A DNA stretch of 64,000 bases from a bacterium (GTDB lineage: Bacteria; Patescibacteriota; Dojkabacteria; SC72): assembly GCA_022840695.1 (NCBI GenBank), contig JALHDC010000004.1, positions 22,907 to 86,906 on the forward strand. The letters are read 5' to 3'. Below the pieces are notes generated by a model, which worked only from the letters and a program-made list of their open reading frames with translations, was not told where the DNA came from and made no database searches. This document shows, one piece after another, positions 1 through 64,000 of the stretch. Within the stretch, counting starts at the first letter, position 1. Every line of letters begins with the position of its first letter. The translations under genes were made by a program, and so were the position numbers.

Positions 1-1
1 C

Positions 2-1543
2 TATAGAACCAAAGCTAGAAACATGTATGGAGGAGAAAGTGCATGGTCTAATACGGTATTTAGTATGCAGGATTCAAGTGGTCCTCTAATTGAAATATTA
101 AGCATATCTGATGCAGGGGGAAATAATACTACCGAATGGGAAAAAGACTTCTCTATAAACATAAGATACAGAATTAAAGACAATATAGGTATAAGTAGTA
201 GAGAATTCTGGTGTCTAGATCAACAAAATAATAGATATGAATGCCAACATACAGCATCATTAGCTGGGGATATCTGGAGTATATCTATAAAGCTAAAAGA
301 TCTAAATAACAAAGATAATTGGACTCTCTTTAACTCCTATAAATTCTGTGTAGAAGCTAAAGACCAAGTTCAGAATGTAACTAGAAATTGTGATGCCCTT
401 TTCCAAGTTCCAGATAAAGAAAGCCCAGAGGAACCAACAGAACCAGAAATACCAACAGAACCTAAACCTCCAATAATCCCAGAAATACCAAAAATACCTT
501 TGGTTGAAAAAGTAACTAAGATTGTAAAAGAGGTCTTTGATAATACAATAGCAAAATTAGAACCTGAACAATTACAAGATGTAACAGTAACGACTGCTAC
601 TGCAAATGTGGCAGTGGGATTTGGATTCATACTAACATCCTTAGGATATATTCCATATTTCATACTTCAAACGATATTAGCAATCCTGAGTCTTCTTGGA
701 TTTAGAAAAAAAGGAAATGTAACTGGATATGTATATAACTCTTTAACCAAAGCTCCAATACCTCAAGCCATAGTAAGAATATTTAATGAAAGCCATGAAT
801 TAATATGGACAGATGTAACAGATTCAAATGGATACTTTAGAACACCAGATATGGATGATGCAGAGTATTACATGAAAATCACAGCTAGAAACTTCACATT
901 TCCATCTAAGATAGTTTTTGGAAAAACGGACTTTCCTCTTGAGAATGTATACCACGGAGATCCTTTCCTAACAAGAAAGAATAAAATACCAAACTTCTCT
1001 ATACCTATGGACCAGAACGAGGTAAGTAATATAGAAAAGATATTTGCATCCTTCATATCAAGAACAAAAGCTCTATGGAAATCGTTGCACATAATACTAT
1101 TCTTAATAGGGCTACTCTTCAGTACCTATGCACTCTACACAACCCCAATATGGATAAACTATGTAATAGTAGCAATATATATACCTGCACTAATAGCTTT
1201 AATATTCTCGTTCTTTAGCAAAAAAGAAAAATATGGGGTAGTTAGAGATAAAAAAGGTAAGATAGTTGCAGGTGCAATAATAGGATTAAATGAGAATCAA
1301 TTTGACAAACTAGTATCAAAAAGAATTTCTGATAGCTTAGGTAGATACAAATTCATAGTGAATAAAGGTATTTACAATATCTCTGTAATGAATTCAGACC
1401 TTAAGGTTATTAATGAGGAAAAGCTTACAAACTTAGAAGTAAAAGAGGATGGGGGTAACTTGCTTTGTCCAAATATTTTTGTAAAGAAACTGGAAGACAC
1501 AAGTAAAGAAGATGAGATAATGGAACCGCCGAAAGAACTCTAA
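2..1543 (+). CDS. C-terminal part of a large surface protein. Frame is open to the window edge, so probably 5'-truncated. Has a Pro/Glu-rich linker (PEEPTEPEIPTEPKPP), TM helices and two carboxypeptidase-regulatory-like domains.
   Basis: ORF 23..1543 has no in-frame stop back to position 2. The C-terminal ~330 aa are clearly paralogous to the C-terminus of the 1824-aa ORF 39754..45228 (shared 'LG..FRKK..G.VY.S.TK.P..A.VRI.N.....T.VTD.NG.F'). Confidence 0.6.
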   Translation, partial: YRTKARNMYGGESAWSNTVFSMQDSSGPLIEILSISDAGGNNTTEWEKDFSINIRYRIKDNIGISSREFWCLDQQNNRYECQHTASLAGDIWSISIKLKDLNNKDNWTLFNSYKFCVEAKDQVQNVTRNCDALFQVPDKESPEEPTEPEIPTEPKPPIIPEIPKIPLVEKVTKIVKEVFDNTIAKLEPEQLQDVTVTTATANVAVGFGFILTSLGYIPYFILQTILAILSLLGFRKKGNVTGYVYNSLTKAPIPQAIVRIFNESHELIWTDVTDSNGYFRTPDMDDAEYYMKITARNFTFPSKIVFGKTDFPLENVYHGDPFLTRKNKIPNFSIPMDQNEVSNIEKIFASFISRTKALWKSLHIILFLIGLLFSTYALYTTPIWINYVIVAIYIPALIALIFSFFSKKEKYGVVRDKKGKIVAGAIIGLNENQFDKLVSKRISDSLGRYKFIVNKGIYNISVMNSDLKVINEEKLTNLEVKEDGGNLLCPNIFVKKLEDTSKEDEIMEPPKEL

Positions 1544-1605
1544 GTTAATTAATATTGAAAAAAACCTTTTAGATTGGTATTATCACAGTGTCGATAATGA
1601 ATCAT

Positions 1606-1681
1606 GGGAGTATAGCTCAATTGGTAGAGCAAGCGGCTCTTAACCGCTAGGTTCAGGGTTCGAGCCCCTGTACTCTCACCA
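1606..1681 (+). tRNA. tRNA-Lys (anticodon CTT), CCA encoded
   Basis: Manual cloverleaf: acceptor GGGAGTA/TACTCTC, D-arm GCTC-AATTGGTA-GAGC, anticodon stem AGCGG/CCGCT with loop CTCTTAA, T-arm CAGGG-TTCGAGC-CCCTG, 3' ACCA. Confidence 0.85.
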
Positions 1682-1761
1682 TTACGTTAAAGGTAGTCAA
1701 TAATCCCTAGATAACAATCACTATACGATCTTTTTAGCAAAAATTTAATATACTATCAGTC

Positions 1762-3402
1762 TTACAATTTCTTATCCATATATAACTCTCCATCACTAAA
1801 ACCTCTTTTCCTGTAATACTCTCTAGTACCAATTGCAGATATTACTGAAATCTTCTCAAATCCGTAATCTTTTGATATCTCTTCAGCAATACCTATTAAC
1901 TTCTTTCCAAGTCCCAAATGTTGAGACTCTCCACTACTTCTATCCTTAATCCCAAGAACCTTTCCATATACATGAACCTCTCTGATTAATGAACAACCCT
2001 CTATCTCTTTAAGAAAATGTTTCCTTTTATATTTTTTCTTCGGTAATGACAATCTAAGAAATCCACAAATTTTATCATCAATCTTTGTATTGTAAGAAAG
2101 AAATATCTCCCTACTTACAGTACTCTCATATTCTATCTGTTCCAAAACCAAATCCTTCAGATCAACACTCTCTCCCTTTATCTCTCTGTTCCTAATATCC
2201 CCAACAAATACTCCATCTTTTTTTAAACTCATTTCAACGATCTGTCTTAAATTACTCCTTTTATTCCCAGCTACAATATCTCCTGCAGGAATATCTCGTA
2301 TAATTCTTGTTAATCTACAATACCTGGGTGTTAAAGGTAGGATCCTTTTTAAAACATACTCTAATTCTTCATCTGTATACGGCTTGTAGATATCTTTTAA
2401 ATACAATTCATGAAGTTTTGTATTCTCAATTATAGAGGTAGGATATATCTTCAACTCATCAGGACTAAATTTCTTGCTCCATAGTTTTTTGTAATCAGCT
2501 ATATCCTTCTTTACAGAAGAACCGTACAAATTAGGCATCCAATGGCCATGGATCTTAAAACCCATTCGCCTTAATATCTCGAAAGCTCTCTGAGTATCTT
2601 GCCTTGTCCTCCCAATATCATTCTTCCTTAACACTTTGTTAGACAATGATTGAATACCAATCTGTACCTTTGTACATCCCAACCTCCTCATATGTATTAC
2701 CTCTTCTTCAGAAATATAGTCAGGTCTAGTCTCAACAACTAATCCCACATTCCTACAATATGCATTCTCATTTTCTTTCTGAACCTTTTCCAAATCTTCC
2801 CAAGTAACTATTGGAAGAGAAGTACTTTCAGGATCAATATATTCAGTTGTATCTTTCCCTACATCATTTAATGCTCTAAAACATTCATATATGAAAGAAA
2901 GACGATACTGCTCAATGTAGAAATTCCAAGTTCCACCTAATACTATCAATTCTACCTTCTCAATATTATGTCCAACACTCTTTAATGCAACTAATCTGTT
3001 AAACACCTGTGCATATGGATTAAACTTGTTACTTAATGCTCTCTGTGCACCAGGTTCAGAAGAAATATAGCTTTTGGGCATATTAGCATCATTAGGACAA
3101 TATATACATTTTCCTGGGCATGGATACGGTTTTGTTAATACTGTAACAGTAGCTACTCCCGAATTAGTCCTTGTTGGTTTCATCCTAATTCTTTCTTCCA
3201 CAGTATCATCACTTCTTTTTAAAAGAGTTGTATATGCAGCAACAAGCTCATCCTTTCTAAACATTTGCTTCCCATTCTTTGGATATTTTCTTAGGATCTT
3301 TTGTAAAGAAGACTCATTCCAATCTTTTTCTTTAGATATTTCATCTAGAATATTCAAAAGAATTTTTCTATGTTTTTCAGTATCAATGTCAAAATTTTTC
3401 AT
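1762..3402 (-). CDS. elp3: Elp3-family radical SAM/GNAT protein (tRNA uridine-34 acetyltransferase homologue)
   Basis: Radical-SAM motif CPGKCIYCP. C-terminal GNAT acetyltransferase region. 546 aa, typical Elp3 length. Confidence 0.8.
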   Translation of the reverse strand: MKNFDIDTEKHRKILLNILDEISKEKDWNESSLQKILRKYPKNGKQMFRKDELVAAYTTLLKRSDDTVEERIRMKPTRTNSGVATVTVLTKPYPCPGKCIYCPNDANMPKSYISSEPGAQRALSNKFNPYAQVFNRLVALKSVGHNIEKVELIVLGGTWNFYIEQYRLSFIYECFRALNDVGKDTTEYIDPESTSLPIVTWEDLEKVQKENENAYCRNVGLVVETRPDYISEEEVIHMRRLGCTKVQIGIQSLSNKVLRKNDIGRTRQDTQRAFEILRRMGFKIHGHWMPNLYGSSVKKDIADYKKLWSKKFSPDELKIYPTSIIENTKLHELYLKDIYKPYTDEELEYVLKRILPLTPRYCRLTRIIRDIPAGDIVAGNKRSNLRQIVEMSLKKDGVFVGDIRNREIKGESVDLKDLVLEQIEYESTVSREIFLSYNTKIDDKICGFLRLSLPKKKYKRKHFLKEIEGCSLIREVHVYGKVLGIKDRSSGESQHLGLGKKLIGIAEEISKDYGFEKISVISAIGTREYYRKRGFSDGELYMDKKL

Positions 3403-3458
3403 TTTAGTAATTATTTGATATTCTAGATATTATCTAATATTTCAACTATTCTTGCCAT

Positions 3459-4067
3459 ATGGGAAAGATTCTAACAGAAAGAACATTAATATTGGTTAAA
3501 CCAGATGTAATACAAAGACAGATAGTGGGAGAGATATTGAGTAGGTTTGAGAGAAAAGGATTTAAGATAGTGGGGATGAAAATGGTTAATGCAAGCAAGG
3601 AACAAATACAAGATCATTATACTGATGAGGAAAGCTACTTAATTGAAACAGGAGAGAAGGCTAAAAAAGGAGCTATCGCCAGAGGAGAGGATGTATCAAA
3701 TTGGAACTCTTTAGAGAAAGGGAAGATCATTAGAAAAAATAATGTGGTATATCTCACCTGTGGCCCAATCATTGCAATGGTTTTGGAAGGTCATGGTGTG
3801 GTATCTGGAGTTAGAAAGGTTTTGGGTAGCACAAGTCCAGCAGATGGTGATGTAGGAACTATACGGGATGATTACTCTTTTGATACCTATGCCTTAGCAG
3901 ATTATGTCTCTAGGGCAACGAGAACAATGCTTCATGCTTCTGATTCTCCAGAAAATGCAGAAAGAGAGGTAAAGATATGGTTCAAAGAAAATGAATTATG
4001 TAATAATTACGAAACAGTTGCTGAAAAAATATTCTTTGATTCTTCTTGGGATCACTTAGACGAATAA
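3459..4067 (+). CDS. ndk: nucleoside diphosphate kinase with a ~50-aa internal insertion
   Basis: N-terminal 'ERTLILVKPD...GEILSRFERKGF' and catalytic 'HASDS' motif. 202 aa vs ~140 typical. Confidence 0.8.
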   Translation: MGKILTERTLILVKPDVIQRQIVGEILSRFERKGFKIVGMKMVNASKEQIQDHYTDEESYLIETGEKAKKGAIARGEDVSNWNSLEKGKIIRKNNVVYLTCGPIIAMVLEGHGVVSGVRKVLGSTSPADGDVGTIRDDYSFDTYALADYVSRATRTMLHASDSPENAEREVKIWFKENELCNNYETVAEKIFFDSSWDHLDE

Positions 4068-4742
4068 TAGGAAAAGGACAACCACTACTATTAATGATGG
4101 GAGTAGATTAAGAACAGATATTTTCTTTAATTCTAATAGATTAATACCGATTCCTAATATTAATATTCCTCCTGTACTTGTTAAATACTGTATTAACGAT
4201 TCTGTAAAGAAATTTCCAAAGAATGATGCAAGTAGAGTTAATCCTCCTTGGAATATTAACATGGGTATTACAGAGAATATCACACCAACTCCGAAGGTTG
4301 ATACTAGAGCAATAGAGGTAAATCCATCTAGTACTGATTTTGTAATTAACAAACTATTGTCTCCACTTATACCTTCGTTAATTGCACCTAATATCGTCAT
4401 AGAACCAATGCAGTATATTAGAAAAGCAGTAATTAAACCTTCGTTAAATTTTGAATCCTTCAAATTGAGTTTATTCTTTAAACCACTAGATAAATTATCT
4501 AATCTCTCCTCAAGATTTAGCAAAACACCTATTAAACCTCCTATGAGAACAGAGAAAATTATAATCAAAGGATTAGGGAATGGTATAGCCATTGAAATAC
4601 CAAGAAGTATGGTAAATAATCCTATCCCCTGAAATATTATCTTTTTATATTTCTCTGGAAGTGAGTTTTTAATTAGTATTCCTAAAGAGCCTCCTAATAT
4701 TACGGAAAAAATATTAATAAATGTCCCTACTGGTATGTTCAT
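4056..4742 (-). CDS. DUF554 (YqgA-like) integral membrane protein
   Basis: Multi-TM 228-aa protein. Its N-terminus resembles the DUF554 family. Confidence 0.5.
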   Translation of the reverse strand: MNIPVGTFINIFSVILGGSLGILIKNSLPEKYKKIIFQGIGLFTILLGISMAIPFPNPLIIIFSVLIGGLIGVLLNLEERLDNLSSGLKNKLNLKDSKFNEGLITAFLIYCIGSMTILGAINEGISGDNSLLITKSVLDGFTSIALVSTFGVGVIFSVIPMLIFQGGLTLLASFFGNFFTESLIQYLTSTGGILILGIGINLLELKKISVLNLLPSLIVVVVLFLLFV

Positions 4743-4758
4743 AATGTTGGAGATTGTA

Positions 4759-5382
4759 TCACAATTTTAATATGTCCTCTATTTCTGCCATTTTCTCTGT
4801 ATTTGCATCTTTCTTTTTCTCATTCTCACTTAAGAATTTCTGTAATTTCTTGAAATCTTCTTTCATTGTTTCTTTAAGATTTGGATTGTATAGGGCTGCT
4901 GCAGGATGGTACATAGCAAATACTGGAATACCGGTAGAGTGTGTGAATGATTCTCCATGATCTACAGATATATGAGCATCTGGTATGAATTTCCCTAATG
5001 CATGCCTTCCTAAGGTTACAATAACTTTAGGTTTAATGAAAAGTAGTTCGGAATTTAACCAAACTCTACATGCTTTCTTCTCTTCATCATTTGGTTCTCT
5101 ATTATTCGGAGGTCTGTATTTAACTACATTAGTAACATATACTTCATCCCTTTTTAAATCTATTGTTTTTAATAGCTCATCTAAGAATTTCCCAGCTGTT
5201 CCTACAAAGGGTCTCCCTTGTAAATCTTCATTTCTTCCAGGAGCTTCTCCTATGAAAAGTATTCCTGATGATGGGGATTCAATTTCATACACAGGTTGGG
5301 TAGCAGTTTCTTTAAGCTTGCATGAGTTGTGTACAGCATAGTACTGATGTAATTCTTTTAATGATTTAAAATCGGATTGCAT
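4759..5382 (-). CDS. uracil-DNA glycosylase superfamily protein (family 4/5-like)
   Basis: 'GEAPG' motif, 'GRPFVG.AG..L', 'YVTN..K.RPP.NR.P', C-terminal 'HPAA' motif. Confidence 0.7.
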   Translation of the reverse strand: MQSDFKSLKELHQYYAVHNSCKLKETATQPVYEIESPSSGILFIGEAPGRNEDLQGRPFVGTAGKFLDELLKTIDLKRDEVYVTNVVKYRPPNNREPNDEEKKACRVWLNSELLFIKPKVIVTLGRHALGKFIPDAHISVDHGESFTHSTGIPVFAMYHPAAALYNPNLKETMKEDFKKLQKFLSENEKKKDANTEKMAEIEDILKL

Positions 5383-5414
5383 ATATTCATTATACTACAC
5401 TAAATAAGTTCACC

Positions 5415-5963
5415 ATGATTTCACTTGTTCTTTTGTATATTTGTAGCATATTTAATTTATTATTCTATACATATATGAAGAAAGTAATCATATATTCAAC
5501 CTTAGGAGCAGTACTAGTTCTCACTGGTTCATATGCAGTATCAAATGTATATGCACAAGAATTTGGATTAGGGAATGTTTCTGAGGAGGTTCGGGAAGAG
5601 CATATCGCAGAGAGAGAAGCAGAGCGAGCCGAAATAGTGGCTCAAGCTGTAGAAGAGGGTGCTCTCACAGATAGACAAGCAGAAATTTTAGCTGCTATGT
5701 CAGAATTAAGACCAGCAGGAGGTAGAGGTATGTTTGGTGCAGGTCATGACCTTACAGAGGAAGAGAGAGAGGCTCTAAGGGAGGAAATGAGAGCTCAAAG
5801 AGATGGAAGTATGTTAGAGGATCTAAATGAATTAGGTCTGAATGTAACAGAAGAAGAGCTTCTTGAGCTTAAGGAAGTGAGAGAAGAATTAGGTTTGATG
5901 GGAAATCAACACAGAAGAAATGGTACTGGTGGAATGGGAACAGGCGAGTGTCCAAATCTTTAA
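5415..5963 (+). CDS. secreted LTXXQ-motif (CpxP/Spy/ZraP-like) periplasmic protein. The true start is probably the internal Met near 5475 (MKKVII..., signal peptide).
   Basis: Signal peptide. 'ALTDRQAEILAAM' and 'LTEEEREALREEM' helical repeats. Gly-rich C-terminus. Sits directly upstream of a response regulator/histidine kinase pair. Locally higher GC than surroundings. Confidence 0.5.
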   Translation: MISLVLLYICSIFNLLFYTYMKKVIIYSTLGAVLVLTGSYAVSNVYAQEFGLGNVSEEVREEHIAEREAERAEIVAQAVEEGALTDRQAEILAAMSELRPAGGRGMFGAGHDLTEEEREALREEMRAQRDGSMLEDLNELGLNVTEEELLELKEVREELGLMGNQHRRNGTGGMGTGECPNL

Positions 5964-5985
5964 GAAAGAAAGATTTGGGTATATA

Positions 5986-6006
5986 CCAGGGTGTAAATCA
6001 CCCTGG
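5986..6006 (+). terminator. stem-loop (CCAGGGTG-TAAAT-CACCCTGG) between the LTXXQ gene and the response regulator, followed by a TATAAT-like box
   Basis: 8-bp perfect inverted repeat seen in sequence. Weak T tail, so a partial terminator or attenuator. Confidence 0.35.
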
Positions 6007-6033
6007 TATTGGTAAAATAGTATAATTAGAGAT

Positions 6034-6693
6034 ATGAAAATACTTATAGTGGAAGATCAAGATGAATTAAGAAGTTTAGTTAGGAAATTCTTAGAGAAGA
6101 ATGGATATTTAATAGATGAAGCAGATGATGGTGAAAAAGGGTTAGACTTAATATTAACCAATGGGTATGATTGTATACTTTTAGATCTGAATCTTCCTAA
6201 AATTGATGGTGTAGATATTGCAAAGAGGATGAAAGAAGACGGAATAGTAACTCCAATCATAATGTTGACTGCTAGGTCTCAAATATATGACAAATTAATG
6301 GGTTTTGATTCAGGTGCTGATGACTACATTACTAAACCTTTTGATATGAAGGAATTGTTAGCCAGAATAAAGGCTGTTATGAGTAGAGGGAAAAGCAAGG
6401 GTGTTAATATTGCTTTTGGAAAGTATGAAGTATTTCCAGAAAAGAATTTAGTGAAAATAGAGAAGAAAGATGTGATCCTTAGTAATAAGGAGATGGGTGT
6501 TTTAGAATATCTTTTGCAGAATAATGATAGGATAATTTCTGCAGAGGAACTTTTAGAACATGTCTGGGATAGTGAAATAGATATGTTTTCAAATACAGTC
6601 AAGACACATATCAAGACATTGAGGCAGAAGATAGATCCAAATAAAAGATATATTAAAACTGTTAGGGGAAAGGGATATATTTATGAAAATTAA
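6034..6693 (+). CDS. OmpR/PhoB-family response regulator
   Basis: Receiver domain (ILLDLNLPKIDG) plus winged-helix C-terminus (YIKTVRGKGY). Confidence 0.85.
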   Translation: MKILIVEDQDELRSLVRKFLEKNGYLIDEADDGEKGLDLILTNGYDCILLDLNLPKIDGVDIAKRMKEDGIVTPIIMLTARSQIYDKLMGFDSGADDYITKPFDMKELLARIKAVMSRGKSKGVNIAFGKYEVFPEKNLVKIEKKDVILSNKEMGVLEYLLQNNDRIISAEELLEHVWDSEIDMFSNTVKTHIKTLRQKIDPNKRYIKTVRGKGYIYEN

Positions 6694-7843
6694 TATGAAA
6701 TTCACAAAATCTTTAAAATTTAAATTAACGATATGGTATTCAGTAATACTTTCATTATTTTGTATAGCCTTCGTATTTAGTATTAATGTCTGGCTTACAA
6801 ACTATATGAATACCTGGCATACAGAAGGGATGGGCAGAGGATCTATTGTTGAAAGGGTTGATAGACCCAGATGGAGAGCTCTTTCTGAAGAGCAACGAAA
6901 CTTAGTAATGGAATCAAGATTAGAAGATTTAGAAAATATTAGAAGGGTATCCGTATACATGGTTATCCCTTTGGTATTGTTAAGCTTTGGTGGAGGATAT
7001 TTGATAGCGGGTTTGATGTTAAGGCCGTTAACAAAATTAAATGAAGAAATTAGAAAGAAAGAGGCTAGTACATTGGATGAAGAGATTCAGTTTGAGGATA
7101 AAGGAGATGAGATATCAGAATTAATCAAGAGTTTTAATAGGATGAGTAATAGGCTAGGAAAAACTTTTAAATCTCAAAAGCAATTTGTTGAGAATGCATC
7201 TCATGAACTTAAGACTCCTCTTTCTGTAATTCAAGCCAATTTAGATACGGTATTAGAGGATGAAAAGGTTTCTAAGAAAGAATTGAAAGAGTTATTATTA
7301 AATTCTAAGAAGCAAGTTGAAATTATGGATAGTTTAACAGAAGATCTTCTTTTGATTTCTATGATGTCTTCTGATGTTGAAATAGAAAAGGATATGGTTA
7401 ATGTTAATGAACTGACAGATGGAGTAGTGAAGGATTTGGAGATCCTAGCAAAAGATATGAGCATAGATATTAATGTTGAAAAAACTGGAAATATTAAAAT
7501 TCAAGGAAACAGAATTCTTCTTTCTAGAGCAATTAGTAATATTGTTGAGAACGGTATAAGGTATTCCAAAGGGAGCAGGATAAAGATAGGGATTCTGAGA
7601 AAAAATAAGATAGTGAAAATTTTTGTTGAAGACAATGGGGTAGGTATCCCTAAGGGTAGGGAAGTGGAAATTTTTGAGAGATTTAATAGGTTAGATAAAG
7701 GAAGATCGAGAAAAGATGGTGGCACAGGACTTGGTCTGTCAATTGCAAAAGATATAGTTAAACTTCACGATGGTTTGTTGTATGTGGATTCAAATTATAA
7801 CAAAGGGGCCAGATTTATTTTTGAATTTAAGCCTTCTTCATAA
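6683..7843 (+). CDS. sensor histidine kinase (HisKA + HATPase_c)
   Basis: H-box 'ASHELKTPLSVI', G-boxes 'VEDNGVGIPK' and 'GGTGLGLSIAK', two N-terminal TM segments. Overlaps the regulator by 11 bp (operon). Confidence 0.85.
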   Translation: MKINMKFTKSLKFKLTIWYSVILSLFCIAFVFSINVWLTNYMNTWHTEGMGRGSIVERVDRPRWRALSEEQRNLVMESRLEDLENIRRVSVYMVIPLVLLSFGGGYLIAGLMLRPLTKLNEEIRKKEASTLDEEIQFEDKGDEISELIKSFNRMSNRLGKTFKSQKQFVENASHELKTPLSVIQANLDTVLEDEKVSKKELKELLLNSKKQVEIMDSLTEDLLLISMMSSDVEIEKDMVNVNELTDGVVKDLEILAKDMSIDINVEKTGNIKIQGNRILLSRAISNIVENGIRYSKGSRIKIGILRKNKIVKIFVEDNGVGIPKGREVEIFERFNRLDKGRSRKDGGTGLGLSIAKDIVKLHDGLLYVDSNYNKGARFIFEFKPSS

Positions 7844-8297
7844 TCTCCTTCGTCCAATTTCTTGCCCTCCCTAATTCTCCTTCTGTCAATGGCCCTTCTT
7901 TATCTTCTACATAAAATCCCATACTTTCATGTACGGGTATTCCACCTTTCTTAACTAAAAGTTTTAATATTGGCTTGTCCGCATATCCAAACATTTTTAC
8001 AAAGAATGTTAATATCTTTGAATTAACTTTTTCAATATCTACTCTTGTATCAAAAGATGTAACTTTAATATTCTCTAGAGACTCTATCCCCTTTATCATA
8101 TTCACTATAGCTTCAGTTGGTCTAAATGCCCTAGTAGGGGATCCTATTATTAAAAGATCTATGCTTTTTAAAAATTCTGGTTTAAAATCTTTTGCATTAA
8201 TAATCTTTGCAGTATCTTTCTCAAATGTTTTGTATATCTCTGTAGCTATCTTTTCCGTATTTCCAAAATAGCTATCGTATATGATTAATGTTTTCAT
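7827..8297 (-). CDS. flavodoxin-like protein
   Basis: 'MKTLIIYDSYFGNTEKIA' flavodoxin N-terminal signature. Confidence 0.65.
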   Translation of the reverse strand: MKTLIIYDSYFGNTEKIATEIYKTFEKDTAKIINAKDFKPEFLKSIDLLIIGSPTRAFRPTEAIVNMIKGIESLENIKVTSFDTRVDIEKVNSKILTFFVKMFGYADKPILKLLVKKGGIPVHESMGFYVEDKEGPLTEGELGRARNWTKEIMKKA

Positions 8298-8315
8298 AAT
8301 ATTTAGTATATCAAA

Positions 8316-8729
8316 TTATTTAATATTTCTTAAAGAAGAAATAATTTGAATCTTTGAAGGAATTTTTTTCTTAATTTTTGGAAAATCCTTCTTGTCTCTT
8401 GTTAATATATAGTCACAGTTACTATCAAGAGCAGAGTAGTATTGTAATGTGTCTTCAAAATCAACTGTAAATTTCTCAATAGATCTCATTATAATAGGAG
8501 TTGTTAAGGGAACGATATTTATTAATTTAATAAGTTCTTTTATTTTGTTGTGAGCTTGAGTATTAGGTTTTATCTTTAGTGCATAATATATTATATGGAT
8601 ACTTAATGCCGACATATATATATTAGACTTCTCCAAATACTGTTCAAGCTTTTTAACCGAGATATTCTTTAAATCTCTATCTAAGATAATATCGAAGAAA
8701 ATGTTTGTATCAATATATATTTTCTTCAT
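8316..8729 (-). CDS. vapC: PIN-domain toxin (VapC-like)
   Basis: 'IYIDTNIFFD' N-terminal acidic motif and C-terminal 'ILTRDKKDF'. 4-bp overlap with the upstream small gene. Confidence 0.7.
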   Translation of the reverse strand: MKKIYIDTNIFFDIILDRDLKNISVKKLEQYLEKSNIYMSALSIHIIYYALKIKPNTQAHNKIKELIKLINIVPLTTPIIMRSIEKFTVDFEDTLQYYSALDSNCDYILTRDKKDFPKIKKKIPSKIQIISSLRNIK

Positions 8730-9025
8730 TTGAGATATCTGCTTTCTAGATATTTTCGATATTCCTTTTTGTAATCAAAATTCTTTTTTTCTTTCTCGGT
8801 CATCTTTATACAACCTATGACATTTTCTAATATGTCTCCCACGTTAGTATTTTTGGGAGAAGAATCTTTCTTTAGTTTAATTTCGTATCTAGGAGGTATG
8901 AAATATGCCAGTGTCTCTCCTCTGTCTATAACTTCATATATTTGTCCAGCATTTAAAGAATCTTTTAGTTGCGTAAGATTGTGTCTAAAGTCTCTGAGAT
9001 TTATTTTCTTATATTCCTTTTTCAT
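8726..9025 (-). CDS. Phd/YefM-type antitoxin (VapB partner)
   Basis: 'INLRDFRHNLTQL...AGQIYEVIDRGETLAYFIP' resembles the Phd/YefM N-terminus. Translationally coupled to the PIN gene. Confidence 0.55.
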   Translation of the reverse strand: MKKEYKKINLRDFRHNLTQLKDSLNAGQIYEVIDRGETLAYFIPPRYEIKLKKDSSPKNTNVGDILENVIGCIKMTEKEKKNFDYKKEYRKYLESRYLK

Positions 9026-9127
9026 ATGTTAAACATTAGTTTAACATTGAATCGTAAAGGTAGTCAACATGGGCCCTTCTGTTTTGGTATGATTGTATTA
9101 GTTTATAATAAAGTGTATATATGAAGC

Positions 9128-10069
9128 ATGCCTAACCTACAATCTTTCTCAAAATGTCTTTTTGATAAAACTATTAATGATATGGAATGGTGGATAAAGT
9201 CATTAGAGAAGGAATATAGCGATAATCCACAAACAGTGTCATTTCTTATAAACAAACTGGAAAGGTTCTTTGGTGAGGAAATGGGCGATAGTATAAGGGT
9301 ATTAGTGCTTACATCGGCAAGTCCTGCAGATGTGCAAGGAGGTACGATATCCAACTATATTGAATCAGACAGCCCTTTTTATAAAAATATAGACAAATCA
9401 GTTTGGGGTATAGATATGTGTTTCCCATTATTAGAATATGATTCAAGAGAAAAGAGTCCCCTTCATCCTGTTAGATCTGTTTTTAGTAGTATGGTGCATG
9501 AGAGTATGCATCTAAGATTACAGAAGAGAAAATTTTTCAATCTTATCAAAGAAGTGGAGAAGGAAAAGGATATACAAGATATTATGAAAGTTTTGAAAGA
9601 AAACAGCGGTAGTTATATGAATATCACTATGGAATTAATAACACAGTATGCAACTAGTTATATAGAAAGGGGTCTAGATTTTAATATCTCATACACTCGA
9701 GTGAGGAAGCCTTTTGATTATATTTTGGATTACGAGTTATTCAATGATGTGATATCTAATAATATTTTGTCTTTTGTAAAGCATGAGAAATTGGATGGCC
9801 CAATGTCAAGATTATTTAATAATTGGGTTAATCTTGTAGGTTATATACCAGAAGAAATAGCAGACGAATATTATGATCTAAAAGATAGAGAAGGTAATAA
9901 ACTGAAAAATAAAGATTGGAGAGAGAATAAAATTAATATATACAAAATGGCTTATCAATTGGATTTGTCATTAATGAATGAATATATGGAGAGGGGAAAG
10001 GAAATAGATAAGGAATTTGTATTAAAGCTTTACAAGTTGATAGGTGAGATATTGCCAAAAATTGATTAA
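9128..10069 (+). CDS. hypothetical protein with an HExxH motif (VHESMH)
   Basis: Motif seen in the translation. No further family recognised. Confidence 0.4.
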   Translation: MPNLQSFSKCLFDKTINDMEWWIKSLEKEYSDNPQTVSFLINKLERFFGEEMGDSIRVLVLTSASPADVQGGTISNYIESDSPFYKNIDKSVWGIDMCFPLLEYDSREKSPLHPVRSVFSSMVHESMHLRLQKRKFFNLIKEVEKEKDIQDIMKVLKENSGSYMNITMELITQYATSYIERGLDFNISYTRVRKPFDYILDYELFNDVISNNILSFVKHEKLDGPMSRLFNNWVNLVGYIPEEIADEYYDLKDREGNKLKNKDWRENKINIYKMAYQLDLSLMNEYMERGKEIDKEFVLKLYKLIGEILPKID

Positions 10070-10074
10070 TATCT

Positions 10075-10527
10075 TTACTTCTTCCCTGTAGTTCCAAATC
10101 CACCTCTGTCCTTGTTTTCCATTTTTTCAACTTCTTTAACATCTACTCTTGCTACAGGTAGTATTAATATCTGACAACATCTAGTACCTTTTTCAATAGT
10201 TACTTCTTCATTAGTATAATTTAATGCAGGAAACATATATTCATCATTATCTCCACAATAATCATGATCTCCAACTCCTAAACCATTAGCACATGTTATA
10301 CCTAATTTATATGTAGAACTTCTTCCTGCTAATAATACAAAGTATCCTTCAGGTATCTCTATTGCTACATTAAGAGGTATGAGTTTAACTTCTTTAGGTT
10401 GTATAGTAACTGTTTCTCGACTATACATATCTAATGCTACGGCACCATCTGTTTTATACTCTGGTAATGGTATATCTTTATCAAATCTTTTTATCTTTAT
10501 TTTCATAGTATCATTATTACATAACAA
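10075..10527 (-). CDS. dut: dUTP diphosphatase
   Basis: 'GRSSTYKLGI', 'GVGDHDYCGDNDEY', C-terminal 'RGGFGTTG'. Likely start at the internal MKIKIK. Confidence 0.8.
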   Translation of the reverse strand: MLCNNDTMKIKIKRFDKDIPLPEYKTDGAVALDMYSRETVTIQPKEVKLIPLNVAIEIPEGYFVLLAGRSSTYKLGITCANGLGVGDHDYCGDNDEYMFPALNYTNEEVTIEKGTRCCQILILPVARVDVKEVEKMENKDRGGFGTTGKK

Positions 10528-10558
10528 TACCTTTTTTTAAAATCAATTCTAATATAGA

Positions 10559-11083
10559 ATGAGTATTATGAAAAAACCAATATGTATACTTTTTGCAGGA
10601 CCAGTAGGATCATCTAAAAGTCCAATAGCTAATCATCTATCTTGGAATTTAGGATTACCAATATTTAATAGAGATGCTATTAGAACAGAAGTAAGGGAAG
10701 ATACTCTTGTTATAGAAAAGGATCCGGAGATTCTTCATCAAATAACGGAGGAAAGATTGGGGAAACTAGTGAAGAGTCAGAAATCCTTTATTTTAGATAG
10801 TAGTATGGATAGAAAGTATAAGGAAGTTAAGGAAGGACTTGAGGAATATGGTTATGAAAGATTTTTGATTAGTATAGATATATCTAAAGATTTTCTTCTT
10901 AAGTTATATAAGGCAAAAGGGTATATAGAGAGTATAGATTTGGTAGATAGATTTATTGAAGATCATCAAAAGTTTCTAGAAGAATATGGTGAAGAAGTTG
11001 ATATTAGAATAGATGATAATAATTTTCTAGATAGATTGAATATATGTCTAAAAGCTGTAGAAAAATATATTGGGAGTAAATAA
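10559..11083 (+). CDS. P-loop NTPase / small kinase-like protein
   Basis: Walker-A-like 'AGPVGSSKS' near the N-terminus. Confidence 0.4.
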   Translation: MSIMKKPICILFAGPVGSSKSPIANHLSWNLGLPIFNRDAIRTEVREDTLVIEKDPEILHQITEERLGKLVKSQKSFILDSSMDRKYKEVKEGLEEYGYERFLISIDISKDFLLKLYKAKGYIESIDLVDRFIEDHQKFLEEYGEEVDIRIDDNNFLDRLNICLKAVEKYIGSK

Positions 11084-11629
11084 TTACTTCTCTTCTTTCT
11101 TCTTTTTTGTTGTATTCTTTTTCGCGGTTTTCTTTTTAGTAGGAGTCTTTTCTTCAACAGGAGTTGTCTCCTCTTCTTTTACTTCTACTTCCTCAGGTGT
11201 AAGAATTTTTAGTAGTTTATCCAATTTAGCACTGATACTACCTAATTGATCTTTTAATTCCGATATATTTTCATTATTACCTTTGCTACTTGTATTTCTT
11301 CTGGGACTTACCTCATCAAAACATCTACTACAGTATATTGGCTTATCTGGACTTGGTTTAAAAGGTACTTCACAATCCTTTCCACACTCATCACATACTG
11401 CATGGAACATCTCTTTCCTACCTGTATCTCTTCTGTTACTATCTCTTCCTCTATCCGAGCTATTATCATGTCTTTCAAAACAATCACTACAGTATATTGG
11501 CTTATCCCCAGATGGTCTAAAAGGTACTTTACAATCTTTTCCACATTCATCACATACAGCATCATGCATAGTAGGTCTATCAAACCTGTTACTACCTCTT
11601 GATCTGTTATTTCTATCATATCTACCCAT
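11084..11629 (-). CDS. tandem zinc-ribbon protein with a Lys-rich C-terminal tail
   Basis: Two near-identical 'AVCDECGKDC.VPF.PS.DKPIYCS.CF' CxxC-CxxC modules, encoded by a ~158-bp intragenic tandem duplication. Tail 'KKKTAKKNTTKKKKEEK'. Confidence 0.55.
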   Translation of the reverse strand: MGRYDRNNRSRGSNRFDRPTMHDAVCDECGKDCKVPFRPSGDKPIYCSDCFERHDNSSDRGRDSNRRDTGRKEMFHAVCDECGKDCEVPFKPSPDKPIYCSRCFDEVSPRRNTSSKGNNENISELKDQLGSISAKLDKLLKILTPEEVEVKEEETTPVEEKTPTKKKTAKKNTTKKKKEEK

Positions 11630-11727
11630 AATTAATATCTATAAAATATATGTTGCTGTACACTATATGTTTTTAATGCAGAAATAGCAAGGAATATTAC
11701 TAATACAATCTTTTAAAGAAAATCTAT

Positions 11728-12441
11728 TTATCTGACACTTACACTTGCAGGTACAGTACCCTTAAATCTGACACCATCTGATGTAACTACTGCCTCCTGT
11801 ACATTTGTATCATCTGATAATGTTCTTGTTCTCTGTGTTATGTCTTCTAACACTCCTCCCATCGCAGAAGAGATTGTAGAAGGTAATGTGAATCCTGCCA
11901 CTTTAAAATCCTGTACATCTATACTTACAACATTACCTACGATAGATGCTGTACCTTTCGCATACAAAGGTAGTGGATCTGGAATATATTCAAGATAGCT
12001 CTTAGCTTTAGATATATCTTTATCTGTATATCCTAACATCTTGGCAAATGACTCTGCTGTAGCTACAGATATAGAAGATGATGCCTCAACTGTACCATCT
12101 GAATTAATTTTAATTTGTGAATTACTAAAAGGTAGATCACTCCATTCACTCTCCCATGCTGCTATCCAAGAATTAATTTCATTCTGTGTAAATGTATGCT
12201 CTATATCTATGCCTCCTTCAAATACCAATTCTCCACTCTTAGGAGTTTCTCCCTTAAGATTATTCACATATCCTATTTCATCATAGTATGAATATATTTC
12301 ATCTGGAGTCTGTGCTACATCTAACTCTACCTGTTTAAATATCAAGGAAGAAAGTGCAGGGATCTTTCCCATAAAGGTTAAAACACCAACTCCAACCAAT
12401 ACTACCACAAGTATAGTTATTATTAAGAATATCTTTCTCAT
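11728..12441 (-). CDS. hypothetical membrane-anchored/secreted protein
   Basis: N-terminal TM. No recognisable domain. Confidence 0.4.
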   Translation of the reverse strand: MRKIFLIITILVVVLVGVGVLTFMGKIPALSSLIFKQVELDVAQTPDEIYSYYDEIGYVNNLKGETPKSGELVFEGGIDIEHTFTQNEINSWIAAWESEWSDLPFSNSQIKINSDGTVEASSSISVATAESFAKMLGYTDKDISKAKSYLEYIPDPLPLYAKGTASIVGNVVSIDVQDFKVAGFTLPSTISSAMGGVLEDITQRTRTLSDDTNVQEAVVTSDGVRFKGTVPASVSVR

Positions 12442-12515
12442 AATATATGTTTAAAAAGTAATATACATAAATATATATTGAGGGCTTAGCAATGTAAATA
12501 GATGGATATGTATGG

Positions 12516-14018
12516 TTAAGTTATTCCAACTCTATCAATATACTCCTCCTTGTAATATCCAAAATACTCCTCTGGCATTAGTATTACTTTATCTATACCC
12601 AAATTCTTTACAAAATTAGGCTCATGACTCACTAAAAGAATAGTACCTTTGTATTCCTGTAGAGCATTTAAAAGTACACTCTGTGAATCTGGATCTAAAT
12701 ATGTGGTTGGCTCATCCAAAAGTAGTACATTATGTCCACCTGCAAACAGCTTAGCTAAAGCTAATCTTGTTTTCTCCCCTCCAGAAAGAGTTCTAACCTT
12801 TTGATCTATCATATCTCCAGTTAGAAGGAATCTTCCTAAGAATTTTCGCTTATCTATACTGCCCCAATCTAATTTGTATATATTTTCCCAAACGGTTTTT
12901 GAATAATCTAAATCTTCATTCTCTTGAGAGTAGTATCCTACATTAGTATTAAATCCCCATTTATATGATCCGGTAGTAGGTTCTAATCTCTCTGCTAATA
13001 TCTTTAGAAGTGTAGTTTTTCCCACACCATTTTTACCAATAATTGCAACTCTCTCATACCTCTCAACTTCAAAAGAGATGTCTCTAAGAACTGGAATATT
13101 CTTTACATACTCTTTTGATATATTCTTAACTTCTAATACCAATTTATTACTCTGTTGAGGGACTGGTATAGAGACTTGCATCTTTTTTCCTTTCCTTGTT
13201 CTCATTTCCAATTCTTTTACATTCTCTTTAAGTTCCTTGGCTTGCTCAAATCTTCTTGCTGCTCTCCTTTTCTCTTTAATACTTTTTCTTCCAGAAAGAG
13301 TTTGAGCTAATTGAAACATTTTTTTAGCTTTTCTTTCTTCGCTTAATAGTTGTTTAAACAGAAATTCATCTCTTAACTCCTTTACTTTCATAAATTGTTC
13401 ATAATTGCCTCTGTATACCTCAACTTTATGATCCCTTTCATTTAAATACCAAATTTTTGTAATTCCCTTATTCATTAATCTGAGATCATGGGAGACTACA
13501 AGTACTGCTTTTGGATATGTAATGAGATATCTCATCAACCATTCAGCGGAGGGTATGTCTAGGAAGTTAGTAGGTTCATCTAGTATTAGTAGGTCTGACT
13601 TTTCTAAGAGAATTCTAATAATCTCTATCTTAATTTTCTGTCCACCAGATAGTTCACTTAATTTAGAATCACAATCCTTATCACTCATTTTTAAGTGATT
13701 TAACAGTTTCTTTATCTCCCATTCTTCAGAATCTATACCTTTTTGAACAATGATATATTCTCCAATGGTTAAGTTAGAAAAATTATCTATATCCATTTGA
13801 TTATGTGTTTCTTGGGCAATGTATGATACTGATCCTTTTATCTGTATATCTCCATAATCTGGTTCTTCTAATCCTGCTATGAGTTTGAGTAGGGTAGTTT
13901 TTCCAGCACCATTTACTCCTACCAATCCTACCTTGTCAGTAGAATATAATGTAAGAGTAATATTATTTAATATTTCTTTGTTCCCTCTTTTAAGAGTTAT
14001 ATTCTCTATATTTAGCAT
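12516..14018 (-). CDS. ABC-F family ATPase (two ABC domains, EttA/Uup-like)
   Basis: Two Walker A motifs (GVNGAGKTT, GKNGVGKTT), two signature motifs (LSGGQK, LSGGEK), inter-domain linker. No TM domain. Confidence 0.85.
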   Translation of the reverse strand: MLNIENITLKRGNKEILNNITLTLYSTDKVGLVGVNGAGKTTLLKLIAGLEEPDYGDIQIKGSVSYIAQETHNQMDIDNFSNLTIGEYIIVQKGIDSEEWEIKKLLNHLKMSDKDCDSKLSELSGGQKIKIEIIRILLEKSDLLILDEPTNFLDIPSAEWLMRYLITYPKAVLVVSHDLRLMNKGITKIWYLNERDHKVEVYRGNYEQFMKVKELRDEFLFKQLLSEERKAKKMFQLAQTLSGRKSIKEKRRAARRFEQAKELKENVKELEMRTRKGKKMQVSIPVPQQSNKLVLEVKNISKEYVKNIPVLRDISFEVERYERVAIIGKNGVGKTTLLKILAERLEPTTGSYKWGFNTNVGYYSQENEDLDYSKTVWENIYKLDWGSIDKRKFLGRFLLTGDMIDQKVRTLSGGEKTRLALAKLFAGGHNVLLLDEPTTYLDPDSQSVLLNALQEYKGTILLVSHEPNFVKNLGIDKVILMPEEYFGYYKEEYIDRVGIT

Positions 14019-14114
14019 AGATGCAATTATATCAATATTTTAGTATTAGTACTGATAGAAATGAGTAAAAAGTATTTACAAAGGTTTTTTGATTTGTTAA
14101 TCTAAATTTAGTAT

Positions 14115-16748
14115 ATGAAAAAACCTGTCTATATCGTTACATTTCTTCTAACTATAGTATGTTTTTTTCTTTTTTCTTTCCCACTCAAAGTAGATGCTTT
14201 TTCAGGAACAGGAAGTGGTACTGATATAGATCCATATGTCATTATGACATGTGAGCAACTTCAAGAGATTCAGGATGATGCTACTGGATATTATGTGTTA
14301 GGGCAGAATATAGATTGTTCTGATACTATTAATTGGAATAGTGGTTTGGGATTTCTTCCTATAGGGGGAGGACAGGATTTCTGGGGAATTTTAGATGGAA
14401 TGGGATTTACAATATATGATCTATATATTAATAGACCAGAAGATTATAGTGTTGGGCTTTTTCATACAATCGAAGGAGGAATAGTTGGGAGCTTAACTCT
14501 TGAAAGGGCATATATTAGAGGTTATTCCAAAGTTGGTGCATTAGTTTCTAACTCTGCTGGGGGTGAATACTACTATGTTAATGTTGTGGATTCATCTGTT
14601 GTAGCTGCTGGGTACTCAGATTCAAAGGTTGGTGGTTTGGTTGGATATAGTGAGGATGAATTAATTTTGGAAGGATGTACTTTTGAAGGTACAGTTACTG
14701 GAGAAAATATTGTAGGAGGGATAATTGGTCATCTTTACGGATCAGGAGAGATTACCGATTCAATCAATTATGGAGCTATTAGTGGAAAATCTGAAGTAGG
14801 TGGGTTAGTAGGGTATGCAGAAGAGGGTGTGTCTGTTACAAATTCACATAATACTGGAGAAATATCTGGTTATAGGAGGGTGGGTGGTATAGTTGGCTAC
14901 TCTTATGGGAATACAACCATAACAAGTTCTTACAATTTAGGAATTATAAATGGGTACTATAGAGTAGGAGGACTAGTGGGATCTGTAGAAAATCAAGTAA
15001 TAATTGGAGAATCATATAACGAGGGTAATATAGTATCTCTTTTTGAAGAGTATAATTCAGATCAAATACCTTTATATGATAGTGAATATATATGTATAGG
15101 AGGATTGGTTGGTGCTGCATGGAATTCCACTATTACCGAATCTTTCAATGAAGGAGATTTACAAGCTATTGGGGGTTCAAGAAGTATTGGTGGATTATTA
15201 GGTTGTGGAGGACTATTAAGTATTGAAAAATCATATAACTTAGGAAATATCACTGCACAAGTAATTCTTTCTAATGGAGATTTTGATGGTATAGGGGGAT
15301 TAGTGGGATTAGGTATTAATTCTAGTATAAAGAATTCATACAATAAGGGCTCTTTTACTATGTCCTCGTGGGATTCCACCCTTCAGGATCTTGAAAATAT
15401 AAATGATGCTCCTAGCCTTGGTGGTTTAGGAGGTTTGTTAGTAGTTTCAAATATAGAAAATTCATATAGTAGCAGTAATATGGATTTGGATGATATAGGT
15501 TCTAGTGGTGTAGGTGTGGCTGTTGGTGGGATCATAGGAAGGCTTTTAATGGATAGTTTAGTATTATCGGATATTGTAAATTTCATAGGTAAGGATTTTG
15601 TCGCTAAAACTACTGAGTTCTTTTTAAAGATAGCAAATAGTTTTGCTAATATGGTATTGCAAAACTATAGCAGTAGCTATGAAAACATAAAGATAGGAGG
15701 ATTAATAGGAATTTTGAATATAGAGAGTTGTGAAGGAGAGGATTGTGCATTGGGTTTGGCTGTTTTAAATAATACCTGGTGGTCAAATGGTGTAGATAAG
15801 GGTATTGGTGAGGTAAATTATGAGGGTGATGCATCTTTTTATCAGCAAAATCAAGCCACTGATTCTTTTGAGAAAGTAAGTAATATGGATATATTTAAGA
15901 CATATTCACATAAGGTATATAATACAGATCCTGATTGGGATTTTGATACCATATGGAGTAATGTATACGATGGAAAAGGATATCCTGTATTAGGTATACA
16001 AAATTTAGTTATGCCGTCTGCACCGGTCTCTAATGTAGCTTCAGGTACATATTCTACTGGTTTTAATGTATCTCTTTCTTCAGCAGGAAGTAGTAGTATT
16101 AGGTATACAGTTAATGGATCAGTACCTACATGTAGTACGGGTACAGTATACACAACTGCTATTTCAGTATCTGTTACATCTGTAATTAGAGCGATTGGGT
16201 GTGTGGATGATGTTTCATCTTCTCTTTCTGAATTTACATATGTAATAGTTCAACCTCAAACAGAAACCCCTACACCTCCTGTTATAGATACAACACCATC
16301 TTTAACAACAGTAATAACGAGAAGGAATGTTATATATACATATATTCCTCCATTAGAGGAGGAAGTGGAGGAGGATGAGGTAGAGGAGATTGTGGTAGAA
16401 GAGAAGGATGAAGAGGAAAGTTTCGGGTATAGGATAAGGATAGTTGATAATAAGGGAAATGTATTAGCTGGTGCGAAGGTAATTATTGAGGGTAGAGAGT
16501 ATTTAACTGATGAGAATGGAGAAGTTGTAATTCAGGATTTTGAAGAGGGTGAGTATATAATAAAGGTTATATATGATGGAAAGGAATATGAGGAGAGTAT
16601 GATATTGGGAGAGGATGATAAGGTACAGGAAATAATTGTAGAGGATAGTAAAAAATTCCCTTGGTGGGTAGTGATAGTTTTAAGCTCAGTGATAGTATTA
16701 GCTTTTGTGTATAAAGGTATTAATAAATCAGAGGATCAATATAGTTAA
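14115..16748 (+). CDS. large secreted GLUG-repeat surface protein with a C-terminal CarbopepD_reg-like domain and TM anchor
   Basis: Signal peptide. More than eight 'VGGLVG.....G.I.NSYN.G.I.G' GLUG-like repeats. Acidic stretch EEEVEEDEVEE. Terminal TM helix. Confidence 0.6.
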   Translation: MKKPVYIVTFLLTIVCFFLFSFPLKVDAFSGTGSGTDIDPYVIMTCEQLQEIQDDATGYYVLGQNIDCSDTINWNSGLGFLPIGGGQDFWGILDGMGFTIYDLYINRPEDYSVGLFHTIEGGIVGSLTLERAYIRGYSKVGALVSNSAGGEYYYVNVVDSSVVAAGYSDSKVGGLVGYSEDELILEGCTFEGTVTGENIVGGIIGHLYGSGEITDSINYGAISGKSEVGGLVGYAEEGVSVTNSHNTGEISGYRRVGGIVGYSYGNTTITSSYNLGIINGYYRVGGLVGSVENQVIIGESYNEGNIVSLFEEYNSDQIPLYDSEYICIGGLVGAAWNSTITESFNEGDLQAIGGSRSIGGLLGCGGLLSIEKSYNLGNITAQVILSNGDFDGIGGLVGLGINSSIKNSYNKGSFTMSSWDSTLQDLENINDAPSLGGLGGLLVVSNIENSYSSSNMDLDDIGSSGVGVAVGGIIGRLLMDSLVLSDIVNFIGKDFVAKTTEFFLKIANSFANMVLQNYSSSYENIKIGGLIGILNIESCEGEDCALGLAVLNNTWWSNGVDKGIGEVNYEGDASFYQQNQATDSFEKVSNMDIFKTYSHKVYNTDPDWDFDTIWSNVYDGKGYPVLGIQNLVMPSAPVSNVASGTYSTGFNVSLSSAGSSSIRYTVNGSVPTCSTGTVYTTAISVSVTSVIRAIGCVDDVSSSLSEFTYVIVQPQTETPTPPVIDTTPSLTTVITRRNVIYTYIPPLEEEVEEDEVEEIVVEEKDEEESFGYRIRIVDNKGNVLAGAKVIIEGREYLTDENGEVVIQDFEEGEYIIKVIYDGKEYEESMILGEDDKVQEIIVEDSKKFPWWVVIVLSSVIVLAFVYKGINKSEDQYS

Positions 16749-16802
16749 AGTAGTTTTTTGTTTCCTAGAAGTTCTTTTCATTTAATATAATTTTTATACA
16801 AT

Positions 16803-17684
16803 ATGGATATAGTTAAAAGATTTAATGAGATTTTTTCAAATAGAAAACTCTTTATAAAAATAATATTGGTAATATCAGTATTCCTTATAACCCTTCTATT
16901 GATTCTCAAAGGTTTTAGTCTATGGATCGGTATTTTAATTTTTCTTTGGATTGCACTTACTGTAGTTAATTTCACAAAACTATATACTATACTCTCCTCC
17001 TTTATATGGTTAATATTTTTTTCTATTCTACTTATACTCTCCATTTCATTCTTCTTTATTAATACCAACTCAAAAGATAGTACAAGCAATGTTCCGAAAT
17101 TAACACCAGAGGAATGTAAACCGTATGCAGAGCAATATGATGGAAAGGTTCTTAATATATCTGGAGAGAATTTAATAGGGAGTATTGGTATTAGTATGGA
17201 TCCAGAGGAGTGTAAACTTATTGGTAGATATATAATTACATTTACAACTGATCTTCCTGAAAATCCTGAAGAAAGAATAGTAGGTGGTTATCCATATAAC
17301 TATATAGTTTTGTTAAGAGAGTCATCAAATGCAGAAAGAAAATATTCGGGTAGTGGAGTGTTAAGTGTGGTTAGAAGGAATGGTATGTCTCTTCCTGACG
17401 CTTTTGCTGATAGTATTTCTATATCAGAGTATTATGTAGAACCTGGTACATATTATGATGGAGAATCTATAAATTTCTATTGGACTTATGAAATAAATAC
17501 CAATTTTAGTGAGGAGAGGTATGAGAAAATTTTTAAAGAAGTATATTTTGATATAGTAGATGGATTACCTTTTATAGAGGTTACAGATGAGGGAGATGGA
17601 TTTACATCATCATCTATTAATCATGATAGGGCAGAAGTAGAGGGAGATATAGTTAAGTCATTTAAGTTAACTATATCGGAGTAG
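16803..17684 (+). CDS. hypothetical multi-TM membrane protein with an extracytoplasmic C-terminal domain
   Basis: Three N-terminal hydrophobic helices. Confidence 0.4.
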   Translation: MDIVKRFNEIFSNRKLFIKIILVISVFLITLLLILKGFSLWIGILIFLWIALTVVNFTKLYTILSSFIWLIFFSILLILSISFFFINTNSKDSTSNVPKLTPEECKPYAEQYDGKVLNISGENLIGSIGISMDPEECKLIGRYIITFTTDLPENPEERIVGGYPYNYIVLLRESSNAERKYSGSGVLSVVRRNGMSLPDAFADSISISEYYVEPGTYYDGESINFYWTYEINTNFSEERYEKIFKEVYFDIVDGLPFIEVTDEGDGFTSSSINHDRAEVEGDIVKSFKLTISE

Positions 17685-17772
17685 GGGGAATGATCTGTGG
17701 TAGTTATTTATGTATAAAATATTTGGATAGCTAATATCAATTATTCGTGTAGAAAAATATGTTCAACTAAGT

Positions 17773-18438
17773 GTGGATAGTTGTATCTGTTATAATATTT
17801 TTATGTCCAACATATACAACATAAATACAATAAAATCAGACAATAAAAAGATACAAGATTTCTATGATAGAGCTATGAAAGAATTAATACAGTTCTATGG
17901 TATTAATTGGATAGATAATACTCCTGTTATATATGTAGTAGGTAGTAGAAAGGACTTTAATATTATGGCTGGATATGATACAGAGGATTGGGAAGTAGGT
18001 AAGGCATATGATGATAATAAGTTACTTTTGTTCTCTCCTGATAGTTATGAAAAAGAGAGTACACATAAATATTCTGATAATGAATATTATTCCTTAATTA
18101 AGCATGAGTTAAGTCATCTGTTCTTCAATATATTTTCTACGAGTGGAGAACCTGCATGGTTAAATGAGGGTTTCGCTATATATACATCAGGTCAGTCAAG
18201 TAAAAAGGAAAGACCTAAGGAATATAGAAATTTTCTTAAATATTATTCTACTGAAGATAAATATGTATATTCTGAGTCAGGGTTTGTAGTAGAGGGGTTA
18301 ATAAAGAAATATGGTAAGGATAGGGTAGTTGGTTTTTTAAAGAGGTTGTGTGATGTAAATAGTGAGGATAGTTTTAAAAAAGAATTTGAAGAGTATTTTG
18401 GTATAGAATTGGGGTATGGGAGTATTAATGGGTTGTAA
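17773..18438 (+). CDS. hypothetical putative Zn-metallopeptidase-like protein (HELSH ... NEGFAIY)
   Basis: HExxH followed ~18 aa later by a Glu (gluzincin-like spacing). Confidence 0.4.
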   Translation: MDSCICYNIFMSNIYNINTIKSDNKKIQDFYDRAMKELIQFYGINWIDNTPVIYVVGSRKDFNIMAGYDTEDWEVGKAYDDNKLLLFSPDSYEKESTHKYSDNEYYSLIKHELSHLFFNIFSTSGEPAWLNEGFAIYTSGQSSKKERPKEYRNFLKYYSTEDKYVYSESGFVVEGLIKKYGKDRVVGFLKRLCDVNSEDSFKKEFEEYFGIELGYGSINGL

Positions 18439-18440
18439 TT

Positions 18441-18671
18441 TTATTTTTTAGAACAGTCCTCTACATCTATAAGTAGTTCGTCTTTCTTTTTCTCTGAAGT
18501 AAATCTGTATAACTTGTCATCTGTTTGTTTCTCTTCATATCCCAGAGAATCTAGTATAAGAGCTACCTTATTTATTTTTTCTTTGTCTAGTTTAGAGATC
18601 TTTTTAAAAGCTTTTATATTTATATCTATTTCATATATTTTTTTATTATCTTTGTAATGAGTAAATTGCAT
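18441..18671 (-). CDS. small hypothetical protein
   Basis: ORF only. Confidence 0.3.
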   Translation of the reverse strand: MQFTHYKDNKKIYEIDINIKAFKKISKLDKEKINKVALILDSLGYEEKQTDDKLYRFTSEKKKDELLIDVEDCSKK

Positions 18672-18702
18672 AGTATGAAAATTCTGAAATAAAATAATTT
18701 TT

Positions 18703-18743
18703 GAGGAGGAAAGACTATACTAAGATTTTGTTCTTTCCTCCTC
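18703..18743 (-). terminator. rho-independent terminator (12-bp stem GAGGAGGAAAGA / TCTTTCCTCCTC) downstream of the 67-aa gene
   Basis: Perfect inverted repeat followed by a T-run on the minus strand. Confidence 0.55.
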
Positions 18744-18771
18744 GCTCTGGGGGTTAAAGGATTGGTGTGTT

Positions 18772-18975
18772 TTAATTGGTATTTGAATGGAAGTTAGAGT
18801 CGTTTCCTTTGGAATCTGTATCCCAGGACATTCTTGAACTTCCGCGATCGGTGGTTACGGATTCTGTAGTATGTTTGGATCCATCATCATGAGTTACCTC
18901 ATGTAGGTCTCTGCGGACAGGTCCTCCAGAGACTTCACTCCCTTGGGAGTCATTTCTCCATCTTTTATCGCTCAT
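18772..18975 (-). CDS. small, very hydrophilic Asp/Ser/Thr/His/Gly-rich protein (stress-protein-like), in a GC-rich island relative to its surroundings
   Basis: Strong Shine-Dalgarno AGGAGG 5 nt upstream of the ATG. Local GC is clearly higher than flanking AT-rich DNA. Terminator hairpin downstream. Confidence 0.5.
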   Translation of the reverse strand: MSDKRWRNDSQGSEVSGGPVRRDLHEVTHDDGSKHTTESVTTDRGSSRMSWDTDSKGNDSNFHSNTN

Positions 18976-19270
18976 TTGAGCCTCCTGTTCTAATGGTCCC
19001 TTAACCTTTAAAAGAGCTATATATTATACAATGATGAGTAAAATCTTGAAAGAATACCTAGCTTTTTGAAAGAATGTGAATTTTCATATTTTAAAATCCG
19101 ATTTTCTTAAATCTCTTTCCCTAATACTTAATCCTAAGCAACATCATAGGTATAGGACATATATATAATTTTCTTTTTTCTTTATCTATATATATCCCTA
19201 TCCATATATCATACCAAGCAAATGATATTCTAATATTACCGGTTTCTAATATTTTATAATCTTTCATATA

Positions 19271-19840
19271 TTAATTTGTATACTTTAATTCCCTCATCTT
19301 CCTAATTCCCTTATCATATACATATTGCATATATGGCTCTATAGATATTTCAACCATTTTCTCTATTGGTACCCATTTAACATCATTATTCTCTCCTTCC
19401 CTAATATGTAAACTCTCTCTCTCATCTCCTTCTAGTAGGAAGGCTACAGTCAGATGTACATGTGCAGGTACATACTTACCATTCTTAGTATGTCCATATA
19501 CAGGTAGTGTATCTAAGGTAAGTATATCTTTAGATATTGGTACTATATTGTTTAATCCTGATTCTTCCTTAGCTTCCTTTATAGCAACACCTAATAGATC
19601 AGTATCTCCATCTACATGCCCTCCTAACCATCCCCAAGAGTTATATATATTATGATGATGATTCACTATCTTTGTTCTCTCTTTATTCAATACAAAAGCA
19701 GAGGAACATAGATGTCCATATTCATTATTCCTTGTTAGACAATCATCAAAGGAATTTAGATACTTAAGAAAAATTTCTTTATCTTTTACCTCTTGTTCGT
19801 TATATGGTTGATAATTTTGTATCTGAGAAAGGATATCCAT
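19271..19840 (-). CDS. Nudix hydrolase
   Basis: Nudix box 'GGHVDGDTDLLGVAIKEAKEESGL'. Confidence 0.7.
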   Translation of the reverse strand: MDILSQIQNYQPYNEQEVKDKEIFLKYLNSFDDCLTRNNEYGHLCSSAFVLNKERTKIVNHHHNIYNSWGWLGGHVDGDTDLLGVAIKEAKEESGLNNIVPISKDILTLDTLPVYGHTKNGKYVPAHVHLTVAFLLEGDERESLHIREGENNDVKWVPIEKMVEISIEPYMQYVYDKGIRKMRELKYTN

Positions 19841-19967
19841 AATCTAAGATAATTCTATATATTACTCCATCAAATGGCAATGTATATGATGTTTTTTGAT
19901 TCCATTAGCTGGCTAATATACATTATATTGTAATATAATACACCATTAATATATTAATACTAACCAT

Positions 19968-20534
19968 ATGCCATTTGAAAATAACATAGAGCAGGGAATA
20001 CAATCTACTGAAATATTAACAGTGGAAGACTTTAAAGATTTAAATCTCCCTGAAGTATTACAACCATACACAGGTATAGGAGCTACATCATTTGCAGAAT
20101 ATGATAAAAAGTCTGATCCTAATAATTGGAAAAACCAAGATACTCAGAAAAGAGAATATCTAGAAAGTTTAGGTATACATACTCCAGAGGAATGGTTGAT
20201 AAAGGAGGAAGGAACAGGTGAAATGAAAATAGAACAGGATAAAAGAGCTCTCTTTGTCACTATGTTCATACTAACAGGACACATATTAGCTACAGAGGAT
20301 ATTAGAAGAGTAGGTGGAAATATAGAGGATTTCCAAGAGGTATTAGATGATAGAAATGCACAGATAATGGAACATAGATTAGATAAATATGGAATGAGAA
20401 GAGTATTAGAAGATGGTAGTACAGTAGAGAGTCATTATGAAAAATTAAAACTTTCTGCAAATCCTGAAAAAAGAGTATCTATGGAAGAGTTAATAAATAT
20501 TAAACAGTATATATTTGAACAGTTAAAGAAATAG
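19968..20534 (+). CDS. hypothetical protein
   Basis: ORF only. Confidence 0.35.
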   Translation: MPFENNIEQGIQSTEILTVEDFKDLNLPEVLQPYTGIGATSFAEYDKKSDPNNWKNQDTQKREYLESLGIHTPEEWLIKEEGTGEMKIEQDKRALFVTMFILTGHILATEDIRRVGGNIEDFQEVLDDRNAQIMEHRLDKYGMRRVLEDGSTVESHYEKLKLSANPEKRVSMEELINIKQYIFEQLKK

Positions 20535-20557
20535 TTTCTAAATTAACCAATAAATAC

Positions 20558-21397
20558 ATGAATAAAAAATCTAAATATATCATTTATATAGTAATAGCTA
20601 TTGTTTTAATTCTCTTAGTATTTCTTCTTGTTAAAAATCTCTCTAAAGATTCTTTAGATGAAAAGGATAGTGGTAGTAATAATGTCTCTACACAAGACTC
20701 TGCTCTTAATTTCTTATTAGATGGTTATCCAATAGATGAGGTACCACTATATAAGTTAAGCAAGATAAGTTCTTGTAAGCTATATAATAATTGGGATCCA
20801 AATAATCGTTCAATATTTGGTGATACACAATTTAGTTACTACAATGTAGTTATATATACAGATGCTTCTCAATCTGAATTTTTAGATTATTACAAAAATT
20901 TCTTTGATGAAGAAATAGTAGATGATTATCCTATGCCAGATATGGTACAAGGGTATGTAGGTAAATATAGGGTAACAGCAGCACATTATGATTATGATAA
21001 TACAGCATATATACAGGTGTACTTCCCTGATAATGAAGTTACTAAGGAAAATATATACTTTGATACATTTCCTAATCTTTTCCAAGAGGATAGTATGTTT
21101 GTAGAGCATGAGAATTCATATGGACTACTCAATCAGGTAGGGGGACAAACAGAATATACAAAATACTATACAGTTCTAGATAGTGGGGACAAGGATAATG
21201 ATGGTAATGATGATGTAGACGAATTTGGAGTATTAATATCAAAATATCAAGGTTTGTATAGTGGTAAAGAGGAGTACGAATTTGATAGTAGTACAGGTCG
21301 TATGACTTGGGTAGAAGATGGATATGATGTAGTAGCTAGTTTTACAAGGGATCATGGGAGGATATATTTGAATATGAGAGGAAAGATGGAGAAATAG
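20558..21397 (+). CDS. hypothetical membrane-anchored/secreted protein
   Basis: N-terminal TM. Asp-rich stretch DKDNDGNDDVDE. Confidence 0.4.
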   Translation: MNKKSKYIIYIVIAIVLILLVFLLVKNLSKDSLDEKDSGSNNVSTQDSALNFLLDGYPIDEVPLYKLSKISSCKLYNNWDPNNRSIFGDTQFSYYNVVIYTDASQSEFLDYYKNFFDEEIVDDYPMPDMVQGYVGKYRVTAAHYDYDNTAYIQVYFPDNEVTKENIYFDTFPNLFQEDSMFVEHENSYGLLNQVGGQTEYTKYYTVLDSGDKDNDGNDDVDEFGVLISKYQGLYSGKEEYEFDSSTGRMTWVEDGYDVVASFTRDHGRIYLNMRGKMEK

Positions 21398-21587
21398 AAA
21401 TATCTTCTATTTAAGATATTTCTCAACCTTATTATACTGACCCTTGGTTAGGAATATTCTATGTACATCCTTATTCTTAGTTTCTCCTGTTAGGGTAGCA
21501 GTATTAGATATCCCCCAATTTACTATCTTCATAGAAGATGTATTAAGGTCTATGTAGTAATATTTCCCTTCTTTATTCATAGTTATT

Positions 21588-22313
21588 TTAGAAATATTTT
21601 AATAACTCAAAAGATCTAACATTAATTTGATTCTGAAGTTCATCCTTTACTTCATCGAAGACAAATATGTCCTCATAGTATATTAACTGATCTTCTACTA
21701 TATTCTCGAAACGATATGATACTTCTTGTGAGCCACTCTTTTCCTGGATAACTTTAGAGATTTCTCCTGTTTCTAAATCCAAGGTACTTATTCCTTGTAC
21801 CAATTCAATATATTTACCAACACTCCCACAATCATTGTAAAATAGATATCTACTATTCAGTATGTATGCTTTTCCTGTGGTACATATTTTATATCTTTCA
21901 CTATTACTATTATTAAATATAGTTGTTCCTCTTTCATTTCCAGTTCCAGAAGATATTCTTAAATATTTAATATCCTCATCTGTATTGCTGTTGGGAATAA
22001 TCTCTGGAATGTCTAAGCCACCTCCGAATACATAATTATCCAAAAGAAGATTTTCTATGTATGGACTTATAGATATTTTTAAATCTACTGTACAGCCATC
22101 AGAGCTTTTACAAAAAGCATCCTCTACCTCTAATTCTCCTTTATCTATTTTAATTAGTTCTACAGTAGTTTGATTATTGAATATGTAACTCTTATTTATA
22201 TTCTCATCTTCAACCGTTTGATTAAGTAAATTAATCTTAGAAAGGAAGAAAGAAAATATTCCAATTAGGAATATAATGATCACTAAGTGTATCGCTAGCA
22301 ATTTTTTACTCAT
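21588..22313 (-). CDS. hypothetical secreted protein
   Basis: Signal anchor. Overlaps the upstream DUF3795 gene by 8 bp (operon). Confidence 0.4.
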   Translation of the reverse strand: MSKKLLAIHLVIIIFLIGIFSFFLSKINLLNQTVEDENINKSYIFNNQTTVELIKIDKGELEVEDAFCKSSDGCTVDLKISISPYIENLLLDNYVFGGGLDIPEIIPNSNTDEDIKYLRISSGTGNERGTTIFNNSNSERYKICTTGKAYILNSRYLFYNDCGSVGKYIELVQGISTLDLETGEISKVIQEKSGSQEVSYRFENIVEDQLIYYEDIFVFDEVKDELQNQINVRSFELLKYF

Positions 22314-22722
22314 TCTCTTTGTTTTTACAATTTAAACAGTATCCCCTATGTACACATATCAATCCATTACATGTATTACATTTCCATTTAATATCTTCTT
22401 TCTTAATAAATTCCTTAATACCATTCTCCTTTATATATTCCTGATTCTCTAACATACTCATACCATATTTAGTTCTATATCTCTTATCCAATTGTTTTAA
22501 TCTAGTACATGGATATTTACTACATTCATAGCAGAATCCTGATTTAGTATCTTTGAGTAGTTTACAGTTCTTTATAACACAGTTAGCACTTCCCTTTGTT
22601 TTATATTTAATATTCTTTTCATTCCTACACCCATTACAATGATTCTTCTCTCTTTGATATCCTAAACAAAGAGAACAATTCATACCACAAGCAGCAATTA
22701 ATGATTTCTCTGTTCTTTTCAT
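22306..22722 (-). CDS. Cys-rich DUF3795-like protein
   Basis: 'CGMNCSLCLGY...C.GC...' N-terminal Cys cluster plus further CxxC pairs. Confidence 0.5.
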   Translation of the reverse strand: MKRTEKSLIAACGMNCSLCLGYQREKNHCNGCRNEKNIKYKTKGSANCVIKNCKLLKDTKSGFCYECSKYPCTRLKQLDKRYRTKYGMSMLENQEYIKENGIKEFIKKEDIKWKCNTCNGLICVHRGYCLNCKNKENE

Positions 22723-22841
22723 TAGAGAATGATAGCATATTGTATGACTGTTGTATCGTTATGTGACTCCTACTTTCCATTCCTATATCTATTCGCAATA
22801 GAGTCTTTGAATTAACTATAGAATTCATATAATATTAATAT

Positions 22842-23849
22842 ATGAAAAAGTTTGTAAAGGAGATTCTTGAAAGTATTATCGTACTCCTCCTTCTTTCTGG
22901 TCTTTTGCTTCTAGGATATGTATATAATCCTAAAAAGGTTCTTAGAATTAAGGAAAATTTAGATAACAGCTCTCCCGAAGAGTATTCCTCTATGAGTTTA
23001 GAAAGGCAGAATCTACTTTCGGAATTTGATGATTTTATCTTAGAATCTTCTACCAAAGAAGCCAAGAAATTAATACAGTTAATCTACTCTAATCCATACA
23101 AACTCAATAGATTAGTTTTGAATGATATAAAAAAAGAGGTTGAAGGGTATAGTGGAGAATTACTAGAGATTTGGTATGTATATAATATGGGTGTAGTAGC
23201 AAAGCACAAAGAAGATGTCATCTGCTTTGATCTGTCTACAGTAATAGCCTCCTCTAATTTATTGAAATTGTCAGATGTTTGTAATTATCTATTTATCTCT
23301 CATGGGGATGGGGATCATTTTAGTTCAAGAGTAGCAAAAAGAATTTTAGAAAATAATGGGAAAATTATTATTCAAGATGATACTGGGATATTTGAGGAGA
23401 GTATAAAAGCATTAGTATCGGAAGATTATTGGGAGAATATATACAACTTAGATAGTGGGAAGGAGTACAGTATTGGAAATATAAATGTTTTAGGTATTAA
23501 AACAATGCATAGGATGCAAGAGGAAAAGGATAATGCATGGTTAAGTGTGAAAGTAGGCAAATATAATATTGTTCATACAGGGGATGGTGTTTTGGATAGT
23601 CATTCTGATGTCAATCTTTTGGGTAATGTGGATGTTTTGCTTGCCAATTCAATCGTAGTACCGCTTAGTCTAAAAGATCTAAATGCAAAATATATAATCC
23701 CGTTACATATGCATGAATTGGGTCATGATAGGGAGTTTTTAAAAGAAAATTCCTTTAGCTCATATCTTGAAAAATTAAATGGTTTTGAAGAGAGTATCGG
23801 ATCAAAGATATATCCTCTTGTATGGGGAGAGAGTATAGAGGTAGTATGA
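22842..23849 (+). CDS. hypothetical protein, possible metal-dependent hydrolase (SHGDGDH motif)
   Basis: N-terminal TM. His/Asp-rich motif. Weak. Confidence 0.35.
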   Translation: MKKFVKEILESIIVLLLLSGLLLLGYVYNPKKVLRIKENLDNSSPEEYSSMSLERQNLLSEFDDFILESSTKEAKKLIQLIYSNPYKLNRLVLNDIKKEVEGYSGELLEIWYVYNMGVVAKHKEDVICFDLSTVIASSNLLKLSDVCNYLFISHGDGDHFSSRVAKRILENNGKIIIQDDTGIFEESIKALVSEDYWENIYNLDSGKEYSIGNINVLGIKTMHRMQEEKDNAWLSVKVGKYNIVHTGDGVLDSHSDVNLLGNVDVLLANSIVVPLSLKDLNAKYIIPLHMHELGHDREFLKENSFSSYLEKLNGFEESIGSKIYPLVWGESIEVV

Positions 23850-23945
23850 TACGAAAACTTGGTAGAATTCTACCTTCAGTTTCAAAAGCGATATCTTTTC
23901 TTAATGAACTCTGATAAATTCTGATAGTCTGTGCTATCATAAAGC

Positions 23946-24368
23946 ATGACAAATAAATATTTAAAAAATATATTTGTTTTTGAATGTATCATCTACATAT
24001 TGATTATCCTATTACTATTTACGGAATTAAATGAAATATTTCCAATATCTCCAGTATGGCTTTTTCTTCTATTTAGTCCTTTGGGCCTTATACAATTTTT
24101 TCTTACTAAAAAGCATGTAAAAAATAGAAAGTTGAGAATACAGTTAATGGCAAATGGATTGTCTTCTTTCTTGGTAATGATTTTTGCTGTATTGCACAAT
24201 TTGTTTTATGCTCTCTCAGAATTGATCGGGAAGAGTATATCTTCGAGCATTTTTGTTTTTTTAGAAGGAACTTCCTTTGTAATGGCTTTAGTTCTTTGTC
24301 CAATTGTATTCTTAGTGACTGCTATATTTTCAATTATCTCTTATTCTAAAGCAAAAAATAGAGAATAA
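23946..24368 (+). CDS. hypothetical small multi-TM membrane protein
   Basis: Four hydrophobic helices. Confidence 0.4.
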   Translation: MTNKYLKNIFVFECIIYILIILLLFTELNEIFPISPVWLFLLFSPLGLIQFFLTKKHVKNRKLRIQLMANGLSSFLVMIFAVLHNLFYALSELIGKSISSSIFVFLEGTSFVMALVLCPIVFLVTAIFSIISYSKAKNRE

Positions 24369-24448
24369 TATTATTTATTAGTATTCCAATAAAATTATAA
24401 AAACATCAAGAAGTAAGGTCCTGTGTCCAATTTTTGATATAATAAAGT

Positions 24449-25192
24449 ATGGAAATAATGGTACCACAAATATCACAGGGTGCAATATATGAGTATAATC
24501 ATCATATTCAATCCCAAAAAGAGGAAGGATATGGTAAGCAATATAGCTTTGAAAAACTGGGAATAGAGGATTGGACTGTAGTTGAAATGGATTCTGACGA
24601 TGTTTTGAGATTACAAACATTTGTTGAGTCTTCTCAAACAGTAGCTCCTGCATATATCTTTTGGAAGGAATGTGGAAGGCATGTAACTTTAGAAAGTGTC
24701 GCAAGAGAAGTTATTGAAAGAGAAGAAAATATTCCTGAAGAAGCAAAAATATGGATACAAGGTATACTTGAGTCTAATTTTGATAAACAGGAAGTTGAAG
24801 AAAAAATAAAAAGTGGTGAGATAGATCCCCCATTAATCTTTTTTTCTGTGTTTAAAGGTGAGGAATTAGAGAATGGGTTATTAAAAGTTGGGAATATTTT
24901 AGATGGTAATCATAGATTTCAAAGAATTGCTAGGTACTTGTTGGAATGTAGTGATGAAGAAAGAGAAAATTTTAGGTTAACATGTTTTTTAGGAAAGGTA
25001 GATGTTATGAAATATGCAACTATAAATGCACAGTATTTTGTTAAACCAACTATTAAGAGAGTTAAAAACTTCTTAGAAAGATTTATGGGTAAAGAGGTGG
25101 AGAAGATAGATGAGAAACATTTTATGACTTTCTTTGAAAGATGGTATTTGTTATTACAAAGGATTGGATATTATAAAGAGGGAAGAGAATAG
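24449..25192 (+). CDS. hypothetical protein with a ParB/Srx-fold (ParB-like nuclease) domain
   Basis: 'LKVGNILDGNHRFQRIARYL' matches the DGxHR core of ParBc/DGQHR-type domains. Confidence 0.45.
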   Translation: MEIMVPQISQGAIYEYNHHIQSQKEEGYGKQYSFEKLGIEDWTVVEMDSDDVLRLQTFVESSQTVAPAYIFWKECGRHVTLESVAREVIEREENIPEEAKIWIQGILESNFDKQEVEEKIKSGEIDPPLIFFSVFKGEELENGLLKVGNILDGNHRFQRIARYLLECSDEERENFRLTCFLGKVDVMKYATINAQYFVKPTIKRVKNFLERFMGKEVEKIDEKHFMTFFERWYLLLQRIGYYKEGRE

Positions 25193-25345
25193 GTTTGTTA
25201 AAATTAATAACTTGTGTATTGTAGAATAGATTTCATATATTTTTTCCTAACATTGTGTGAGAATTTAAATATGGTGAAATGCAAGTGTTCAAAAACTAGA
25301 ATTAACTAGAGAAAAGCATGTGGAGATATTTGTATTTCCGAGAAA

Positions 25346-25375
25346 TTGACTGTGAAACTATCTCTATGGTATACT
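25346..25375 (+). promoter_or_regulatory. sigma70-like promoter (TTGACT - 18 bp - TATACT) ahead of the NlpC/P60 reading frame
   Basis: Consensus-like hexamers seen in sequence. Confidence 0.35.
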
Positions 25376-25388
25376 CATTGGCATCTAA

Positions 25389-26012
25389 TCTGTTAGTACC
25401 TATCCGCCATTTAAGCAAAATAGTTTTGAGATTTTTACTGTTCAGGATCTTCCTTATTATCAGCAATCATATCTCCCATGGGTTGAAGGTGATTTATCAA
25501 ATATCTCTAATCCAAGGTCTACAATTCTACAAATCGCTAGTAATTATGTAGATTCTCCATCTGCTAAATATTCGTCACCCAGCGAAGGTCTTGATCCCAT
25601 TACTGGTTTCGATTGTAGTGGCTTTGTTCTTACTGTTTTAAATGAGACAAAAGAAATCTTTCCCAATCTTGTTGTCCCAAATGGGATAAGGAATGCAAAC
25701 GAGATTTTTGATAAATTAGGATGTATCATTGATCAAGAATTTGCCTTGCCCGGAGATCTGGTATTTTATACAAGATCAGGAAAAACCCCTTCCCATGTGG
25801 CAATATTTTGTGGGTATACAAAAGAGGGTGAAAGGGTAGAGATAGGCTCTGAGGGCATTTATGGTGGAAGAGTTAAAGTAAGGAAGATTATCGATAAAAA
25901 AATATTAAAACACCAGAATTCGCATACCATTTATAACTCAACCTTGATAGGTTATAAGCGGCTAGTTTATAATGTAAAAAATAATAATCGTTGGCCGACA
26001 AGGATGATCTAA
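25389..26012 (+). CDS. NlpC/P60-family cysteine peptidase domain protein. No canonical start codon in frame; the ORF track shows only an 88-aa TTG fragment. Possibly N-terminally degraded or a pseudogene.
   Basis: Manual translation of frame 3 from the stop at 25386-88 gives '...YVDSPSAKYSSPSEGLDPITGFDCSGFVLTVL...GDLVFY...SHVAIFCGY' (catalytic Cys and His). No ATG/GTG/TTG before 25746. Confidence 0.6.
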   Translation, partial: SVSTYPPFKQNSFEIFTVQDLPYYQQSYLPWVEGDLSNISNPRSTILQIASNYVDSPSAKYSSPSEGLDPITGFDCSGFVLTVLNETKEIFPNLVVPNGIRNANEIFDKLGCIIDQEFALPGDLVFYTRSGKTPSHVAIFCGYTKEGERVEIGSEGIYGGRVKVRKIIDKKILKHQNSHTIYNSTLIGYKRLVYNVKNNNRWPTRMI

Positions 26013-26203
26013 TCATTTCTCTTTGATATATATTCACTTAGACTTACTTTTTGAGATCCAAATAATCTAGCTTCTACAGACATTTTTGAGCATGGTTTAA
26101 TGGATCTTGTAGCAACCAAGGGAATATAGTGGGGCATATATTAACCTAGAATATAAAATTAGAGTGAGACAAAAAAACAGTATAAGGAGGGAAGGTTATG
26201 TTT

Positions 26204-27430
26204 TTATTTTAATACCTTAAGTATTTCTCTCCCAATGTTCTGACTAAATCCAGAATATGCCTTTTTCCCAACAAAAATAATAGGGTAATAACCATAATCC
26301 TCTGAAATACCCTCACTCTTTGAAATATTCCCCTTGTAAGCATTAAGCTGTGTACCGAAATCAGTATCAGTAGTTAAATGCTCCTCATACTCAATACCAT
26401 TCTCCTGAAAGAAGTCCTCCATCTCAACACACATAGGGCCAGTACCATTATGGAAAACTACAATACCATTGTTGCTACTCTCAACAATTCCCGAATCCCC
26501 CTCATTAAGATCTTCTACCTTGCATGGATTAGTCACATTCTCCTCCTCTTCATATGATATTGCAGGCCTAATCTTCTCTGGAGTATATGGGGCATTCTTG
26601 TTTACAGGTATCTGCCACATTGGCATAACCTTGTCTATACTTCCTAATGTATCTAAATCTACCCAATTCACCTCATAGCTATCCCAGAACCTATGCCACA
26701 TATCATTCCATCTCTCTTTGTACCCACCAATATATGTATGGGATACAGCCATGAACTTCTCATTTTGTATAGCTCTCTTGTACTGTGTCTCCATATCTCC
26801 TGTAGAGCCATTTCTTTCATAGAAGCTGTAATCACAGAAACTACCATATTTAAATTCTGGTACATCAATATTTGATACCGATATAATCTTCACATCATAT
26901 TCCTCTGGTTTGTATACTGTTGTAGCTAACTCTGTTGTCCCCCTTGCAGTAATATATTCAATACCCAATGCTTGTGCAACCTTAACTGTATTCTCATCTG
27001 ATGCCATGTACCTAGAACTAATTACTCTTGGAGTAACACCAAGATATGTTTGTGCATTTTCAATCATCTCAGAGATAATCTCATACTGCCTGTCATATGA
27101 CATACCCCAGAATGGCTCTGGATCATATGATGGTGCAAGTTCTACAACTCCTGATTTTAGAATCTCTTTTAGAACATCTGCATGCTTCTCTATGAAGCTA
27201 CCACTTACCATTAACAATCCTTTAACATCTCTCTCTTTCATATCATTTACCATATTTACCAATCCATCAGTATTTTGGAACTCAATGAGTAGCATCATGG
27301 CTTGTGGAGTAAGGGATTCTTTTTTAGGTGTATCTTTACAGACATATCGGTTAATGAGGAAATATTCTCCCACTAGAAGGAGTAGTATCCCAACTACTAA
27401 GGCTGGGATTAAGAGCAATTTTTTGTTCAT
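26204..27430 (-). CDS. membrane-anchored extracytoplasmic protein with a glutaredoxin/thioredoxin-like C-terminal domain
   Basis: N-terminal TM. C-terminus 'IVVFHNGTGPMCVEMEDFFQENGIEYEEH...YPIIFVGKKAYSGF' resembles glutaredoxin. The middle region is vaguely deacetylase-like. Confidence 0.4.
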   Translation of the reverse strand: MNKKLLLIPALVVGILLLLVGEYFLINRYVCKDTPKKESLTPQAMMLLIEFQNTDGLVNMVNDMKERDVKGLLMVSGSFIEKHADVLKEILKSGVVELAPSYDPEPFWGMSYDRQYEIISEMIENAQTYLGVTPRVISSRYMASDENTVKVAQALGIEYITARGTTELATTVYKPEEYDVKIISVSNIDVPEFKYGSFCDYSFYERNGSTGDMETQYKRAIQNEKFMAVSHTYIGGYKERWNDMWHRFWDSYEVNWVDLDTLGSIDKVMPMWQIPVNKNAPYTPEKIRPAISYEEEENVTNPCKVEDLNEGDSGIVESSNNGIVVFHNGTGPMCVEMEDFFQENGIEYEEHLTTDTDFGTQLNAYKGNISKSEGISEDYGYYPIIFVGKKAYSGFSQNIGREILKVLK

Positions 27431-27432
27431 TT

Positions 27433-27747
27433 TTAAATAGATAATAATTTAAAAAGATTTTTAACAATATTTTTTTTAGATTCTTCTAGATGATACATAA
27501 CATGTTGGCCATTTTTGGTACTTGAGATATACCCCATATCTTGTAATGTTTTGAGATGATGGGAGATGAGGTTATGTTTTAATTCCAGATTTTTAACCAT
27601 CTGGCATACGCAAGTATCTTTTTTGTAAAGGAGGCTGAGGATCTGGATACGGTTAATTACTAATAACTTCTCCAATTCTTTAATATTTTTCACTTCAAGA
27701 TGTTTCAACATATATTGAAATATACCAGTGGAGCATATTTCAGTCAA
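27433..27747 (-). CDS. ArsR/SmtB-family transcriptional regulator
   Basis: 'INRIQILSLL...CVCQMV...ISHHLKTLQDMGYISSTKNGQHVMYHL'. Confidence 0.75.
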   Translation of the reverse strand: MTEICSTGIFQYMLKHLEVKNIKELEKLLVINRIQILSLLYKKDTCVCQMVKNLELKHNLISHHLKTLQDMGYISSTKNGQHVMYHLEESKKNIVKNLFKLLSI

Positions 27748-27757
27748 GATTGAAATA

Positions 27758-28039
27758 CTATGGCTCTCTTTTGGTTATGGAGATTGCATATCCATTGATT
27801 AGGGCTTGTGAGATCTTCTGCATTACTGAGGTAAGATCTCTTTGATATTGGCTTTGAGATATGCCCATCATCTTAGCCGCATCTTCTTGATCTATGTGTT
27901 CTATATATCTCAATCTAAGTGTTTCTAACTCTTCGTCAGTTAGATTAACCTCTGTAAGCTCTCTTAGAGGTATTCCTCTTGGTTTGAAGTATGTATCATT
28001 AAATTGTATTCCTAGTCTTCTTCTGAATCGGGGTCTCAT
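27758..28039 (-). CDS. DUF134 (UPF0251) putative DNA-binding protein
   Basis: 'FKPRGIPLRELTEVNLTDEELETLRLRYIEHIDQEDAAKMMGISQSQYQR'. Confidence 0.65.
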   Translation of the reverse strand: MRPRFRRRLGIQFNDTYFKPRGIPLRELTEVNLTDEELETLRLRYIEHIDQEDAAKMMGISQSQYQRDLTSVMQKISQALINGYAISITKREP

Positions 28040-28040
28040 A

Positions 28041-28256
28041 CTAGCAATATTCTCCTCTTAGAGGGGTGCCGCATTTAGGGCAAATCTTTTTTGTACATGG
28101 TATTCCTCTTGTGTGTGGTTCTGTATATCCACAGTTAGGGCATTTACATTCCTTTGAGCCTCCAAGTCCTCTTCCTTTTAATCTTGGAAGGAAACCACGC
28201 TTTCTTCCAGTCATAGGGCCTTGTCCTAATGGCCCTGTACGGTCTAAGTTTGGCAT
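28041..28256 (-). CDS. small DUF5320-like protein (MP.LDRTGP.GQGPMTGR N-terminus, Cys-rich zinc-ribbon C-terminus)
   Basis: Signature N-terminal motif plus CxxC..CxxC. Classic neighbour of DUF134. Confidence 0.55.
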   Translation of the reverse strand: MPNLDRTGPLGQGPMTGRKRGFLPRLKGRGLGGSKECKCPNCGYTEPHTRGIPCTKKICPKCGTPLRGEYC

Positions 28257-28274
28257 ATTAATATATTAACAATT

Positions 28275-28300
28275 TAGTTATGGGTATATACCCATAACTA
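28275..28300. promoter_or_regulatory. 26-bp perfect palindrome TAGTTATGGGTAT|ATACCCATAACTA, 19 bp upstream of the DUF5320-DUF134-ArsR operon start
   Basis: Exact inverted repeat verified base by base. Likely operator. Confidence 0.55.
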
Positions 28301-28458
28301 AGTATATATCATTTTGAAATGGGGAGTCAATAGTTTGGGATGTGTTAGGAATGAAGTGTTCCGTAATGGGGAGGGTACAGGTCTGGAATCATATTCTCTA
28401 ATTTTGACATCACTAATAACGAGTGATAAACTTATTAATAACTTGTATTTTCTATTAA

Positions 28459-30195
28459 ATGAAAAACCCTTTCCTAAAACTTTCTGAATTAAAACTTGGA
28501 AAGAGACAAATAATAATTATTAGTATTGTTATTGTAGTTTTAATAGTTATCTCTTTGTTTGTATATTTCGTATTAAGAGGAAAAAATCTCCCAACATCTA
28601 TTAATAACAATGCACAAAATACTTTTGAAAAAGGATATGCAGATGATTCTGAAGAAGCATTAACTACATTCGCTCAACCCTATGATACTGAAGATACAGA
28701 TCCAACATATGATCTTTATGGGGAAGTAGGTACTCCTCCAAATGAAGACTTTAGTCATGATAGTGTGCAAATAAGTTCTGATTTTAGCCCAGATTCCGAA
28801 GAATGTAGCATGTCTGAAGAGGGAAGTTGTATAGATTTAGGAAGAGAAAAAACGGTTATGCCTAATCACTCTACAGTCAATCTTACTGTATGGGAATCGT
28901 ATGCGATTGAATGGAGTGATGATGATCTCCCAGGTGGAAGAGTAGGTCTTAAGGCTTATGCTGTATTACCTGATGCCTCTATGGCTACGATATATGATAG
29001 TACAAAGGTCCAATTCAATTTCTATGATAAAGAGACAAGGATTGTACAGATGGAAGGAGAGGTATATTACCGTGCAAAACCACAAGAGGATGATCATGTC
29101 CTTACAGTACAAGCGGGAGACAGATTGATAGAGTTGAATGATGCTGAAGCGTATGTTCAAATTATACATGATACTGATGCGGAAACAGCTAGGTATGAAG
29201 AATGGGAGAAGTTAGAGAAGGAGCTAGGCCTTGAAGATAATGATTATTATTATGATAATGGGGAATTAGATTTGGAAAAATATGAGAAATACCAACGCTC
29301 ATCAGAAGAATATCGTAAAGAGATTGAAAATAGCAAGGGAGATATATATGCAATATATGTATATATAACATCTGGTAATGCAAAGATTACATCAAGATCA
29401 GATAGAAATACTGTTCTTTCTGAGCTGAATGGAGATAATCCATTTACAATCCTTAAATATAGAGAGCCTGAGGAGAATACTAGGGTATATTTTGATGCTG
29501 AGCAGGAGGAGATAGATGAAAAGAAGGAGAAGTTGGCGACTGGTTATGAATCAACAGAATTTATGTCCAATCTTACTTTTTCTATGTCCAATTATGGAAT
29601 TGGAAATTTTGCAGAAGTATCCACAGAAGATCTTGTTAATATGTTACAGGTAAATATTAATACAATAGAACCCCAAGCTAGGAAAACTACTGCATGGTAC
29701 AAAGATGATATGGAGAATTTCCTTAGTGATTGGAATGAATTTATAGAGAAAACTTCTTGTAAGGCTGGTTGGTATAAAGCGACAGATACGACGTGTTGTC
29801 CCGATGGATATATATGGGATTCATCTAGGCAATTATGTACAAAGACTACTTATACATATTACTGTAATGATGGATATACTCTTGGATCAGATAATATGTG
29901 CCATAAAACAGGCTCGACTAGTGAATCTGTTAAACCGACAGTAGGAAATACTCCTGCTTTTACCTCAGGAAATTGTCCTCCAGAAGGTGATATAGTCATA
30001 ACCTGGTGTTATCCAGAAGATGGCAATACAAAATCAGGATATGTATTTTGTGGGTATAAAATTGTTAATAATAAAGAGAAGTATTGTCAAGATACTGTGT
30101 TAGGGGGAGTTAAAATGGTTTGTGGAAATGTGGGAGATGGGGAAATTCCCAAAACATGTCTTCCTAACGGATTTAATAACTGGGTAAATCCATAG
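28459..30195 (+). CDS. hypothetical secreted protein with a C-terminal Cys-rich region
   Basis: N-terminal TM. Acidic middle. C-terminal C..GY..C repeats. Confidence 0.45.
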   Translation: MKNPFLKLSELKLGKRQIIIISIVIVVLIVISLFVYFVLRGKNLPTSINNNAQNTFEKGYADDSEEALTTFAQPYDTEDTDPTYDLYGEVGTPPNEDFSHDSVQISSDFSPDSEECSMSEEGSCIDLGREKTVMPNHSTVNLTVWESYAIEWSDDDLPGGRVGLKAYAVLPDASMATIYDSTKVQFNFYDKETRIVQMEGEVYYRAKPQEDDHVLTVQAGDRLIELNDAEAYVQIIHDTDAETARYEEWEKLEKELGLEDNDYYYDNGELDLEKYEKYQRSSEEYRKEIENSKGDIYAIYVYITSGNAKITSRSDRNTVLSELNGDNPFTILKYREPEENTRVYFDAEQEEIDEKKEKLATGYESTEFMSNLTFSMSNYGIGNFAEVSTEDLVNMLQVNINTIEPQARKTTAWYKDDMENFLSDWNEFIEKTSCKAGWYKATDTTCCPDGYIWDSSRQLCTKTTYTYYCNDGYTLGSDNMCHKTGSTSESVKPTVGNTPAFTSGNCPPEGDIVITWCYPEDGNTKSGYVFCGYKIVNNKEKYCQDTVLGGVKMVCGNVGDGEIPKTCLPNGFNNWVNP

Positions 30196-30229
30196 TTTAC
30201 CCTTTCATTCACAAAAGAGAGATCTCTTG

Positions 30230-30425
30230 TACTGTGTAAGGCTTTCTCCTTCGAACCGAAGGGTAGTGAAAACTAGTCAAAATATGGGTATTCTCATCCA
30301 CCAGGATGTGAAATTGAAATACTTAAATTTAGAGAAGAAATAATGAAGCAACCAAGGGATTCCTAGTTATAGTGGACGGGTCTTGTCGCAACCTGGAAAG
30401 AATGGCGGGATGGACAGGACTCGAA
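30230..30425 (-). repeat. copy A of a ~190-bp direct repeat ending in a tRNA-Asp 3'-end-like fragment (GTTCGAGTCCTGTCCATCCCGCCA)
   Basis: Aligns with 34355..34548 (~75-80% identity), including 'CCTTCGAACCGA(A)GGG', 'TCATCCACCAGG', 'AGTGGACGGGTCTTGT' and the tRNA 3' 24-mer (2 mismatches). No intact tRNA is present here. Confidence 0.7.
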
Positions 30426-30566
30426 CGAAGCTAAGATATTAGTAAGCAGTTAAAAGATTTCTTTAATCAGAGGTTCGAGCATCTTCCTCATAATAAACAG
30501 GTCATATATGTAGAAAATCTTATATTTCTATAACATACGTAAAACCGTATTCTTTGGAAACAAAAA

Positions 30567-31574
30567 CTACCTTAACATATAAAAACTATTCTTAGTACTA
30601 CCCTGTTTTTCTAAATAACCCTTTGAAACAAGACCATCTAGAAGATTGAAAGCCTGCTGTCTAGATATATCTAGATCCTTTGCAACATCAGAAGAAGTAA
30701 TCTCTTTGTACTTCTTAATTAGATCTAATACATCCTTTTCTCTATTTGTAGGACGCATATCAAAAGAAATATTCTTTAAACCTTCTTCTATCTTAGCTAA
30801 TGCAGACTGTAGAGAATATTTAACACCATCTGTAAAATACTCCAGCCATTCTGTTTTATCTCCACTATCTGCAGAGTGTAGGGAGTCAGAATACTGTATC
30901 CTATCAATATCATAGTAATCATCAAGTACAAAATACTTATTTATCTTGTATCCTAGTTGATCTAAAAGAAGAGTAGTGCTTAATCTACAAACTCTACCAT
31001 TACCATCTACAAATGGATGAATATATACAAACTCATGATGATATATACCTGCTTTAAGTATGTCTAAATCTTCTGAGGTGTTTGTCCAATCTATTAACTC
31101 CTCAAGTAGTTTTTCTATTCCTTTCTTAGTATGTTCTGGTGGATCATGCTTTACGACCACAGTACCTTTATCAGAGGGATTTCCAACTACAACCTTTCTA
31201 TCTCTTATATCTCCTGCAATTTCATCTTCAACTCCTTCTAAGAGTTCTTTGTGGATCTTTAATATCGTATCAATATCTAAAGTGTCATATTCTTTCCCTA
31301 TCTGTTTTAGGATATTAAAGTAGTTCTTTACTTCTTTTTCATCTCTGTTTGCCGGTACCCTTCCTCCAAGTATTAAATTAGTAACTTCTTCTTGAGAGAG
31401 TGGGTTACCTTCAATGCTATTAGAAGAAAAAGATGATTTAACAAGATTGTGTTTTTCTAGATTAAGAAGTAAATTTTTAGGAACTACTTGTGATTCTAAT
31501 TGACCATAGAGTCTTTCAATTGAAGATATATTTTCTAAGAGTTTTTTACTTAGTTTGTACTTAGGATTTAACAT
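30567..31574 (-). CDS. Fic/Doc-family protein (putative AMPylator or toxin) with a C-terminal winged-helix domain
   Basis: Fic motif 'HPFVDGNGRVCRL'. Confidence 0.8.
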   Translation of the reverse strand: MLNPKYKLSKKLLENISSIERLYGQLESQVVPKNLLLNLEKHNLVKSSFSSNSIEGNPLSQEEVTNLILGGRVPANRDEKEVKNYFNILKQIGKEYDTLDIDTILKIHKELLEGVEDEIAGDIRDRKVVVGNPSDKGTVVVKHDPPEHTKKGIEKLLEELIDWTNTSEDLDILKAGIYHHEFVYIHPFVDGNGRVCRLSTTLLLDQLGYKINKYFVLDDYYDIDRIQYSDSLHSADSGDKTEWLEYFTDGVKYSLQSALAKIEEGLKNISFDMRPTNREKDVLDLIKKYKEITSSDVAKDLDISRQQAFNLLDGLVSKGYLEKQGSTKNSFYMLR

Positions 31575-31589
31575 AGTTTATTATATGGA

Positions 31590-31635
31590 TTCGTCAAACA
31601 ATTGTCAAGTTATTTGACAATATAATTGACAACAA
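31590..31635. promoter_or_regulatory. operator-like repeats upstream of fic: palindrome TTGTCAA-gttat-TTGACAA plus a third TTGACAA
   Basis: Seen in sequence, 28-60 bp upstream of the fic start. Confidence 0.4.
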
Positions 31636-31729
31636 CATTATGGAATTACCCACAGAAAATATAGTAAGGTGAACGAGAATGTAACGGAATCTCAGATTAG
31701 CGAATACTCAAATTCTTCTGTTATATCAA

Positions 31730-31915
31730 CATTCTGACTTCGAATCGAGGAGATATAAATATGCGACGTTTTAGGAGTATTTCTATACACCAGGCCTAAT
31801 TTCTGAAAACTCGTTTTTTGAAGGTCGAAACAATCAAGGTTTAACAACCTTTCTAAGAGGTAGTACACGGGTCTATAAAGAACCAAAGGAATATGGCGGG
31901 ACATACGGGTCTGGA
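31730..31915 (-). repeat. copy C of the ~190-bp tRNA-Asp-associated direct repeat (more degenerate)
   Basis: 'CACCAGGCCTAATTTCTGAAAACTCGTTTTTTGAAGG' matches copy B 'CACCAGGCCTTACTTTTGGAAACTTCATTTTTTAAGG'. 'GTACACGGGTCTATA...AATATGGCGGGACATACGGGTCTGGAACC' matches the tRNA 3'-end region of copies A and B. Confidence 0.6.
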
Positions 31916-31925
31916 ACCTACTATC

Positions 31926-32537
31926 CTATACTTGAATAATTTTTATAGAATCATCTTTTATCCAAACATACTGTTGATTAGTAAGTGGAAGTATTTTAAC
32001 TCCTTCTGTATACATAGTATCTATTCCACTTAAATATTCATCATGGAATATATCACTTCCCCAATGGGGTAAAATAGATAAATCTACAATCTCTAATCCT
32101 GTTTTAGCTGCTATATTCAGACTTTGTAGGAATGTAGGCATTAATTTCCCAGTGACAAATGTTTCGGATTTGTCAGTAGTTCCTATAAAAGGTATTGGCT
32201 CTCCATCATAAAGTTTATCTAAATCTGGTATTTGAGAAATAATATTCCTCATTACGATTCGATTCCCTTCAACTGTATTTCTAAAAGCAATTGCTCCAAG
32301 CTTACCTCTTAATCCCCATCTTGCAGATGTCCCACATAACATATTTAAGTAGGAAGCTATGGTGTATTGATTCTCCCGATGACTAGACTTACTTTGTATA
32401 AATGAGATGTGTGGTCCATAAAATGTTTCCAAATTTGCCCTTGTGCTTATTGCTAATTGTAATGTTGAAGCTGCACTAAAAGTTGTAAAAATAGGCTTAA
32501 GTGTTTTTAATGCTTCGAAGTCTAGTTCTTCAATCAA
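31926..32537 (-). CDS. hypothetical protein, probably an N-terminally truncated gene remnant (weak metallophosphoesterase-like motifs). Uses a TTG start; the frame is open upstream to 32774 without an ATG.
   Basis: Manual upstream translation '...AIFPVAGNSHSEH-LIEELD...' with no ATG. Weak GNH-like motif. Confidence 0.35.
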   Translation of the reverse strand: MIEELDFEALKTLKPIFTTFSAASTLQLAISTRANLETFYGPHISFIQSKSSHRENQYTIASYLNMLCGTSARWGLRGKLGAIAFRNTVEGNRIVMRNIISQIPDLDKLYDGEPIPFIGTTDKSETFVTGKLMPTFLQSLNIAAKTGLEIVDLSILPHWGSDIFHDEYLSGIDTMYTEGVKILPLTNQQYVWIKDDSIKIIQV

Positions 32538-32784
32538 ATGTTCTGAATGACTATTCCCAGCTACGGGGAATATTGCTTTTGAACCTGAATTAACAGCTTG
32601 ATTAAATTTTGCAATTCTTTCAGCATCGTTACCCTGTAAGGCTGTATGATCCTTAACTTCGAAACCGAGAGAGTTAAGATATTCTTCTATTTCAGAGTTT
32701 CTATGAAAACGTTCGTCTTGTTGGGATGAGGGATTTACTAGCGATACAGTTGAATCTTTAGATAGCTATTCTGGTTTATTAAAC

Positions 32785-33396
32785 TCAATTTCCATTCTTA
32801 AATAAAATTCTGTCAAAAATAAGATTATTATCAAAACATGCAATTTCTAAATCTTTTAATTTCAAATAGTCTTCGTTAAAAACTTTTTCAGAGGGTTTGT
32901 AGTGAGGTATTAAAATTATATTTTCTAATATCCCGAAACCATGTCTGACTGTATAATCTTCTTTTGAAAGGTCTAAATATCCTTCGCATAGCAGTGCTGC
33001 TCCTGCGCTTAATCCTACCAATATCCCATCAAAGGTCTTTAAGAGAGAAATAAAATGCTTGTAGATTCTCTTCTCTTTTAATATTGTAATGAAAACTTCA
33101 GGATCTCCTGATCCAAGATATACGATACTTGAATTTGTAAATAAGTCAGTCAGTATCTTTTTGCTATATCTTTTTTTATGTAATCTAACGATATTTATTG
33201 AACATCCTAAATTCGCATATTCTGTTTCAAAGGCATTTATATAGTCGTTTCTATCACCAGAAGATGTTGGGAAGAATAAAACATTTAAGGGCAGATGATT
33301 CTCTTGCGCTATAAATATTACTTTTTTGTCGATTTCTTTGGTCTCTCCTGACCATATTCTACCGCCTCCAATAAGTATTCTAATTTTTCTTTTCAT
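32785..33396 (-). CDS. peptidase S51 (peptidase E / cyanophycinase-like) family protein
   Basis: 'VYLGSGDPEVF...LVGLSAGAALLCE' nucleophile-elbow region. Confidence 0.65.
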   Translation of the reverse strand: MKRKIRILIGGGRIWSGETKEIDKKVIFIAQENHLPLNVLFFPTSSGDRNDYINAFETEYANLGCSINIVRLHKKRYSKKILTDLFTNSSIVYLGSGDPEVFITILKEKRIYKHFISLLKTFDGILVGLSAGAALLCEGYLDLSKEDYTVRHGFGILENIILIPHYKPSEKVFNEDYLKLKDLEIACFDNNLIFDRILFKNGN

Positions 33397-34184
33397 CTAT
33401 ATCGAATAAAATATTATTTATTAGCTGGGATTGTTCGAATGTAATACCATATCTATTCCCAGCGGTTTCCATTAAGAGTTTCAATTTAGTTATTTCCATG
33501 TCATTAAGTGAAGAGATTATATTTTTTGTATTTACTTTATATTTAAGCATTTGTGTTAGTACTATTTGTCTTACTTCAATAGGGTATTCTCCGTTTAGAA
33601 TGTTGCTAAATTTTACTTTATCTAATTCGATTGCTAGGAGATTTCTTATTTCTCTGAGAATTTTTAAATATAGAGGGTAGACAAATTGATTTTCTTTTGT
33701 TTTCTTATACTTCAATACGAGTGTACAGATAAGTCTATTTATTTTGGTGTTATCGATAATACTTGTTCCGAAACTTGCTTTTGTATCTTCAGTACCAATA
33801 AAGCTTTGCTCATTCATAATACTTTCGATATCTTTATTAATTACAGAAAACAACTTCTTAATAATGTCTTTATCTTTGGATACTCCAATTATTAACTTCT
33901 TCTCCGCAAGGCATAAAGGAAAGGGCAATTATTTGCTTATTATTTTTTTCATACCAATCATCTAGATAGTTTCTTATAACTTGGTTATAAAGATCAACAA
34001 GATTTTCAGCATTTGCACGTCCATTTTTTGCTACAAAGACGCCAAGATTATCAAGATCTCCAGTTATTGCCCATAAATGAGAGTTGTTTTTATACTCAGA
34101 ATATCTTTGAAAAACAGAGACTATATGTGGATTGTAATAATATCTCCAATCAGTTTCGGAGATTCTATCTTTATTTCTAATCAA
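33380..34184 (-). pseudogene. degenerate GGDEF-like (nucleotide cyclase palm) gene split by a frameshift into a 104-aa N-terminal ORF (34184..33870) and a 182-aa C-terminal ORF (33928..33380). 'CGEE' replaces GGDEF.
   Basis: N-part 'ITGDLDNLGVFVAKNGRANAENLV...ALSFMPCGEE' parallels 'IYFDMDNLKTINDTYGHKMGDKAIL...ARLGGDEF' of the bona fide GGDEF at 34653. After a 1-nt shift in GAGAAGAAG the C-part continues 'KLIIGVSKDKD', matching 'FIIVVEEITGS'. Confidence 0.5.
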
Positions 34185-34354
34185 TGATTTTGTAATAAAA
34201 TATATTATTACAAAGCTATCTTATCATAGTCTAGTCTAAATAGAAAGTTATGGAAGGGTGTGTTGCTTTATGATATTCATAGGAAATTTCTGATGTAAAA
34301 TTACTTCTATGAGCAAATAAAGATTTGTTTTTTGACATGCCTTTTTGTTTTGTA

Positions 34355-34524
34355 AAATAAGGCTTCTACCTTCGAACCGAGGGCTCTAAAAAATGCATGT
34401 TTTTTGACTCTTTTCATCCACCAGGCCTTACTTTTGGAAACTTCATTTTTTAAGGCCCAAATAACTCAATCTCCATAAGGGTTTTAAAAGATAGTGGACG
34501 GGTCTTGTTGGAACATGTTGAAAA
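34355..34524 (-). repeat. copy B of the ~190-bp direct repeat (downstream flank of the intact tRNA-Asp)
   Basis: See copies A and C. Confidence 0.65.
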
Positions 34525-34601
34525 TGGCGGAATGGACGGGACTCGAACCCGCAACCTTCTCAGTGACAGTGAGATGCTCTAACCAATTGAGCTACCACTC
34601 C
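34525..34601 (-). tRNA. tRNA-Asp (anticodon GTC), CCA encoded
   Basis: Manual cloverleaf: GGAGTGG/CCATTCC acceptor, anticodon loop CTGTCAC, T-arm GCGGG-TTCGAGT-CCCGT. 74 nt plus CCA. Confidence 0.85.
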
Positions 34602-34652
34602 ATATATATCGAAAAAAGTATATCAAACTATATATAAAATAACAATAAAATA

Positions 34653-35612
34653 TTGTATACACCATATATAAATGATAACATTATCAAAATATATACAACT
34701 ACGACTATGAAAGAAATACAAAACATACTATCTCTCTTCCTAGATATAGTAATACTTGAAATAGATCCAGATGGAAATATACTAAACACGGTCATAAATA
34801 CCAACGAAGATTTTCAAATATCCAAATTCAAAAATGTATATGAACTCTTTACCAAAGAAGAGAAATTCAGACTAAAGAGAGTATTAGAAACAGGATTTGA
34901 TGTAAAAAAGAAATTCATGGAATTAGACAAATCTACAGGCATAGATGAATTTGTTGATGTTAACCTCTATGAAAAGGATTACAACCGATACCTCTTCATA
35001 CAATTCTTTGAATCTAACAGAGACAGAGAAGTAATATATGATAGGTACATTGAAAAATTAACAAACCTTGCAGAAAGAGACCCTCTTACTAAGGTATTCA
35101 ATAGAAAAGGATTTGATGAAAAAGTTAGAAGATTGGTAAATAGCAGTGATCCTAAGAAGAGATTAGGAATAATATATTTTGATATGGATAATCTTAAAAC
35201 CATAAATGATACATACGGTCATAAAATGGGAGACAAGGCCATACTAAATGTAATAGATATCCTAACATCAACAATTAGAGAAAGGGATATCGTAGCTAGA
35301 CTAGGAGGAGACGAATTCATCATAGTGGTTGAAGAAATTACTGGATCAAAGAGTACAGCACATGGATTAGCACAAAGATTACTTAAAGCAGTATCAAAAG
35401 AAAAAGACAAACAATATTCATCAACACTTTCAATGGGAGTACATATTGTAGAGGTAGAAGATATGTCTAAGAATGTAGAAGATTCAGAAAAATTCTCCGA
35501 GCAACTAAATAACCAGATAGAGAAAGCAGACAAAGCAGCATACCAATCAAAAAAGAATGGTAGAAATCAGGTCTCAGTTACAAAAGAATTTCTTAAATAC
35601 TACAAACTATAG
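34653..35612 (+). CDS. GGDEF-domain diguanylate cyclase with an N-terminal sensor-like domain (probable true start at MKEIQ, ~34707)
   Basis: 'LGIIYFDMDNLKTINDTYGHKMGDKAI...ARLGGDEFIIVVEE'. Confidence 0.8.
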   Translation: MYTPYINDNIIKIYTTTTMKEIQNILSLFLDIVILEIDPDGNILNTVINTNEDFQISKFKNVYELFTKEEKFRLKRVLETGFDVKKKFMELDKSTGIDEFVDVNLYEKDYNRYLFIQFFESNRDREVIYDRYIEKLTNLAERDPLTKVFNRKGFDEKVRRLVNSSDPKKRLGIIYFDMDNLKTINDTYGHKMGDKAILNVIDILTSTIRERDIVARLGGDEFIIVVEEITGSKSTAHGLAQRLLKAVSKEKDKQYSSTLSMGVHIVEVEDMSKNVEDSEKFSEQLNNQIEKADKAAYQSKKNGRNQVSVTKEFLKYYKL

Positions 35613-35927
35613 ATACTTCTCAATAGCTTCCTTGTAGCTCTCCTTAGCCATAGCTCCAATCAATCTCTCTACAACCTCTCCATTCTTGAATACATACACT
35701 GCAGGTATACTCATAATCTCATAGCTTTGTCCTAAAGTACCTTCCTCATCTACATTTACTTTTCCAACCTTAGCCTTACCCTCCATCTCTGTAGATAATT
35801 CCTCAATAACTGGTCCTACCATCTGACATGGTCCACACCAAGGAGCCCAAAAATCTACAATAGTTACACCCTCATGATCTAAAACCTCAGACTTAAAATT
35901 TTCGTCTGTTAAATGTAATAGTGACAT
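35607..35927 (-). CDS. trxA: thioredoxin
   Basis: 'WAPWCGPCQ' active site. 106 aa. Confidence 0.85.
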   Translation of the reverse strand: MSLLHLTDENFKSEVLDHEGVTIVDFWAPWCGPCQMVGPVIEELSTEMEGKAKVGKVNVDEEGTLGQSYEIMSIPAVYVFKNGEVVERLIGAMAKESYKEAIEKYL

Positions 35928-36006
35928 AGTAATAATATGTATAACAATTTAAAAGCATTGGAATATGGGCATTTCAATATATTCCTAGTATAATATCCAT
36001 TATACC

Positions 36007-37095
36007 ATGAACAGAATCGATATTAAAAAAGAGAAAAACTTAGCTATTAAAAAAGCCGTTGAAACATTAGAAAACGGTGGATTAATTGTATACCCAACTG
36101 AAACCTGCTACGGACTAGGAGGAGATGTTACAAACCCAGAAGCACTAAAAAAGATAATGGAATACAAAACACTAAGAGGATCCAAACCGGTATCAATAGC
36201 TGTAGCTAATAAGAAAATGGCAGAAGAATATGTAGATATAAATGATATGGCAGACAACCTCTATGAAAACTACCTACCAGGACCAATAACAGTAATATCA
36301 ATGAGCAAAGGTAACCTTGTTCCTCCAGTAGTATCAATACAAGGTGCAGTAGGAGTTAGATATCCAGATTACAACTTTACATTAGATTTAATTAAGGAAT
36401 TTGGTAAACCAATTACAGCAACATCTGCAAATGTATCCTACAAATCTCCACCATACAACATAGATCAACTAATTAAGGATTTACCTAAGAAAAGTTTAGA
36501 ACTAATTGGTCTCTTTCTTGATGCAGGACAGTTACCTAAGAATCAACCCTCTACAGTACTTGATACTACAATGAATCAACTCTCAGTATTAAGACAGGGT
36601 AAGATACAATTTGAAGATGCATTAATTAAGAACAAAAAAATTGAAGAAAAAGTAACAAAAAATACCCAAGAAACTATTGATTTAGGAAAAACTTTTACAA
36701 AGAAATACCTCTTAGAAAATAAACCAGTTGTAATTGCTCTAAGTGGAGAATTAGGAGCAGGAAAAACACAATTTGCCAAAGGTGTAGCAGAACAACTTGG
36801 TGTAAAAGATATTGTTAATTCTCCAACATATACCATAATTAATGAATATACATATATGTACAATGGTAAAGAAAAAATATTAGCACATATGGATACATGG
36901 AAACTTGAAGACCATGAATTGGAAACATCTGGTTTAATACAGCACTTAGAAAGTGGAAATATTGTACTAATAGAGTGGGCAGACAAATTCTACCAAGAAA
37001 TATCAGCACTTTGTGACAATATGAATATTCCCATATACAAGGTAAATATTAAATATATATCACTTAATGAAAGGAGCATAGAGATATATGAATAA
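36007..37095 (+). CDS. tsaC/tsaE: fused TsaC/YrdC (threonylcarbamoyl-AMP synthase) - TsaE (P-loop t6A protein) protein
   Basis: N-terminus 'LENGGLIVYPTETCYGLGGD' (YrdC/Sua5). C-terminus 'LSGELGAGKTQFAKGVAEQLGV...VNSPTYTIINEY...LIEWADKF' (TsaE). Overlaps tsaD by 8 bp. Confidence 0.75.
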   Translation: MNRIDIKKEKNLAIKKAVETLENGGLIVYPTETCYGLGGDVTNPEALKKIMEYKTLRGSKPVSIAVANKKMAEEYVDINDMADNLYENYLPGPITVISMSKGNLVPPVVSIQGAVGVRYPDYNFTLDLIKEFGKPITATSANVSYKSPPYNIDQLIKDLPKKSLELIGLFLDAGQLPKNQPSTVLDTTMNQLSVLRQGKIQFEDALIKNKKIEEKVTKNTQETIDLGKTFTKKYLLENKPVVIALSGELGAGKTQFAKGVAEQLGVKDIVNSPTYTIINEYTYMYNGKEKILAHMDTWKLEDHELETSGLIQHLESGNIVLIEWADKFYQEISALCDNMNIPIYKVNIKYISLNERSIEIYE

Positions 37096-38131
37096 TCCAT
37101 TAATATTAGCAATAGATACAAGTTGTGATGATACATCTGTAGCTGTATTAAGAGGCAACAAGATTCTCTCTTCTGAAGTATCCTCGCAAGTGGAAATACA
37201 TGCAAAGTGGGGTGGAGTTGTTCCAGATATAGCTAGAAGGGAACATGAAAAAAACATCCCTATGGTGTATGAACAAGCTCTTAAGAAAGCTAAAGTAAAT
37301 ATAGAGGATATAGATTATGTTGCTTCTACATATGGTCCAGGATTAGCCATAGATTTGGAAGTGGGTTTGAACTTTGCTAAAGATCTTGCTATTAAAAACA
37401 ACAAACCCTTTATTCCAGTAAACCATATGGAAGGTCATCTACTATCTGGGTTAATTGGTATAGATGGAAAGAAATCAGAAGAATATTTTCCTGCTTTAGC
37501 CCTATTAATTTCTGGTAAACATACAGAAATAGTATATGTAGAAAAAATAGGTAGTTACAAAAAATTAGGGGAGACTTTGGATGATGCAGTTGGCGAAGCA
37601 TTAGACAAGGTAGCTAGAATGTTAGACTTAGGATATCCAGGAGGCCCTGTAATATGTGAATTCGCTAAGAAAGGAAAATCAGGAAACATATCCTTCACTG
37701 TACCTATGAAAAACTCCAAAGATCTAAATTTTAGTTACTCTGGATTGAAGACAGCGGCCCTATACAAAGTAAAAGAGTTAAGAGAAGAGGGAAGAAAAGA
37801 GAAAGAATGGGTATATGATTTTTGTAGAGGGTTCCTTGATGCAATTATAGAATCTTTAAAGATCAAACTGGAAAGTGCAATTGAACAACACAATGAAGTT
37901 GAAACACTGTTTGTAGGAGGGGGAGTATTTAATAGTGAAGAGATATTAAGAGAGATTGGTAAGATGGCAAGATCATATGGATTAAAATTTGTTTTTTCTG
38001 AAAAAGAATACAGAGGAGATAATTCAGGAATGGTAGGGATAGCTGCATATTACAAAATACTTAGGAAAGAGTACTTAACCTTAAAGGAAGATATTGAGAA
38101 AGTAGATAGAAATCCAAGACTATCTCTTTAG
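37088..38131 (+). CDS. tsaD: tRNA N6-adenosine threonylcarbamoyltransferase TsaD (Kae1/Gcp family)
   Basis: 'ILAIDTSCDDTSVAVL', 'GGVVPDIARREH', 'NHMEGHL', 'GPGL'. Confidence 0.85.
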   Translation: MNNPLILAIDTSCDDTSVAVLRGNKILSSEVSSQVEIHAKWGGVVPDIARREHEKNIPMVYEQALKKAKVNIEDIDYVASTYGPGLAIDLEVGLNFAKDLAIKNNKPFIPVNHMEGHLLSGLIGIDGKKSEEYFPALALLISGKHTEIVYVEKIGSYKKLGETLDDAVGEALDKVARMLDLGYPGGPVICEFAKKGKSGNISFTVPMKNSKDLNFSYSGLKTAALYKVKELREEGRKEKEWVYDFCRGFLDAIIESLKIKLESAIEQHNEVETLFVGGGVFNSEEILREIGKMARSYGLKFVFSEKEYRGDNSGMVGIAAYYKILRKEYLTLKEDIEKVDRNPRLSL

Positions 38132-39397
38132 TATTTCTTCTATTTCTAATAGTCTATTATATTTCACTAATCTTTCTCCTCTTGATGGAGCTCCAAATTT
38201 ACAGAAATCTGCAGGTGTAGCTATTACTAAATCAGCAATGAAATCATCATTAGTTTCTCCACTTCTGTGTGATATTACAGAACTTAATCCATTGTCAGTA
38301 GATATCCTTATGGCATCTAAAGTCTCTGTAACACTCCCTATCTGATTTAATTTAATAAGGACACTGTTCATTGCTTTAGTATCTATACCATTCTGAATTC
38401 TTTTTACATTTGTAGTTAATAGATCATCTCCAATAATTACTAAATCTTTTCCTAACTCTTCTGTTAAACTTGTCCATCCGCTCCAATCATCTTGGTTCAA
38501 TGGATCTTCTATGGAATATATTGGATACTTTTTGTACCATTCCTTTTGTAGAGCTATCCATTCCTCAGTACTTAATTCTTTCTTTTCACTTTTCAAAATA
38601 TATTTTTCACTTTCTTCATTAAAGAACTCTGAACTTGCTAAATCCAAAGCAAATTTAAAATCATCTCCAACTTTAAATCCTGCTTTCTCTATACCCTTCA
38701 TTATTATCTCAAAAGCTTCTTCGTTACCTGTTAGTTCTTTTGGAGCATATCCTCCTTCTAAACCTAATCCGACAGAGTATCCTCTCTCATTTAAAACATC
38801 GTGTATATTATGAAATACCTCTGTACTTGATTTAAAGGCTTCTGAGAAACTTTTGAATTTATCCATATTTGGTACAATCATATATTCCTGTATATCAGTA
38901 GCCCAATTACCATGTTTTCCACCTTCCATAACCAATACCATGGGTGTAGGGAGTTTGAAATTACTTTCCTTGTACTCTTTGTCCCAATATATCATTGCGA
39001 GATATTCATAGAGATTTAGACCAAGGGAATTGGTAACTGCTCTTGCAAATGCCATTGAGCATGAAAGAATAGTATTTCCCCCAAGGTTTGATTTTAATTC
39101 CGTACCATCAGTACTATTTAATAGGTCATCAAATTCTTTTTGACTAGTAAATTCTTTGTCTACAACCAATTCCTTTATCTTCCCATTTATCGTTTCTACT
39201 GCCTTTAATACACCGTTTCCATTGTGTCTACTTGGATCATTGTCTCTTAATTCAAAAACTTCCGTTTTACCAGTAGATGAACCGGAAGGGACTTCTGATA
39301 CTCCTTTGTCTCCACTCCATAGTTCTATCTCTGTTGATATTGTAGGTATTCCTCTTGAATCTAGTATTTCTCTTGCATGTATATTTTTAATTTTCAT
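38120..39397 (-). CDS. eno: enolase
   Basis: 'IHAREILDSRGIPT', 'SHRSGETNDDFIADL' signature. Confidence 0.9.
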   Translation of the reverse strand: MKIKNIHAREILDSRGIPTISTEIELWSGDKGVSEVPSGSSTGKTEVFELRDNDPSRHNGNGVLKAVETINGKIKELVVDKEFTSQKEFDDLLNSTDGTELKSNLGGNTILSCSMAFARAVTNSLGLNLYEYLAMIYWDKEYKESNFKLPTPMVLVMEGGKHGNWATDIQEYMIVPNMDKFKSFSEAFKSSTEVFHNIHDVLNERGYSVGLGLEGGYAPKELTGNEEAFEIIMKGIEKAGFKVGDDFKFALDLASSEFFNEESEKYILKSEKKELSTEEWIALQKEWYKKYPIYSIEDPLNQDDWSGWTSLTEELGKDLVIIGDDLLTTNVKRIQNGIDTKAMNSVLIKLNQIGSVTETLDAIRISTDNGLSSVISHRSGETNDDFIADLVIATPADFCKFGAPSRGERLVKYNRLLEIEEILKR

Positions 39398-39495
39398 GTT
39401 CTTTTCTTAATATATTATGGTTACATTTTGCCTCAAACCAGATATTTTTGCAATTGAGTTTACATATGTAGTTTGATAGAATTGCTGTATAATAT

Positions 39496-39582
39496 GCCGA
39501 GGTGGTGGAATTGGCAGACACGCTACCTTGAGGTGGTAGTGGGATTTATACTCCCGTGCAGGTTCAACTCCTGTCCCCGGCA
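39496..39582 (+). tRNA. tRNA-Leu (anticodon GAG), long variable arm, no encoded CCA
   Basis: GCCGAGGTGGTGGAATTGGCAGACACGCTACCTTGAGGTGGTAG... is closely similar to bacterial tRNA-Leu. One A·C mismatch in the acceptor stem. Confidence 0.8.
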
Positions 39583-39593
39583 TATATATGTAG

Positions 39594-39667
39594 GGGCGAT
39601 TAGCTCAGCTGGTCAGAGCATCTCGTTTACACCGAGAGGGTCATAGGTTCGAATCCTATATCGCCCA
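39594..39667 (+). tRNA. tRNA-Val (anticodon TAC)
   Basis: Cloverleaf GGGCGAT/ATCGCCC, anticodon loop TTTACAC, T-arm ATAGG-TTCGAAT-CCTAT. Confidence 0.85.
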
Positions 39668-39753
39668 ATTTTCTTAAACAAATCTTTCTGATACTCTTGT
39701 CATCATACTCCCAGGTATGTAAAATGAATTAGGTTAATTTAACTGCCTTCTTA

Positions 39754-42700
39754 ATGAAAAATATTCAAAAGCATTTTAACGGGAGGAAACTGATTGTAAT
39801 CATGTGTATTTTTACTGTACTTACATTTCTTCCGATAGTAATATACCTATATCTTTCTAAAACCATACAGAGTGTAGCATATACTACATTAGACAATTTT
39901 AATAACACAGTTTATTTAGATATTGCTAATTCCACTAATTATTCCATTTCAAATGGATCTGTAAAAGTAGAACAAATCGCATATGGATATGGTACAGGAG
40001 CTGATGGCGCATGTACTGTGTCAGCAAATAAGGAAATAAATACGGGTAGTTGTGTTGGTAGAGCAAATGGAGATGCTGTAAATTTTAGGGTTACGGCCAA
40101 TGTTGCAGCTGGGAGTAATTCTGTTACATTAAGTTCTGCTCCTACAGGGTTAGCCATTGGAGACGAGATATTAATAATTAATCTACAAGGAACAGCAGCA
40201 GATTATGGAAATGTAGGGAAATATGATACGGCATATATTACTGGGATTAATGGTAATACTCTGGCCTTAGATAGTAATCTTGTTAATGGATATGATGGAA
40301 CAACACAGAAAATTATGGTTCAGAGGATACCACAATATACTGATGTAACTATAAATGCAGGTGTTAACTGGTATCCTTCTGCTTGGGATGGAACAAAGGG
40401 AGGAGTAATGATGTTTAAAGCAAATGGTACAGTTACAGTCAACGGTACTATTACGGTAGCAGGCAGAGGATATAGAGGAGGAGCAGCAGATATAGCAGGA
40501 GGTGCTGGTGAGACATTTGGTGGATATAATAGTGGAACAGGTGGAGATTATAATTTATATGGAGGTGTAAGTGATAGAGGAGAAGCTGGAAATATGGGGG
40601 GTGGAGGAGGCGGTGGCGGAAATTATCAGCATGCAAGTGGTGGGAATTCTGTTGGTGGTGCAGGTTCAGCAACAGGTGGTGCAGGAGGAGGAGGTGGTGG
40701 TGGATCAGGACTTGATTTTAGAAGATCTAGAGGAGGAGGTGGTGGAGGTGGAGGATATGGTACTGCTGCAACCGCAGGGGGTGGTTATCAAGCAGGTACT
40801 TCTGGAGGTACTAATGTGAGTGGTAATGGTGGAAGTGGAAGAGGAAGTAGTAATACAGGAACAGGAGGAGGTGGTGGTGGAGGTGGGACATATGGTGTTG
40901 CTGATTTAAGCAAAGTATATTTTGGTTCAGGAGGAGGTGGAGCAGGTACAGGAGGTCCTAGGAGAGGAGGAGCTGGAGGAATTGGGGGTGGTATTGTTAT
41001 AATATCAGCAAATTCGTTAACTGTAGAACCAACAGCTGGAGTAATTACAGCTGGAGGTTATGCCGGCAGTAATGCTGCATATTATGGACAATGGGCTTGT
41101 GCTGCTGAAGGATCTGGAGGAGGAGGTGGTGGTGCAGCTGGTGGATCTATTAAACTAATTACAAACTCAACCACTGCTGGAACTAATAGAATAAATAGTG
41201 ATGGTGGGAATGGTGGATTAGGAATATGTCATAATGGTGGTAATGGAGGTTCAGGAAGGGTAAGGATTCAATATGTATCATCTTTATCAGGAACAACTAG
41301 ACCTGCTGCAAGTACATTACAAGCTCCTTTATATAAAGATAGTATGATTTTACAATCGCTTGATTTAGTTCATATTGATAGTAATGCTGCAGTTCTTTCT
41401 TTTGCATATTCACTCTCTTCTAGCCCAGCAGGGACATCTAGTTCTGTTCAGTTTAGTACTGATGCGCTTACATGGTACAATTCTTCTGGGAATTTGGGAG
41501 GATCAGATTCTCTTTCTGTTGGTGTAGACAATATAATAGATCTTACAGCATTAGAATGGTTAACTCCTACCTTCTTCTACAAGATTACAACTAATACTAA
41601 TGGAGCAAGTACACCTGTTTTAGATAGCGTCTCTTTGAACTATGATATAACACCATCTGTACCAACGATCGGTGAACCAGAGGCCTTATCTACAGATACA
41701 ATAAGATGGAATTTCACAGATAACGCAACTAATGAAGAAGGTTTTATCTTAGTCGATGAGGAAGGAACCCTTATAAAATACTGCCTAGGAGAAAATCTTA
41801 CATACTGTGATGAAACAGGTTTGCAAGAGAACACTCAATACACAAGAGGAGTTAAAGCATATAATGCTCTCGGAGAGAGTGTATCTTCTGAAACAGCAAC
41901 GGTTTATACCCTCGTTTCAGTTCCTTCCATATTTCCTGGAGGTAGTAAAACAGCTTCCTCATTAACACTTTCTGCTTTAGGTCAAGTCAATAATTCTGAA
42001 ATATATTTTGACTGTGAAAATACAGGCTGTGATACTGGTATAAATGAATGGATATCAACAAGTACGGATGAAGTTACTAATCTTGATTTTAATACTCCAT
42101 ACACATTTAAAGTAAAAGGAAGGAATGGAGATAGTATCGAAACTCCATATTCTGAAAGTATCACGGTATATACATTAGCAGAAGTCCCTTCCATTTCCTT
42201 AACACCACTTTCATCTACATCCGTTACTCTAACAGCGGAAGGTATCAATAATGTTAATGAAGGTAACTCTGGTGTATTCTTTGAATGCGAAGAAGAGGAT
42301 TGTAGTGAAGGAATAACGGAATGGGTACAATCAGAAAGTACAACTGTAACAAACTTAGATCCCAATAGACTATATTTCTTTAGAGTAAAAGCTAGGAATT
42401 TTGATGGAGTAGAAAGTACATTCAGTGAATATATGGGAACATACACAAAGTCCAGTATTCCTAATATTCCAACAGTAGTTTCTCAGACAACAAATAGCAT
42501 AACTATCGCTCTCTCATCTGATAATAATCCAGAAGGTACACAGTATGCCATTATGGAAGAGAAAAGTGGAAAATATGTTGATATATCAACAGGTAGTTTG
42601 GTGGATGATCTAGTATGGGGGACATATACTCAATTCGGATCTGCGAATGGTAAAGAGGTAGTAGGTTTAGAAGTAGGTACAGAATATATATTTAAAGCAA

Positions 42701-45228
42701 AATCTAGAAATGAGGATGATATAGAAAGTGACTTCTCACAATCGGTTACTACCGCAACAAAATTAAATACTCCAACACTTCTCTCGGCTCTTACAACTAC
42801 CACAAACTCATTTACTTGGAGAGTAACAGATGAGAATGCCTCTAAAGTAGGATACAGAATATATGATAGTAACAACAATCTACTTCTAACCTGTTCTGTA
42901 AATACAATGAATCAATGTATAGAAGGAGGTCTTTCTTCTAATACTGAATACTCGAGAAAAGTTAAAGTATACAGTAATATTTCCGAAAGTGACTACTCCA
43001 ACACATTCCTCTTCTCTACATATTCTGAACCCTCAAATATCTCCTCACTGACTGCAGTAGGACCAACATCATTGAGATTAACGATATCTGGAAGTAGTAG
43101 AGATAATTTGCAAATAATGGAAAACAAAAGCAATCGATATTACAGCAATGACTTGAAGGTTCTTACAAGTACATCATCTATGATTCCATTTGCCTCTACT
43201 ATAGATATTGATGGCCTACTCCCAAATACACAGTATGAGTTTAAGATTAGAAGCTTAAATAGAAGGAATATTGCAACAGCATGGTCATCAAACCAATCCA
43301 CATATACATTGGCTCAAAGACCTGCCATGGTTAGAGTAAATGCTGTATCAAGCAATAGTGCTAGAGTATATATTAATTCCTTGGACAATCCTGCGGATAC
43401 AGAACTATTAATTAGAGAAAATAATACTGGTAACTATATAGATTTCAATACTGGAAGGATATCTACTCAGGAAGTATGGGGAACATTCGCGAATTTTGGT
43501 TCGACCAATGGAATTCTCCTTTCTGGATTAGAAGTAGGAACACAGTATGGATTTTCTGTAAAAGCTAGAAACAAGCTATTAGCTCAAACTGATTGGAGTG
43601 ATCCAATATTCATAGGAACGGGAGCAATTTTACAAAATGTTGATGCTAATTTAAGAGCTACATTAACAAATCAGGAAGTAGATTTGACTTCAAGAAGCAA
43701 TGCTCAATTTGGAGAAAAGATTGTTAGAGTAAAGAAAGGAGATATTCTGGTAGCAGATGTCCCTGTCCTATTTAACCAAGATCGTGATTGGGCCAATGCA
43801 GTTATACTAAGTTCCTCAACTGAAAGAAAAAGTGTGGTTAAGCTTGGACAATCTCATGGTGTCTCTAAACCATATACTATGTATGTAAACAGAGATGATA
43901 CAAATGGTTTTCTCATCTGTCCTGCAGTTTCAAAATTGGAAGATGTAAAAGAAAATTGTTTAGGTGGTGTAAGATTTACAGGAAATTTTCCTCAAACAAG
44001 AAGTGTAGAGGGAGTAAATGTAACTGTTTCTCAGACAGTTATAGGTGGAATTAATTATTGGATAGCTGATGGTCTAACAGGAACGGGTGGTTTAGGTTTC
44101 TATTTCGAAGAGCCTGTAAAAGAGACTCCTGTTAAAGAAGAAGTGAAAGAAGAGGGAAAGAATGAAACTTCTGCTGAAGGAAAGAAAGAAACCACTTTAC
44201 AAAAAATAGTGACTGTTTTAAGTGAAGGATACACTGTATTACAGAATGCAAAAAATAGTGCACTGGGTATTTTAGATAATACAGTGGTTAAGGATCTAAA
44301 AGAAAATGAGTTACAAACTGTTTCTACAACAGCTAATGTTGTTACTGTAACAGTAGGGACAACTGCACTGCTTGGAGGTTTAACACAATTAGGCTATGTA
44401 ATAGTACAATTCTTTGCTGTTGTATTAAGCTCCTTTGGTTTTAGAAAGAAAAGAGTTAATTACGGTTTTGTATATGATTCAAATACTAAGGAGCCTGTTC
44501 ATATGGCCTTAGTAAGAATATACAATACTAGAAAAAGATTGATGGATACTGCTGTTACAGATGTTAATGGAAGATTCTCTGCAAGTTTAAATAAAGGTAA
44601 GTATACAATTGAAGTATCTAAGTCTGGTTATGAGTTTCCTAGTGTATATGTAAAAGGTTCTCAAGACTATCCTTTACAAAATGTGTATACAGGAGCTTTA
44701 GAAATCCTTTCTGAAGATGCCGAGGTTCAGGTTGCAGTCCCTATAGATCCTAAAGAGATATTAGGAGCTATGATGTTCTTCTACAGAACAAAAAATGTGT
44801 TGCTTAAAATCCTTTCTGTTGCCAATATCTTCATATTCTTAATTGGTGTTGTTATTTCCTTCTACACATACTTCACTCATGAAAATGTCACAAATTTAAT
44901 GCTTTTGCTTCTTTACATAATTCCATTTGTAATATTGGTTAGATCTTTTGTTAACAAGAAGGGACAGTATGGAAAAGTAGTTGATGAAAATGGTAAATCT
45001 TTGTCTGGAATATCTGTGATAATAAGGGAAAAGGAATTTGATAAGGTGATTGCTAAGAGAGTAACAAATTCAAAAGGTAAGTATAGATTTATATTAGATA
45101 AAGGTAAGTATGAATTGGATATAGATGAAAAAGGTTATGAATTGATAGATATAAAGAGGGGTAGCTTAATAGATGTCAGAAGAGATAACTATGTTTTAAC
45201 AAAGAGAATTAAGGTGAAGAAGAGCTAA
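39754..45228 (+). CDS. giant (1824-aa) surface protein: signal anchor, Gly-rich low-complexity region, ~7 fibronectin type-III-like repeats, and a C-terminal CarbopepD_reg/TM anchor module shared with ORF 2..1543
   Basis: Repeated FN3-like segments ending in '...Y.F.VKARN..G.ES..S' motifs. (GGN)n-encoded Gly tracts. C-terminal ~330 aa paralogous to the C-terminus of the first ORF. Confidence 0.7.
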   Translation: MKNIQKHFNGRKLIVIMCIFTVLTFLPIVIYLYLSKTIQSVAYTTLDNFNNTVYLDIANSTNYSISNGSVKVEQIAYGYGTGADGACTVSANKEINTGSCVGRANGDAVNFRVTANVAAGSNSVTLSSAPTGLAIGDEILIINLQGTAADYGNVGKYDTAYITGINGNTLALDSNLVNGYDGTTQKIMVQRIPQYTDVTINAGVNWYPSAWDGTKGGVMMFKANGTVTVNGTITVAGRGYRGGAADIAGGAGETFGGYNSGTGGDYNLYGGVSDRGEAGNMGGGGGGGGNYQHASGGNSVGGAGSATGGAGGGGGGGSGLDFRRSRGGGGGGGGYGTAATAGGGYQAGTSGGTNVSGNGGSGRGSSNTGTGGGGGGGGTYGVADLSKVYFGSGGGGAGTGGPRRGGAGGIGGGIVIISANSLTVEPTAGVITAGGYAGSNAAYYGQWACAAEGSGGGGGGAAGGSIKLITNSTTAGTNRINSDGGNGGLGICHNGGNGGSGRVRIQYVSSLSGTTRPAASTLQAPLYKDSMILQSLDLVHIDSNAAVLSFAYSLSSSPAGTSSSVQFSTDALTWYNSSGNLGGSDSLSVGVDNIIDLTALEWLTPTFFYKITTNTNGASTPVLDSVSLNYDITPSVPTIGEPEALSTDTIRWNFTDNATNEEGFILVDEEGTLIKYCLGENLTYCDETGLQENTQYTRGVKAYNALGESVSSETATVYTLVSVPSIFPGGSKTASSLTLSALGQVNNSEIYFDCENTGCDTGINEWISTSTDEVTNLDFNTPYTFKVKGRNGDSIETPYSESITVYTLAEVPSISLTPLSSTSVTLTAEGINNVNEGNSGVFFECEEEDCSEGITEWVQSESTTVTNLDPNRLYFFRVKARNFDGVESTFSEYMGTYTKSSIPNIPTVVSQTTNSITIALSSDNNPEGTQYAIMEEKSGKYVDISTGSLVDDLVWGTYTQFGSANGKEVVGLEVGTEYIFKAKSRNEDDIESDFSQSVTTATKLNTPTLLSALTTTTNSFTWRVTDENASKVGYRIYDSNNNLLLTCSVNTMNQCIEGGLSSNTEYSRKVKVYSNISESDYSNTFLFSTYSEPSNISSLTAVGPTSLRLTISGSSRDNLQIMENKSNRYYSNDLKVLTSTSSMIPFASTIDIDGLLPNTQYEFKIRSLNRRNIATAWSSNQSTYTLAQRPAMVRVNAVSSNSARVYINSLDNPADTELLIRENNTGNYIDFNTGRISTQEVWGTFANFGSTNGILLSGLEVGTQYGFSVKARNKLLAQTDWSDPIFIGTGAILQNVDANLRATLTNQEVDLTSRSNAQFGEKIVRVKKGDILVADVPVLFNQDRDWANAVILSSSTERKSVVKLGQSHGVSKPYTMYVNRDDTNGFLICPAVSKLEDVKENCLGGVRFTGNFPQTRSVEGVNVTVSQTVIGGINYWIADGLTGTGGLGFYFEEPVKETPVKEEVKEEGKNETSAEGKKETTLQKIVTVLSEGYTVLQNAKNSALGILDNTVVKDLKENELQTVSTTANVVTVTVGTTALLGGLTQLGYVIVQFFAVVLSSFGFRKKRVNYGFVYDSNTKEPVHMALVRIYNTRKRLMDTAVTDVNGRFSASLNKGKYTIEVSKSGYEFPSVYVKGSQDYPLQNVYTGALEILSEDAEVQVAVPIDPKEILGAMMFFYRTKNVLLKILSVANIFIFLIGVVISFYTYFTHENVTNLMLLLLYIIPFVILVRSFVNKKGQYGKVVDENGKSLSGISVIIREKEFDKVIAKRVTNSKGKYRFILDKGKYELDIDEKGYELIDIKRGSLIDVRRDNYVLTKRIKVKKS
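40540..41225 (+). repeat. Gly-rich low-complexity coding repeats ((GGN)n) inside the giant gene
   Basis: Runs of ggtggaggaggtggt... They generate mirrored antisense pseudo-ORFs (40451..40672, 40571..40819). Confidence 0.6.
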
Positions 45229-45245
45229 ATTTAGTATATAAACAT

Positions 45246-45536
45246 ATGACAATAGGGAGAATGATTTTTGTATTAGGGGGTTGTCTGGTACTAGGTTTAA
45301 TATCTGGTATCGTTACTAGGAATCTTCTTGTAGCTATAGCATTCCCATTTCTTTTAGTAATATTCATATTAATGTGGGTTAATCTTCGAAAGGAGATCAA
45401 GGATGATAAAGAAGATAATGATCAAGAGAATATTGCTAAAACTGGAGTAAATGATATTAATAGAGAGACTCAGCAGAGTAGTGAGGGATATACTCCCCCT
45501 CCAGTCTCTACTAACTATCCAAGTAAGCCATATTAA
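45246..45536 (+). CDS. small membrane protein
   Basis: Two TM helices, hydrophilic tail. Confidence 0.4.
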   Translation: MTIGRMIFVLGGCLVLGLISGIVTRNLLVAIAFPFLLVIFILMWVNLRKEIKDDKEDNDQENIAKTGVNDINRETQQSSEGYTPPPVSTNYPSKPY

Positions 45537-45558
45537 TAGTGGTATAATTGTGAATCAA

Positions 45559-45632
45559 TGGACGATTAGCTCAGCTGGTTAGAGCACTACATTCACATTG
45601 TAGGGGTCGTTGGTTCGAATCCATCATCGTCC
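45559..45632 (+). tRNA. tRNA-Val (anticodon CAC)
   Basis: GGACGAT/ATCGTCC acceptor, anticodon loop TTCACAT, T-loop TTCGAAT (one T·T mismatch in the T-stem). Confidence 0.75.
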
Positions 45633-45634
45633 AA

Positions 45635-46126
45635 TTAACCTTTTAACTCACTAGTACAGTAAGGACACCTCTTAGCATCTTGATGTATATCAGATTTACA
45701 ATATGGACACTTCTTTGTACTATCCTGCTTCTTCTCTTCTTCCTTCCTGTTAAATTTGCTCAAAAGCTTTCCACTTTGATATACAAGTAGAAAAAGAATA
45801 AAGGCAGTTATTAAAAAAGTTATAAACTCATTAATAAAATTTCCATACTGTATTACAACAGCACCTGCTTCCTTTGCAGCATTCAAAGAATCATACTTAG
45901 TAGTAGTACCAAATACAAAATACAAACTTGTAAAATCTATACCTGATGTAATATGAGCTATTGGAGGGGTTAATATATCATTAACTAATGAATTAATAAC
46001 ATCCCTCAATGCAGCACCCAACATAATACCAACTGCAGCACCTAAAGTAGCTTCCTTTAATGCAAAATTCTTAAACTCATCAGAAAGTTTCTTGACTCTC
46101 TTCTCCAATCTTCTTTTCTCCACCAT
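45635..46126 (-). CDS. mscL: large-conductance mechanosensitive channel MscL with a C-terminal CPYC...CPYC zinc-ribbon extension
   Basis: 'GAAVGIMLGAALRDVINSLVNDILTPPI' MscL TM1 signature. Extra tail 'KKCPYCKSDIHQDAKRCPYCTSEL'. Confidence 0.75.
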   Translation of the reverse strand: MVEKRRLEKRVKKLSDEFKNFALKEATLGAAVGIMLGAALRDVINSLVNDILTPPIAHITSGIDFTSLYFVFGTTTKYDSLNAAKEAGAVVIQYGNFINEFITFLITAFILFLLVYQSGKLLSKFNRKEEEKKQDSTKKCPYCKSDIHQDAKRCPYCTSELKG

Positions 46127-47336
46127 TCTTTAATTTACTTAATTTAAATAACAGATATATCACTGTGAATAAAAATAGTGATCCAAAAACAATAACTTGA
46201 TTTTGCATAACCATATCTAAAGAATCATTCCTCTTAATGAAAAGAACTATTTGCAATACGGTTATAAATAGAAGAATGTATAAATATTTAAAATAACTTT
46301 TAGATATAAAAAAGTTTGTAGTCATATATACAAATGCAAAACCTGCCATACATAAACCAAAAATACCTATATACCTATTTATTCCGTTATACTGAGATCC
46401 AACAGTAATATCTACAACATGTCCGTTAAAGATGAAGAATAAAGTGGACAAGAATATTCCAATGAAAAGAGATAATCCTAAGGATAGGAGTAAACTCTTC
46501 TTCTGACTATTCTCATTCTTCTCATTTGTTAGTCTAGCAAACATAACGGAAGCTGTCGTGATCGATGCAAAGTATACCAATTTCCCAAGCAAAGATATTG
46601 CTGCATACTCCGCCCTGAATATTGGATTAACCAATATTAAATCAACAGTATATGGTGCTGTTAGAAGTAGGAAACAGGTTGTGATGAGTAATAACTCTTT
46701 AAAGTTTCTCTTTACCTCCTCACTCTTTCTAGAATCAAATTTAATTAATGGTAGTAATATCAATGTGGATAGCATTCCTGGAACAGAAGAAGCAAGTATT
46801 AAAAGAGGTAATGATCCTCCATATTTAATAGCTACTATACCCACTAAAAATCTAAGTACTGTTTCAATCAGAAGTACAATATTAACCTCTATAACCTTCT
46901 CTATACCCAAAAGTAATCCTTTCCCTACAGGACTTACAAAAGCAAAAAGTAGTGTTAATGATAGATATATGACTGTTTCTTTTGGTATAGAAGCTATATC
47001 TACAACTAAGTCTTTAAGAATAAAGAAAATCAAAGAAAGAAATATTCCAATTATGAAAAAAATTAACAATGATCTCCATTTATATCTCTCTAAATCCTTC
47101 TCTTTGTTTAAGGCTACATCCTTTGTAATAGTGGCTTGTATCGCTACAGCTGGGATCTGCAATATATATATAATTCCTAGTACAGAGCTGTAGAATCCAA
47201 ATATCTCTACAGTTGTATATCTTGCTACAAAAATATTGAAAAGATAGTTTAGTATACCGATGAATCCCCCTAATACGGTTGTTAAGAACAGATGTCTAAC
47301 AAAAAGGATCTCTTTTTCTGATAGTTTCCTAATCAT
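46080..47336 (-). CDS. polysaccharide-biosynthesis / oligosaccharide flippase (Wzx/MurJ-like MOP superfamily) membrane protein
   Basis: ~12 TM helices. 418 aa. Confidence 0.5.
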   Translation of the reverse strand: MIRKLSEKEILFVRHLFLTTVLGGFIGILNYLFNIFVARYTTVEIFGFYSSVLGIIYILQIPAVAIQATITKDVALNKEKDLERYKWRSLLIFFIIGIFLSLIFFILKDLVVDIASIPKETVIYLSLTLLFAFVSPVGKGLLLGIEKVIEVNIVLLIETVLRFLVGIVAIKYGGSLPLLILASSVPGMLSTLILLPLIKFDSRKSEEVKRNFKELLLITTCFLLLTAPYTVDLILVNPIFRAEYAAISLLGKLVYFASITTASVMFARLTNEKNENSQKKSLLLSLGLSLFIGIFLSTLFFIFNGHVVDITVGSQYNGINRYIGIFGLCMAGFAFVYMTTNFFISKSYFKYLYILLFITVLQIVLFIKRNDSLDMVMQNQVIVFGSLFLFTVIYLLFKLSKLKNGGEKKIGEESQETF

Positions 47337-47366
47337 ATTTAGTCTATAATAGCATACGATAACTTT

Positions 47367-48506
47367 ATGTATTTTAACATGATGATTGATGTAATAATAG
47401 CATTAATAGGGGGCATACTACTTGGTATTGGACTCTTCTATATACTCAAAAGAGGACAAGGAGTAAATGGGGATGATGTGAAGGATAGTATAGAGGAAAA
47501 GTTAGAGGAGATAGTGCCAAAAGCATTGATGGAAGCTAATGAATATTTGGTTAGGACAGCTAGAGAATCTTTAGCATCAGAAAGTAAGCAGAATAAGATA
47601 GATTTTGAAAATAAAAGAGAGGAAATATCTAGAATGGTAAAAGGTTTGGAGGAGTATTTAAAAACTGCAGAAAAAGAAAGGATAGATTCATTTTCTAGTT
47701 TAAAAACTTCTGTAGAGGAGAGTAGGAAGATTACAGAACAACTTTCTGTTAGTACAGAAAGTTTGAAGAAGGTTCTTTCAAATAATCAACTAAGAGGACA
47801 ATTTGGAGAACAGGTAGCAGATGATCTTTTAAAAATGGCTGGTTTTGTAAGGGGTGAGGATTATGAATTTAATAAAGAACAGGCCGGTTCTGAAACAAGA
47901 CCTGATTTTGCAATATTTCTACCAGATAGAACTAGAATAAATGTAGATTCAAAATTCCCATATGCCAACTTACAGAGAATGTCGGAAGCTGAAGATAAGG
48001 AAAGCAAAGAAAAATATATGAAATTGTTTGAGAAAGATGTTAGAGAGAAGATTAAGCAGGTTACATCTAGAGATTATATTAGTCCAGAGGACAAAACTGT
48101 TGATTTTGTAATACTGTTTATTCCTAATGAAATGATATTTTCATATATATACGACAAGATGCCTGAACTTTCACAGGAGGCTATGGCAAGCAAGGTGGTA
48201 TTAGCAGGCCCTTTTAGTTTTACAGCTATGCTAAGAATGATTAAACAATCGTATGAGAACTTTAGAGTTCAGAAGAATATATATAATATCATTGGTCATG
48301 TAAAAGCATTTGAAAAGGAGTTTGATACCTTCTCTGGAGAATTTTATAAAATAGGGGATAGGATAGGGTCATTACAGAAGCAGTATGAATCTGTAAGCAG
48401 TACTAGATTTAATCAATTAGTAAGGAGAATAGATAAGGTAAAACAGGAGGGAATAGGGGATGGAGAAGAGAAGGAGCAGAAGATATTGATTGATGTGGTA
48501 CCTTAG
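47367..48506 (+). CDS. rmuC: DNA recombination protein RmuC
   Basis: N-terminal TM, coiled coil, C-terminal 'DFVILFIPNEMIFSYIY...VVLAGPFSFTAMLRMI'. Confidence 0.75.
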   Translation: MYFNMMIDVIIALIGGILLGIGLFYILKRGQGVNGDDVKDSIEEKLEEIVPKALMEANEYLVRTARESLASESKQNKIDFENKREEISRMVKGLEEYLKTAEKERIDSFSSLKTSVEESRKITEQLSVSTESLKKVLSNNQLRGQFGEQVADDLLKMAGFVRGEDYEFNKEQAGSETRPDFAIFLPDRTRINVDSKFPYANLQRMSEAEDKESKEKYMKLFEKDVREKIKQVTSRDYISPEDKTVDFVILFIPNEMIFSYIYDKMPELSQEAMASKVVLAGPFSFTAMLRMIKQSYENFRVQKNIYNIIGHVKAFEKEFDTFSGEFYKIGDRIGSLQKQYESVSSTRFNQLVRRIDKVKQEGIGDGEEKEQKILIDVVP

Positions 48507-48528
48507 AGGGGGACAATATTATTTGACA

Positions 48529-49188
48529 CTACTTTATTAATTCTCCGTTTTTTAGGATTAGAACTTCTCCTAGAATCTCTATTTTTCCATCATCAACAAA
48601 TATTCCATTGTTGTCTTCACATAAGTAAATAGTTCTTTCCTCATTAATCTTTGAGTAGTCAATAAATTTTTCAATAAGATGTCTTTTTACTTGAAGATGA
48701 GGTAAGAATTCGAAATCCACTAAGCCCATACCTTGTAAATCCTCATCCTTGTATACCTCTTCTGTGTAGACCACCCTCTTTATTTCAAAATGTGGAGTCA
48801 TAACATAACTTCCTGCACTAATGCCAACCAAGATACCTCCTTTATCCAAAAACTGCTTGAGTGTTTTCTTGAAATCTCGTTTTTTAATATTTTTTGCAAA
48901 CTCAATGGTATCTCCACCTGAAAGATGAATCAAGTCACATGATAGAAGCTTCTCGATATCTCGTTCGTTATACTCCTCACCTAAATCAAAATATTGATAA
49001 TTTTTTACCCCATATTTCTTATACCAATCTTTTGTTCTATTAAAATATTTTCTAGTGGGATCTGAAACAGAAGGTATGTAGCCTATCCTTGCTAATTTAG
49101 GATTTAACAAAGAGAAGATCTTTTTATCTACAGGATTATTGAATGTGGTATGGTCACTGTGGAAAAATAATTTCATCAGATATATCAA
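48529..49188 (-). CDS. peptidase S51 family protein (second paralogue)
   Basis: 'LIHLSGGDTIEF...LVGISAGSYVM'. Confidence 0.6.
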   Translation of the reverse strand: MIYLMKLFFHSDHTTFNNPVDKKIFSLLNPKLARIGYIPSVSDPTRKYFNRTKDWYKKYGVKNYQYFDLGEEYNERDIEKLLSCDLIHLSGGDTIEFAKNIKKRDFKKTLKQFLDKGGILVGISAGSYVMTPHFEIKRVVYTEEVYKDEDLQGMGLVDFEFLPHLQVKRHLIEKFIDYSKINEERTIYLCEDNNGIFVDDGKIEILGEVLILKNGELIK

Positions 49189-49268
49189 ATGATTTTAATA
49201 TGAACATTATATATGAAAAACAAAAAGGGAGTACAGTGTACTCCCCTTTAATACCATTCACTAGCTAA

Positions 49269-49820
49269 TTACTCTTTCTTTCCCCAAGCAAGTATACCTA
49301 ATAGCACAATATTTGCCACAGGTACTAATGCTAACAATCCTAATAGCTTGTCATAACCTCTCTTCTCACAAATATTCATAAGAGCGATTATCGAAAGAAT
49401 TCCAACCACCAATGCTCCAATTCCAGGAATTAATACAAGTAATATTAATAATGGATTCTGATCTCCCATTCTGAATAGTAAAACAACATTAAGAATAGGA
49501 ATCCATGCATACCAAGGATTTTCTTCATTTAATCTTTTAGCTATATTCATAAGTGCTAAAGAAGAAAATATATACATACCTAAGGATAGAGTTATCCCAA
49601 TGACTAAGGCAATTCCTCCAAATACTAAACCTGCACCAAGGAGTTCTTCCAAATTTTCAGTACTATCGTAAATAGGACCCGATCCATCCCAATAAATCAA
49701 ATCATCACTACTAGTTACTTCAAAATCCTCATCTGTTTGTGCATATGAAGGTAATGCTACAAATGATAGCGACATCATTGCCAAGATGAAGCATAATCCT
49801 AAATTAATTAGTTTTCGCAT
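49269..49820 (-). CDS. hypothetical secreted multi-TM membrane protein
   Basis: Signal peptide plus 3-4 TM helices. Confidence 0.4.
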   Translation of the reverse strand: MRKLINLGLCFILAMMSLSFVALPSYAQTDEDFEVTSSDDLIYWDGSGPIYDSTENLEELLGAGLVFGGIALVIGITLSLGMYIFSSLALMNIAKRLNEENPWYAWIPILNVVLLFRMGDQNPLLILLVLIPGIGALVVGILSIIALMNICEKRGYDKLLGLLALVPVANIVLLGILAWGKKE

Positions 49821-49881
49821 AAAGTATATTTAATAAATTATATAAATATATTCTTCCATATTTGGAAATAAACCTCAATAT

Positions 49882-50490
49882 ATGTTAACTTATATATTAA
49901 TGAATGCCCCAATATTTAAAACAATAGAAGGTAAAAAGAATATACTTCTCTCCGCACCTCATGTATATGCCCATAGAAGGCCAAGATTAAGCATGGGATA
50001 TAAGTTGGGAGAACCATTAACGGACACCATTGTTGAAGATGTTTGTAGAAATATAAATAGCTGGGGTATTGTTCTTAAGGATGAATCTGATTTTGATGCT
50101 AACTATCACAAAGAAGATGATAATCCATATAAACAGGAAGTTAAGTTAATTGTAAAGAAACAGAAGATAAAATACTTCTTAGATATACATGGTTTAAAAG
50201 ATGGACAAATGTACGATATTGCTATCTACTATCCTACACAGTTTAGGAAATCGATAGAGTTAGCAAGAAGTATAAAGAATGGTTTAGATAAGGGAAAATT
50301 AAAGGGAGTAAATATAGCAATATTTAGATTTTTAGATAATCATCAGGAAACCTTAGGTGAATACTGTGCAAATAATCTAAGAGTACCTTCAGTACAAATA
50401 GAAATATCTAAATATATTAGAGAGAGCCAAAAGTTAAGAGACGAATTAGTGAATAATCTCTCAACAGTATTGGATAAACAGGTAATATAA
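49882..50490 (+). CDS. N-formylglutamate amidohydrolase-family-like protein
   Basis: 'LLSAPHVYAHRRP...DANYHK...LDIHG' pattern. Weak. Confidence 0.4.
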   Translation: MLTYILMNAPIFKTIEGKKNILLSAPHVYAHRRPRLSMGYKLGEPLTDTIVEDVCRNINSWGIVLKDESDFDANYHKEDDNPYKQEVKLIVKKQKIKYFLDIHGLKDGQMYDIAIYYPTQFRKSIELARSIKNGLDKGKLKGVNIAIFRFLDNHQETLGEYCANNLRVPSVQIEISKYIRESQKLRDELVNNLSTVLDKQVI

Positions 50491-50587
50491 TATTATTATC
50501 GGTTAATTAAATTTTTTGTTTCATATTTTGACCTTCTCTCTCCACTCTGTTATTCTGAATATGTAATAAATTTATGTAAATATACTA

Positions 50588-51613
50588 ATGACAGCAACTG
50601 TTAAAAAGAAAATGGATCCTGAAATTAAGATGGATTCTCCAAAGAAAAAAGCTATAGAAATGGCTATATCTCAAATAGAAAAGCAATTTGGAAAAGGATC
50701 CATAATGAAGTTAGGAGAACAAACAAAAGTGGATGTAGATGTAATCCCAACAGGAGCACTTTCTTTAGATATTGCATTAGGAATAGGGGGTATTCCAAAA
50801 GGTAGAATAGTAGAAATATATGGGCCAGAGGCATCTGGAAAAACAACATTAGCTATCCATATCTTGACTGAAGCTCAAAGAAAAGGAGAGGCTGTAGCAT
50901 TCATAGATGCAGAGCATGCATTTGATCCAACATATGCAAAAAATATCGGTTTAAATATGGATGAATTGTATATATCTCAACCGGACTTTGGAGAACAAGC
51001 ATTGGAAATTTTAGAAACATTAGTAAGATCTGCAGCATTCGGTGTAATAGTTGTAGACTCTGTTGCTGCTCTAACTCCTAGGGCTGAAATAGAGGGAGAT
51101 ATGGGTGATAGTCATATGGGTCTTCAAGCTAGATTAATGTCTCAGGCTTTAAGAAAAATTACTGCAATATCTAGTAAAACAGGAACAACCATAATATTCC
51201 TTAATCAATTAAGAATGAAAATTGGAATAATGTTTGGTAATCCAGAAACAACCACAGGTGGAAATGCATTAAAATTCTATGCTTCGATTAGAATGGATAT
51301 TAGGCAGAAGGATAAAATACTTAAGGATGGAAAGTTAATAGGGCATTCTAGAAAAGTTAAAGTTGTTAAAAATAAAATGGCTCCTCCTTTCAAAGAGGCA
51401 ACCTTTAATATGATATATCCAAAAGGTATAGATAAAGAAAGTAGTATATTGGATGCCGCATTAGAATTGGGAGTAGTAGAAAAAGCTGGTGCATGGTTTA
51501 GATATGGAGATATACAACTCGGACAGGGTAGAGAGGCAACATCTGATTTCCTTAGAGAGGATAAAAAGCTTAGAGATAAGATAGAGAAGGAAGTTAAAGC
51601 AAAAATTAAATAA
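50588..51613 (+). CDS. recA: recombinase RecA
   Basis: '[16 protein letters not shown]', '[11 protein letters not shown]', 'VVDSVAAL' etc. Essentially full-length match to bacterial RecA. Confidence 0.95.
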
Positions 51614-52266
51614 TGAAAGTAACAAAGCTCTCATCTCAAAAGAAGGATCCTTCTAGAGTCAATATGTATATTGATGATGAGTTTTTTTGTGGGATATCTT
51701 TAGATAATCTTGCTAAGTTTGGTATATATGTTGGAAAAGAGCTTCAAGAGGACGAGATTAATAAAATACAGGTGCATGAATTAAAGAATAGGTTTCTTTC
51801 AAGAGCTACTGAATACATCTCTAAATCTATAAAAACAGAATTTCAATTAAGAAGATATCTAAGAGATCTGTCCTTTAAGAAAAAAGATATATGGTACAGT
51901 AATATAGAGAAAGAGGAATTAGAAAAGATATTTAATGACATTATCCAAAAATTAAAACGATATGGATATTTAGATGATTCAGTATTTGCAGAGCAATTCA
52001 TACTATCTAGAATAAAGAATAAACCAAGAGGTAAGAATGTCCTAATATCCGAACTACTCTCCAAAGGTGTAAGTAAAGAGATTGCAGAAAATAAAGTAGA
52101 AGAATTGGTAGAAGATGAATACCAGATCTTAAAAGAGATTTATAGAAAAAAATATAAAGATGAGAAAATAGGTATTAATGATAGGAAAAAGATAGATTTT
52201 TTAAGAAGAAAAGGTTTTGATTGGGATTTAATTGAGAAATATATAAACAATGAGTTTACAGAGTAA
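51613..52266 (+). CDS. recX: RecX-like regulatory protein
   Basis: Immediately downstream of recA with overlapping stop/start. Helical, basic. Confidence 0.55.
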   Translation: MKVTKLSSQKKDPSRVNMYIDDEFFCGISLDNLAKFGIYVGKELQEDEINKIQVHELKNRFLSRATEYISKSIKTEFQLRRYLRDLSFKKKDIWYSNIEKEELEKIFNDIIQKLKRYGYLDDSVFAEQFILSRIKNKPRGKNVLISELLSKGVSKEIAENKVEELVEDEYQILKEIYRKKYKDEKIGINDRKKIDFLRRKGFDWDLIEKYINNEFTE

Positions 52267-53938
52267 AAGGGAATGGGTATTACCCAAGAAAAAAACAAAA
52301 GATATTGTAGAACATATATTAACAATTAGAAAAATTGAAGATAGAGATCTATATTTAAATCCTACAATAAAGAATATCCCTTCATATAAAAAACTTTTCG
52401 ATAGTAAAAAAGCTGCTAAAAAAATTATAAAAAGTATAGAGAATGGAGATAAAATAGTAATACATGGAGATTATGATGCAGATGGTATATGTGCAAGTAG
52501 CTTGTTATGGGAATTTTTGTATAGAGATGTCTCAAAGTTTTTAGATAAGAAGATAGATGTAGTACCATATATTCCAGATAGATTGGAGCAAGGATATGGA
52601 TTAACGAGAGATTCCCTTAATGATTTGGTTGATTTAGGTGCAAATTTAGTAATAACTGTAGACTGTGGTATTAGGGATAAAGAATTAATAAATGAATATA
52701 TTGAGGAGAAAGGATTACAATTTATAATTACAGATCATCATCAACCACCTAAGAATGTATTAAAAGATATTAAATATCCAATAGTTCATCAAATGTATCC
52801 AGAGAAAGAGTTTCCATATAAAGAAATTTCTGGAACATCTGTAGTATATCTATTAGTGCAGGCTATTAAGAATGAACTTGGTATGGAAATGGATCCTCTT
52901 AAAAGTTTAGATCTAGTAGCCCTCTCTACAGTTACAGATATAATGCCCTTGCAAGGAATAAATAGAGTATTGGTTAAATTAGGATTGGAAGAGATAAGGA
53001 AAGGAAAAAGACTTGGACTTAGGATGTTAGCATTAAGGGCTGGGATTGATCCTCCTGATATAGATACATATCATCTTGGCTATGTTTTAGGGCCTAGGAT
53101 AAATGCTGCTGGAAGAATAGCGTCTCCCATGGATGCTGTTAAACTACTTGTTAGTAAAGATGAAAATCAATGTAAGGAAATATCTAATGTCTTAGAAAAT
53201 ACTAATTTTGAAAGACAGAAAATGACCTCTGGGATATCGGAAGAAGCTATGAATATGGTTAAGGATAGTAAAGATAATTTAATTTTTGTATTAGGTACTA
53301 ATTGGCATGAAGGGATAATTGGTTTGGTAGCAGGAAAATTACAAGAGCAATTTTACAAACCTGTTATAGTAGCCACAAATAACGAGGGAGTTGTAAAAGC
53401 CTCTGCTAGGAGTATTAAGGGATTTAATATAACAAAGGCTTTAGAAAAATTTACTAAATATCTGGATAGGTATGGAGGCCATGAGTTAGCAGCAGGATTT
53501 ACTATGAAGGAGGAAGTTGTTGAAAAATTTAGAAAAGAATTAATTAAATATGCTAATGAAAAGATAAAGGAAGATGATTTAAAACCTAAATTAAAAATAG
53601 AGTTATTATTAAATACCGATGCTATTTCTATAGAACTTGTTAATGAATTAAAAAAGTTAGAGCCATTAGGATTTGGGAATCCAAAACCTTATGTTTGTCT
53701 TAAGAGTTTGGAGATAAAAAGGAAGAATGTAATAGGGAAAGAGGGAAATCATCTAAAGATTTTTGTTAAGGGAAACTCTATAGATTATCTAACATTACTT
53801 TTATTTGGTTGCAATGAAGATGTAGATACATTAAAGGAGGGAGATACGATAGATGTCGTTGGTTATCCCGATATCAATGTATGGAATGGAAACAAAAGTA
53901 TACAATTTAATGTAAAAGAGTGGCGGTATACTAATTAA
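52250..53938 (+). CDS. recJ: single-stranded-DNA-specific exonuclease RecJ (DHH/DHHA1)
   Basis: 'VIHGDYDADGICASSLL', 'ITDHHQPP', 'GGHELAAGF'. Confidence 0.85.
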   Translation: MSLQSKREWVLPKKKTKDIVEHILTIRKIEDRDLYLNPTIKNIPSYKKLFDSKKAAKKIIKSIENGDKIVIHGDYDADGICASSLLWEFLYRDVSKFLDKKIDVVPYIPDRLEQGYGLTRDSLNDLVDLGANLVITVDCGIRDKELINEYIEEKGLQFIITDHHQPPKNVLKDIKYPIVHQMYPEKEFPYKEISGTSVVYLLVQAIKNELGMEMDPLKSLDLVALSTVTDIMPLQGINRVLVKLGLEEIRKGKRLGLRMLALRAGIDPPDIDTYHLGYVLGPRINAAGRIASPMDAVKLLVSKDENQCKEISNVLENTNFERQKMTSGISEEAMNMVKDSKDNLIFVLGTNWHEGIIGLVAGKLQEQFYKPVIVATNNEGVVKASARSIKGFNITKALEKFTKYLDRYGGHELAAGFTMKEEVVEKFRKELIKYANEKIKEDDLKPKLKIELLLNTDAISIELVNELKKLEPLGFGNPKPYVCLKSLEIKRKNVIGKEGNHLKIFVKGNSIDYLTLLLFGCNEDVDTLKEGDTIDVVGYPDINVWNGNKSIQFNVKEWRYTN

Positions 53939-55269
53939 TTTTTGTTTATTAATTTCCCTAATCTATTAGGTGTATTTGGAAGATATGTTGTTTCCAAAAT
54001 ACTACCATAGCCGAGCATTTTCATTAATAATCTCTCTGTACCTATTGCAAATCCACCATGAGGAGGACAACCGTATCTAAAATAATCAAAGTAATCTTTT
54101 AATGATTCCTCAGTAATGTCTCTCTCTTTAGCATTTTCTATTATATTTTCTAATCTATGCTCTCTTTGTGCTCCTGTAGTTATCTCTATACCTTTCCAAA
54201 ATAGGTCAAACCCAAGAGCTAATTCAGGATTATTTGGATTCTTCATATGGTAGAAAGCTCTCTGTTTGTGAGGATAATCAATCATAAATAAAAATTCTGA
54301 TCCTGTTTCCTTTTCTACTATCTCAGATATTTTTCTTTCCTCTTCTGGAGAAAAATCTCCCTCATCTTTACTTTTTATTCCAGCTTTAGCAAGCTTTTCT
54401 TTTGCATCTTTTACTGTAATTCGTGGAAAACTATCTTTAGGTATTTTGATCTCTATATCAAATATTTTTTTAATTTCTTCCCCATATTTTTCTTTTACAG
54501 CCTCTAACATATATCTAAGCATCCCCTCCTCAAATTCGCATATGTCCTCATATGAATCTATATAACCTATTTCAACATCAAAACTTGTATATTCAGTTAG
54601 GTGTCTGGTTGTAAAGGATTTCTCTGCTCTAAAAACAGGACCAACATTAAAAACTCTCTCTAATCCAGCAGCTATACCCATTTGTTTGTGAAATTGTGGG
54701 GATTGAGCTAAGTATGCCTTTTTATCAAAATATTTAACCTCAAACACATTTGCTCCTCCTTCACTAGCAGCACTTATTATTCTAGGACCTTGAATCTCTA
54801 TGAGGTCATTAACAAGACAGTACTCTCTCAATTTAGCAGTCATTAATGTCGCTACTGACATCATTAAAGAATTCTTCTTCGATCTTAGATCAATCCATCT
54901 GTAATCTAATCTTCTATCTAATGCAGTAGTGTTATCATGATGCTCTTCCTCTATAACTATTGGTAATGGTGATTGAGCCAATGAATCTACCTTTATTTCA
55001 TTTATCTCTATCTCAAAACCTTGTTCAACCTGCTTGGCTTCTTTTAACTTCCCTGTTATATCTACAACAGACTCAGAAGTTATTCTTTTTACTTTTTCTA
55101 AAAGTGTTTTATCCTCTCCTCCCCATACTAAGGTTTGAACCTTTCCAGATTTGTCTCTAACAATTAAAAATATGATTTTACCTTGATCTCTTACTGTGTC
55201 TACTACACCTCTAACCCTTACTTCCTCTCCTATATGATCTTTTAATTCTGAAACAAGTAATCTTTTCAT
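53935..55269 (-). CDS. aspS: archaeal/eukaryal-type aspartyl(/asparaginyl)-tRNA synthetase (class IIb)
   Basis: N-terminal OB fold, 'LAQSPQFHKQ', 'FRAE', 'GGFAIGTERLLM'. 444 aa. Confidence 0.8.
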   Translation of the reverse strand: MKRLLVSELKDHIGEEVRVRGVVDTVRDQGKIIFLIVRDKSGKVQTLVWGGEDKTLLEKVKRITSESVVDITGKLKEAKQVEQGFEIEINEIKVDSLAQSPLPIVIEEEHHDNTTALDRRLDYRWIDLRSKKNSLMMSVATLMTAKLREYCLVNDLIEIQGPRIISAASEGGANVFEVKYFDKKAYLAQSPQFHKQMGIAAGLERVFNVGPVFRAEKSFTTRHLTEYTSFDVEIGYIDSYEDICEFEEGMLRYMLEAVKEKYGEEIKKIFDIEIKIPKDSFPRITVKDAKEKLAKAGIKSKDEGDFSPEEERKISEIVEKETGSEFLFMIDYPHKQRAFYHMKNPNNPELALGFDLFWKGIEITTGAQREHRLENIIENAKERDITEESLKDYFDYFRYGCPPHGGFAIGTERLLMKMLGYGSILETTYLPNTPNRLGKLINKN

Positions 55270-55333
55270 TTAAATATTGTGTAAATTAATCATGCATTAT
55301 ATCTTATCTAGCAGCGATTTCTCAACTTAACAA

Positions 55334-56647
55334 TTACAAGATCCCACTCTTTTGCTGAACTACTGGTGCTGGCAAATCTATTTTGTCTTGAACAATATCA
55401 TAGCTAATTGCTGGATACATATATACAAAACTTCCCTTTACATCGTTTTCAAATATTGCTTCCCCTTGGATATAGTATATAGGTTGTAGGTATTCAAGCT
55501 CGGTTCTGTCTTCGTAGTAGTAGAGGAAGACATCTGTAATTGAGAATTTCTTCACTCTCTTTGGAGTATATTCTGAGACATCATCAGCATAATCTTCGTA
55601 TAAATAGGCTAAACTTCCTTCTCCTGATTGTACCTTTTCTATAGCTACCTGTGGTGATATTAATTCATATGTACCACATGATTCTATCTGTATTGGCCAG
55701 TATGTGTAATCTATTTGATATATCGAAGCATAGTTATCTTTAACCATTTCCCTGTCTTCCACACCAACATAGACTGATATGTTACTTTTTTGAGCTTGTG
55801 GAAACATAACTAATGTATTAAATGTATGAATCTCAATCCTCTCATCATTCACAATTTGACTCTCAACTTGATGAGTATTTGGCATCTTCCTGTTTAATGC
55901 TTGAACCATACTGTCTGCCCCAACAATGATTGAAGGTATAGTTATCATTGATTTGTTTCTAACAAAATCAACCCTAATTAAATTTGCTTCATCAAGTGAG
56001 GATACCCTAGTGAATGTCCCATCGGGCGTGACGTTTATGAGTTTAGTTTGGTGATTACCTTTTTGATAGTCTTCTGAATATAATCCTAAACTTCTTAATG
56101 CATTCGCAGCTATTGATTTAGCTTCATTTTCAGTTGGTAAATTGCCAGTACTAGATACTTCTCTAATATACGAAGCTTCTGAAGTTAATTGAAAATTTAA
56201 GTTCTTTGCTTGAACAACAAGACTCTTTTTAATCTCTCTGTCAACCCAGACATAGCTATCAGTTCTCCTTATAACAGAATCAGGGTTAAACCCTATCTTA
56301 TTTGCCAAAATCTTGGCACTTGCTTGTGCACTTAGAGATTGGGTCGGATTATCAAATTTATATACATTTACAATCTCTGGTAATGAATCTATCTTTCCTG
56401 TATCTGTAAGTATCTCAAAAACCATTTCTGATCCATCTGCTAGTTTAAGGGAAGGAATTTCAAGTTTATGTTGTAAAAATTCGTCCCTCTTTTCGGTACA
56501 AGCATAATTAGCTGTTAGATATTGAGGAGGCATCAATTCTTCTCCTCCAAGAGTAACTGTTAGTATTACCACTACAAAAACAACAAAGGCCCCCAATGCT
56601 ATAACTCCGAATCTTTTTGTCCAAAATGCTGCCTCTGTTAAAGTCAT
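55334..56647 (-). CDS. hypothetical secreted/membrane-anchored protein
   Basis: N-terminal TM. No domain recognised. Confidence 0.4.
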   Translation of the reverse strand: MTLTEAAFWTKRFGVIALGAFVVFVVVILTVTLGGEELMPPQYLTANYACTEKRDEFLQHKLEIPSLKLADGSEMVFEILTDTGKIDSLPEIVNVYKFDNPTQSLSAQASAKILANKIGFNPDSVIRRTDSYVWVDREIKKSLVVQAKNLNFQLTSEASYIREVSSTGNLPTENEAKSIAANALRSLGLYSEDYQKGNHQTKLINVTPDGTFTRVSSLDEANLIRVDFVRNKSMITIPSIIVGADSMVQALNRKMPNTHQVESQIVNDERIEIHTFNTLVMFPQAQKSNISVYVGVEDREMVKDNYASIYQIDYTYWPIQIESCGTYELISPQVAIEKVQSGEGSLAYLYEDYADDVSEYTPKRVKKFSITDVFLYYYEDRTELEYLQPIYYIQGEAIFENDVKGSFVYMYPAISYDIVQDKIDLPAPVVQQKSGIL

Positions 56648-56705
56648 GATATAATCTTAGCAGTAGTTTAATATCGTATCAACATTATATATTACATAGG
56701 TATTT

Positions 56706-58325
56706 ATGAGAACACCAGAGGAAAATAGGAAGTTAGCAGATATGTTGTTTCCTGAAGTGAAAGAATCTCCAGAAGATGTCTTTAAAAAATATCCCAAAAG
56801 GAATGTAGAAGGAATGGTTTTAAGATTTGCTCCTAGTCCTACAGGGTTTATCCATACAGGGAACATATATACAGGTTTTGTATCAACTAAATTAGCAAAA
56901 CAGAGCGGAGGAATATCCATACTTAGGATAGAGGATACGGATAAAAACAGGGAGATAGAGAATGGAGTTACCCAAATAGTACAAGCTTTAAAAGGATTCG
57001 GTATTGAATTTGATGAAGGAATGGAAGATGAAGATAATTGGAAGGGAGAGTATGGTCCATATATACAGAGTAAAAGGATTGATATATATCATGTATTTGC
57101 AAAAAATTTGGTATCTAAAGGTTATGCATATCCATGTTTCCTAACAGAGGAAGAATTAGAAGAGATCAGGCATAAGCAGGAGGAGTTGAAAGAAAGAACA
57201 GGATGCTATGGTAAGTGGGCGAAATACAGAGATGCATCAACGGAAGAAATAGAGGATCTATTAAATAAAGGAGGGAAATTCGTCATTAGATTATATTCCA
57301 CAGGAGATATAGAGGAGAGTTTTAATATGAAAGATCTTGTTAAAGGATCTGTGACTTTAAGAGAGAATGATATGGATGCAGTTTTACTAAAATCTGATGG
57401 GTATCCAACATATCATTTTGCTCATCCAATAGATGATACTTTAATGGGAATAACTCATATTACCAGAACTGATGAATGGTTTTCCTCTGTTTCTTTACAT
57501 GTAGAACTATTTGAAAAGCTTGGTTTTAAACAAATACCGTATGCACATCTTTCTCCATTAATGAAACTAGATAATGGGAAGAAGAGAAAACTAAGTAAAA
57601 GGAAAGATCCAGAATTTGCAGTTTCTTTCTACTTGGAAAATGGTTATCCTAAGAAAGCACTTTTAGAATATCTTTTAAATATTGCTAATTCAAACTTCTA
57701 TGATTGGAGAATACAAAATCCTCAAAAAGATATAGAAGAGTTTGAGTTAAAAATTGAAAAATTTAATAAAGCGGGTGCATTATTCGATGTTATTAAATTA
57801 GAGGATATATGTAAGAACTATATAGCGACACTCGCAGCACAAGAGGTATATGAAATGTCATTAGAATGGGCAAGAGAGTATGATGAAGAATTAGCAAAGT
57901 TATTAGAGGAAAACAAAGATTATTGTATTAAGATCTTTAATATTGAAAGAACTGGTGAAAAAATTAGGAAAGATATTGCCAAATTTGGAGATATTAGAGA
58001 TCAGTTAGTAATATTTTTTGATGAATTATTGAATAATGTTGATATAGAAGACATTGAAGATAGGGTGGGGAAAGCAAAGCAAAAAAATATTTTGAATGAA
58101 TATTTAAAAGTCTTTAATATCTCCGATACTCAAGAAATTTGGTTTGAGAAAATTAGAAATCTAGCATCTGAGTTAGGATTTGAGAAAGTGGGTGATGTTG
58201 CTATGGTATTAAGAGTCGCAATAACACATAGAACAAGAACGCCAGATCTATACCAGGTTATGCAAGTATTAGGAGAGCAAAAGGTTCGAGAAAGAATACA
58301 AAAGTATGTTGATATGATGATATAA
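56706..58325 (+). CDS. gltX: glutamyl-tRNA synthetase (probably non-discriminating)
   Basis: 'RFAPSPTGFIHTGN' (HIGH region), 'KLSKRKD' (KMSKS). Confidence 0.8.
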   Translation: MRTPEENRKLADMLFPEVKESPEDVFKKYPKRNVEGMVLRFAPSPTGFIHTGNIYTGFVSTKLAKQSGGISILRIEDTDKNREIENGVTQIVQALKGFGIEFDEGMEDEDNWKGEYGPYIQSKRIDIYHVFAKNLVSKGYAYPCFLTEEELEEIRHKQEELKERTGCYGKWAKYRDASTEEIEDLLNKGGKFVIRLYSTGDIEESFNMKDLVKGSVTLRENDMDAVLLKSDGYPTYHFAHPIDDTLMGITHITRTDEWFSSVSLHVELFEKLGFKQIPYAHLSPLMKLDNGKKRKLSKRKDPEFAVSFYLENGYPKKALLEYLLNIANSNFYDWRIQNPQKDIEEFELKIEKFNKAGALFDVIKLEDICKNYIATLAAQEVYEMSLEWAREYDEELAKLLEENKDYCIKIFNIERTGEKIRKDIAKFGDIRDQLVIFFDELLNNVDIEDIEDRVGKAKQKNILNEYLKVFNISDTQEIWFEKIRNLASELGFEKVGDVAMVLRVAITHRTRTPDLYQVMQVLGEQKVRERIQKYVDMMI

Positions 58326-58337
58326 TATCTCCATTAA

Positions 58338-58408
58338 TGCCGGATCGTCTAATGGTAGGACGACGGTCTCTGAAACCGTTAATTCTAGTTCGAATCTAGG
58401 TCCGGCAA
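58338..58408 (+). tRNA. tRNA-Gln (anticodon CTG) with a U1-A72 first pair
   Basis: Acceptor TGCCGGA/TCCGGCA, 3-bp D-stem, anticodon loop CTCTGAA, T-arm TCTAG-TTCGAAT-CTAGG. 71 nt, no CCA. Confidence 0.7.
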
Positions 58409-58411
58409 TTT

Positions 58412-58765
58412 CTATTCAAATGTCGGTTTTAATCCAAATGATTTTCCTGGGCTTAGCTCAACAGTTATTGGAGATTCTCTATTTTCTATCTTTATTGCAA
58501 ACTCTTTTCCCTCTTCATCCGGAATAGCTTCATATTCTCTGATTTCCGGATCAGTCAGGGTTTCCAAATATGCTTTATAGGATACATTCCCATTTTCATC
58601 TTGGAATCTTGCTAAACCAATTAATTGATATTTAAAGCATACTCCTAAAAGTGAAGCTTTAGTGCTTTCTGTTTCTTTTCCTTTTAAAAGTTGATCAAGT
58701 GTATCTCTATATATTCTTAAGGTTCGTTCTGTTTGATCTTCAGGTTCTTTATTCCACCATTCCAT
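58412..58765 (-). CDS. hypothetical protein
   Basis: ORF only. Confidence 0.35.
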   Translation of the reverse strand: MEWWNKEPEDQTERTLRIYRDTLDQLLKGKETESTKASLLGVCFKYQLIGLARFQDENGNVSYKAYLETLTDPEIREYEAIPDEEGKEFAIKIENRESPITVELSPGKSFGLKPTFE

Positions 58766-58775
58766 AATAAATTTG

Positions 58776-60550
58776 TTATATTTTATCTATATCTAATTTT
58801 ACCGTATATAAGCCTTTTTTCCAAATCTCCTTCCTGGTAATATCTATTCCCATTCCATTGAATATTTCATATGGTGATTTACTACTTCCAGAACTTAAAA
58901 ATTCTTTTACAAATTTAATATTTTCTATATCCTCTTTAACCATGCTTTGTAATGCTTTTGATATTAATAATCCGCTAGCATATGAATATACATAAAAAAA
59001 TTTTCTAAAATGACCAATATATATCCAACCATTTCTCATGCCTTCATCTTCATCTACATGCTCTCCTAGATATGCCTTCATATGTTTGCAAAAAAGATCA
59101 GATATATACTCCTTGCTAAGATATCCCTGTTTTCTAAATTCTGAATGTAATTCTTTTTCGAAGTTGTAAAATGCTACCTGCCTAAAGATAGAAGATACAT
59201 CCGAATTTATTTTCTCTGCTAATATAGCAAATTTAAGATCATCATTAGCTGTCTTTAATATCTCTTCCAGTACAAAATCCTCAAAAAATGTACTAGCTAT
59301 CTCTGCTAATGAAGTTGGATAGTGGCTGTTTAAAGAATTCTGCCTATGAGAAAATTCCGAGTGTATAGCATGCCCACTCTCATGCGCAATGGTTAGTACA
59401 TCATTTAGCTTCTCATTGAAGTTTAATAGTATATATGTAGGGAGATTCTTCCCAATGGTTATACAGAACCCTCCTCCTGTTTTACCTTGCTTTGCAAATG
59501 CATCGTACTGTCCATTTTTTAGAAAATTCTTAACAACATTTCCAAATTGAGTATCGATATCTTTAAAAGTATTTTGAACTAATTTAATTCCATCCTCAAA
59601 GGAGTATTGCATATCGACATTACCTAGTGGGACATTTCTTTCATGATATCCAAGTGTTTTCTGATTTAACAGTTTTGCCTTCTTTCTGTAATACTCTCTT
59701 GATATATGGAAGTTCTTTGTAACTGTATCCACTAAAGCATCAACAACAGTACTATCAATATCATCTGCTATATGTCTTGTTAAATCTGGTCTAGGTATTC
59801 CTCTATACTCATCAGATATCTTCTTATTTTCTAGAACTGAATTAATTTCAAACTCCGCTATCTCTGCATATCTACCATTTATTTTGTTAAACTCATTCGC
59901 TGCAATATCTCTAACCTCTTTGTTTTTAGCATTAAGATACTTTTGTATATCGTTGTAGGTTATTTCAATATTTTTCCCATCTTCATCTTTAATATTTAGT
60001 TTTTGCTTGTCAGTCAATTCTGAAATCATGTCTACCCAATTGGAATGGGATGTTTTGCTTGTTAGATTAAATATTTTTTCTTCTTTATCTGTGAGTAGAT
60101 ACTCTGAACCTCTGAAAAGAGATTCAAGGAAGTGTTTGTATGGTTCTAATTCCTTTGCCTTTAGAAATATTTTCTGTTGCTTTTTACCCACCTTTGAAAT
60201 ATTTAATTCAAAAAACTGTATATCATTACCAAGCTTTGTAGAAATATTGTCTAGTTTATTTAATTCTCCTTTTATTTTTGTATTTGTTTGGTCAAGGTTA
60301 TTAAGGAGGAGGAAGTAATAGATTGGTTTATTGCAAAGTCCAGTAGTTGCATACAGTTTCTCATATTCATCTAAGGCCTCTCTTAGTGCTGTCGGGTTTT
60401 GAGTGCTGTCGGGTTTTGAAGATACTCTTTATTGTTTCTCCACTTTTTTACAAAAGCCAAAACATTTTTTTTAGATTCCTCTATATCCTTTTTGATCTGT
60501 GGATCTTTTGTAGATGAATATAGGAGTTTTAGATTCCATTTTGTTTGCAT
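58776..60550 (-). pseudogene. pepF: oligoendopeptidase F (M3 family) disrupted by a 17-bp tandem duplication (frameshift). The N-terminal 46 codons (from the ATG at 60550) are out of frame with the 471-aa ORF 58776..60191.
   Basis: HExxH 'HESGHAIH' in the 471-aa ORF. Manual translation from the ATG at 60550 gives 'MQTKWNLKLLYSSTKDPQIK...NPTAL' then hits a stop inside the second repeat copy. Deleting one 17-mer joins the frames into a ~586-aa PepF. Confidence 0.7.
60385..60418. repeat. perfect 17-bp x2 tandem duplication AGTGCTGTCGGGTTTTG
   Basis: Verified base by base. Confidence 0.9.
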
Positions 60551-60640
60551 TTTTAATTATATCGTTAATATGTTGATATATCTAGATTTTTTAACTATTT
60601 TTTTGTAAAATGTCCTGTATCTAGTTCCTCCTAGATAGGG

Positions 60641-60718
60641 GAAGCCTTTCCTTAGGCGGCAGGGCTTCCCCAGAGGAAGAAACAAAATATATCTAATGAT
60701 ATTTGTTTCTTCCTCCCT
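60641..60718 (+). other. two adjacent perfect GC-rich hairpins (GGGGAAGCC..GGCTTCCCC and AGGAAGAAACAAA..TTTGTTTCTTCCT) in the pepF/ileS divergent intergenic region
   Basis: 9-bp and 13-bp perfect inverted repeats with ~16-nt loops. Confidence 0.5.
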
Positions 60719-60724
60719 CAATTT

Positions 60725-60945
60725 TCTTTGTGATATAATTACTTAACACTTAGACCCAGATATCACTGGCGAGTGGTGGAAAGAAAGTCATATGACGAGT
60801 AGAATCCAACGATTAGTAATCGAAATATTACCAAACCATATTAAGTGGTTAAGAACAAAATAGGGTGGTACCGCGTACTAATGTTCGCCCCTTTGTTAAG
60901 ATTAATATATACTGTATATTAGTTTTAACAGAGGGGTTTTTGTTT
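60725..60945 (+). promoter_or_regulatory. T-box riboswitch leader of ileS: T-box AGGGTGGTACCGCG (60862-60875), antiterminator A1/A2 helices, terminator CCCCTTTGTTAA/TTAACAGAGGGG + TTTTTGTTT
   Basis: Exact 14-nt T-box core. Bulge UGGUACC. 3' CGC-CCCT pairs with AGGG/GCG. Competing intrinsic terminator 60888..60945. Candidate Ile specifier codons AUC/AUU at ~60806-60816. Confidence 0.85.
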
Positions 60946-60968
60946 AATTAATATATGAAAGAAAAGAT

Positions 60969-63938
60969 ATGGGTAAATCTAAAATACCAGAAGTAAATCC
61001 TAGGCCAAATTTTAGTGGTATGGAAGATGGATTAATTGAATTTTGGAAGGAGAAAGATATTTTTAAAAAGAGTATTGAGAGTAGATCTACAGAAAGAAGA
61101 TTCTCCTTCGTAGATGGGCCTCCCTTTGTTACAGGTACTCCACACTATGCATCACTTCTTGTCTCAATACCTAAGGATATAATCCCAAGATATTGGACTA
61201 TGAAGGGATATAGGGTTAGGAGAGTTTGGGGTTGGGATTGTCATGGATTGCCTATTGAGGAAAGAGTGAGCAAAAATTTGAATGTAAAGGACAGGAGGGA
61301 TATAGAGGAGAGGATTGGGGTGGATGAGTATGTTGGTCAATGTAGAAATTATGTTGAGAAGGGTATTACAGATTGGAGATGGTATATCGAGAAAATAGGA
61401 AGATGGGTAGATTTGGATAATGCATATCGTACCATGGACCCAGAATTTAATGAGTCTGTAATTTGGGCATTTAAACAGATTTGGGATAAAGGGTATATAT
61501 ACAAAGGGAAGAGAGTCTCTTTGTATTCTACTGATGCATCTACACCAGTTTCTAATTTTGAAGTGACTATGGATGATACATATGAGGATGTTGAGGATAT
61601 TGCAATATTTGTTAAGTTTCAGTTAAAGAGTGATAGGTTTGATGAGTATACTAACGGGGAACCTGTTAAATTAGTAGCATGGACAACTACTGCATGGACC
61701 ATACCTGCTAATTTTGCTCTTGCTGTTAACAAAGACTTTGAATATTCAATTGTTAAATACAAAAATGAATATTTAGTGGTAGCTACAGATAGGTTGGAAT
61801 ATACATTTGGGGATGAAGAGTATGAAGTGGTAAAGAGTGTTATGGGGACAGAATTTGAAGAATTAGAATATGAACCAGCATACGATTTCTATGTAAATAC
61901 TGGAACTAAAAAGGATTGGCACGTATATCTTTCTGAGGATGTAACATCTGATGAAGGTACAGGAATACTGCATATAGCCCCTGGCTTTGGAGAAGTAGAT
62001 TTCAATATAGGTCAGAAGTTGGGTTTAAGTACTATAGTTCATATTGATGAAGCAGGAAATATGCTTGATGGAGATTGGAAAGGTATGTATATCAGAGATG
62101 CATCTCCAGTTATAACAGAAGATCTTGAAAAGAGTGCAAAGCTACTTAGATCTGAGAAGTATGTACACAGACTTCCTTTCTACAGAGGCTCTAATCCTCT
62201 CATATATATGACTCAAGATTCATATTTTATCGATATTCAGAAGATTAAGCCAAAGATGTTAGAGTTGCAAAAGAAGATCAACTGGGTACCAAGTACTTTC
62301 AAAAAGAGATTTGAATATGTTTTAGAAACATCTCCTGATTGGGCAATATCCAGAAATAGATATTGGGCAACAATAATGCCGGTTTGGGAGAGTGAAGATG
62401 GTGAGCAGTTAGTTGTTGGTGGAATAGAGGAGATGATGAAGTATACAGATCAAATTGAAAAAGTTGAAATTGAAAACGGTAAGTTTGAATACAGAGTGAA
62501 TGGCAAAAAGATGACTCTACATAGAGATGTATGTGATCAGATAGTTCTAAAGAAAGATGGAAAGGAATTTAGAAGAATTCCTGAGGTATTAGATTGTTGG
62601 ATGGATTCAGGAAGTGTTCCTTTTGCGGAACATCACTATCCTTTTGAAAATAAAGAGGCTTTTGAAGAGGCATTTCCTGCTGATTTCATAGTTGAATATA
62701 CAGGGCAGATAAGGGCATGGTTTAATGTTTTGTTTAGAATGTCTATCCTTCTCTTTGATGATATCCCATATAAAAATGTCGTTTGTACTGGGGTTATGTT
62801 TGGTAATGATGGAAGAAAGATGAGTAAATCATATCAAAACTACTCTGATCCTAAAGAAACACTTGAAGCTAAGGGAGGAGAAGCATTAAGGCTCTACATA
62901 ATGTCTACTCCAATCATGGCAGGAGGAGACATCTCTTGGTCAGATGAGCTATTGGATGAACAGATTAAGGATGTTTTAATTCCTCTTTGGAATACATATA
63001 GATACTTATCTTTATATGCAAATATACATTCATGGTCTCCTGAAAGTACAGAGTATACATCTAAGAATAATTTGGATAAATGGATAGAATCATACATGAA
63101 GAGTGTGACAATAGAGTACTCTAAAGCATTGGAAAGCTACAATATACCTGTTTCTGTTAAATTGATACAGCCATGTATAGATAATATCTCTCAGTGGTGG
63201 ATTCGAAGATCTAGGGATAGATTTGCAAATGGAGATCATGATGCTCTTCAAACATTGTATGCCACTATGGTTCTTTTCTCTAAGACATTTGCTCCTCAAA
63301 TGCCTTTCTTAACTGAAGAAATATACCAAAATCTTGTTGTAAAGGCAGGAATAAAGGATAGTGAAGAATCAGTTCACTTAGAAAAATATCCAGAATTTGA
63401 AGAAAAAGATATCAATAGAGAATTGTTAGAAAAAATGTCTCTCGCAAGACAGATTTGTTCAAATGGTCTTCAAGCTAGGGAAATATCAAAGATTAGTTTA
63501 AGACAACCTCTTTCCAAAGCATATATAGCGATGGATGATGAATATATTATGAGTGTTGTAAAAGAGGAATTAAATTTAAAAGAAGTACTGTTTTCTAAGG
63601 AAGTAAATGAAGAAGATGGACTGATAACTGTAGGGGAGAATGAATTGACTGTATCCTTGGATACTAATATGACAGAGGAATTAAAAAATGAAGGTACTAT
63701 AAATGATTTCCTTAGGAAGTATAGAGATCTAAGAAAAAAGAAAGGTCTAAGAATGGATGATAAGGTTTCAGTTACTTTCTCATTCGAAGGTGGAGATGTT
63801 AAGGATGTACTTAGTGAGTATGTTTTAGGCAATATGGATGTATTACAAGCTAAGGATGTAAAAATATCCGAAAAGATCCAAGAGGGTATAGGTGGGTTTT
63901 CTATTGCAAATACTAAAGTTTTGGTACTTTTTGAGTAA
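60969..63938 (+). CDS. ileS: isoleucyl-tRNA synthetase, eukaryote-like type 2
   Basis: 'GPPFVTGTPHYASLL' (type-2 IleRS HIGH-region variant), 'DWAISRNRYWATIMP', 'KMSKS' (GRKMSKSYQNY). 989 aa. Ile-type T-box upstream. Confidence 0.8.
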   Translation: MGKSKIPEVNPRPNFSGMEDGLIEFWKEKDIFKKSIESRSTERRFSFVDGPPFVTGTPHYASLLVSIPKDIIPRYWTMKGYRVRRVWGWDCHGLPIEERVSKNLNVKDRRDIEERIGVDEYVGQCRNYVEKGITDWRWYIEKIGRWVDLDNAYRTMDPEFNESVIWAFKQIWDKGYIYKGKRVSLYSTDASTPVSNFEVTMDDTYEDVEDIAIFVKFQLKSDRFDEYTNGEPVKLVAWTTTAWTIPANFALAVNKDFEYSIVKYKNEYLVVATDRLEYTFGDEEYEVVKSVMGTEFEELEYEPAYDFYVNTGTKKDWHVYLSEDVTSDEGTGILHIAPGFGEVDFNIGQKLGLSTIVHIDEAGNMLDGDWKGMYIRDASPVITEDLEKSAKLLRSEKYVHRLPFYRGSNPLIYMTQDSYFIDIQKIKPKMLELQKKINWVPSTFKKRFEYVLETSPDWAISRNRYWATIMPVWESEDGEQLVVGGIEEMMKYTDQIEKVEIENGKFEYRVNGKKMTLHRDVCDQIVLKKDGKEFRRIPEVLDCWMDSGSVPFAEHHYPFENKEAFEEAFPADFIVEYTGQIRAWFNVLFRMSILLFDDIPYKNVVCTGVMFGNDGRKMSKSYQNYSDPKETLEAKGGEALRLYIMSTPIMAGGDISWSDELLDEQIKDVLIPLWNTYRYLSLYANIHSWSPESTEYTSKNNLDKWIESYMKSVTIEYSKALESYNIPVSVKLIQPCIDNISQWWIRRSRDRFANGDHDALQTLYATMVLFSKTFAPQMPFLTEEIYQNLVVKAGIKDSEESVHLEKYPEFEEKDINRELLEKMSLARQICSNGLQAREISKISLRQPLSKAYIAMDDEYIMSVVKEELNLKEVLFSKEVNEEDGLITVGENELTVSLDTNMTEELKNEGTINDFLRKYRDLRKKKGLRMDDKVSVTFSFEGGDVKDVLSEYVLGNMDVLQAKDVKISEKIQEGIGGFSIANTKVLVLFE

Positions 63939-64000
63939 TTACTATAAGGTGTGTTTGTATATTGACATTCTAACTGGTTTTTACTAGAGTCATACTAAGC

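Follow-up and report, generated by a model that had tools for sequence, protein, structure and literature searches.

The window, i.e. the whole 64-kb stretch of DNA that was analysed, contains a single intact tRNA-Asp(GTC), which was called by both ARAGORN and Rfam (Rfam tRNA, 72.1 bits) where the original prediction had placed it (Table 1). Repeat search and MAFFT alignment identified three same-strand copies of a unit consisting of the tRNA 3' 24-mer and approximately 170 nt of flank, which were placed by an nhmmer profile at 34355-34551 (copy C), 31723-31920 (copy B) and 30237-30427 (copy A). Pairwise global identity was 68% (C-A), 68% (C-B) and 60% (A-B), so that the three imperfect copies described previously were recovered but not the 75-80% identity ascribed to them. 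Alignment scores were 12.7 (C-A), 13.1 (C-B) and 7.2 (A-B) sd above those of 300 shuffles; the similarity of the segments is therefore far beyond chance, and it is centred on the invariant blocks GGTTCGAGTCCCGTCCAYYCCGCCA, AAGACCCGTCCACTAT, CCTGGTGGATGA and GGTTCGAAGG. The sequence AGACCCGTCCACTA (allowing up to 2 mismatches) occurs at three places in the 64 kb, all of them at the copies, against an expectation of 0.14. As had been noted before, the last copy has no tRNA body: copy A terminates in GTTCGAGTCCTGTCCATCCCGCCA, and ARAGORN called no tRNA at either of the two copies away from the intact gene. A fourth, decayed copy, which had been missed, is present at approximately 26043-26195 (minus strand; profile positions 17-110), and no further unit copies were found beyond the array within the window. 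The motif YCCGCCA is rare in this AT-rich genome, with five sites in 64 kb, of which three lie at joints and two are unoccupied.

For description, the flank is called body, the tRNA-like 24 nt head, and the segments between joints cassettes. Body C consists of a spacer, AAGACCCGTCCACTAT, a mid region, CCTGGTGGATGA and GGTTCGAAGG, and is read as the left arm (P') of cassette 1. The Fic gene of cassette 2 is served by a perfect sigma-70-type promoter of its own (12/12, 31580-31608) and is accompanied by TTGTCAA/TTGACAA palindromes. The class III extension of this cassette is approximately 100 nt long and holds GCTCGAAC, inverted relative to the GTTCGAG of the head. Junction 4 comprises a class II extension (CCTCCTTATACTGTTTTTTTGTCTCA...), a degenerate head (...TATGCCCCACTA) and then a decayed body, with a core remnant at approximately 26127-26132. 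With respect to gene content, the Fic/Doc-like gene (PF02661) and the S51 peptidase expected from the original prediction were both recovered by Pfam; its 'phosphoesterase-like' ORF gave weak S66/S51 matches only, and its frameshifted 'GGDEF-like' ORFs matched no Pfam family and gave no tblastn match to the neighbouring GGDEF protein, which leaves these last two annotations unsupported.

Table 1. Features of the tRNA-Asp locus in the window, from tRNA-proximal to distal; labels follow the cassette reading proposed in the text.
Feature	Position	Strand	Evidence
tRNA-Asp(GTC), array anchor	34525..34601	-	ARAGORN, Rfam
Junction 1, exchange point, final six bases of the tRNA (CCGCCA)	34525-34530	-	Exchange point mapped in related loci
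Body C, ~170-nt arm directly after the tRNA CCA	34352..34524	-	nhmmer 192.7 bits, alignments
Cassette 1 cargo	31919..34351	-	ORFs, Pfam
Cassette 1: two overlapping ORFs, no family	33870-34184, 33380-33928	-	Pfam
Cassette 1: S51 peptidase	32785-33396	-	Pfam Peptidase_S51 E = 8e-15
Cassette 1: ORF, weak S66/S51 matches	31926-32537	-	Pfam
Head B, class II tRNA-like, GGTTCCAGACCCGTATGTCCCGCCA	31894..31918	-	Sequence; class II head found in many loci
Junction 2, CCGCCA ending head B, right end of cassette 1	31894-31899	-	
Body B, left arm of cassette 2, most diverged copy	31723..31893	-	nhmmer 119 bits
Cassette 2 cargo: Fic-domain protein with C-terminal winged-helix domain	30567..31574	-	Pfam Fic E = 5e-20, MarR_2 E = 4e-6
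Class III extension and head A (GTTCGAGTCCTGTCCATCCCGCCA)	30403..30530	-	Extension conserved in L005, L034, L038, L054, L060
Junction 3, CCGCCA, right end of cassette 2	30403-30408	-	
Body A, left arm of cassette 3	30232..30402	-	nhmmer 166.3 bits
Cassette 3 cargo, both strands	26204..30195	.	Pfam
Cassette 3: 578-aa ORF, no family	28459-30195	+	Pfam
Cassette 3: DUF5320 (weak)	28041-28256	-	Pfam
Cassette 3: DUF134	27758-28039	-	Pfam
Cassette 3: ArsR-type HTH	27433-27747	-	Pfam
Cassette 3: polysaccharide deacetylase	26204-27430	-	Pfam
Junction 4, decayed	26043..26195	-	nhmmer E = 6.5e-7

The unit forms tRNA-anchored arrays in related genomes

The unit was found in 190 copies at 90 loci, mostly in MAGs of Candidatus Dojkabacteria. 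Fifty-six of the 90 loci contain two or more units, none of them in mixed orientation, and the spacing between units ranges from 664 to 10216 nt (median 1510 nt). Of the loci scanned, at least 18 have tRNA-Asp directly before the first unit, and the body also follows tRNA-Ser(GCT), tRNA-Ser(GGA) and tRNA-Ser(CGA), each tRNA ending in YCCGCCA. All 157 full-length joints contain CCGCCA, always within a tRNA-like head and never bare, and both conserved ends are intact in approximately 150 modules. A MITE or dispersed repeat, the alternative that the original prediction had envisaged, was rejected on the basis of the lack of copies elsewhere in the 64 kb, the absence of mixed orientation at the 56 loci and the start of the arrays at tRNA-Asp or tRNA-Ser.

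The comparison with a related genome that had been proposed was run with L037, where tRNA-Asp and one unit are directly followed by a homologue of the 578-aa ORF, the first cassette after the tRNA, and the intervening 4.1 kb of the window, with its two tRNA-proximal cassettes, is missing. This is in line with the earlier suggestion of successive site-specific insertions at the tRNA 3' end, which the repeats mark. A Fic homologue adjoins a unit in L054, where it lies upstream of a class III extension and unit as in the window, and another is found downstream of a unit in L060, where the contig ends. The units themselves are mosaics of reassorting modules, and TGATATAAT boxes come after many of them.

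The cargo of the arrays is accessory and very diverse, and its ORFs may be in the same orientation as the units or the opposite one: 150 ORFs contained 110 Pfam families and formed 121 singleton clusters, with GNAT, NUDIX, SDR, HD, radical SAM, sortase, AbiEii and Fic proteins among the examples.

Exchange between near-identical loci maps to CCGCCA

The exchange point was mapped from 7551 junction pairs, among which the clean one-sided pairs were near-identical (97-100%). In 14 pairs the body and the downstream cassette were common (approximately 100%) and the upstream sequence was unrelated, with the first mismatch 7-15 nt 5' of the CCA end, while in 12 pairs the upstream cassette and the head were common and the body was not, with the first mismatch at +1 to +4. 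Pairs with the upstream segment and body in common but a different downstream segment were not found among the 7551 junction pairs. In all 26 clean one-sided pairs the exchange lies within the terminal CCGCCA, and since these fit an exchange in CCGCCA and none fits the alternative, the mobile module consists of the 170-nt arm, the promoter, 1-5 cargo genes and the tRNA-like head. One identical cassette lies next to the tRNA in L133 and inside the array in L144. The idea that each insertion duplicated an att core of the length of the repeat had to be revised: the 190 bp are not a duplicated core, as the exchange is limited to CCGCCA and the 170-nt flank is an arm borne by the element, brought in by every cassette. 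Some older comparisons gave other breakpoints, namely CCTGGTGGAT instead of CCGCCA for L080 versus L121, and GGTTCGAAGG for L031 versus L151 and for L037 versus copy A of the window, in which the inserted segment is bounded at the tail of the unit and not at CCGCCA.

A serine recombinase gene is found at the distal end of related arrays

Searches with XerC, XerD and lambda Int queries (phmmer, hmmsearch) gave no matches at E <= 10 in the window and 1212 six-frame ORFs (600 kb of arrays, 90 loci), no recombinase family was among the 25 most-matched families in the 150 array ORFs, and the 64-kb window yielded no recombinase of any type. Related arrays are associated with a conserved large serine recombinase of 435 aa (domains Resolvase, Recombinase and Zn_ribbon_recom), the gene for which lies at the far end of the array and convergent with the tRNA, with the array on its 3' side in 11 of 12 recombinase loci. 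Orthologues in L133, L160, L122, L125 and L057, and a degenerate fragment in L118, are located 0.9-4.2 kb distal to the last unit in opposite orientation. The same gene is convergent with tRNA-Asp or tRNA-Ser in L176, L179, L181, L182 and L183, with a homologue of the body (E = 1e-8 to 3e-11) after the CCGCCA of the tRNA and 0-3 cassettes between tRNA and recombinase; in L181, the distance from the recombinase stop to the tRNA 3' end is only 263 nt. The recombinase adjoins genes with ParB/methylase and terminase-like domains.

Through this positional link to the joints, the 435-aa protein is the best candidate for the enzyme, which would act in trans. The sites of large serine recombinases are normally 40-50 bp long and have inverted half-sites, and recombination of attP with attL is not a normal reaction of these enzymes. 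A conserved 170-nt arm and repeated insertion at an occupied site are not expected from such textbook behaviour, which counts against the candidate. As the serine recombinase is absent from the window, the array there is an orphan at present.

The repeats as probable joints of small integrative cassettes

We propose that small non-autonomous integrative cassettes have probably been inserted in tandem at the very end (3') of the tRNA-Asp gene, and that the repeats are the joints of this array. In tRNA orientation, a cassette would comprise a conserved body of approximately 170-200 nt right after CCGCCA, usually its own promoter, 1-5 cargo genes in either orientation and, at the right end, a conserved extension followed by a head that imitates the 24-nt tRNA 3' end and finishes in CCGCCA. 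A circular cassette, with head and body abutting in an attP-like site, would join the tRNA end or another joint by site-specific recombination within CCGCCA; recombination at this point would therefore give the array order tRNA|body-cargo-head|body-cargo-head|body. The 190-bp repeat would then represent a short core with the arms of three related cassettes, and would be long because the internal joints are attP-like. Small size (median spacing 1.5 kb) and the retention of both conserved ends make the modules look like a non-autonomous cassette family, whose members carry no recombinase and would depend on the distal-end serine recombinase of related Patescibacteria. Catalysis by this enzyme, the circular intermediates and the order of insertion are what we infer; neither a circular form nor an empty site within one population was observed.

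Decayed classical tRNA islands or prophages, each once equipped with its own tyrosine integrase that has since been deleted, would account for tRNA 3'-end direct repeats in tRNA orientation, accessory cargo and segments absent from one relative, and the tycheposons of Prochlorococcus provide an example of tandem islands with partial tRNAs. This was the reading of the original prediction, which was right in that no integrase is present in the window but not in attributing this to decay: a tyrosine recombinase or a fragment of one is absent from 600 kb of arrays, and islands that decayed independently should have left integrase pseudogenes and ragged ends, not a median of 1.5 kb between junctions with both conserved ends intact in approximately 150 cases. 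Identical cassettes at differing array positions and clean CCGCCA boundaries also argue against decay, which we regard as quite improbable. RecA-dependent homologous recombination through the 170-190-nt unit, with Campbell-type integration of one-unit circles and no dedicated recombinase, would be compatible with the RecA, RecX and RecJ genes of the window, with the mosaic units and their reassorting modules, and with the breakpoints at the longest conserved blocks, that of the window-L037 difference included. Against this route, every one of the 26 clean recent pairs (97-100% identical) breaks in CCGCCA, where the head and body classes have only 6-9 nt in common, far too short for RecA, and the conserved blocks of 15-20 nt are seldom used as breakpoints; we consider it improbable.

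Very unlikely is a reading in which the repeats are not recombination sites but functional RNA genes, structured non-coding RNAs or regulatory elements transcribed together with tRNA-Asp and copied ahead of accessory genes. Invariant blocks do alternate with variable stretches, GTCCACTA and TGGTGGAT can pair in an 8-bp long-range helix, and three diverged copies retain this pairing by two-sided changes, but approximately 12 copies break it by one-sided changes, RNAalifold gave this one helix only (covariation term -0.07), the fold energy was no better than that of shuffles (z = -0.25), no Rfam family matched even at E <= 1, and the sharp exchange in CCGCCA would be left unexplained. The strict polarity, the start of every module exactly 3' of CCGCCA and its end in CCGCCA, and the rarity of YCCGCCA in the window, with three of five sites at joints, would suit single-strand (HUH, IS200/IS605-like) transposition 3' of this short target with non-autonomous derivatives mobilised in trans. 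Such a mechanism is nevertheless highly improbable, given that a Y1 transposase is not among the 25 most frequent array families, that the 157 full-length joints all have a tRNA-like head instead of bare CCGCCA, that the two other YCCGCCA sites of the window are unoccupied and that the positional link is with a serine recombinase instead.

Possible role in gene capture by Patescibacteria

To our knowledge, little has been described on how Patescibacteria (CPR), with their tiny genomes, gain and exchange accessory genes, and a full-text literature search found no description of this cassette system. More tentatively than the cassette reading itself, we suggest that the phylum may own a platform for gene capture that serves as an integron does but is built of other parts: a tRNA-Asp/tRNA-Ser CCGCCA dock, the 435-aa serine recombinase linked to ParB/methylase and terminase-like genes, and hundreds of recombinase-less 1-2-kb cassettes with attP-like ends derived from the tRNA 3' half. 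If so, much of the variation in gene content between strains of Dojkabacteria and their relatives would be concentrated in one tRNA-anchored locus, for which the crossover is a defined 6 nt and a candidate recombinase is available, and the platform could be a main route by which these reduced genomes exchange accessory genes. Gene capture in Patescibacteria would become open to direct testing, including whether a large serine recombinase works iteratively on an occupied site and whether the long conserved arms hold accessory or directionality signals. Genome-engineering toolkits would gain new material from the recombinase and its sites, and in annotation the unit would be a cheap marker of hypervariable regions in CPR metagenome bins.

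Comparison with known systems

The closest known systems are SCC composite islands, tycheposon arrays and integrons. Like the arrays described here, composite islands of the staphylococcal cassette chromosome (SCC) at rlmH/orfX consist of tandem co-oriented cargo cassettes at the 3' end of one conserved gene with short direct repeats of the integration site between them, here the crossover sequence CCGCCA at every joint. Some SCC cassettes (pseudo-SCC) lack ccr and depend on the large serine recombinase of a neighbour, a dependence that we infer for the present cassettes, which have such a gene beside the array in relatives (11 of 12 recombinase loci) and none in the window; a composite of PsiSCC, an SCC with ccrC and SCCmec has been described (10.1101/336396). 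The anchor, however, is a tRNA (Asp or Ser) and not rlmH, the joints have long conserved arms (approximately 170 nt and 35-100 nt on the two sides) instead of a repeat of approximately 20 bp, junctions are spaced by a median of 1.5 kb compared with SCC cassettes of tens of kb, the host phylum is Patescibacteria, and the recombinase is distal, beside ParB/methylase and terminase-like genes.

Integrons likewise have a fixed platform that gathers small (approximately 1-2 kb), diverse accessory cassettes without a recombinase of their own, and their repeats are homogeneous within a lineage, as in the chromosomal integrons of Vibrio. In contrast to integrons, no IntI-type tyrosine recombinase was found next to the array, either among the Pfam matches around it in the window or by the searches that covered the window and 600 kb of arrays, and alignments of 39 and 58 sequences showed no attC-like hairpins with RYYYAAC/GTTRRRY boxes at the ends but conserved direct blocks and one 8-bp helix. 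Moreover, the cassettes have their own promoters and both orientations rather than being mostly promoterless and co-oriented downstream of a platform promoter, and the anchor is a tRNA 3' end.

In the tycheposons of Prochlorococcus, repeated integration at one tRNA pushes older elements inward, and they resemble the present arrays in the partial tRNA copies between elements and in having a host whose streamlined genome contains few other mobile elements (10.1101/2020.12.28.424599). They were, however, identified as integrase-carrying elements in irregular arrays with degraded integrases (10.1101/2020.12.28.424599), whereas approximately 150 cassettes without recombinase have both ends conserved across species here. 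Islander-type tRNA islands differ in that no integrase lies inside the window cassettes or the approximately 150 others, but have in common a displaced tRNA 3' fragment as distal direct repeat (heads at 31894-31918 and 30403-30427). The ssrA islands of Dehalococcoides are reportedly larger, with their own integrases and a repeat that is said to be the displaced gene end only, whereas the joints here have a long conserved arm. What is alike is tandem insertion into the end of a gene for a small RNA, several islands of Dehalococcoides lying one after another at the ssrA (tmRNA) 3' end, each bounded by a direct repeat of it (PMC3146451).

Repeat units in the window and in related loci

The intact tRNA-Asp(GTC) was the only one found at the repeats by ARAGORN and Rfam, and its last 24 nt plus the following ~170 nt recurred twice more in tRNA orientation, in both cases with the tRNA body absent. 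The three copies (C, B and A) were 68%, 68% and 60% identical in pairwise comparison, with scores 7-13 sd above shuffles, and their likeness was focused in four blocks: GGTTCGAGTCCCGTCCAYYCCGCCA (the tRNA end), AAGACCCGTCCACTAT, CCTGGTGGATGA and GGTTCGAAGG. A sensitive profile search of the 64 kb revealed a fourth, decayed copy and no further ones. Each unit comprises a head, which is a real tRNA end or an imitation of one and ends in CCGCCA, and a body, the ~170-nt arm directly after it.

An exact two-block pattern, run against JGI metagenomes and a single genome for each species, gave ~90 AT-rich loci, the majority labelled Candidatus Dojkabacteria, Patescibacteria or 'Saccharibacteria'; GC-rich matches (Streptomyces and others) lay inside genes and were discarded as chance. 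Using a nucleotide profile made from 39 units, 190 copies were found in these loci, 56 of which carried two or more (maximum five within 8 kb), with a median start-to-start spacing of 1510 nt (range 664-10216 nt) and not one locus of mixed orientation. At least 18 of the scanned loci have a genuine tRNA-Asp directly ahead of their first unit; in others the body followed tRNA-Ser(GCT), tRNA-Ser(GGA) or tRNA-Ser(CGA), and all of these anchoring genes end in YCCGCCA. In L089, a locus from a higher-GC lineage, the array begins away from the 3' end of the tRNA itself: after tRNA-Asp comes a terminator-like sequence (hairpin plus T-run) and, only ~115 nt later, a duplicated tRNA-like head joined to a body. 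A viral origin was unsupported, as scans of IMG/VR gave a single true match (L005, an array end adjoining the recombinase element described below), the remainder being GC-rich chance matches.

Coordinates of features in the window and in related loci
Feature	Sequence	Position (strand)	Remark
tRNA-Asp(GTC)	window	34525-34601 (-)	intact
Copy C	window	34355-34551 (-)	includes the tRNA end
Copy B	window	31723-31920 (-)	tRNA end plus ~170 nt at 31723-31918; class II head, usual extension absent
Copy A	window	30237-30427 (-)	class III
Fourth copy	window	~26043-26195	decayed; class II
GTCCAC / GTGGAT	window	34492-34505, 34416-34425	example of the imperfect inverted repeat
Promoter of the Fic gene with inverted repeats	window	31580-31641	TTGACA-17-TATAAT
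ORF with homologue in L037	window	28459-30195	
247-aa ORF	window	24449-25192 (+)	
PIN-domain toxin with small ORF upstream	window	13713-14126	L171 13417-14126
1824-aa ORF	window	39754-45228	
Displaced array start	L089	3539-3730	
Truncated joint	L122	3480-3545	
Truncated joint	L176	14222-14272	
Class II extension and head	L179	17167-17315, 18156-18210, 19512-19649	tRNA-Ser(GCT) array
Shared gene order before recombinase	L176	35-11308	
Shared gene order before recombinase	L178	2230-11302	
Shared gene order before recombinase	L179	4187-11308	
Shared gene order before recombinase	L181	6733-11314	
Shared gene order before recombinase	L182	2615-7305	

Structure of the joints

The copies that lack a tRNA body sorted into conserved classes. 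In class II the head, GGTTCCAGACNYGTATGTCCCGCCA, is preceded by TTTTTATACTGTCTCTTTTGTCTCATTTTA, and the two together look like a diverged 3' half of tRNA-Asp starting from the anticodon loop (ACTGTC). In class III the head is near-identical to the tRNA, and the ~100 nt before it contain GCTCGAACC, inverted relative to the head's GGTTCGAG. The spacer, middle and tail of the unit each occur in several types that reassort freely. The tRNA-Ser(GCT) array of L179, a distant Patescibacteria genome, has otherwise different bodies but conserves the class II pair of extension and head (AAGACAC..TTTTTATAGTGTCCCATTTGTC..GGTTCCAGACCC..GCTCCGC), which suggests a functional right-end site rather than a decaying tRNA fragment.

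Several smaller regularities were seen. GTCCAC in block 1 and GTGGAT in block 2 form an imperfect inverted repeat ~70 nt apart, the head holds a third, direct copy of the motif (CCCGTCCA), and GGTTCGA recurs in both head and tail and also, as an inverted copy, in the class III extension; this pattern looks like repeated putative protein-binding motifs derived from the tRNA T-arm. Two joints are truncated: in L122 the start of the class II extension is fused straight to the unit tail (GGTTCGAAGG), and in L176 the tail alone is left beside recombinase-side genes. Recombination or deletion may have a secondary site in the tail. A small protein encoded by the unit, hinted at by an ATG in the class II head and a 70-aa ORF in copy B, was rejected because units differ in length by numbers not divisible by three and stops occur in other copies.

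Exchange takes place within the CCGCCA end of the head

Of 7551 junction pairs, those with 97-100% identity on one side of the joint and unrelated sequence on the opposite side were used to map the exchange. Body and downstream cassette were common and the upstream part was not in 14 pairs, with the first mismatch 7-15 nt 5' of the CCA end; upstream cassette, extension and head were common and the body was not in 12 pairs, with the first mismatch +1 to +4 after CCA. No pair shared upstream part and body but not the downstream part. Because the first mismatches flank CCGCCA in these 14 and 12 pairs, the exchange point is confined to this stretch, and the mobile module is therefore the cassette consisting of body, cargo, extension and head. 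One cassette was tRNA-proximal in L133 and internal in L144, there behind a class III head, with 100% identity from CCGCCA onward. The tRNA joint is attL-like and the internal joints are attP-like (P arm, core, P' arm), which accounts for a repeat that far exceeds an att core in length.

Older comparisons placed breakpoints at CCTGGTGGAT or at GGTTCGAAGG, which we explain by a secondary site or by homologous exchange from body to body. Among them is the comparison of the window with L037, where tRNA-Asp and an alpha-type body are directly followed by the homologue of an ORF that in the window lies behind an additional 4.1 kb, and where the switch falls in the unit tail. A boundary at the tail, with the unit moving together with the upstream gene, had been derived from this pair; it still holds for this one older pair and was rejected as the main route (0 versus 26 pairs). 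A histogram of BLAST breakpoints was uninformative, as alignments run through the homologous unit whatever the linkage.

A large serine recombinase lies at the distal end of arrays in relatives

Beyond the last unit of L144, on its distal side, Pfam showed a 433-aa large serine recombinase (Resolvase, Recombinase, Zn_ribbon_recom), which a regex search for recombinase motifs, too weak for this purpose, had missed. Orthologues (75-83% identity) were present in L133, L160, L122, L125 and L057, with a degenerate fragment in L118, invariably 0.9-4.2 kb past the last unit and in the opposite orientation. Patescibacteria have a large, well-conserved family of this enzyme (~435 aa, 62-96% identity). 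Seven further contexts were looked up, from six distinct genomes (L180 duplicates L179), and the distant bodies in L176, L179, L181, L182 and L183 were matched by the unit profile (E = 1e-8 to 3e-11). In L176, from the same genome as L062, tRNA-Asp and unit are followed by one cassette, a tail remnant, a DUF2779 gene, a 468-aa gene and the recombinase, beyond which lie restriction-modification genes, a Terminase_6C protein, a small ORF and a ParB_N/N6_N4 methylase. In L181, tRNA-Ser(GGA) and body are present, with 263 nt from the recombinase stop to the tRNA 3' end; in L179, L182 and L183, tRNA-Ser and body precede one to three genes or cassettes and then the recombinase, and L179 contains another array, at tRNA-Ser(GCT), in which class II extensions and heads occur. 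L178 was uninformative, as it stops 1.9 kb past the recombinase gene. The same topology was seen in 11 of the 12 recombinase loci.

Five loci from distant Patescibacteria shared a gene order before the recombinase: the ParB_N/N6_N4 methylase (~435 aa), a small ORF (~135 aa) and a ~500-aa ORF, the latter a Terminase_6C protein in two of the five. Variable restriction-modification or helicase genes lie between the terminase-like gene and the recombinase (L176, L178) or upstream of the methylase gene (L179, L181, L182). No capsid or portal genes were seen in these five loci, and the block may represent a hotspot of defence genes or a satellite-like element. A tblastn search of the window for remnants of the recombinase, terminase-like and ParB-methylase genes found none.

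Proposed mechanism and alternatives

A recombinase-bearing element would enter the YCCGCCA end of tRNA-Asp or tRNA-Ser, the body being its tRNA-proximal arm. Small derivatives with both ends and only cargo would be excised and inserted in trans by the element's enzyme and pile up between the tRNA and the recombinase gene; the array in the window would persist with no enzyme nearby. The association of recombinase and arrays and the crossover are seen in the loci themselves; we infer catalysis by the recombinase, circular forms and the sequence in which insertions took place. The scheme requires repeated insertion into a long-armed site that is already occupied, and large serine recombinases do not usually behave in this way. 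The Ccr recombinases of SCC elements have been reported to be relaxed in their choice of site.

The original prediction had read the segments as decayed islands. Islands left by a tyrosine integrase are quite unlikely, as their ends are too clean and integrase remnants were lacking: no XerC-, XerD- or lambda Int-like protein was found when 1212 six-frame ORFs of the window and 600 kb of arrays were searched. Exchange by RecA only, unable to focus on a 6-nt stretch, is unlikely. That the units act as a structured RNA is highly improbable and was rejected, given a single-sequence fold z of -0.25, one invariant helix without covariation in RNAalifold, breaks outnumbering compensations among 58 units inspected, and no Rfam match either at the gathering score or at E <= 1. 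An IS200-like single-strand mechanism, for which there was no enzyme candidate, has very little probability.

Among known systems, the closest are composite SCC islands that include pseudo-SCC elements (10.1101/336396), tRNA-linked tycheposon arrays (10.1101/2020.12.28.424599) and the tandem ssrA islands of Dehalococcoides (PMC3146451). The logic resembles that of SCC, but the cassette arrays are anchored at a tRNA, their arms are long and derived from tRNA, the cassettes are very small and the hosts belong to another phylum. Integrons are alike in function only, and the arrays failed the defining tests both of integrons and of an Islander-type island. We class the arrays as a variation on an already known kind of system, of which itself no description was found in the literature searched (full text).

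Cargo and neighbouring genes

The 150 array ORFs scanned had matches in 110 Pfam families, and all-against-all clustering of the 225 ORFs called in the loci, conserved flanking genes included, left 121 singletons. Recurring cargo included radical SAM and HD proteins, sortase with surface protein, short-chain dehydrogenases, NUDIX, GNAT, methyltransferases, DUF4932, AbiEii, HSP20 and Fic. Cassette 1 of the window encodes an S51 peptidase, together with three ORFs that fit no clear family. Cassette 2 has a perfect promoter and encodes a Fic protein that ends in a winged-helix tail. Cassette 3 encodes a 578-aa protein of no family, DUF5320 (weak), DUF134, ArsR and a polysaccharide deacetylase. 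The promoter, just upstream of the Fic gene, overlaps TTGTCAA/TTGACAA inverted repeats, and since the C-terminus of the protein is a MarR-like winged helix, autoregulation appears plausible.

No units were detectable past the decayed fourth joint. The homologue of the 247-aa ORF is the first cassette gene after tRNA-Asp in L086, so the variable region may extend past this joint. Accessory-type genes were abundant 10-20 kb past the array, again with no detectable units, and included a NUDIX gene, the PIN-domain toxin and many family-less ORFs. The 1824-aa ORF lies just after a tRNA-Leu/tRNA-Val pair, and its first kb has a clearly raised GC content (0.445 versus ~0.32) and strong GC skew.

Follow-up and report, generated by a model that had tools for sequence, protein, structure and literature searches.

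A frameshifted gene in a tRNA-Asp cassette array points to a conserved, peptidase-linked family of predicted palm-domain nucleotidyltransferases

Two overlapping open reading frames of 104 and 182 amino acids on the minus strand of the window, the 64,000-nucleotide stretch of DNA analysed here, are the halves of a single 268-residue gene (33380..34184; TTG start at 34182-34184, stop at 33380-33382). The two frames (33870..34184 and 33380..33928) are exactly those described in the first-pass annotation, which had also recognised that they belong together but had expected a repaired protein of 285 residues. Joined, they match homologues of 262-276 amino acids from end to end, one of which (P0001) has 91% identity over 100% of the query, and strains with 99% identity carry intact alleles, so the frames are not two separate genes. 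In our estimate, with a probability of about three in four, the window allele is a very recently inactivated single gene that encodes a stand-alone nucleotidyltransferase or cyclase, a member of an undescribed family in the GGDEF/Cas10/Thg1 palm clade. In ultra-small (CPR) bacteria, genes of the family almost always have a pair of serine peptidase genes as neighbours. Here we document the single gene and its lesion, the family with its conservation and fold class, and the linkage of its genes.

The family is small and unannotated, with 89 clusters among 1.84 billion representatives. Searches with Pfam (including the GGDEF, PF00990, and mCpol models), NCBIfam and PADLOC returned nothing above threshold for the repaired protein or either frame. 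The sole hit in these scans, to PHP, lies below threshold and was judged a chance match, and a 1360-residue TPR protein (P0104, E = 2.5e-4) was set aside as an artefact of repeat composition. Across 64 members with 23-50% identity, residues D43, R56, G94, E95, E96, R181, D189, K192, R206 and K217 are invariant. The CGEE sequence had been taken for a degenerate GGDEF active site. The family motif is, however, P-[S/C]-G-E-E-[V/I/A], and the first Gly and the Phe of GGDEF are absent in all members. Because P-[S/C]-G-E-E is conserved, Asp43, Gly94, Glu95 and Glu96 are invariant in the 64 members, and the intact L035 and L001 alleles give a dN/dS of 0.14, CGEE reads as the conserved motif of a separate family and not as a decayed GGDEF. 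The label of a decaying cyclase fits the window copy and a few other lineages, but the family as a whole is conserved.

The AF2 model (pLDDT 84.9) has a palm core of the order strand-helix-helix-strand-strand-helix-strand, with four strands only; strand 1 comprises residues 36-45, and a hairpin lies between the strands formed by residues 85-93 and 96-103. C-terminal to this core is a conserved helical domain of ~120 residues, for which a separate model (pLDDT 65, pTM 0.41) was too poor for a structure search. A Foldseek search of the PDB with the AF2 model returned GGDEF domains as all of the best 20 hits (probability 1.0, TM on target 0.5-0.56, E ~3e-3, with high r.m.s.d. values), followed by Cas10/Csm1, Thg1 and class III cyclases. 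Against viral structures, the search gave no viral relatives, and its matches were GGDEF-like and weak. When the 64-sequence family profile was aligned with hhalign to a GGDEF profile built round the window's own cyclase, the probability was 73.5% (P = 3e-5), compared with P values of 0.15-0.34 for four controls (both profiles reversed, S51 and S66). The register pairs GDLDNLG with FDMDNLK, GRxxAEN with GHxxGD, CGEEV with GGDEF and SFG with SiG, and so reproduces the motif pairing first proposed between the two window proteins. Only two Pfam families were matched by more than one of the 64 members, both below threshold: Cas10-Cmr2_palm2 (5 members, best E = 4.6e-4) and GGDEF (3 members, best E = 0.013). 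An 18-sequence family profile gave no meaningful match to PDB sequences, and the 64-sequence profile gave three weak matches only, all to diguanylate cyclases. With Foldseek E values of ~3e-3, high r.m.s.d. and an hhalign probability of 73%, the assignment to the GGDEF/Cas10 palm clade rests on the agreement of signals that are individually weak but concordant, namely the structure model, Foldseek, hhalign and the sub-threshold Pfam matches. A GGDEF-type palm domain, as first proposed, is thus indicated for the N-terminal half by fold and by profile-profile comparison, although the Pfam GGDEF HMM is negative.

The predicted metal-binding acid or acids lie at the end of strand 1, within GDLDNLG (Asp43-Leu44-Asp45, codons at 34050..34058, minus strand), and align to the DxD of GGDEF proteins; D45 is conserved in at least 90% of the 64 members. 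The predicted catalytic acidic dyad, Glu95-Glu96 of CGEE (codons at 33897..33902, minus strand), occupies the hairpin of strands 2 and 3 and aligns to the GDE of GGDEF. The model, Foldseek, hhalign and residue invariance all indicate a palm fold in which strand 1 ends in an acid and this hairpin carries an acidic dyad, and the positions of the acids agree with the published definition of the clade (PMC2904730). We consider it unlikely that the family is instead a non-catalytic palm protein, acting as a nucleotide receptor or a peptidase regulator in the manner of degenerate GGDEF receptors. Such a role would be in keeping with the missing GGDEF HMM match, the replacement of the first Gly of the motif and of the base-reading Asn (by Val), and the tight coupling of the gene to an enzyme to which it is sometimes fused. 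However, the three acidic positions for two-metal catalysis, which receptors usually lose, are invariant over 23-50% identity, and stand-alone mCpol proteins act as cyclases although they retain still less of the motif (PMC12657218). Nor does the alignment contain an RxxD I-site before PSGEE, and the suggestion of a c-di-GMP receptor-like protein is not borne out.

The lesion of the window copy can be described precisely. The first frame codes for palm protein residues 1-96 and for a few codons across and past a deletion, and then ends at TAA. The in-frame remainder (33380..33893, minus strand; residues about 98-268) holds palm strand 3, helix 3 and strand 4 together with the conserved C-terminal helical domain, and the part of the listed second frame upstream of it, up to a TTG at 33928, is a non-homologous frame. 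Alignment with seven relatives (L001, L004, L032, L035, L036, L037 and L039) identifies a 2-nt deletion, with the TT at 33894..33895 (minus strand) left from an ancestral TTTT run: GAA GAA GTT TTA has become GAAGAAGTTA, that is, GTTTTA has become GTTA. It lies directly 3' of GAGAAGAAG and the GEE codons, not within GAGAAGAAG, where a 1-nt frameshift had been placed, and the true junction after repair is CGEE-V-LIIGV. Upstream of the gene is a ~250-nt leader, ~90% conserved relative to L001, within which a 26-nt AT-rich quasi-palindrome (34189..34214) stands 5 nt from the start codon; L004 and L006 have its centre inverted. The leader also contains a 35-codon ORF, but this is not conserved in L001 and was rejected as a microcin-like precursor peptide.

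Intact 268-residue alleles occur in L035, L036, L037 and L039, whose DNA is 99.1-99.9% identical to that of the window; within the palm gene, only one synonymous base and the TT deletion separate the window from them, with one substitution more in L039. At least ten intact variants at ≥90% identity were found across more than 60 contigs. The reading frame is thus disrupted relative to 99%-identical orthologues that are under purifying selection (dN/dS 0.14), which marks the window copy as a probable pseudogene. Full, S66-deleted, and S66-deleted and frameshifted haplotypes coexist at ≥99% identity, and other lineages carry lesions of their own: in L032 a nonsense change (CAA to TAA) at the invariant Q68, and in L033 a frameshift near residue 72-76. 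These population data point to rapid decay of such accessory modules, with independent lesions in other lineages. An assembly or sequencing error in a gene that is intact in the organism is decidedly improbable. The lesion does fall in a short homopolymer (T4 to T2) and intact alleles predominate in the population, but the identical deletion is present in a separate Logan assembly (L034), which has two other differences from the window in 4768 positions and may or may not be an independent sample. Moreover, a 2-nt error in a 4-nt run would be unusual for short-read data, the adjacent S66 gene has suffered independent damage in that strain, a stop codon and a deletion, and the lesions in L032 and L033 are independent of this one.

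In ~60 loci, the palm gene forms an operon with the gene of an MccF-like S66 peptidase, usually also with that of an S51 peptidase, and in some cases with a methyltransferase gene. Of 20 genome loci, 16 have the S66 gene next to the palm gene, as do nearly all metagenome loci whose flanks are long enough, and the S51 gene is adjacent in most loci. Within the module, gene starts overlap the preceding stop, and beyond it the flanking genes are different in every genome. Fusions of the palm and S51 proteins (P0023, P0040, L047) arose at least twice. In a single lineage (L018 and L049), the partner is instead an RtcR-like CARF-sigma54 regulator, CARF being a nucleotide-sensing domain. The module S66 proteins match both Pfam S66 domains but score far below the NCBIfam equivalog cut-offs, and their nearest solved relatives are MccF (E = 5e-9) versus LdcA (3e-5). 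MccF cleaves aminoacyl-nucleotides (aminoacyl-adenylate analogues) and LdcA acts on UDP-MurNAc-tetrapeptide, in both cases at amide bonds in nucleotide-linked substrates. S51 and S66 proteins are amide hydrolases and are not known to carry a nucleotide-sensor domain, and a tie between the peptidases and a nucleotide product is our conjecture. Literature searches returned no description of a palm-S51-S66 module.

These partners also bear on whether the family might be a Thg1-like 3'-5' polymerase or an RNA-end repair enzyme and no signal synthase, which we hold to be very improbable. At ~270 amino acids, with a palm followed by a C-terminal helical domain, the family resembles Thg1 in size and architecture, yeast Thg1 appears in the Foldseek list (rank 33, 230 columns, probability 0.91), and the one CARF-sigma54 partner is RtcR-like. 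Nevertheless, the TM values to Thg1 (0.29-0.33) are below those of GGDEF domains, none of the 64 members has a Thg1 or Thg1C Pfam match, and the peptidase partners are without a link to RNA repair.

The module in the window is dead or dying, with the palm gene frameshifted, the S66 gene interrupted by a stop and truncated, and the S51 gene alone intact. The latter (32785..33396, minus strand, 203 amino acids) starts 17 nt before the palm-gene end, an overlap kept in L001, whose orthologue scores 57.9 bits against PF03575. The MccF-like S66 remnant (31926..32816, minus strand) has an in-frame stop at 32766-32768, a Gln codon in L001, and its homology to intact S66 ends at 32087. Compared with the intact version found in L037 and L001, the window lacks the C-terminal catalytic part of S66, a second S66 gene and a DarT-like gene. 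The cassette array is anchored at a tRNA-Asp (GTC; 34525..34601), and three repeats accompany it, all on the minus strand as well: copy A (34358..34548), the tRNA-Asp 3' end with ~170 nt downstream; copy B (31768..31917), a degenerate tRNA-Asp 3' fragment with downstream sequence, between the S66 remnant and a Fic gene; and copy C (30237..30426), a tRNA-Asp 3' fragment with downstream sequence, beyond the Fic gene. The sequences of L035 and L039 diverge from that of the window at 34530 precisely, within the repeat, and the three direct repeats of the tRNA 3' end with a strain-variable junction at the repeat identify a tRNA-associated island. What had been called putative mobile cargo is hence a tRNA-bounded variable cassette, but a scan of ORFs from 19 to 36 kb revealed no integrase or other mobility gene, and an Rfam search of 29.5-35.5 kb returned tRNA only. 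There is next to no chance that the split gene is functional, through programmed +1 ribosomal frameshifting or two reassembling polypeptides and perhaps as an on/off switch: the shift lies exactly at the catalytic hairpin, the gene is interrupted in its N-terminal third in several lineages and the second ORF has an upstream TTG, but strains with 99.9% identity carry a plain uninterrupted gene, the lesions of other lineages differ in kind and site, the frame-1 product ends a few codons past the deletion, and neither a known shift-prone motif nor a long repeat tract is present, T4 being too short for phase variation.

For the intact enzyme, a mechanism can be proposed from the fold and the invariant residues. 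Two Mg2+ ions would be held by Asp43, together with Asp45, where strand 1 ends, and by Glu95-Glu96 of the hairpin that joins strands 2 and 3. This two-metal site would catalyse the attack of a hydroxyl group on the alpha-phosphate of an NTP, yielding a small nucleotide, perhaps an oligonucleotide (cyclic or linear) or a conjugate of an NMP. The invariant basic residues R181, K192, R206 and K217 of the C-terminal helical domain could help in substrate binding. The operon is self-contained and runs in the order palm (first cistron), S51 and MccF-like S66, followed by an optional SAM methyltransferase, or by a second S66 and a DarT-like gene. The family thus probably makes a nucleotide signal or conjugate, and the peptidases most likely either have the palm product as their substrate or come under its control. 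In the family, a conserved Val takes the place of the base-reading residue of GGDEF, Cas10 and mCpol proteins (Asn or Ser; N335 in PleD), and the substrate is not predictable. As a tentative proposal, less likely to be right than wrong, the intact family may be the synthase of an unrecognised peptidase-coupled nucleotide system, mostly of Patescibacteria (CPR), in which the palm enzyme makes a nucleotide signal or an amino-acid/peptide-nucleotide conjugate, S66 and S51 serve as dedicated effectors or as processing or erasing enzymes, and the CARF-sigma54 protein reads the product in one lineage. The window copy, a dead gene, is of little importance in itself, but it is a pointer to a conserved, unannotated module of two to four genes, whose lead enzyme would be a new branch of the GGDEF/Cas10/Thg1 palm with an MccF-like and a cyanophycinase-like peptidase as fixed partners. 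If the product were an amino-acid/peptide-nucleotide conjugate, palm enzymes would be linked to microcin-C-type chemistry; in contrast to microcin C systems, no family locus contains MccA, B, C, D or E biosynthesis genes or an exporter.

Among known proteins, GGDEF domains (PF00990; PleD, WspR, DosC) are both the best structural and the best profile match of the family. They share with it the topology of the palm core, the acid of strand 1, a small residue followed by two acids in the hairpin, the G-[HR]-x-x-[GA]-[DE] helix motif and the S-x-G motif of strand 4. However, the repaired protein and either ORF have no match to the Pfam GGDEF model at E values up to 10, and none of the three matching members reaches its gathering score; the window's genuine cyclase scores 122 bits against it. 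The GG[DE][DE]F signature is replaced by P-[S/C]-G-E-E-[VIA], and the part of GGDEF after strand 4 by the ~120-residue helical domain. In the hhalign register, PleD N335 and D344, the guanine-specifying Asn and Asp, correspond to the conserved V51 and to E60, and PleD Lys332 corresponds to a Gly. Unlike GGDEF domains, the family is never found with sensor domains, whose absence had been noted in the window protein, and its partners are peptidases.

Of the three identities offered in the first-pass annotation, a minimal palm protein of the kind found in defence islands comes nearest, but there is no Pfam mCpol match and no match in PADLOC, whose library dates from 2023 and predates Panoptes, and the S66/S51 partners are unlike any described set. 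The protein is about twice the size of mCpol, owing to the extra helical domain, and retains the full G-E-E, whereas OptS is nearly without the motif (PMC12657218). The partners of mCpol are 2TM (S-2TM-beta, CARF-2TM, SAVED-2TM), CARF-TM, SAVED and HEPN effectors; those of the family in ~60 loci are S66, S51 and a methyltransferase, and its only sensor-domain partner is the CARF-sigma54 activator of one lineage, which is not a membrane effector. Yet CARF proteins are among the described partners of mCpol (PMC12657218), as in this one lineage, and mCpol/OptS (Panoptes) and the Cas10 palm resemble the family as stand-alone small palm enzymes without sensor domains, in compact operons at variable or mobile loci. 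Cas10-Cmr2_palm2 is also the commonest sub-threshold Pfam match of the family. The demonstration that stand-alone Cas10-like enzymes drive immune signalling, in Panoptes, is recent. If the proposed system is real, Cas10-like signalling would gain a third stand-alone branch in addition to type III CRISPR and Panoptes, one whose partners are of a new class, and a peptidase-coupled version found mostly in CPR bacteria would carry the Cas10-like theme to very small genomes and to new effector chemistry.

The palm gene lies on the minus strand (33380..34184), where it is read as two overlapping ORFs of 104 aa (33870..34184) and 182 aa (33380..33928). In a three-frame translation the first frame ends ...SFMPCGEEVNNWSIQR*, and the following frame carries on ...KLIIGVSKDKD.... 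With the joined sequence as query, 18 proteins were found; most are full-length (262-276 aa) and span both halves. An intact homologue, P0001, covers 100% of the joined query at 91% identity, and the homologue alignment reads PCGEE-V-LIVGV across the junction. Since homologues span both halves and the junction reads through, the two ORFs form one gene, as the first-pass annotation had proposed; its intact length, however, is 268 aa and not the 285 aa given there. Compared with L001, a contig 90.7% identical to the window across 34425..32087, the sole indel within the gene is a 2-nt gap at 33894-33895 (L001 GAAGAAGTTTTAATA, window GAAGAAG--TTAATA). The 1-nt frameshift earlier placed in GAGAAGAAG thus had nearly the right position, but the type of lesion differs: it is a 2-nt deletion.

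Near-isogenic contigs were retrieved using the window's own S51 peptidase protein and the 104-aa ORF as look-up queries. Four of them (L035, L036, L037 and L039; 99.1-99.9% identity to the window) carry an intact 268-aa palm gene, so that the proposed comparison with related genomes does recover an undamaged allele. These alleles differ from that of the window by one synonymous base and the TT, with one further substitution in L039. A fifth contig, L034, is 99.96% identical (2 mismatches in 4768 nt) and carries the same deletion. The exact-sequence cluster comprises ten intact 268-aa variants on >60 contigs, against a few fragments. Comparing the intact alleles of L035 and L001 gives a dN/dS of 0.14, which indicates a gene that is functional where intact. 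Other losses include a CAA to TAA change at the invariant Gln68 (L032, 93% aa identity) and a frameshift around residues 72-76 (L033, 53% identity), and among the genome and metagenome loci L028, L030, L031 and L050 have split or remnant genes. Independent lesions thus affect roughly one lineage in ten, a rate typical for accessory genes.

The window protein has no match in Pfam, NCBIfam or PADLOC, and the Pfam GGDEF model, which the first-pass annotation had named as a check, gives nothing. When 1.84 billion representatives were searched exhaustively with a profile, 89 proteins were obtained in total, nearly all stand-alone and of 250-280 aa; the family is small, closed and unannotated. The AlphaFold2 model of P0001 (pLDDT 84.9, pTM 0.78) has a strand (36-45), helices (47-80), two strands (85-93 and 96-103), a helix (106-125), a strand (136-144) and helices to the C-terminus, a predicted four-strand, two-helix palm core. 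A Foldseek search of the PDB returned GGDEF domains at all of places 1-20, DosC, WspR, TM1788 and GcbC among them (probability 1.0, TM on target 0.5-0.56, E ~3e-3), followed by Csm1/Cas10, Thg1 and class III cyclases. When a 64-member family profile was aligned by hhalign with a GGDEF profile built from the window's genuine cyclase and 63 homologues, the probability was 73.5% (P = 3e-5, 94 columns), compared with P = 0.15-0.34 for four controls; the register pairs TGDLDNLG with FDMDNLK, GRAxAEN with GHxxGD, PSGEEV with GGDEFI and ISFG with SiGv. Scanned singly, five of the 64 members matched Cas10-Cmr2_palm2 (best E 4.6e-4) and three matched GGDEF (best E 0.013), the only Pfam families matched more than once. 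Against PDB sequences the profile gave three matches only, all diguanylate cyclases (E 0.02-0.85).

Residues D43, L47, R56, V63, G94, E95, E96, R181, D189, K192, F193, R206 and K217 are invariant in the 64 members (23-50% identity). In the definition of the GGDEF/Cas10/Thg1 palm group by Anantharaman et al. (PMC2904730), strand 1 ends in an acidic residue and is followed by no insert, and the hairpin carries a small residue together with two further acids; the invariant acids of the family appear to fit this definition. The CGEE motif had been taken for a degenerate GGDEF. Because D43, G94, E95 and E96 are invariant and fit the clade definition, it is instead the family's own conserved motif, predicted to be catalytic, and not a decayed GGDEF.

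Gene context was surveyed in 20 loci of GTDB species representatives and 41 metagenome loci. The order in L001 is palm, S51, S66, S66 and DarT-like gene, and in Daviesbacteria methyltransferase, palm, S51, S66 and methyltransferase. An S66 gene is adjacent in 16 of the 20 genome loci and in almost every other locus whose flanks are long enough, and an S51 gene in most loci; a class I methyltransferase is present in one subgroup, and the genes outside the module differ from genome to genome without exception. Genes of the module begin before the stop codon of the gene ahead of them, with a 17-nt overlap in the window, and palm-S51 fusions occur in P0023 (488 aa), P0040 (425 aa) and L047 (6001-7470). 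In one subgroup (L026 2103-2714, L064, L075 7003-7614 and L076) the slot of S51 next to S66 is taken by a 203-aa alpha/beta Ser_hydrolase (PF06821), a pattern that points to the exchange of one serine hydrolase for a non-homologous one. The nearest match of S51 is a cyanophycinase-like exopeptidase, and the nearest solved structures of the S66 proteins are MccF enzymes (E 5e-9, versus 3e-5 for LdcA). By eye, the second S66 paralogue of L001 (2704-3735) has GYGSLS at the nucleophile motif, where G-x-S-D-x-T is expected, and it may be inactive. The DarT-like gene, of an ADP-ribosyltransferase toxin family, is last in the module (L001 3750-4391, L012 13489-14154; 27 bits, Pfam cut-off 22.5), and no DarG-like macrodomain gene was seen with it.

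Within the window's module the S51 gene (32785..33396) is undamaged, but in the S66 gene a stop codon at 32766-32768 replaces the Gln of L001 and homology ends at 32087; the S66 C-terminal part, the second S66 gene and the DarT-like gene, which ends the module in the closest relatives, are missing. All three are retained in L037, which is 99.6% identical to the window up to 32087. The truncation is common to the window, L035 and L036, and as the last two have an intact palm gene, the S66 loss came before the TT deletion. The window palm gene is most likely a fresh pseudogene inside a decaying module.

The 3' end of tRNA-Asp (34525..34601) and ~150-190 nt of downstream sequence occur in three copies (34358-34548; B, 31768-31917; C, 30237-30426), the two further from the tRNA gene being degenerate. 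They delimit two cassettes, that of the palm gene and, between B and C, a separate one that encodes, on the minus strand (30567-31574), a fusion of Fic (HPFxDGNGR) with a C-terminal MarR/TrmB-type winged helix. The tandem array (30237-34601) runs from the palm module to the Fic gene and then to a 578-aa Cys-rich ORF (28459..30195) with no Pfam match. The sequences of L035 and L039 depart from that of the window within the repeat, precisely at 34530, where they have a copy-B-type fragment beside unrelated genes. The earlier description as mobile cargo is borne out in the form of a cassette array at a tRNA gene that now lacks visible mobility genes, no integrase being found near the array. Upstream of the palm gene, 5 nt from its TTG start, there is an AT-rich quasi-palindrome of 26 nt (34189-34214; TTTGTAATAA..TTATTACAAA). 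L001 and the window share one orientation of its asymmetric centre and L004 and L006 (222-248) have the opposite one; the element may be an operator, or the product of a template-switch inversion. Separately, positions 40001-41000 have a GC content of 0.445 and a GC skew of 0.53, versus ~0.32 elsewhere in the window.

One Zixibacteria lineage (L018 and L049) has the palm gene without peptidases. Here a 634-aa RtcR-like CARF (Cas_NE0113) and sigma54 AAA+ protein (113 bits to TIGR02584, cut-off 80.65) starts 23 nt after the palm gene (L018 5319-8058, Zixibacteria MAG JAOZPT010000072). Xre, DUF5659 and DUF5906 genes lie upstream in a mobile-element-like context, and among the 20 genome and 41 metagenome loci this is the sole type with a nucleotide-sensor partner. 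A two-metal mechanism is established for the palm clade (PMC2904730); by analogy, D43 (with D45) and E95/E96 would bind two Mg2+, which would activate a hydroxyl for attack on the alpha-phosphate of an NTP. The enzyme may join nucleotides into an oligonucleotide, cyclic or linear, or may form an NMP conjugate. Cas10 enzymes can use other nucleophiles, such as SAM, to give SAM-AMP. GGDEF, Cas10 and mCpol make cyclic or linear oligonucleotides (PMC12657218), and AMP-O-Tris formation by Cas10, again with another nucleophile, is reported in PMC13398931. We put the probability that the palm enzyme makes a small nucleotide product at about 0.5. A more tentative proposal is that the peptidases might act on this product or be controlled by it, as suggested by the MccF-like S66, the S51 fusions and the CARF protein replacing the peptidases in one lineage.

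Our literature search found no paper describing the palm family with S51/S66 partners, and we regard it as a novel form of an enzyme type already known, whose set of partner genes is undescribed. In contrast to GGDEF domains, the guanine-reading Asn (which we take to be PleD N335) is replaced by Val and Lys332 by Gly, the RxxD site is absent, and strand 4 is followed by the family's own helical domain with several invariant basic residues.

Follow-up and report, generated by a model that had tools for sequence, protein, structure and literature searches.

A 17-bp tandem duplication disrupting an M3B-family oligoendopeptidase gene in one Dojkabacteria assembly

Has a conserved peptidase gene been inactivated in this Dojkabacteria genome, or does the assembly misrepresent an intact gene? 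In this study, the 64,000-nt stretch at positions 22,907 to 86,906 of contig JALHDC010000004.1 (GCA_022840695.1; hereafter the window) was analysed. The G+C content of the window was 33%. The 17-mer AGTGCTGTCGGGTTTTG occurred exactly twice in the window, with starts at 60385 and 60402, as a perfect head-to-tail tandem spanning 60385-60418. Tandem Repeats Finder detected a single array (60385-60419, period 17, 2.1 copies, 100% matches, score 70). The extra 0.1 copy came from base 60419 (A), which equals the first base of the 17-bp unit, and the duplication therefore has 1 bp of microhomology. Within 58600-60800, the minus strand reads ...CTT CAAAACCCGACAGCACT CAAAACCCGACAGCACT AAGAGAGG... at this site. 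The junction specific to the duplication is that of GGGTTTTG with AGTGCTG, as in GCTGTCGGGTTTTGAGTGCTGTCGGG, while the single-copy allele is marked by the junctions CTCTCTTAGTGCTGTCGGGTTTTGAAGATAC.

A direct scan of the 64-kb window for perfect tandem duplications with a period of at least 10 found this array alone, and no further tandem duplications were present as a sign of sloppy assembly. The chance expectation for a perfect period-17 duplication, calculated from base composition over 64 kb, was about 2.5e-5. Since the array was also the sole instance in the window, it is not a chance feature. A search for a local hairpin able to template the duplication gave only a weak fold of -10.6 kcal/mol over 85 nt. 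Neither Ns nor other join marks were present in the sequence.

The duplication lies in codons 45-50 of a minus-strand peptidase gene and splits it into ORFs of 55 and 471 aa. The coordinates of both copies and of the resulting reading frames are listed in Table 1. The preliminary description of this DNA, in which a perfect 17-bp tandem at 60385-60418 disrupted a pepF gene, was confirmed by both the repeat search and translation. It had placed the end of translation inside the second copy. The premature stop is real, but the TAA consists of the last base of the second copy and two flanking bases, and so sits at the edge of the copy rather than strictly inside it. Beyond the premature stop, the nearest ATGs are out of the peptidase frame and begin a 32-aa ORF (60272-60370). 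In the other frame, open reading begins just upstream of the duplication and continues to 58776. The 471-aa ORF runs from GTG 60191 to 58776 on the minus strand; only 58776-60191 is listed as an ORF because no ATG, GTG or TTG precedes GTG 60191 in that frame. When either copy was deleted, an ORF of 1758 nt and 585 codons was obtained, with the HESGH site kept. The 471-aa ORF and its in-frame fusion after removal of one copy were thus reproduced as first described, and the M3 peptidase with an intact HESGH site stood as well; its length is 585 aa, the earlier figure of about 586 having included the stop.

Table 1. Coordinates of features at the peptidase locus and of related gene starts and leaders (window positions, except where a related contig is named)
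Feature	Position	Strand	Remark
17-bp unit, gene-3'-proximal (second copy in transcription direction)	60385..60401	-	Last transcribed base used by premature TAA (60383-60385)
17-bp unit, gene-5'-proximal (first copy in transcription direction)	60402..60418	-	Native frame, reads QNPTAL
5' fragment ORF, 55 aa	60383..60550	-	ATG 60550; native residues 1-50, then out-of-frame KTRQH, TAA
Other-frame stretch encoding native residues 45-585	58776..60401	-	Includes HESGH and the Glu of LAEIAS
Best promoter-like site of peptidase gene, TAGATA-17-TATAAT	60556..60584	-	10/12 matches; consensus match only
117-aa ORF without assigned family	58412..58765	-	Begins 10 nt past the peptidase stop
Gene-start examples	60551-60575 (-), 4759-5382 (-), 6034 (+), 12516-14018 (-), 22842 (+), 30567-31574 (-)		
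T-box-like leader in related contig L018	4420-4559	-	
T-box-like leader in related contig L001	3724-3875	-	
T-box-like leader in related contig L026	4241-4391	-	
T-box-like leader in related contig L010	4636-4796	-	
T-box-like leader in related contig L029	4715-4886	-	

The protein repaired by removal of one copy was compared with family models and structures. It scored 131.9 bits against Pfam Peptidase_M3 (PF01432; gathering cut-off 27) and 40.5 bits against Peptidase_M3_N (PF08439; cut-off 25). The best NCBIfam model was TIGR02290 (M3_fam_3), which was matched end to end (model positions 1-583 of 587) at 396.6 bits, below its cut-off of 561.7; the pepF equivalog TIGR00181 gave 284.9 bits, below its cut-off of 490.55. 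The 471-aa ORF by itself matched TIGR02290 only from model position 114. At the junction of the repaired ORF, residues were neither extra nor missing against the M3-family models. Sequence matches in the PDB were 3CE2, a putative peptidase (2.8e-46), and 2QR4, oligoendopeptidase F (1.1e-43). The top database matches to the repaired protein were 577-609 aa long, and the source names of its closest homologues point to a Dojkabacteria (WS6) / Patescibacteria lineage.

The three-dimensional structure of the repaired protein was modelled by AlphaFold with 67 homologues (pLDDT 92.3, pTM 0.90). Foldseek matched the model to full-length M3B structures, including 3ce2 (TM 0.81 over 599 alignment columns), 2qr4, 2h1j/2h1n and 3ahm, and Pz peptidase A was among the best matches. 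H384, E385 and H388 of the HExxH motif and E411 of LAEIAS were invariant across the 67 homologues, E411 being presumably the third zinc ligand, a Glu that in this family lies about 25 residues downstream of the motif. The predicted 55-aa product would terminate within helix 47-63 of the model. The 471-aa ORF alone would be without four confidently modelled, conserved helices (17-37, 47-63, 68-80 and 85-113).

M3/M3B membership was indicated by the Pfam scores, the HExxH motif with its downstream Glu, and the full-length fold including the N-terminal helices. The gene is a predicted M3B-family, PepF-like zinc oligoendopeptidase gene. It resembles the reference M3B oligoendopeptidases (MEROPS M3B; Lactococcus and Bacillus PepF; 3CE2, 2QR4, 2H1N and 3AHM) in domains, HESGH plus Glu, length and fold. 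Unlike them, it falls below the cut-off in both NCBIfam models, and the gene is frameshifted in the present assembly. By these scores, the repaired protein is a divergent Patescibacteria branch and not a callable PepF equivalog. Since both NCBIfam scores were under the curated cut-offs, the label pepF is loose, and M3B-family (PepF-like) oligoendopeptidase is safer. The name pepF given to the gene earlier therefore holds for the M3/M3B family, in view of the Pfam matches, the fold and HESGH, but not in the strict equivalog sense.

Single-copy alleles were found in several assemblies. The repaired protein and P0001, a protein already in the database, were 100% identical over 585 aa. P0001 is encoded on contig JALHFM010000003.1 of GCA_022839185.1 and on a Logan contig of SRR18493545. 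The DNA alignments of the window to these two contigs, 15,225 bp and 5,658 bp long, contained 0 mismatches and one 17-bp gap. Between window positions 4115 and 64000 (59,886 bp), the only differences from GCA_022839185.1 were the duplication and one synonymous SNP at 20740 (G in the window, A in GCA_022839185.1). Logan contigs of a further run, SRR18493547, covered 12068-26748, 39613-51250, 58343-60097 and 60188-64000 (about 31.9 kb) with 0 mismatches and carried the G of the window at 20740. The contig of this run that spans the duplication site (L040) had one copy only. The tie between the window and SRR18493547 is inferred from this single SNP. Between the Logan contigs of SRR18493547, 90 nt of the peptidase gene (60098-60187) are missing, some 200 nt away from the duplication. 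Nothing visibly repetitive was seen there; low coverage or a strain bubble is possible.

More distant strains gave the same picture. Logan contigs of SRR31593243, SRR31593249 and SRR29340345 were about 98% identical to the window and had a single copy of the identical 17-mer. A single-copy allele in other strains or bins, the check proposed in the preliminary description, was thus found in a sister MAG, two read-set assemblies and three strains of about 98% identity. In the peptidase gene, codon differences between the window and the latter strains were 20 synonymous and 4 non-synonymous, or 10 and 5, which indicates purifying selection on the gene in these strains. Sixteen of the 24 codon differences from the strains of contigs L032 and L033 fell within 35 codons (codons 448-482, window about 59090-59190). 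This clustering suggests a recombination tract rather than uniform divergence. Among the aligned homologues, the N-terminal 113 residues were well conserved, and an insertion at the duplication site was absent in all 16. In a collection of 15 billion proteins, the 55-aa and 471-aa products occurred only in the NCBI record that holds the window and in none of the Logan assemblies. JGI metagenome contigs, scanned for exact occurrences of the junction 23-mer, gave 0 matches.

Judged from these comparisons, a single copy is ancestral, and the lineage has a functional gene that is under selection. The absence of any other change in the gene, together with one synonymous SNP in 59.9 kb, makes the duplication extremely young. 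By the same alignments, it postdates every other substitution in the gene and nearly all of those in 60 kb. The ORF is disrupted relative to the intact 585-aa orthologues, with a frameshift after residue 50; further decay or shared disruption was not found, with 0 other differences and a single copy in five related contigs. An old or decaying pseudogene was rejected, as the repaired gene is identical to the intact allele and the disruption is absent in relatives.

The surroundings of the gene were also inspected. The -10 hexamer of the best promoter-like site ends 5 nt before ATG 60550, and the peptidase mRNA may therefore be leaderless. All 40 long ORFs examined in the window start with ATG, while a Shine-Dalgarno-like motif was seen in 2 of the 40. 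In many long ORFs, a TATAAT-like hexamer lies upstream, its end about 5-12 nt from the ATG. These starts suggest widespread leaderless or Shine-Dalgarno-independent initiation in the genome. The 117-aa ORF downstream of the peptidase gene had no Pfam or NCBIfam match; wherever a closely related contig extends this far, the two are neighbours. Co-transcription of the pair is probable, and the premature stop could exert polarity on the 117-aa ORF.

On the other side, the intact ileS gene that had been noted as a neighbour was verified at 60969-63938 (TIGR00392, 764.6 bits; cut-off 621.4). A T-box-like leader was observed at 60742-60945 on the plus strand, upstream of the ileS ATG at 60969. It scored 45.2 bits against Rfam RF00230 (gathering 93, E 7.5e-9), and the score is below threshold because the distal Stem I is missing. 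A short hairpin CCAG-nnAUCA-CUGG (about 60757-60770) carries an invariant AUC+A, an Ile codon plus purine, in its loop; a compensatory change to CCGG...CCGG was found in one relative. Downstream of the invariant T-box sequence AGGGUGGUACCGCG come a long AT-rich terminator hairpin and a U-run. The leader was kept in 5 of the 5 Dojkabacteria relatives scanned, at 40-56 bits. In Actinobacteria, 'ultrashort Stem I' ileS T-boxes are described as mostly translational (review PMC7583486). The leader described here resembles them but appears to end in an intrinsic terminator. The spacer between the peptidase gene and this leader (60616-60720) contains two strong hairpins side by side, both relatively rich in G+C, GGGGAAGCC...GGCTTCCCC and GAGGAAGAAACAAAATAT...ATATTTGTTTCTTCCTC, with a fold of about -52.8 kcal/mol over 140 nt. 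The hairpins had no Rfam family, were unique in the window, and were undetectable by sequence in relatives whose proteins are about 63% identical. An insulator between divergent promoters and a small RNA are possibilities for these hairpins. Elsewhere in the window, 39754-45228 on the plus strand encodes a protein of 1824 aa that matches CarboxypepD_reg-type and, faintly, fn3-type repeats. Coordinate arithmetic puts a contig break of GCA_022839185.1 within this gene, near window 41750, and only Logan SRR18493547 yielded the exact protein.

The data are best explained by a real slippage-type duplication that is carried by part of the sampled population and is not fixed in the lineage, a reading to which we give somewhat better than even chances. 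A single 17-bp segment (codons 45-50) would have been copied in tandem in an otherwise intact, strongly conserved peptidase gene, likely by replication slippage or another template switch with 1 bp of microhomology only. The extra 17 nt would shift the frame and halt translation after 50 native residues; with the remaining 535 codons lacking a suitable start, the result would be a null allele. The assembler would have happened to follow the variant allele, presumably present in the reads. Such an allele could revert through loss of one copy, like any tandem duplication, and would not be a dedicated switch. The main competitor is an artefact of assembly or consensus, which we hold to be a serious possibility, though short of even odds. 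The true DNA would then be single-copy, and the extra copy would derive from a contig join, gap closure, polishing or manual curation; for example, two pieces with a 17-bp overlap could have been abutted instead of merged. Several observations speak for a real variant and against an artefact. The assembly is otherwise clean, with no further indel in 59.9 kb compared with independent assemblies, which shows that the consensus is not generally error-prone. The junction k-mers are absent from the single-copy allele, and a k-mer assembler with k>17 should be unable to write them without reads that contain them. Join marks and Ns are lacking, and the contig break of SRR18493547 is away from the duplication rather than at it. 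However, the duplication is known from one assembly alone, and GCA_022839185.1, Logan SRR18493545 and Logan SRR18493547, three independent assemblies of one population, are all single-copy with base-identical flanks. SRR18493547 matches the window at the only discriminating SNP and yet is without the duplication; if the window was assembled from this run, the duplicated allele is not in the majority there. The missing Logan source of the broken products points the same way, and the empty JGI junction scan also weighs against a real variant. All relatives seen conserve the gene, no aligned homologue has the insertion, and a reduced genome would a priori not be expected to lose a peptidase that is universally conserved. 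The absence of additional decay in the gene likewise agrees with an artefact. Local errors in MAG assemblies are comparable in that a lone small indel in one of several assemblies of the same population breaks a conserved gene; the present duplication differs in that it is not at a detectable contig join and is accompanied by no other error in 59.9 kb.

Other explanations carry much less weight. An adaptive reversible switch, by which cells of the population would turn the peptidase off through duplication and on again through exact loss of a copy, is very unlikely in our judgement. A perfect tandem duplication is in principle revertible by slippage, and both alleles appear to coexist in one population. 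Nevertheless, five close contigs each carry exactly one identical copy without a pre-existing tract, the forward event should be rare with 1 bp of microhomology, and one OFF allele was seen once. Peptidase biology also suggests no gain from switching off. We attach equally slight probability to a segregating, revertible knockout at appreciable frequency in a natural Dojkabacteria (CPR) population that toggles the oligopeptidase and possibly, by polarity, the 117-aa gene. If true, it would be a natural duplication-based reversible knockout in an uncultivated episymbiont. The suggestion that the locus is still functional, either through the 471-aa ORF expressed alone or through a -1 ribosomal frameshift, placed between the TAA and the in-frame stop upstream of it, that gives the full-length protein with a 6-residue insertion, appears more improbable still. 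If the ribosome slipped by -1 at any point within about 40 nt upstream of the TAA, the frame would be restored, and the heptamer A_AAC_CCG fits the formal X_XXY_YYZ pattern; the same heptamer is also in the intact allele, where an efficient shift would be harmful. Since the one heptamer that is formally slippery is of a weak type and shared with the intact allele, programmed -1 frameshifting was rejected. The start of the 471-aa ORF is GTG against ATG in all 40 long ORFs, a consensus scan found no promoter-like site just upstream of this internal GTG (60191), and the product would be without the conserved N-terminal M3B-fold helices (residues 1-113). The GTG start, the absence of an upstream promoter-like site and the four lost helices leave independent expression of the 471-aa ORF without support, and it was rejected. 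Least probable of all is the footprint of a mobile element, in which a transposon with a 17-bp target-site duplication would have inserted and later excised precisely. Abutting target copies are the expected appearance of such a footprint, but no remnant of an element lies between the copies, and related contigs are without an insertion at the site. Bacterial insertion sequences seldom make target duplications of 17 bp, and they seldom excise cleanly. The transposon footprint was rejected as unsupported in the absence of a remnant and of insertions in related contigs.

Of the options offered in the preliminary description, a very recent mutation or an assembly error fits the data, while a reversible switch fits only trivially, as it would for any tandem duplication. 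Whether mutation or error, the event is of an ordinary kind and affects a known enzyme family, and the duplication raises no new mechanistic question. The case mainly calls for caution: a reconstruction of gene content or metabolism from this MAG would score a universally conserved peptidase as absent or as a pseudogene on account of a 17-bp event missing from sister assemblies of one population. If reads confirm the duplication, it would provide a dated natural loss-of-function allele in an uncultivated bacterium with a reduced genome, the frequency of which could be tracked across samples.

The duplication was compared with known repeat-based systems. Simple-sequence contingency loci have a standing array of numerous short units, which strains share. 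The peptidase gene is similar in that a change of repeat copy number shifts the frame, but differs in that its 17-mer is unique and single-copy in all relatives. A phase-variable contingency locus was rejected, as a standing repeat tract and copy-number variation are absent in relatives. Gene inactivation by an intragenic tandem duplication, with precise reversion, is already documented in other organisms. Phase variation via spontaneous sequence duplication is described for pneumococcal cap3A, cap8E and tts (Waite et al. 2001, 2003, cited in PMC4022640). In S. pombe, microhomology-mediated tandem duplications form at about 8e-7 and revert at about 1e-4, roughly 100 times the forward value; their microhomology is 5-8 bp and their units are 55-92 bp long (bioRxiv 10.1101/2020.03.03.972455). 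The peptidase duplication differs from the S. pombe duplications in its 1 bp of microhomology and 17-bp unit. Unlike the pneumococcal and S. pombe cases, it was seen once, and the likeness is in form only: like them, it is a short, perfect intragenic tandem that causes a frameshift and from which the ancestral sequence is recoverable by the loss of one copy.

Follow-up and report, generated by a model that had tools for sequence, protein, structure and literature searches.

A T-box leader without a tRNA-elbow docking platform precedes a type-2 ileS gene in a Dojkabacteria genome

Introduction

Is the leader 5' of ileS in a Dojkabacteria genome a T-box, and if so, of which kind? The question is raised by a 64-kb stretch of DNA (hereafter the window), for which the original prediction proposed a canonical T-box in front of a eukaryote-like isoleucyl-tRNA synthetase gene. 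Gene regulation in CPR bacteria has been described as virtually unknown (PMC11665869), and our literature search for T-boxes in CPR found no paper. For this leader, we computed the structural elements, their covariation, the sharing of strands between alternative hairpins, the distance between terminator and start codon, and the conservation across CPR lineages. The leader is a real T-box, but a stripped-down one that lacks the tRNA-elbow docking platform. It is probably a tRNA-Ile-responsive T-box of the “ultrashort Stem I” architecture, which most likely controls ileS via transcription attenuation.

Results

The leader matches the T-box model except for distal Stem I

A whole-window Rfam scan at the gathering threshold returned tRNAs only and did not list a T-box in the 64 kb; the match of RF00230 to the leader surfaced only under permissive filters. 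A scan with this covariance model had been proposed together with the original prediction, a score below threshold being taken to speak against it. The score of 45.2 bits indeed falls short of the gathering score of 93, while the E-value of 7.5e-9 for the 501-nt leader is significant. The alignment runs end to end except for distal Stem I, where 74 model positions are reduced to 4 nt. Thus, the sub-threshold score is explained by the absence of distal Stem I rather than by a chance match. A canonical control, the Dehalococcoidales ileS leader L029, passes the gathering threshold at 112.5 bits, whereas 0/16 related CPR leaders pass it. With filters off, the covariance model finds no second T-box above 9.9 bits in the 64-kb window. 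A tRNA-Ile gene was found by tRNA scan neither in the window nor in 50 fetched loci. The features of the locus are compiled in Table 1.

Table 1. Features of the ileS locus in window coordinates.
Feature	Coordinates	Strand	Evidence or composition
Extended -10 promoter element TGATATAAT	60731..60739	+	GATATAAT-like -10 elements in 19 related leaders
Ultrashort Stem I	60747..60775	+	74 Stem I positions deleted in Rfam alignment; helices covary
Specifier AUC (Ile, anticodon GAU) and conserved 3' purine A	60762..60765	+	AUCA invariant in 14-leader MAFFT alignment
Stem II	60777..60808	+	Basal helix UGGA 60777-80 with UCCA 60805-08; distal hairpin 60787-96
Stem IIA and IIA/B pseudoknot	60810..60832	+	IIA 60810-12 with 60820-22; loop 60816-19 with 60828-31
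Stem III hairpin AACCA / UGGUU	60834..60850	+	96% paired
T-box sequence AGGGUGGUACCGCG (60862-75) and antiterminator	60862..60892	+	Rfam alignment, exact match
Intrinsic terminator	60887..60945	+	24-bp hairpin 60887-60937 followed by U-run TTTTTGTTT
ileS, 989-aa type-2 (eukaryote-like) isoleucyl-tRNA synthetase	60969..63938	+	TIGR00392 764.6 bits

A K-turn and a short helix present the specifier

The -10 elements are positioned 22-25 nt 5' of the specifier in the 19 related leaders. A generic promoter scan does not list the element of the window because its -35 is poor. Transcription is predicted to start at the base of Stem I, around 60745-60747. The conserved extended -10 lies immediately 5' and therefore leaves no room for a longer Stem I.

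Stem I itself is built from two helices. In the K-turn, the C-stem is formed by CAC (60747-49) and GUG (60773-75), next to the bulge UUA (60750-52) and tandem G.A pairs (60753-54 with 60771-72). A 4-bp helix of CCAG (60756-59) and CUGG (60766-69) carries the 6-nt apical loop AUAUCA (60760-65). Both helices are 100% paired and show compensatory changes in the alignments of relatives, in which the C-stem covaries and G11, A12, G29, and A30 of the K-turn are largely conserved. Of the isoleucine specifiers anticipated upstream, the AUC at 60762-60764 is found in this apical loop. AUC followed by A occurs in 47/50 aligned rows, with variable bases at the two loop positions 5' of it, and about 40 leaders hold the specifier within a 6-nt apical loop. 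Stem I of the window has no AG bulge, distal loop, or interdigitated T-loops. Without these elements and the elbow platform, and with its specifier in an apical loop, the leader is not the canonical T-box it had been taken for.

Stem II, the pseudoknot, and Stem III are retained

The S-turn of Stem II consists of the strands AAGAAA (60781-86) and GAGUAGAA (60797-804), in which GAA and AGUAGA show little or no variation among aligned relatives. In a MAFFT alignment of 14 leaders, 100% of the Stem II cells are paired, with compensatory changes in 6/7 pairs, and Stem IIA is likewise 100% paired (compensatory in 2/3 pairs). Both sides change in 5/5 pairs of the IIA/B pseudoknot, 81% of whose cells are paired in this unfitted MAFFT alignment. 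For Stem III, compensatory pairs amount to 3/5 in the 14-leader alignment and to 5/5 in a covariance model (CM)-based alignment of 22 sequences. Relatives of the L003 type insert an additional hairpin 3' of Stem III. The element that Rfam aligns as Stem III, GUU-AAG-AAC (60848-60857), was dropped; AACCA/UGGUU covaries instead.

Antiterminator and terminator compete for one strand

The exact T-box core named in the original prediction, AGGGTGGTACCGCG at 60862-60875, is the sole match in 64 kb even with up to two mismatches allowed, where shuffled sequences lead one to expect 0.06. It conforms to the T-box consensus AGGGUGGNACCGCG and contains the 7-nt bulge UGGUACC (60866-72), whose UGGU at 60866-60869 is the expected UGGN with N = U. 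Bacterial tRNA-Ile carries A73, with which this U would pair. The antiterminator is composed of helix A1 (60862-65 with 60889-92) and helix A2 (60873-75 with 60886-88), and amounts to -7.0 kcal/mol as drawn by hand. Helix A1 does not vary in the close set, and the distant set shows compensatory changes in 4/4 of its pairs.

The terminator hairpin reaches -29.7 kcal/mol, and its U-run ends 31 nt 5' of the start codon. Its 5' strand is the reused 3' strand of the antiterminator. Both structures require 60888-60892, so that they are mutually exclusive, as had been proposed. Covariation extends to the terminator, with 94% of cells paired and 46 compensatory cells compared to 5-16 in slid controls. 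Further, 16/19 close leaders have a terminator hairpin plus U-run of -23.5 to -34.7 kcal/mol that precedes the ATG by 26-34 nt; for the other three, L010, L119, and L120, the scans yielded no valid call. For some of the Saccharimonadales leaders, automated calling yields a weak or ambiguous terminator, or none. The terminator is therefore claimed firmly for the window's own clade only, and the expression platform may be non-uniform across CPR.

The downstream gene encodes a type-2 synthetase

Judged from its sequence, the synthetase is of type 2, in line with the original assignment. The product of the open reading frame at 60969-63938 contains DGPPFVTGTPHYASLL, and a ranking of PDB entries favors eukaryotic cytoplasmic IleRS, Thermus (T.) thermophilus IleRS, and P. 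megaterium IleRS2 (513-599 bits) over IleRS1 (213-325 bits). The MupA and MupB models score 521 and 484 bits. Pfam detects tRNA-synt_1, Anticodon_1, and DUF5915 (residues 855-951), the last of which we take to be a marker of the type-2 C-terminal region. At the class-I HIGH signature, the enzyme reads HYAS and not HYGH as in solved type-2 enzymes; HYGS, HYGT, and HHGT are common at this position among CPR homologs, and KMSKS is intact. The relatives belong to Dojkabacteria/Patescibacteria MAGs.

The short-stem form covaries across CPR bacteria

In the 14-leader MAFFT alignment, 97% of the structure, pseudoknot included, is paired, and 24/40 pairs are compensatory compared to 3-6 in slid controls; 0/500 shuffles attain either the covariation score or the paired fraction of the real alignment. 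The 22 CM-aligned sequences are 98.8% paired, and 28 distant CM-aligned sequences are 96.1% paired, each with 31/35 compensatory pairs. At the level of aligned sequences, covariation thus supports every helix, in about 20 Dojkabacteria-like relatives and in 28 distant CPR leaders from Saccharimonadales and others. The gene downstream is ileS at every leader-bearing locus examined. A metagenome scan with the general peptides WGWDCHG and EHHYPFE retrieved mostly distant IleRS2 genes in place of close relatives, and these served to judge the breadth of the form. Relatives also show variant T-box cores (UGGUAAC, GGAUGGUACC, GGACGGUAC). A strict core pattern is blind to L002, L007, L008, L011, L016, L120, and distant metagenome loci, where the covariance model detects leaders. 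Standard annotation overlooks the short-stem form, which is widespread among CPR bacteria.

One relative with a 60% identical IleRS, L127, differs in its Stem I: a small distal hairpin tops an internal loop, whose 3' strand carries the specifier GUAUCA. This leader also ends in a terminator and a U-run.

Discussion

Proposed mechanism and alternatives

Building on these elements, we infer tRNA binding, the transcription start, and the actual termination and readthrough in the following scheme. Transcription would begin a few bases before 60747, and the nascent K-turn mini Stem I would display AUC-A in its apical loop, before Stem II with its S-turn and then the IIA/B pseudoknot fold. As in the solved complexes of actinobacterial ileS T-boxes with tRNA, Stem I, Stem II, and the pseudoknot may form an anticodon-binding groove in place of the elbow platform. 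The 3' ACCA of uncharged tRNA-Ile would then pair with the UGGU bulge and stabilize the weak antiterminator, allowing the polymerase to read through into ileS. With the tRNA charged or absent, the far more stable 24-bp terminator would capture the CCCCU strand, and transcription would stop at the U-run. Transcriptional T-boxes are held to need, in general, a long Stem I for sufficiently fast tRNA capture (PMC7583486, section 6.2), and a terminator-coupled short form is therefore kinetically unexpected.

Alternatively, the long hairpin might sequester the ribosome-binding site, as in a translational T-box of the actinobacterial ultrashort class. All ultrashort ileS T-boxes described so far are reported to be translational (10.1101/2023.02.28.530422; PMC7583486), and their Stem I architecture is the same as here. 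However, 31 nt separate the end of the hairpin from the ATG, the purine-rich stretch 5' of the start codon lies outside the hairpin, the U-run directly follows it, and the 26-34-nt geometry recurs in 16/19 close leaders, which renders translational control improbable. Even less credence is due to a canonical T-box whose full-length Stem I, with AG-bulge and distal-loop motifs, would lie upstream; we consider this scarcely conceivable. The exact T-box sequence and the antiterminator/terminator pair would fit such a leader, but the collapse of 74 Stem I positions to 4 nt, the conserved -10 only 22-25 nt before the specifier, which leaves nil space for an extra stem, the 6-nt apical-loop specifier in about 40 leaders, and the threshold passed by L029 yet by 0/16 CPR leaders all contradict it.

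Finally, the leader could be a decaying relic, that is, a constitutive terminator or leader that has lost tRNA sensing. L126 retains the decoding half but lacks the T-box sequence, antiterminator, and terminator, CGGU replaces UGGU in L011 and L016, and a leader is missing altogether from many related CPR genomes. Against decay, all helices, the pseudoknot among them, show compensatory changes over a span of IleRS identities from 91% to below 40%, and the single-stranded functional bases (AUCA, S-turn, UGGUACC) are invariant. Both observations point to purifying selection on a working fold, and we regard a relic as very unlikely. Transcription attenuation by a tRNA-Ile-responsive leader is thus the reading we prefer.

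Implications for T-box distribution

That these leaders represent a large unannotated T-box class in several CPR lineages (Dojkabacteria-like, Saccharimonadales, and others), in which type-2 ileS is attenuated without an elbow docking platform, is in our view an evenly balanced proposition. If true, the elbow platform would be no general requirement for co-transcriptional tRNA sensing, and the leaders would be among the first native cis-regulatory RNAs recognized in CPR bacteria. As a rule of thumb, co-transcriptional leaders need the long Stem I platform and only translational leaders dispense with it (PMC7583486). A covarying family that combines a minimal Stem I with a strong intrinsic terminator would be a natural counter-example. 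The predicted RNA switch would also bring the sensing of isoleucine charging to CPR bacteria, ultrasmall auxotrophic epibionts. Actinobacteria are the hosts of Saccharibacteria; the class may share ancestry with the actinobacterial ultrashort T-boxes, or may have passed between the two groups along with the IleRS2 gene. Annotation pipelines overlook the CPR leaders because they score at about half the Rfam threshold, so that non-Firmicute phyla are under-represented in surveys of where T-boxes occur.

Comparison with known T-boxes

The canonical RF00230 T-boxes, such as Bacillus (B.) subtilis tyrS and glyQS or L029, share with the window the consensus, the 7-nt bulge, the mutually exclusive antiterminator and terminator, the K-turn, the specifier followed by a purine, and Stems II, IIA/B, and III. 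In contrast, the window lacks their AG bulge, distal loop, and interdigitated T-loop platform, and scores 45 bits compared to 112.5 bits for L029. [quoted passage not shown] L127 corresponds to this form and ends in a terminator and U-run, whereas the leader of the window has no distal hairpin of any kind.

T-box elements also precede ileS2 in Priestia megaterium, and IleRS2 is the sole IleRS enzyme in Actinobacteria (10.1101/2022.02.09.479832). The original prediction regarded a T-box-controlled type-2 IleRS in a CPR-like genome as uncommon. The CPR host, the type-2 enzyme, and the T-box all hold, but a T-box in front of a type-2 IleRS is nothing unusual on its own, since P. megaterium ileS2 and actinobacterial ileS show the same. 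Priestia megaterium further shares the transcriptional read-through logic. Its leader is a Firmicute one, however, and its ileS2 is a second, stress-induced copy, whereas the type-2 gene lies in conserved housekeeping synteny at the CPR loci that we read.

The nearest known kin, matched by published architecture, are the actinobacterial “ultrashort” (US) ileS T-boxes. This class comprises Mycobacterium smegmatis and M. tuberculosis ileS (Sherwood, Grundy and Henkin 2015, summarized in PMC7583486 and 10.1101/2023.02.28.530422) and is defined by a short helix for Stem I, a specifier in the terminal loop, and regulation of ileS (10.1101/2023.02.28.530422). Like its members, the window combines a Stem I of K-turn and short helix, a terminal-loop specifier, and no tRNA-elbow platform with a complete set of Stem II S-turn, IIA/B pseudoknot, Stem III, and T-box bulge. 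Both have tRNA-Ile (AUC) specificity and a type-2 ileS downstream, and in both some members bear extra hairpins near Stem III. Unlike the US class, the window has a long hairpin and U-run terminator far 5' of the ATG instead of a Shine-Dalgarno sequestrator, and its host belongs to CPR/Patescibacteria and not to Actinobacteria. Unusual here is that an ultrashort Stem I is joined to an intrinsic terminator, and that this combination is spread among CPR bacteria.

An ultrashort T-box leader precedes ileS

All sequence features listed in the original prediction are present: AGGGTGGTACCGCG with its UGGU bulge, the 24-bp hairpin followed by TTTTTGTTT, and an ORF containing DGPPFVTGTPHYASLL. The leader anatomy was compiled from the sequence, the Rfam alignment, the minimum-free-energy fold and leader alignments. 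AGGGTGGTACCGCG is unique in the 64-kb window, even at two mismatches (0.06 expected from shuffles). Antiterminator and terminator have bases 60888-92 in common, with evaluated folding energies of -7.0 kcal/mol versus -29.7 kcal/mol; a weak antiterminator that would need tRNA to hold is the standard T-box arrangement.

Features of the ileS leader in window coordinates
Feature	Position	Strand	Details
Extended -10 element	60731-39	+	TGATATAAT
Stem I	60747-75	+	K-turn (C-stem CAC/GUG, bulge UUA, tandem G.A pairs), 4-bp helix CCAG/CUGG, 6-nt apical loop AUAUCA
Specifier AUC, then A	60762-64	+	Inside Stem I apical loop
Stem II	60777-808	+	S-turn strands AAGAAA and GAGUAGAA
Stem IIA	60810-22	+	Loop paired with 60828-31 (IIA/B pseudoknot)
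Stem III	60834-50	+	
T-box sequence + antiterminator	60862-92	+	
T-box sequence	60862-60875	+	AGGGTGGTACCGCG; UGGU at 60866-60869
Terminator	60887-60937	+	24-bp hairpin, then TTTTTGTTT; terminator scan and folding
ileS ORF	60969-63938	+	989-aa product containing DGPPFVTGTPHYASLL

The leader had been called a canonical T-box. The Rfam T-box model RF00230 indeed matches 60742-60895 end to end (45.2 bits, E = 7.5e-9; 501-nt leader, permissive filters), but "canonical" does not hold: the match stays below the gathering score of 93 because 4 nt stand where the model has 74 consensus positions for distal Stem I, and RF00230 is absent from the whole-window scan at the Rfam gathering threshold. Stem I of the window leader is truly short. 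In 19 leaders, the distance from a GATATAAT-type -10 element to the specifier downstream is fixed at 22-25 nt; therefore, transcription must begin at the K-turn foot, with no upstream strand to extend Stem I. Among 50 aligned rows, about 43 have a Stem I loop of 6-7 nt and 47 conserve AUC with a following A, while the two loop bases before AUC vary. In the leader of locus L127 (IleRS 60% identical), a small hairpin survives distally and the specifier lies in an internal loop, on its 3' side; this is the "intermediate" form.

None of 16 leaders from the Candidate Phyla Radiation (CPR) is detected at the Rfam gathering threshold, whereas the control, a Dehalococcoidales ileS leader with a canonical long Stem I (L029), passes with 112.5 bits. 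Consequently, the class is invisible to routine annotation.

Covariation and variant leaders

An IleRS-seeded scan of species-representative genomes yielded CPR MAGs labelled Dojkabacteria, Patescibacteria or "Saccharibacteria" (top identity 85%); a protein search and contig look-ups supplied additional ones. On 14 distinct leaders aligned by MAFFT without reference to structure, the hand-drawn structure including the pseudoknot has 97% of cells paired and both-sided changes in 24 of 40 pairs, versus 3-6 with slid partners; none of 500 shuffles equalled the observed covariation score or paired fraction. R1, a covariance model built from this alignment, has the ileS leader as its sole site in the window with filters off (149 bits; runner-up 9.9 bits) and 19 strong matches in the close loci, upstream of ileS. 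The covariance-model alignment of the close-loci leaders, which is biased towards its own structure, is 98.8% paired with 31/35 pairs compensatory. For the terminator helix, an independent MAFFT alignment of 21 leaders gives 94% pairing and 46 compensatory cells versus 5-16 in slid controls. Of the 19 close leaders, 16 have a terminator hairpin of -23.5 to -34.7 kcal/mol plus U-run, placed 26-34 nt upstream of the start codon; for L010, L119 and L120, terminator scans produced no valid call. Taken as a whole, this is a genuine, conserved element with good structural support.

Several relatives carry variant leaders. L126 has lost the discriminator half: at 1320-1500, Stem I, Stem II, the IIA/B pseudoknot and Stem III are retained (99 bits to R1), without T-box sequence, antiterminator and terminator. 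Such a leader resembles a riboswitch with one half deleted and should be permanently "on". L011 (2396-2410) and L016 (2922-2935) have CGGU instead of UGGU in the T-box bulge (GGACGGUAC) of an otherwise intact leader, which would cost the pair with tRNA A76. An extra hairpin, AUUACA-GUAA-UGUAAU with a GNRA-like loop, lies between Stem III and the T-box sequence (columns 127-149 of leader alignment A4) in L003, L005, L118, L119, L122, L002, L007, L008, L010 and L120; it is conserved and covaries among these carriers (4/6 pairs compensatory) and is missing from the window leader. The Stem III hairpin seems to be wholly missing from the L006, L009 and L125 leaders, whose Stem II is longer; here MAFFT misaligns the Stem II-III region and R1 scores are lower (85-91 bits).

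Proposed mechanism

The anatomy is best explained by antitermination of transcription that depends on tRNA-Ile. The decoding half, made up of the K-turn mini Stem I, the S-turn Stem II and the pseudoknot, would bind the tRNA at its anticodon arm in the manner of solved actinobacterial complexes (PMC7583486, PMC10651847), and the discriminator would read the free tRNA 3' end through UGGU. tRNA scans of the window and the fetched relative loci found no tRNA-Ile gene.

The main rival, translational control as in Actinobacteria, is disfavoured by the hairpin position and the U-run; the terminator hairpin leaves the ribosome-binding region uncovered. A decaying relic is likewise disfavoured, since compensatory changes occur and the functional single-stranded bases do not vary. 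By its inferred mechanism and most of its defining features the element is a T-box; it departs from the family in lacking distal Stem I and in scoring below the Rfam threshold.

The synthetase is type 2

The eukaryote-like assignment of the synthetase is confirmed at the sequence level. NCBIfam calls ileS (TIGR00392, 764.6 bits), and phmmer against the PDB places eukaryotic cytoplasmic, T. thermophilus and P. megaterium (IleRS2) enzymes at 513-599 bits versus only 213-325 bits for IleRS1; the C-terminal region is DUF5915.

The class-I HIGH signature reads HYAS (window 61143-61154, residues 59-62), compared with HYGH in solved type-2 enzymes, and KMSKS is intact. The 120 closest homologs include HYGH (37), HYGS (34), HYGT (16), HYAS (11), HPGT (8) and HPAH (7), and 114/120 Saccharimonadales homologs have HHGT. 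CPR IleRS2 enzymes thus seem to have often lost the second histidine.

Spread through the CPR

Of 79 distant type-2 ileS loci from metagenomes (37-46% protein identity), 28 have an R1 match immediately 5' of the gene. The mini Stem I with AUC-A recurs in these leaders; their T-box cores are variants, for instance GGAUGGUACCG or AAGGUGGUACCACG. They are 96.1% paired with 31/35 pairs compensatory, antiterminator helix A1 included. Where NCBI names exist, IleRS homologs of L064 are nearly all Candidatus Saccharimonadales, which places the class in at least two major CPR lineages. Its distribution is patchy: the complete Dojkabacteria genome from which L015 comes has no leader, nor do the Daviesbacteria loci or many others. 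The automatic scan identified clear strand-sharing terminators in L090, L092, L101, L113 and L043 and several weak or absent calls in the distant set, across which we do not claim a uniform expression platform.

In one low-GC group of distant leaders (L099 1200-1300, L097 1150-1260, L070 1290-1380), short tandem repeats (e.g. AACTAGC or CTATAAGCTA units) fill the interval from pseudoknot to T-box, and further repeats (TTTTCAAT) lie between terminator and ileS.

Neighbouring features

A perfect 17-nt tandem duplication (AGTGCTGTCGGGTTTTG x2; 60385-60418) within the divergent - strand gene 58776-60550 (Peptidase_M3/oligoendopeptidase F) breaks it into ORFs of 471 and 55 aa. The duplication is missing from L115 and L116, which were assembled independently from the same sequence and have an uninterrupted gene for a 585-aa protein. 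It reflects either a frameshift at strain level or an error of assembly. A perfect palindrome (60673-60715; 14-nt arms GAGGAAGAAACAAA/TTTGTTTCTTCCTC, 15-nt spacer) stops 15 nt before the ileS -10 element, with a second, imperfect inverted repeat just 5' of it (60638-60671). Neither repeat turned up at the equivalent place in L035 or L001. They may serve as an operator or, lying between divergent genes, as a bidirectional terminator. At 56706-58408, a GluRS-family gene (tRNA-synt_1c + Anticodon_2, 539 aa) and, after 13 nt, tRNA-Gln(CUG) follow one another; the synthetase gene has no T-box before it.

Comparison with known T-boxes

The Sherwood 2015 abstract reportedly describes "many", not all, atypical ileS leaders as translational; isolated terminator-bearing short forms may therefore already be noted. 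Full-text literature searches yielded nothing joining T-box with Candidate Phyla Radiation, Patescibacteria or Saccharibacteria, and in a 2024 Patescibacteria perspective riboswitches appear solely as synthetic tools. The TBDB survey kept its translational ileS model for Actinobacteria and relied on an Rfam-type model elsewhere (10.1101/2020.06.17.157016), an approach that would miss these CPR leaders. A T-box before type-2 ileS is already known (10.1101/2022.02.09.479832); the unusual part is an ultrashort Stem I joined to an intrinsic terminator, and its spread through CPR. According to a 2020 review, transcriptional T-boxes generally require a long Stem I for a kinetic reason (PMC7583486, section 6.2). 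The ultrashort class is reported as translational, ileS-specific and actinobacterial (10.1101/2023.02.28.530422; PMC7583486; PMC12990946); the window leader matches it in the decoding half but differs in expression platform and taxonomy.
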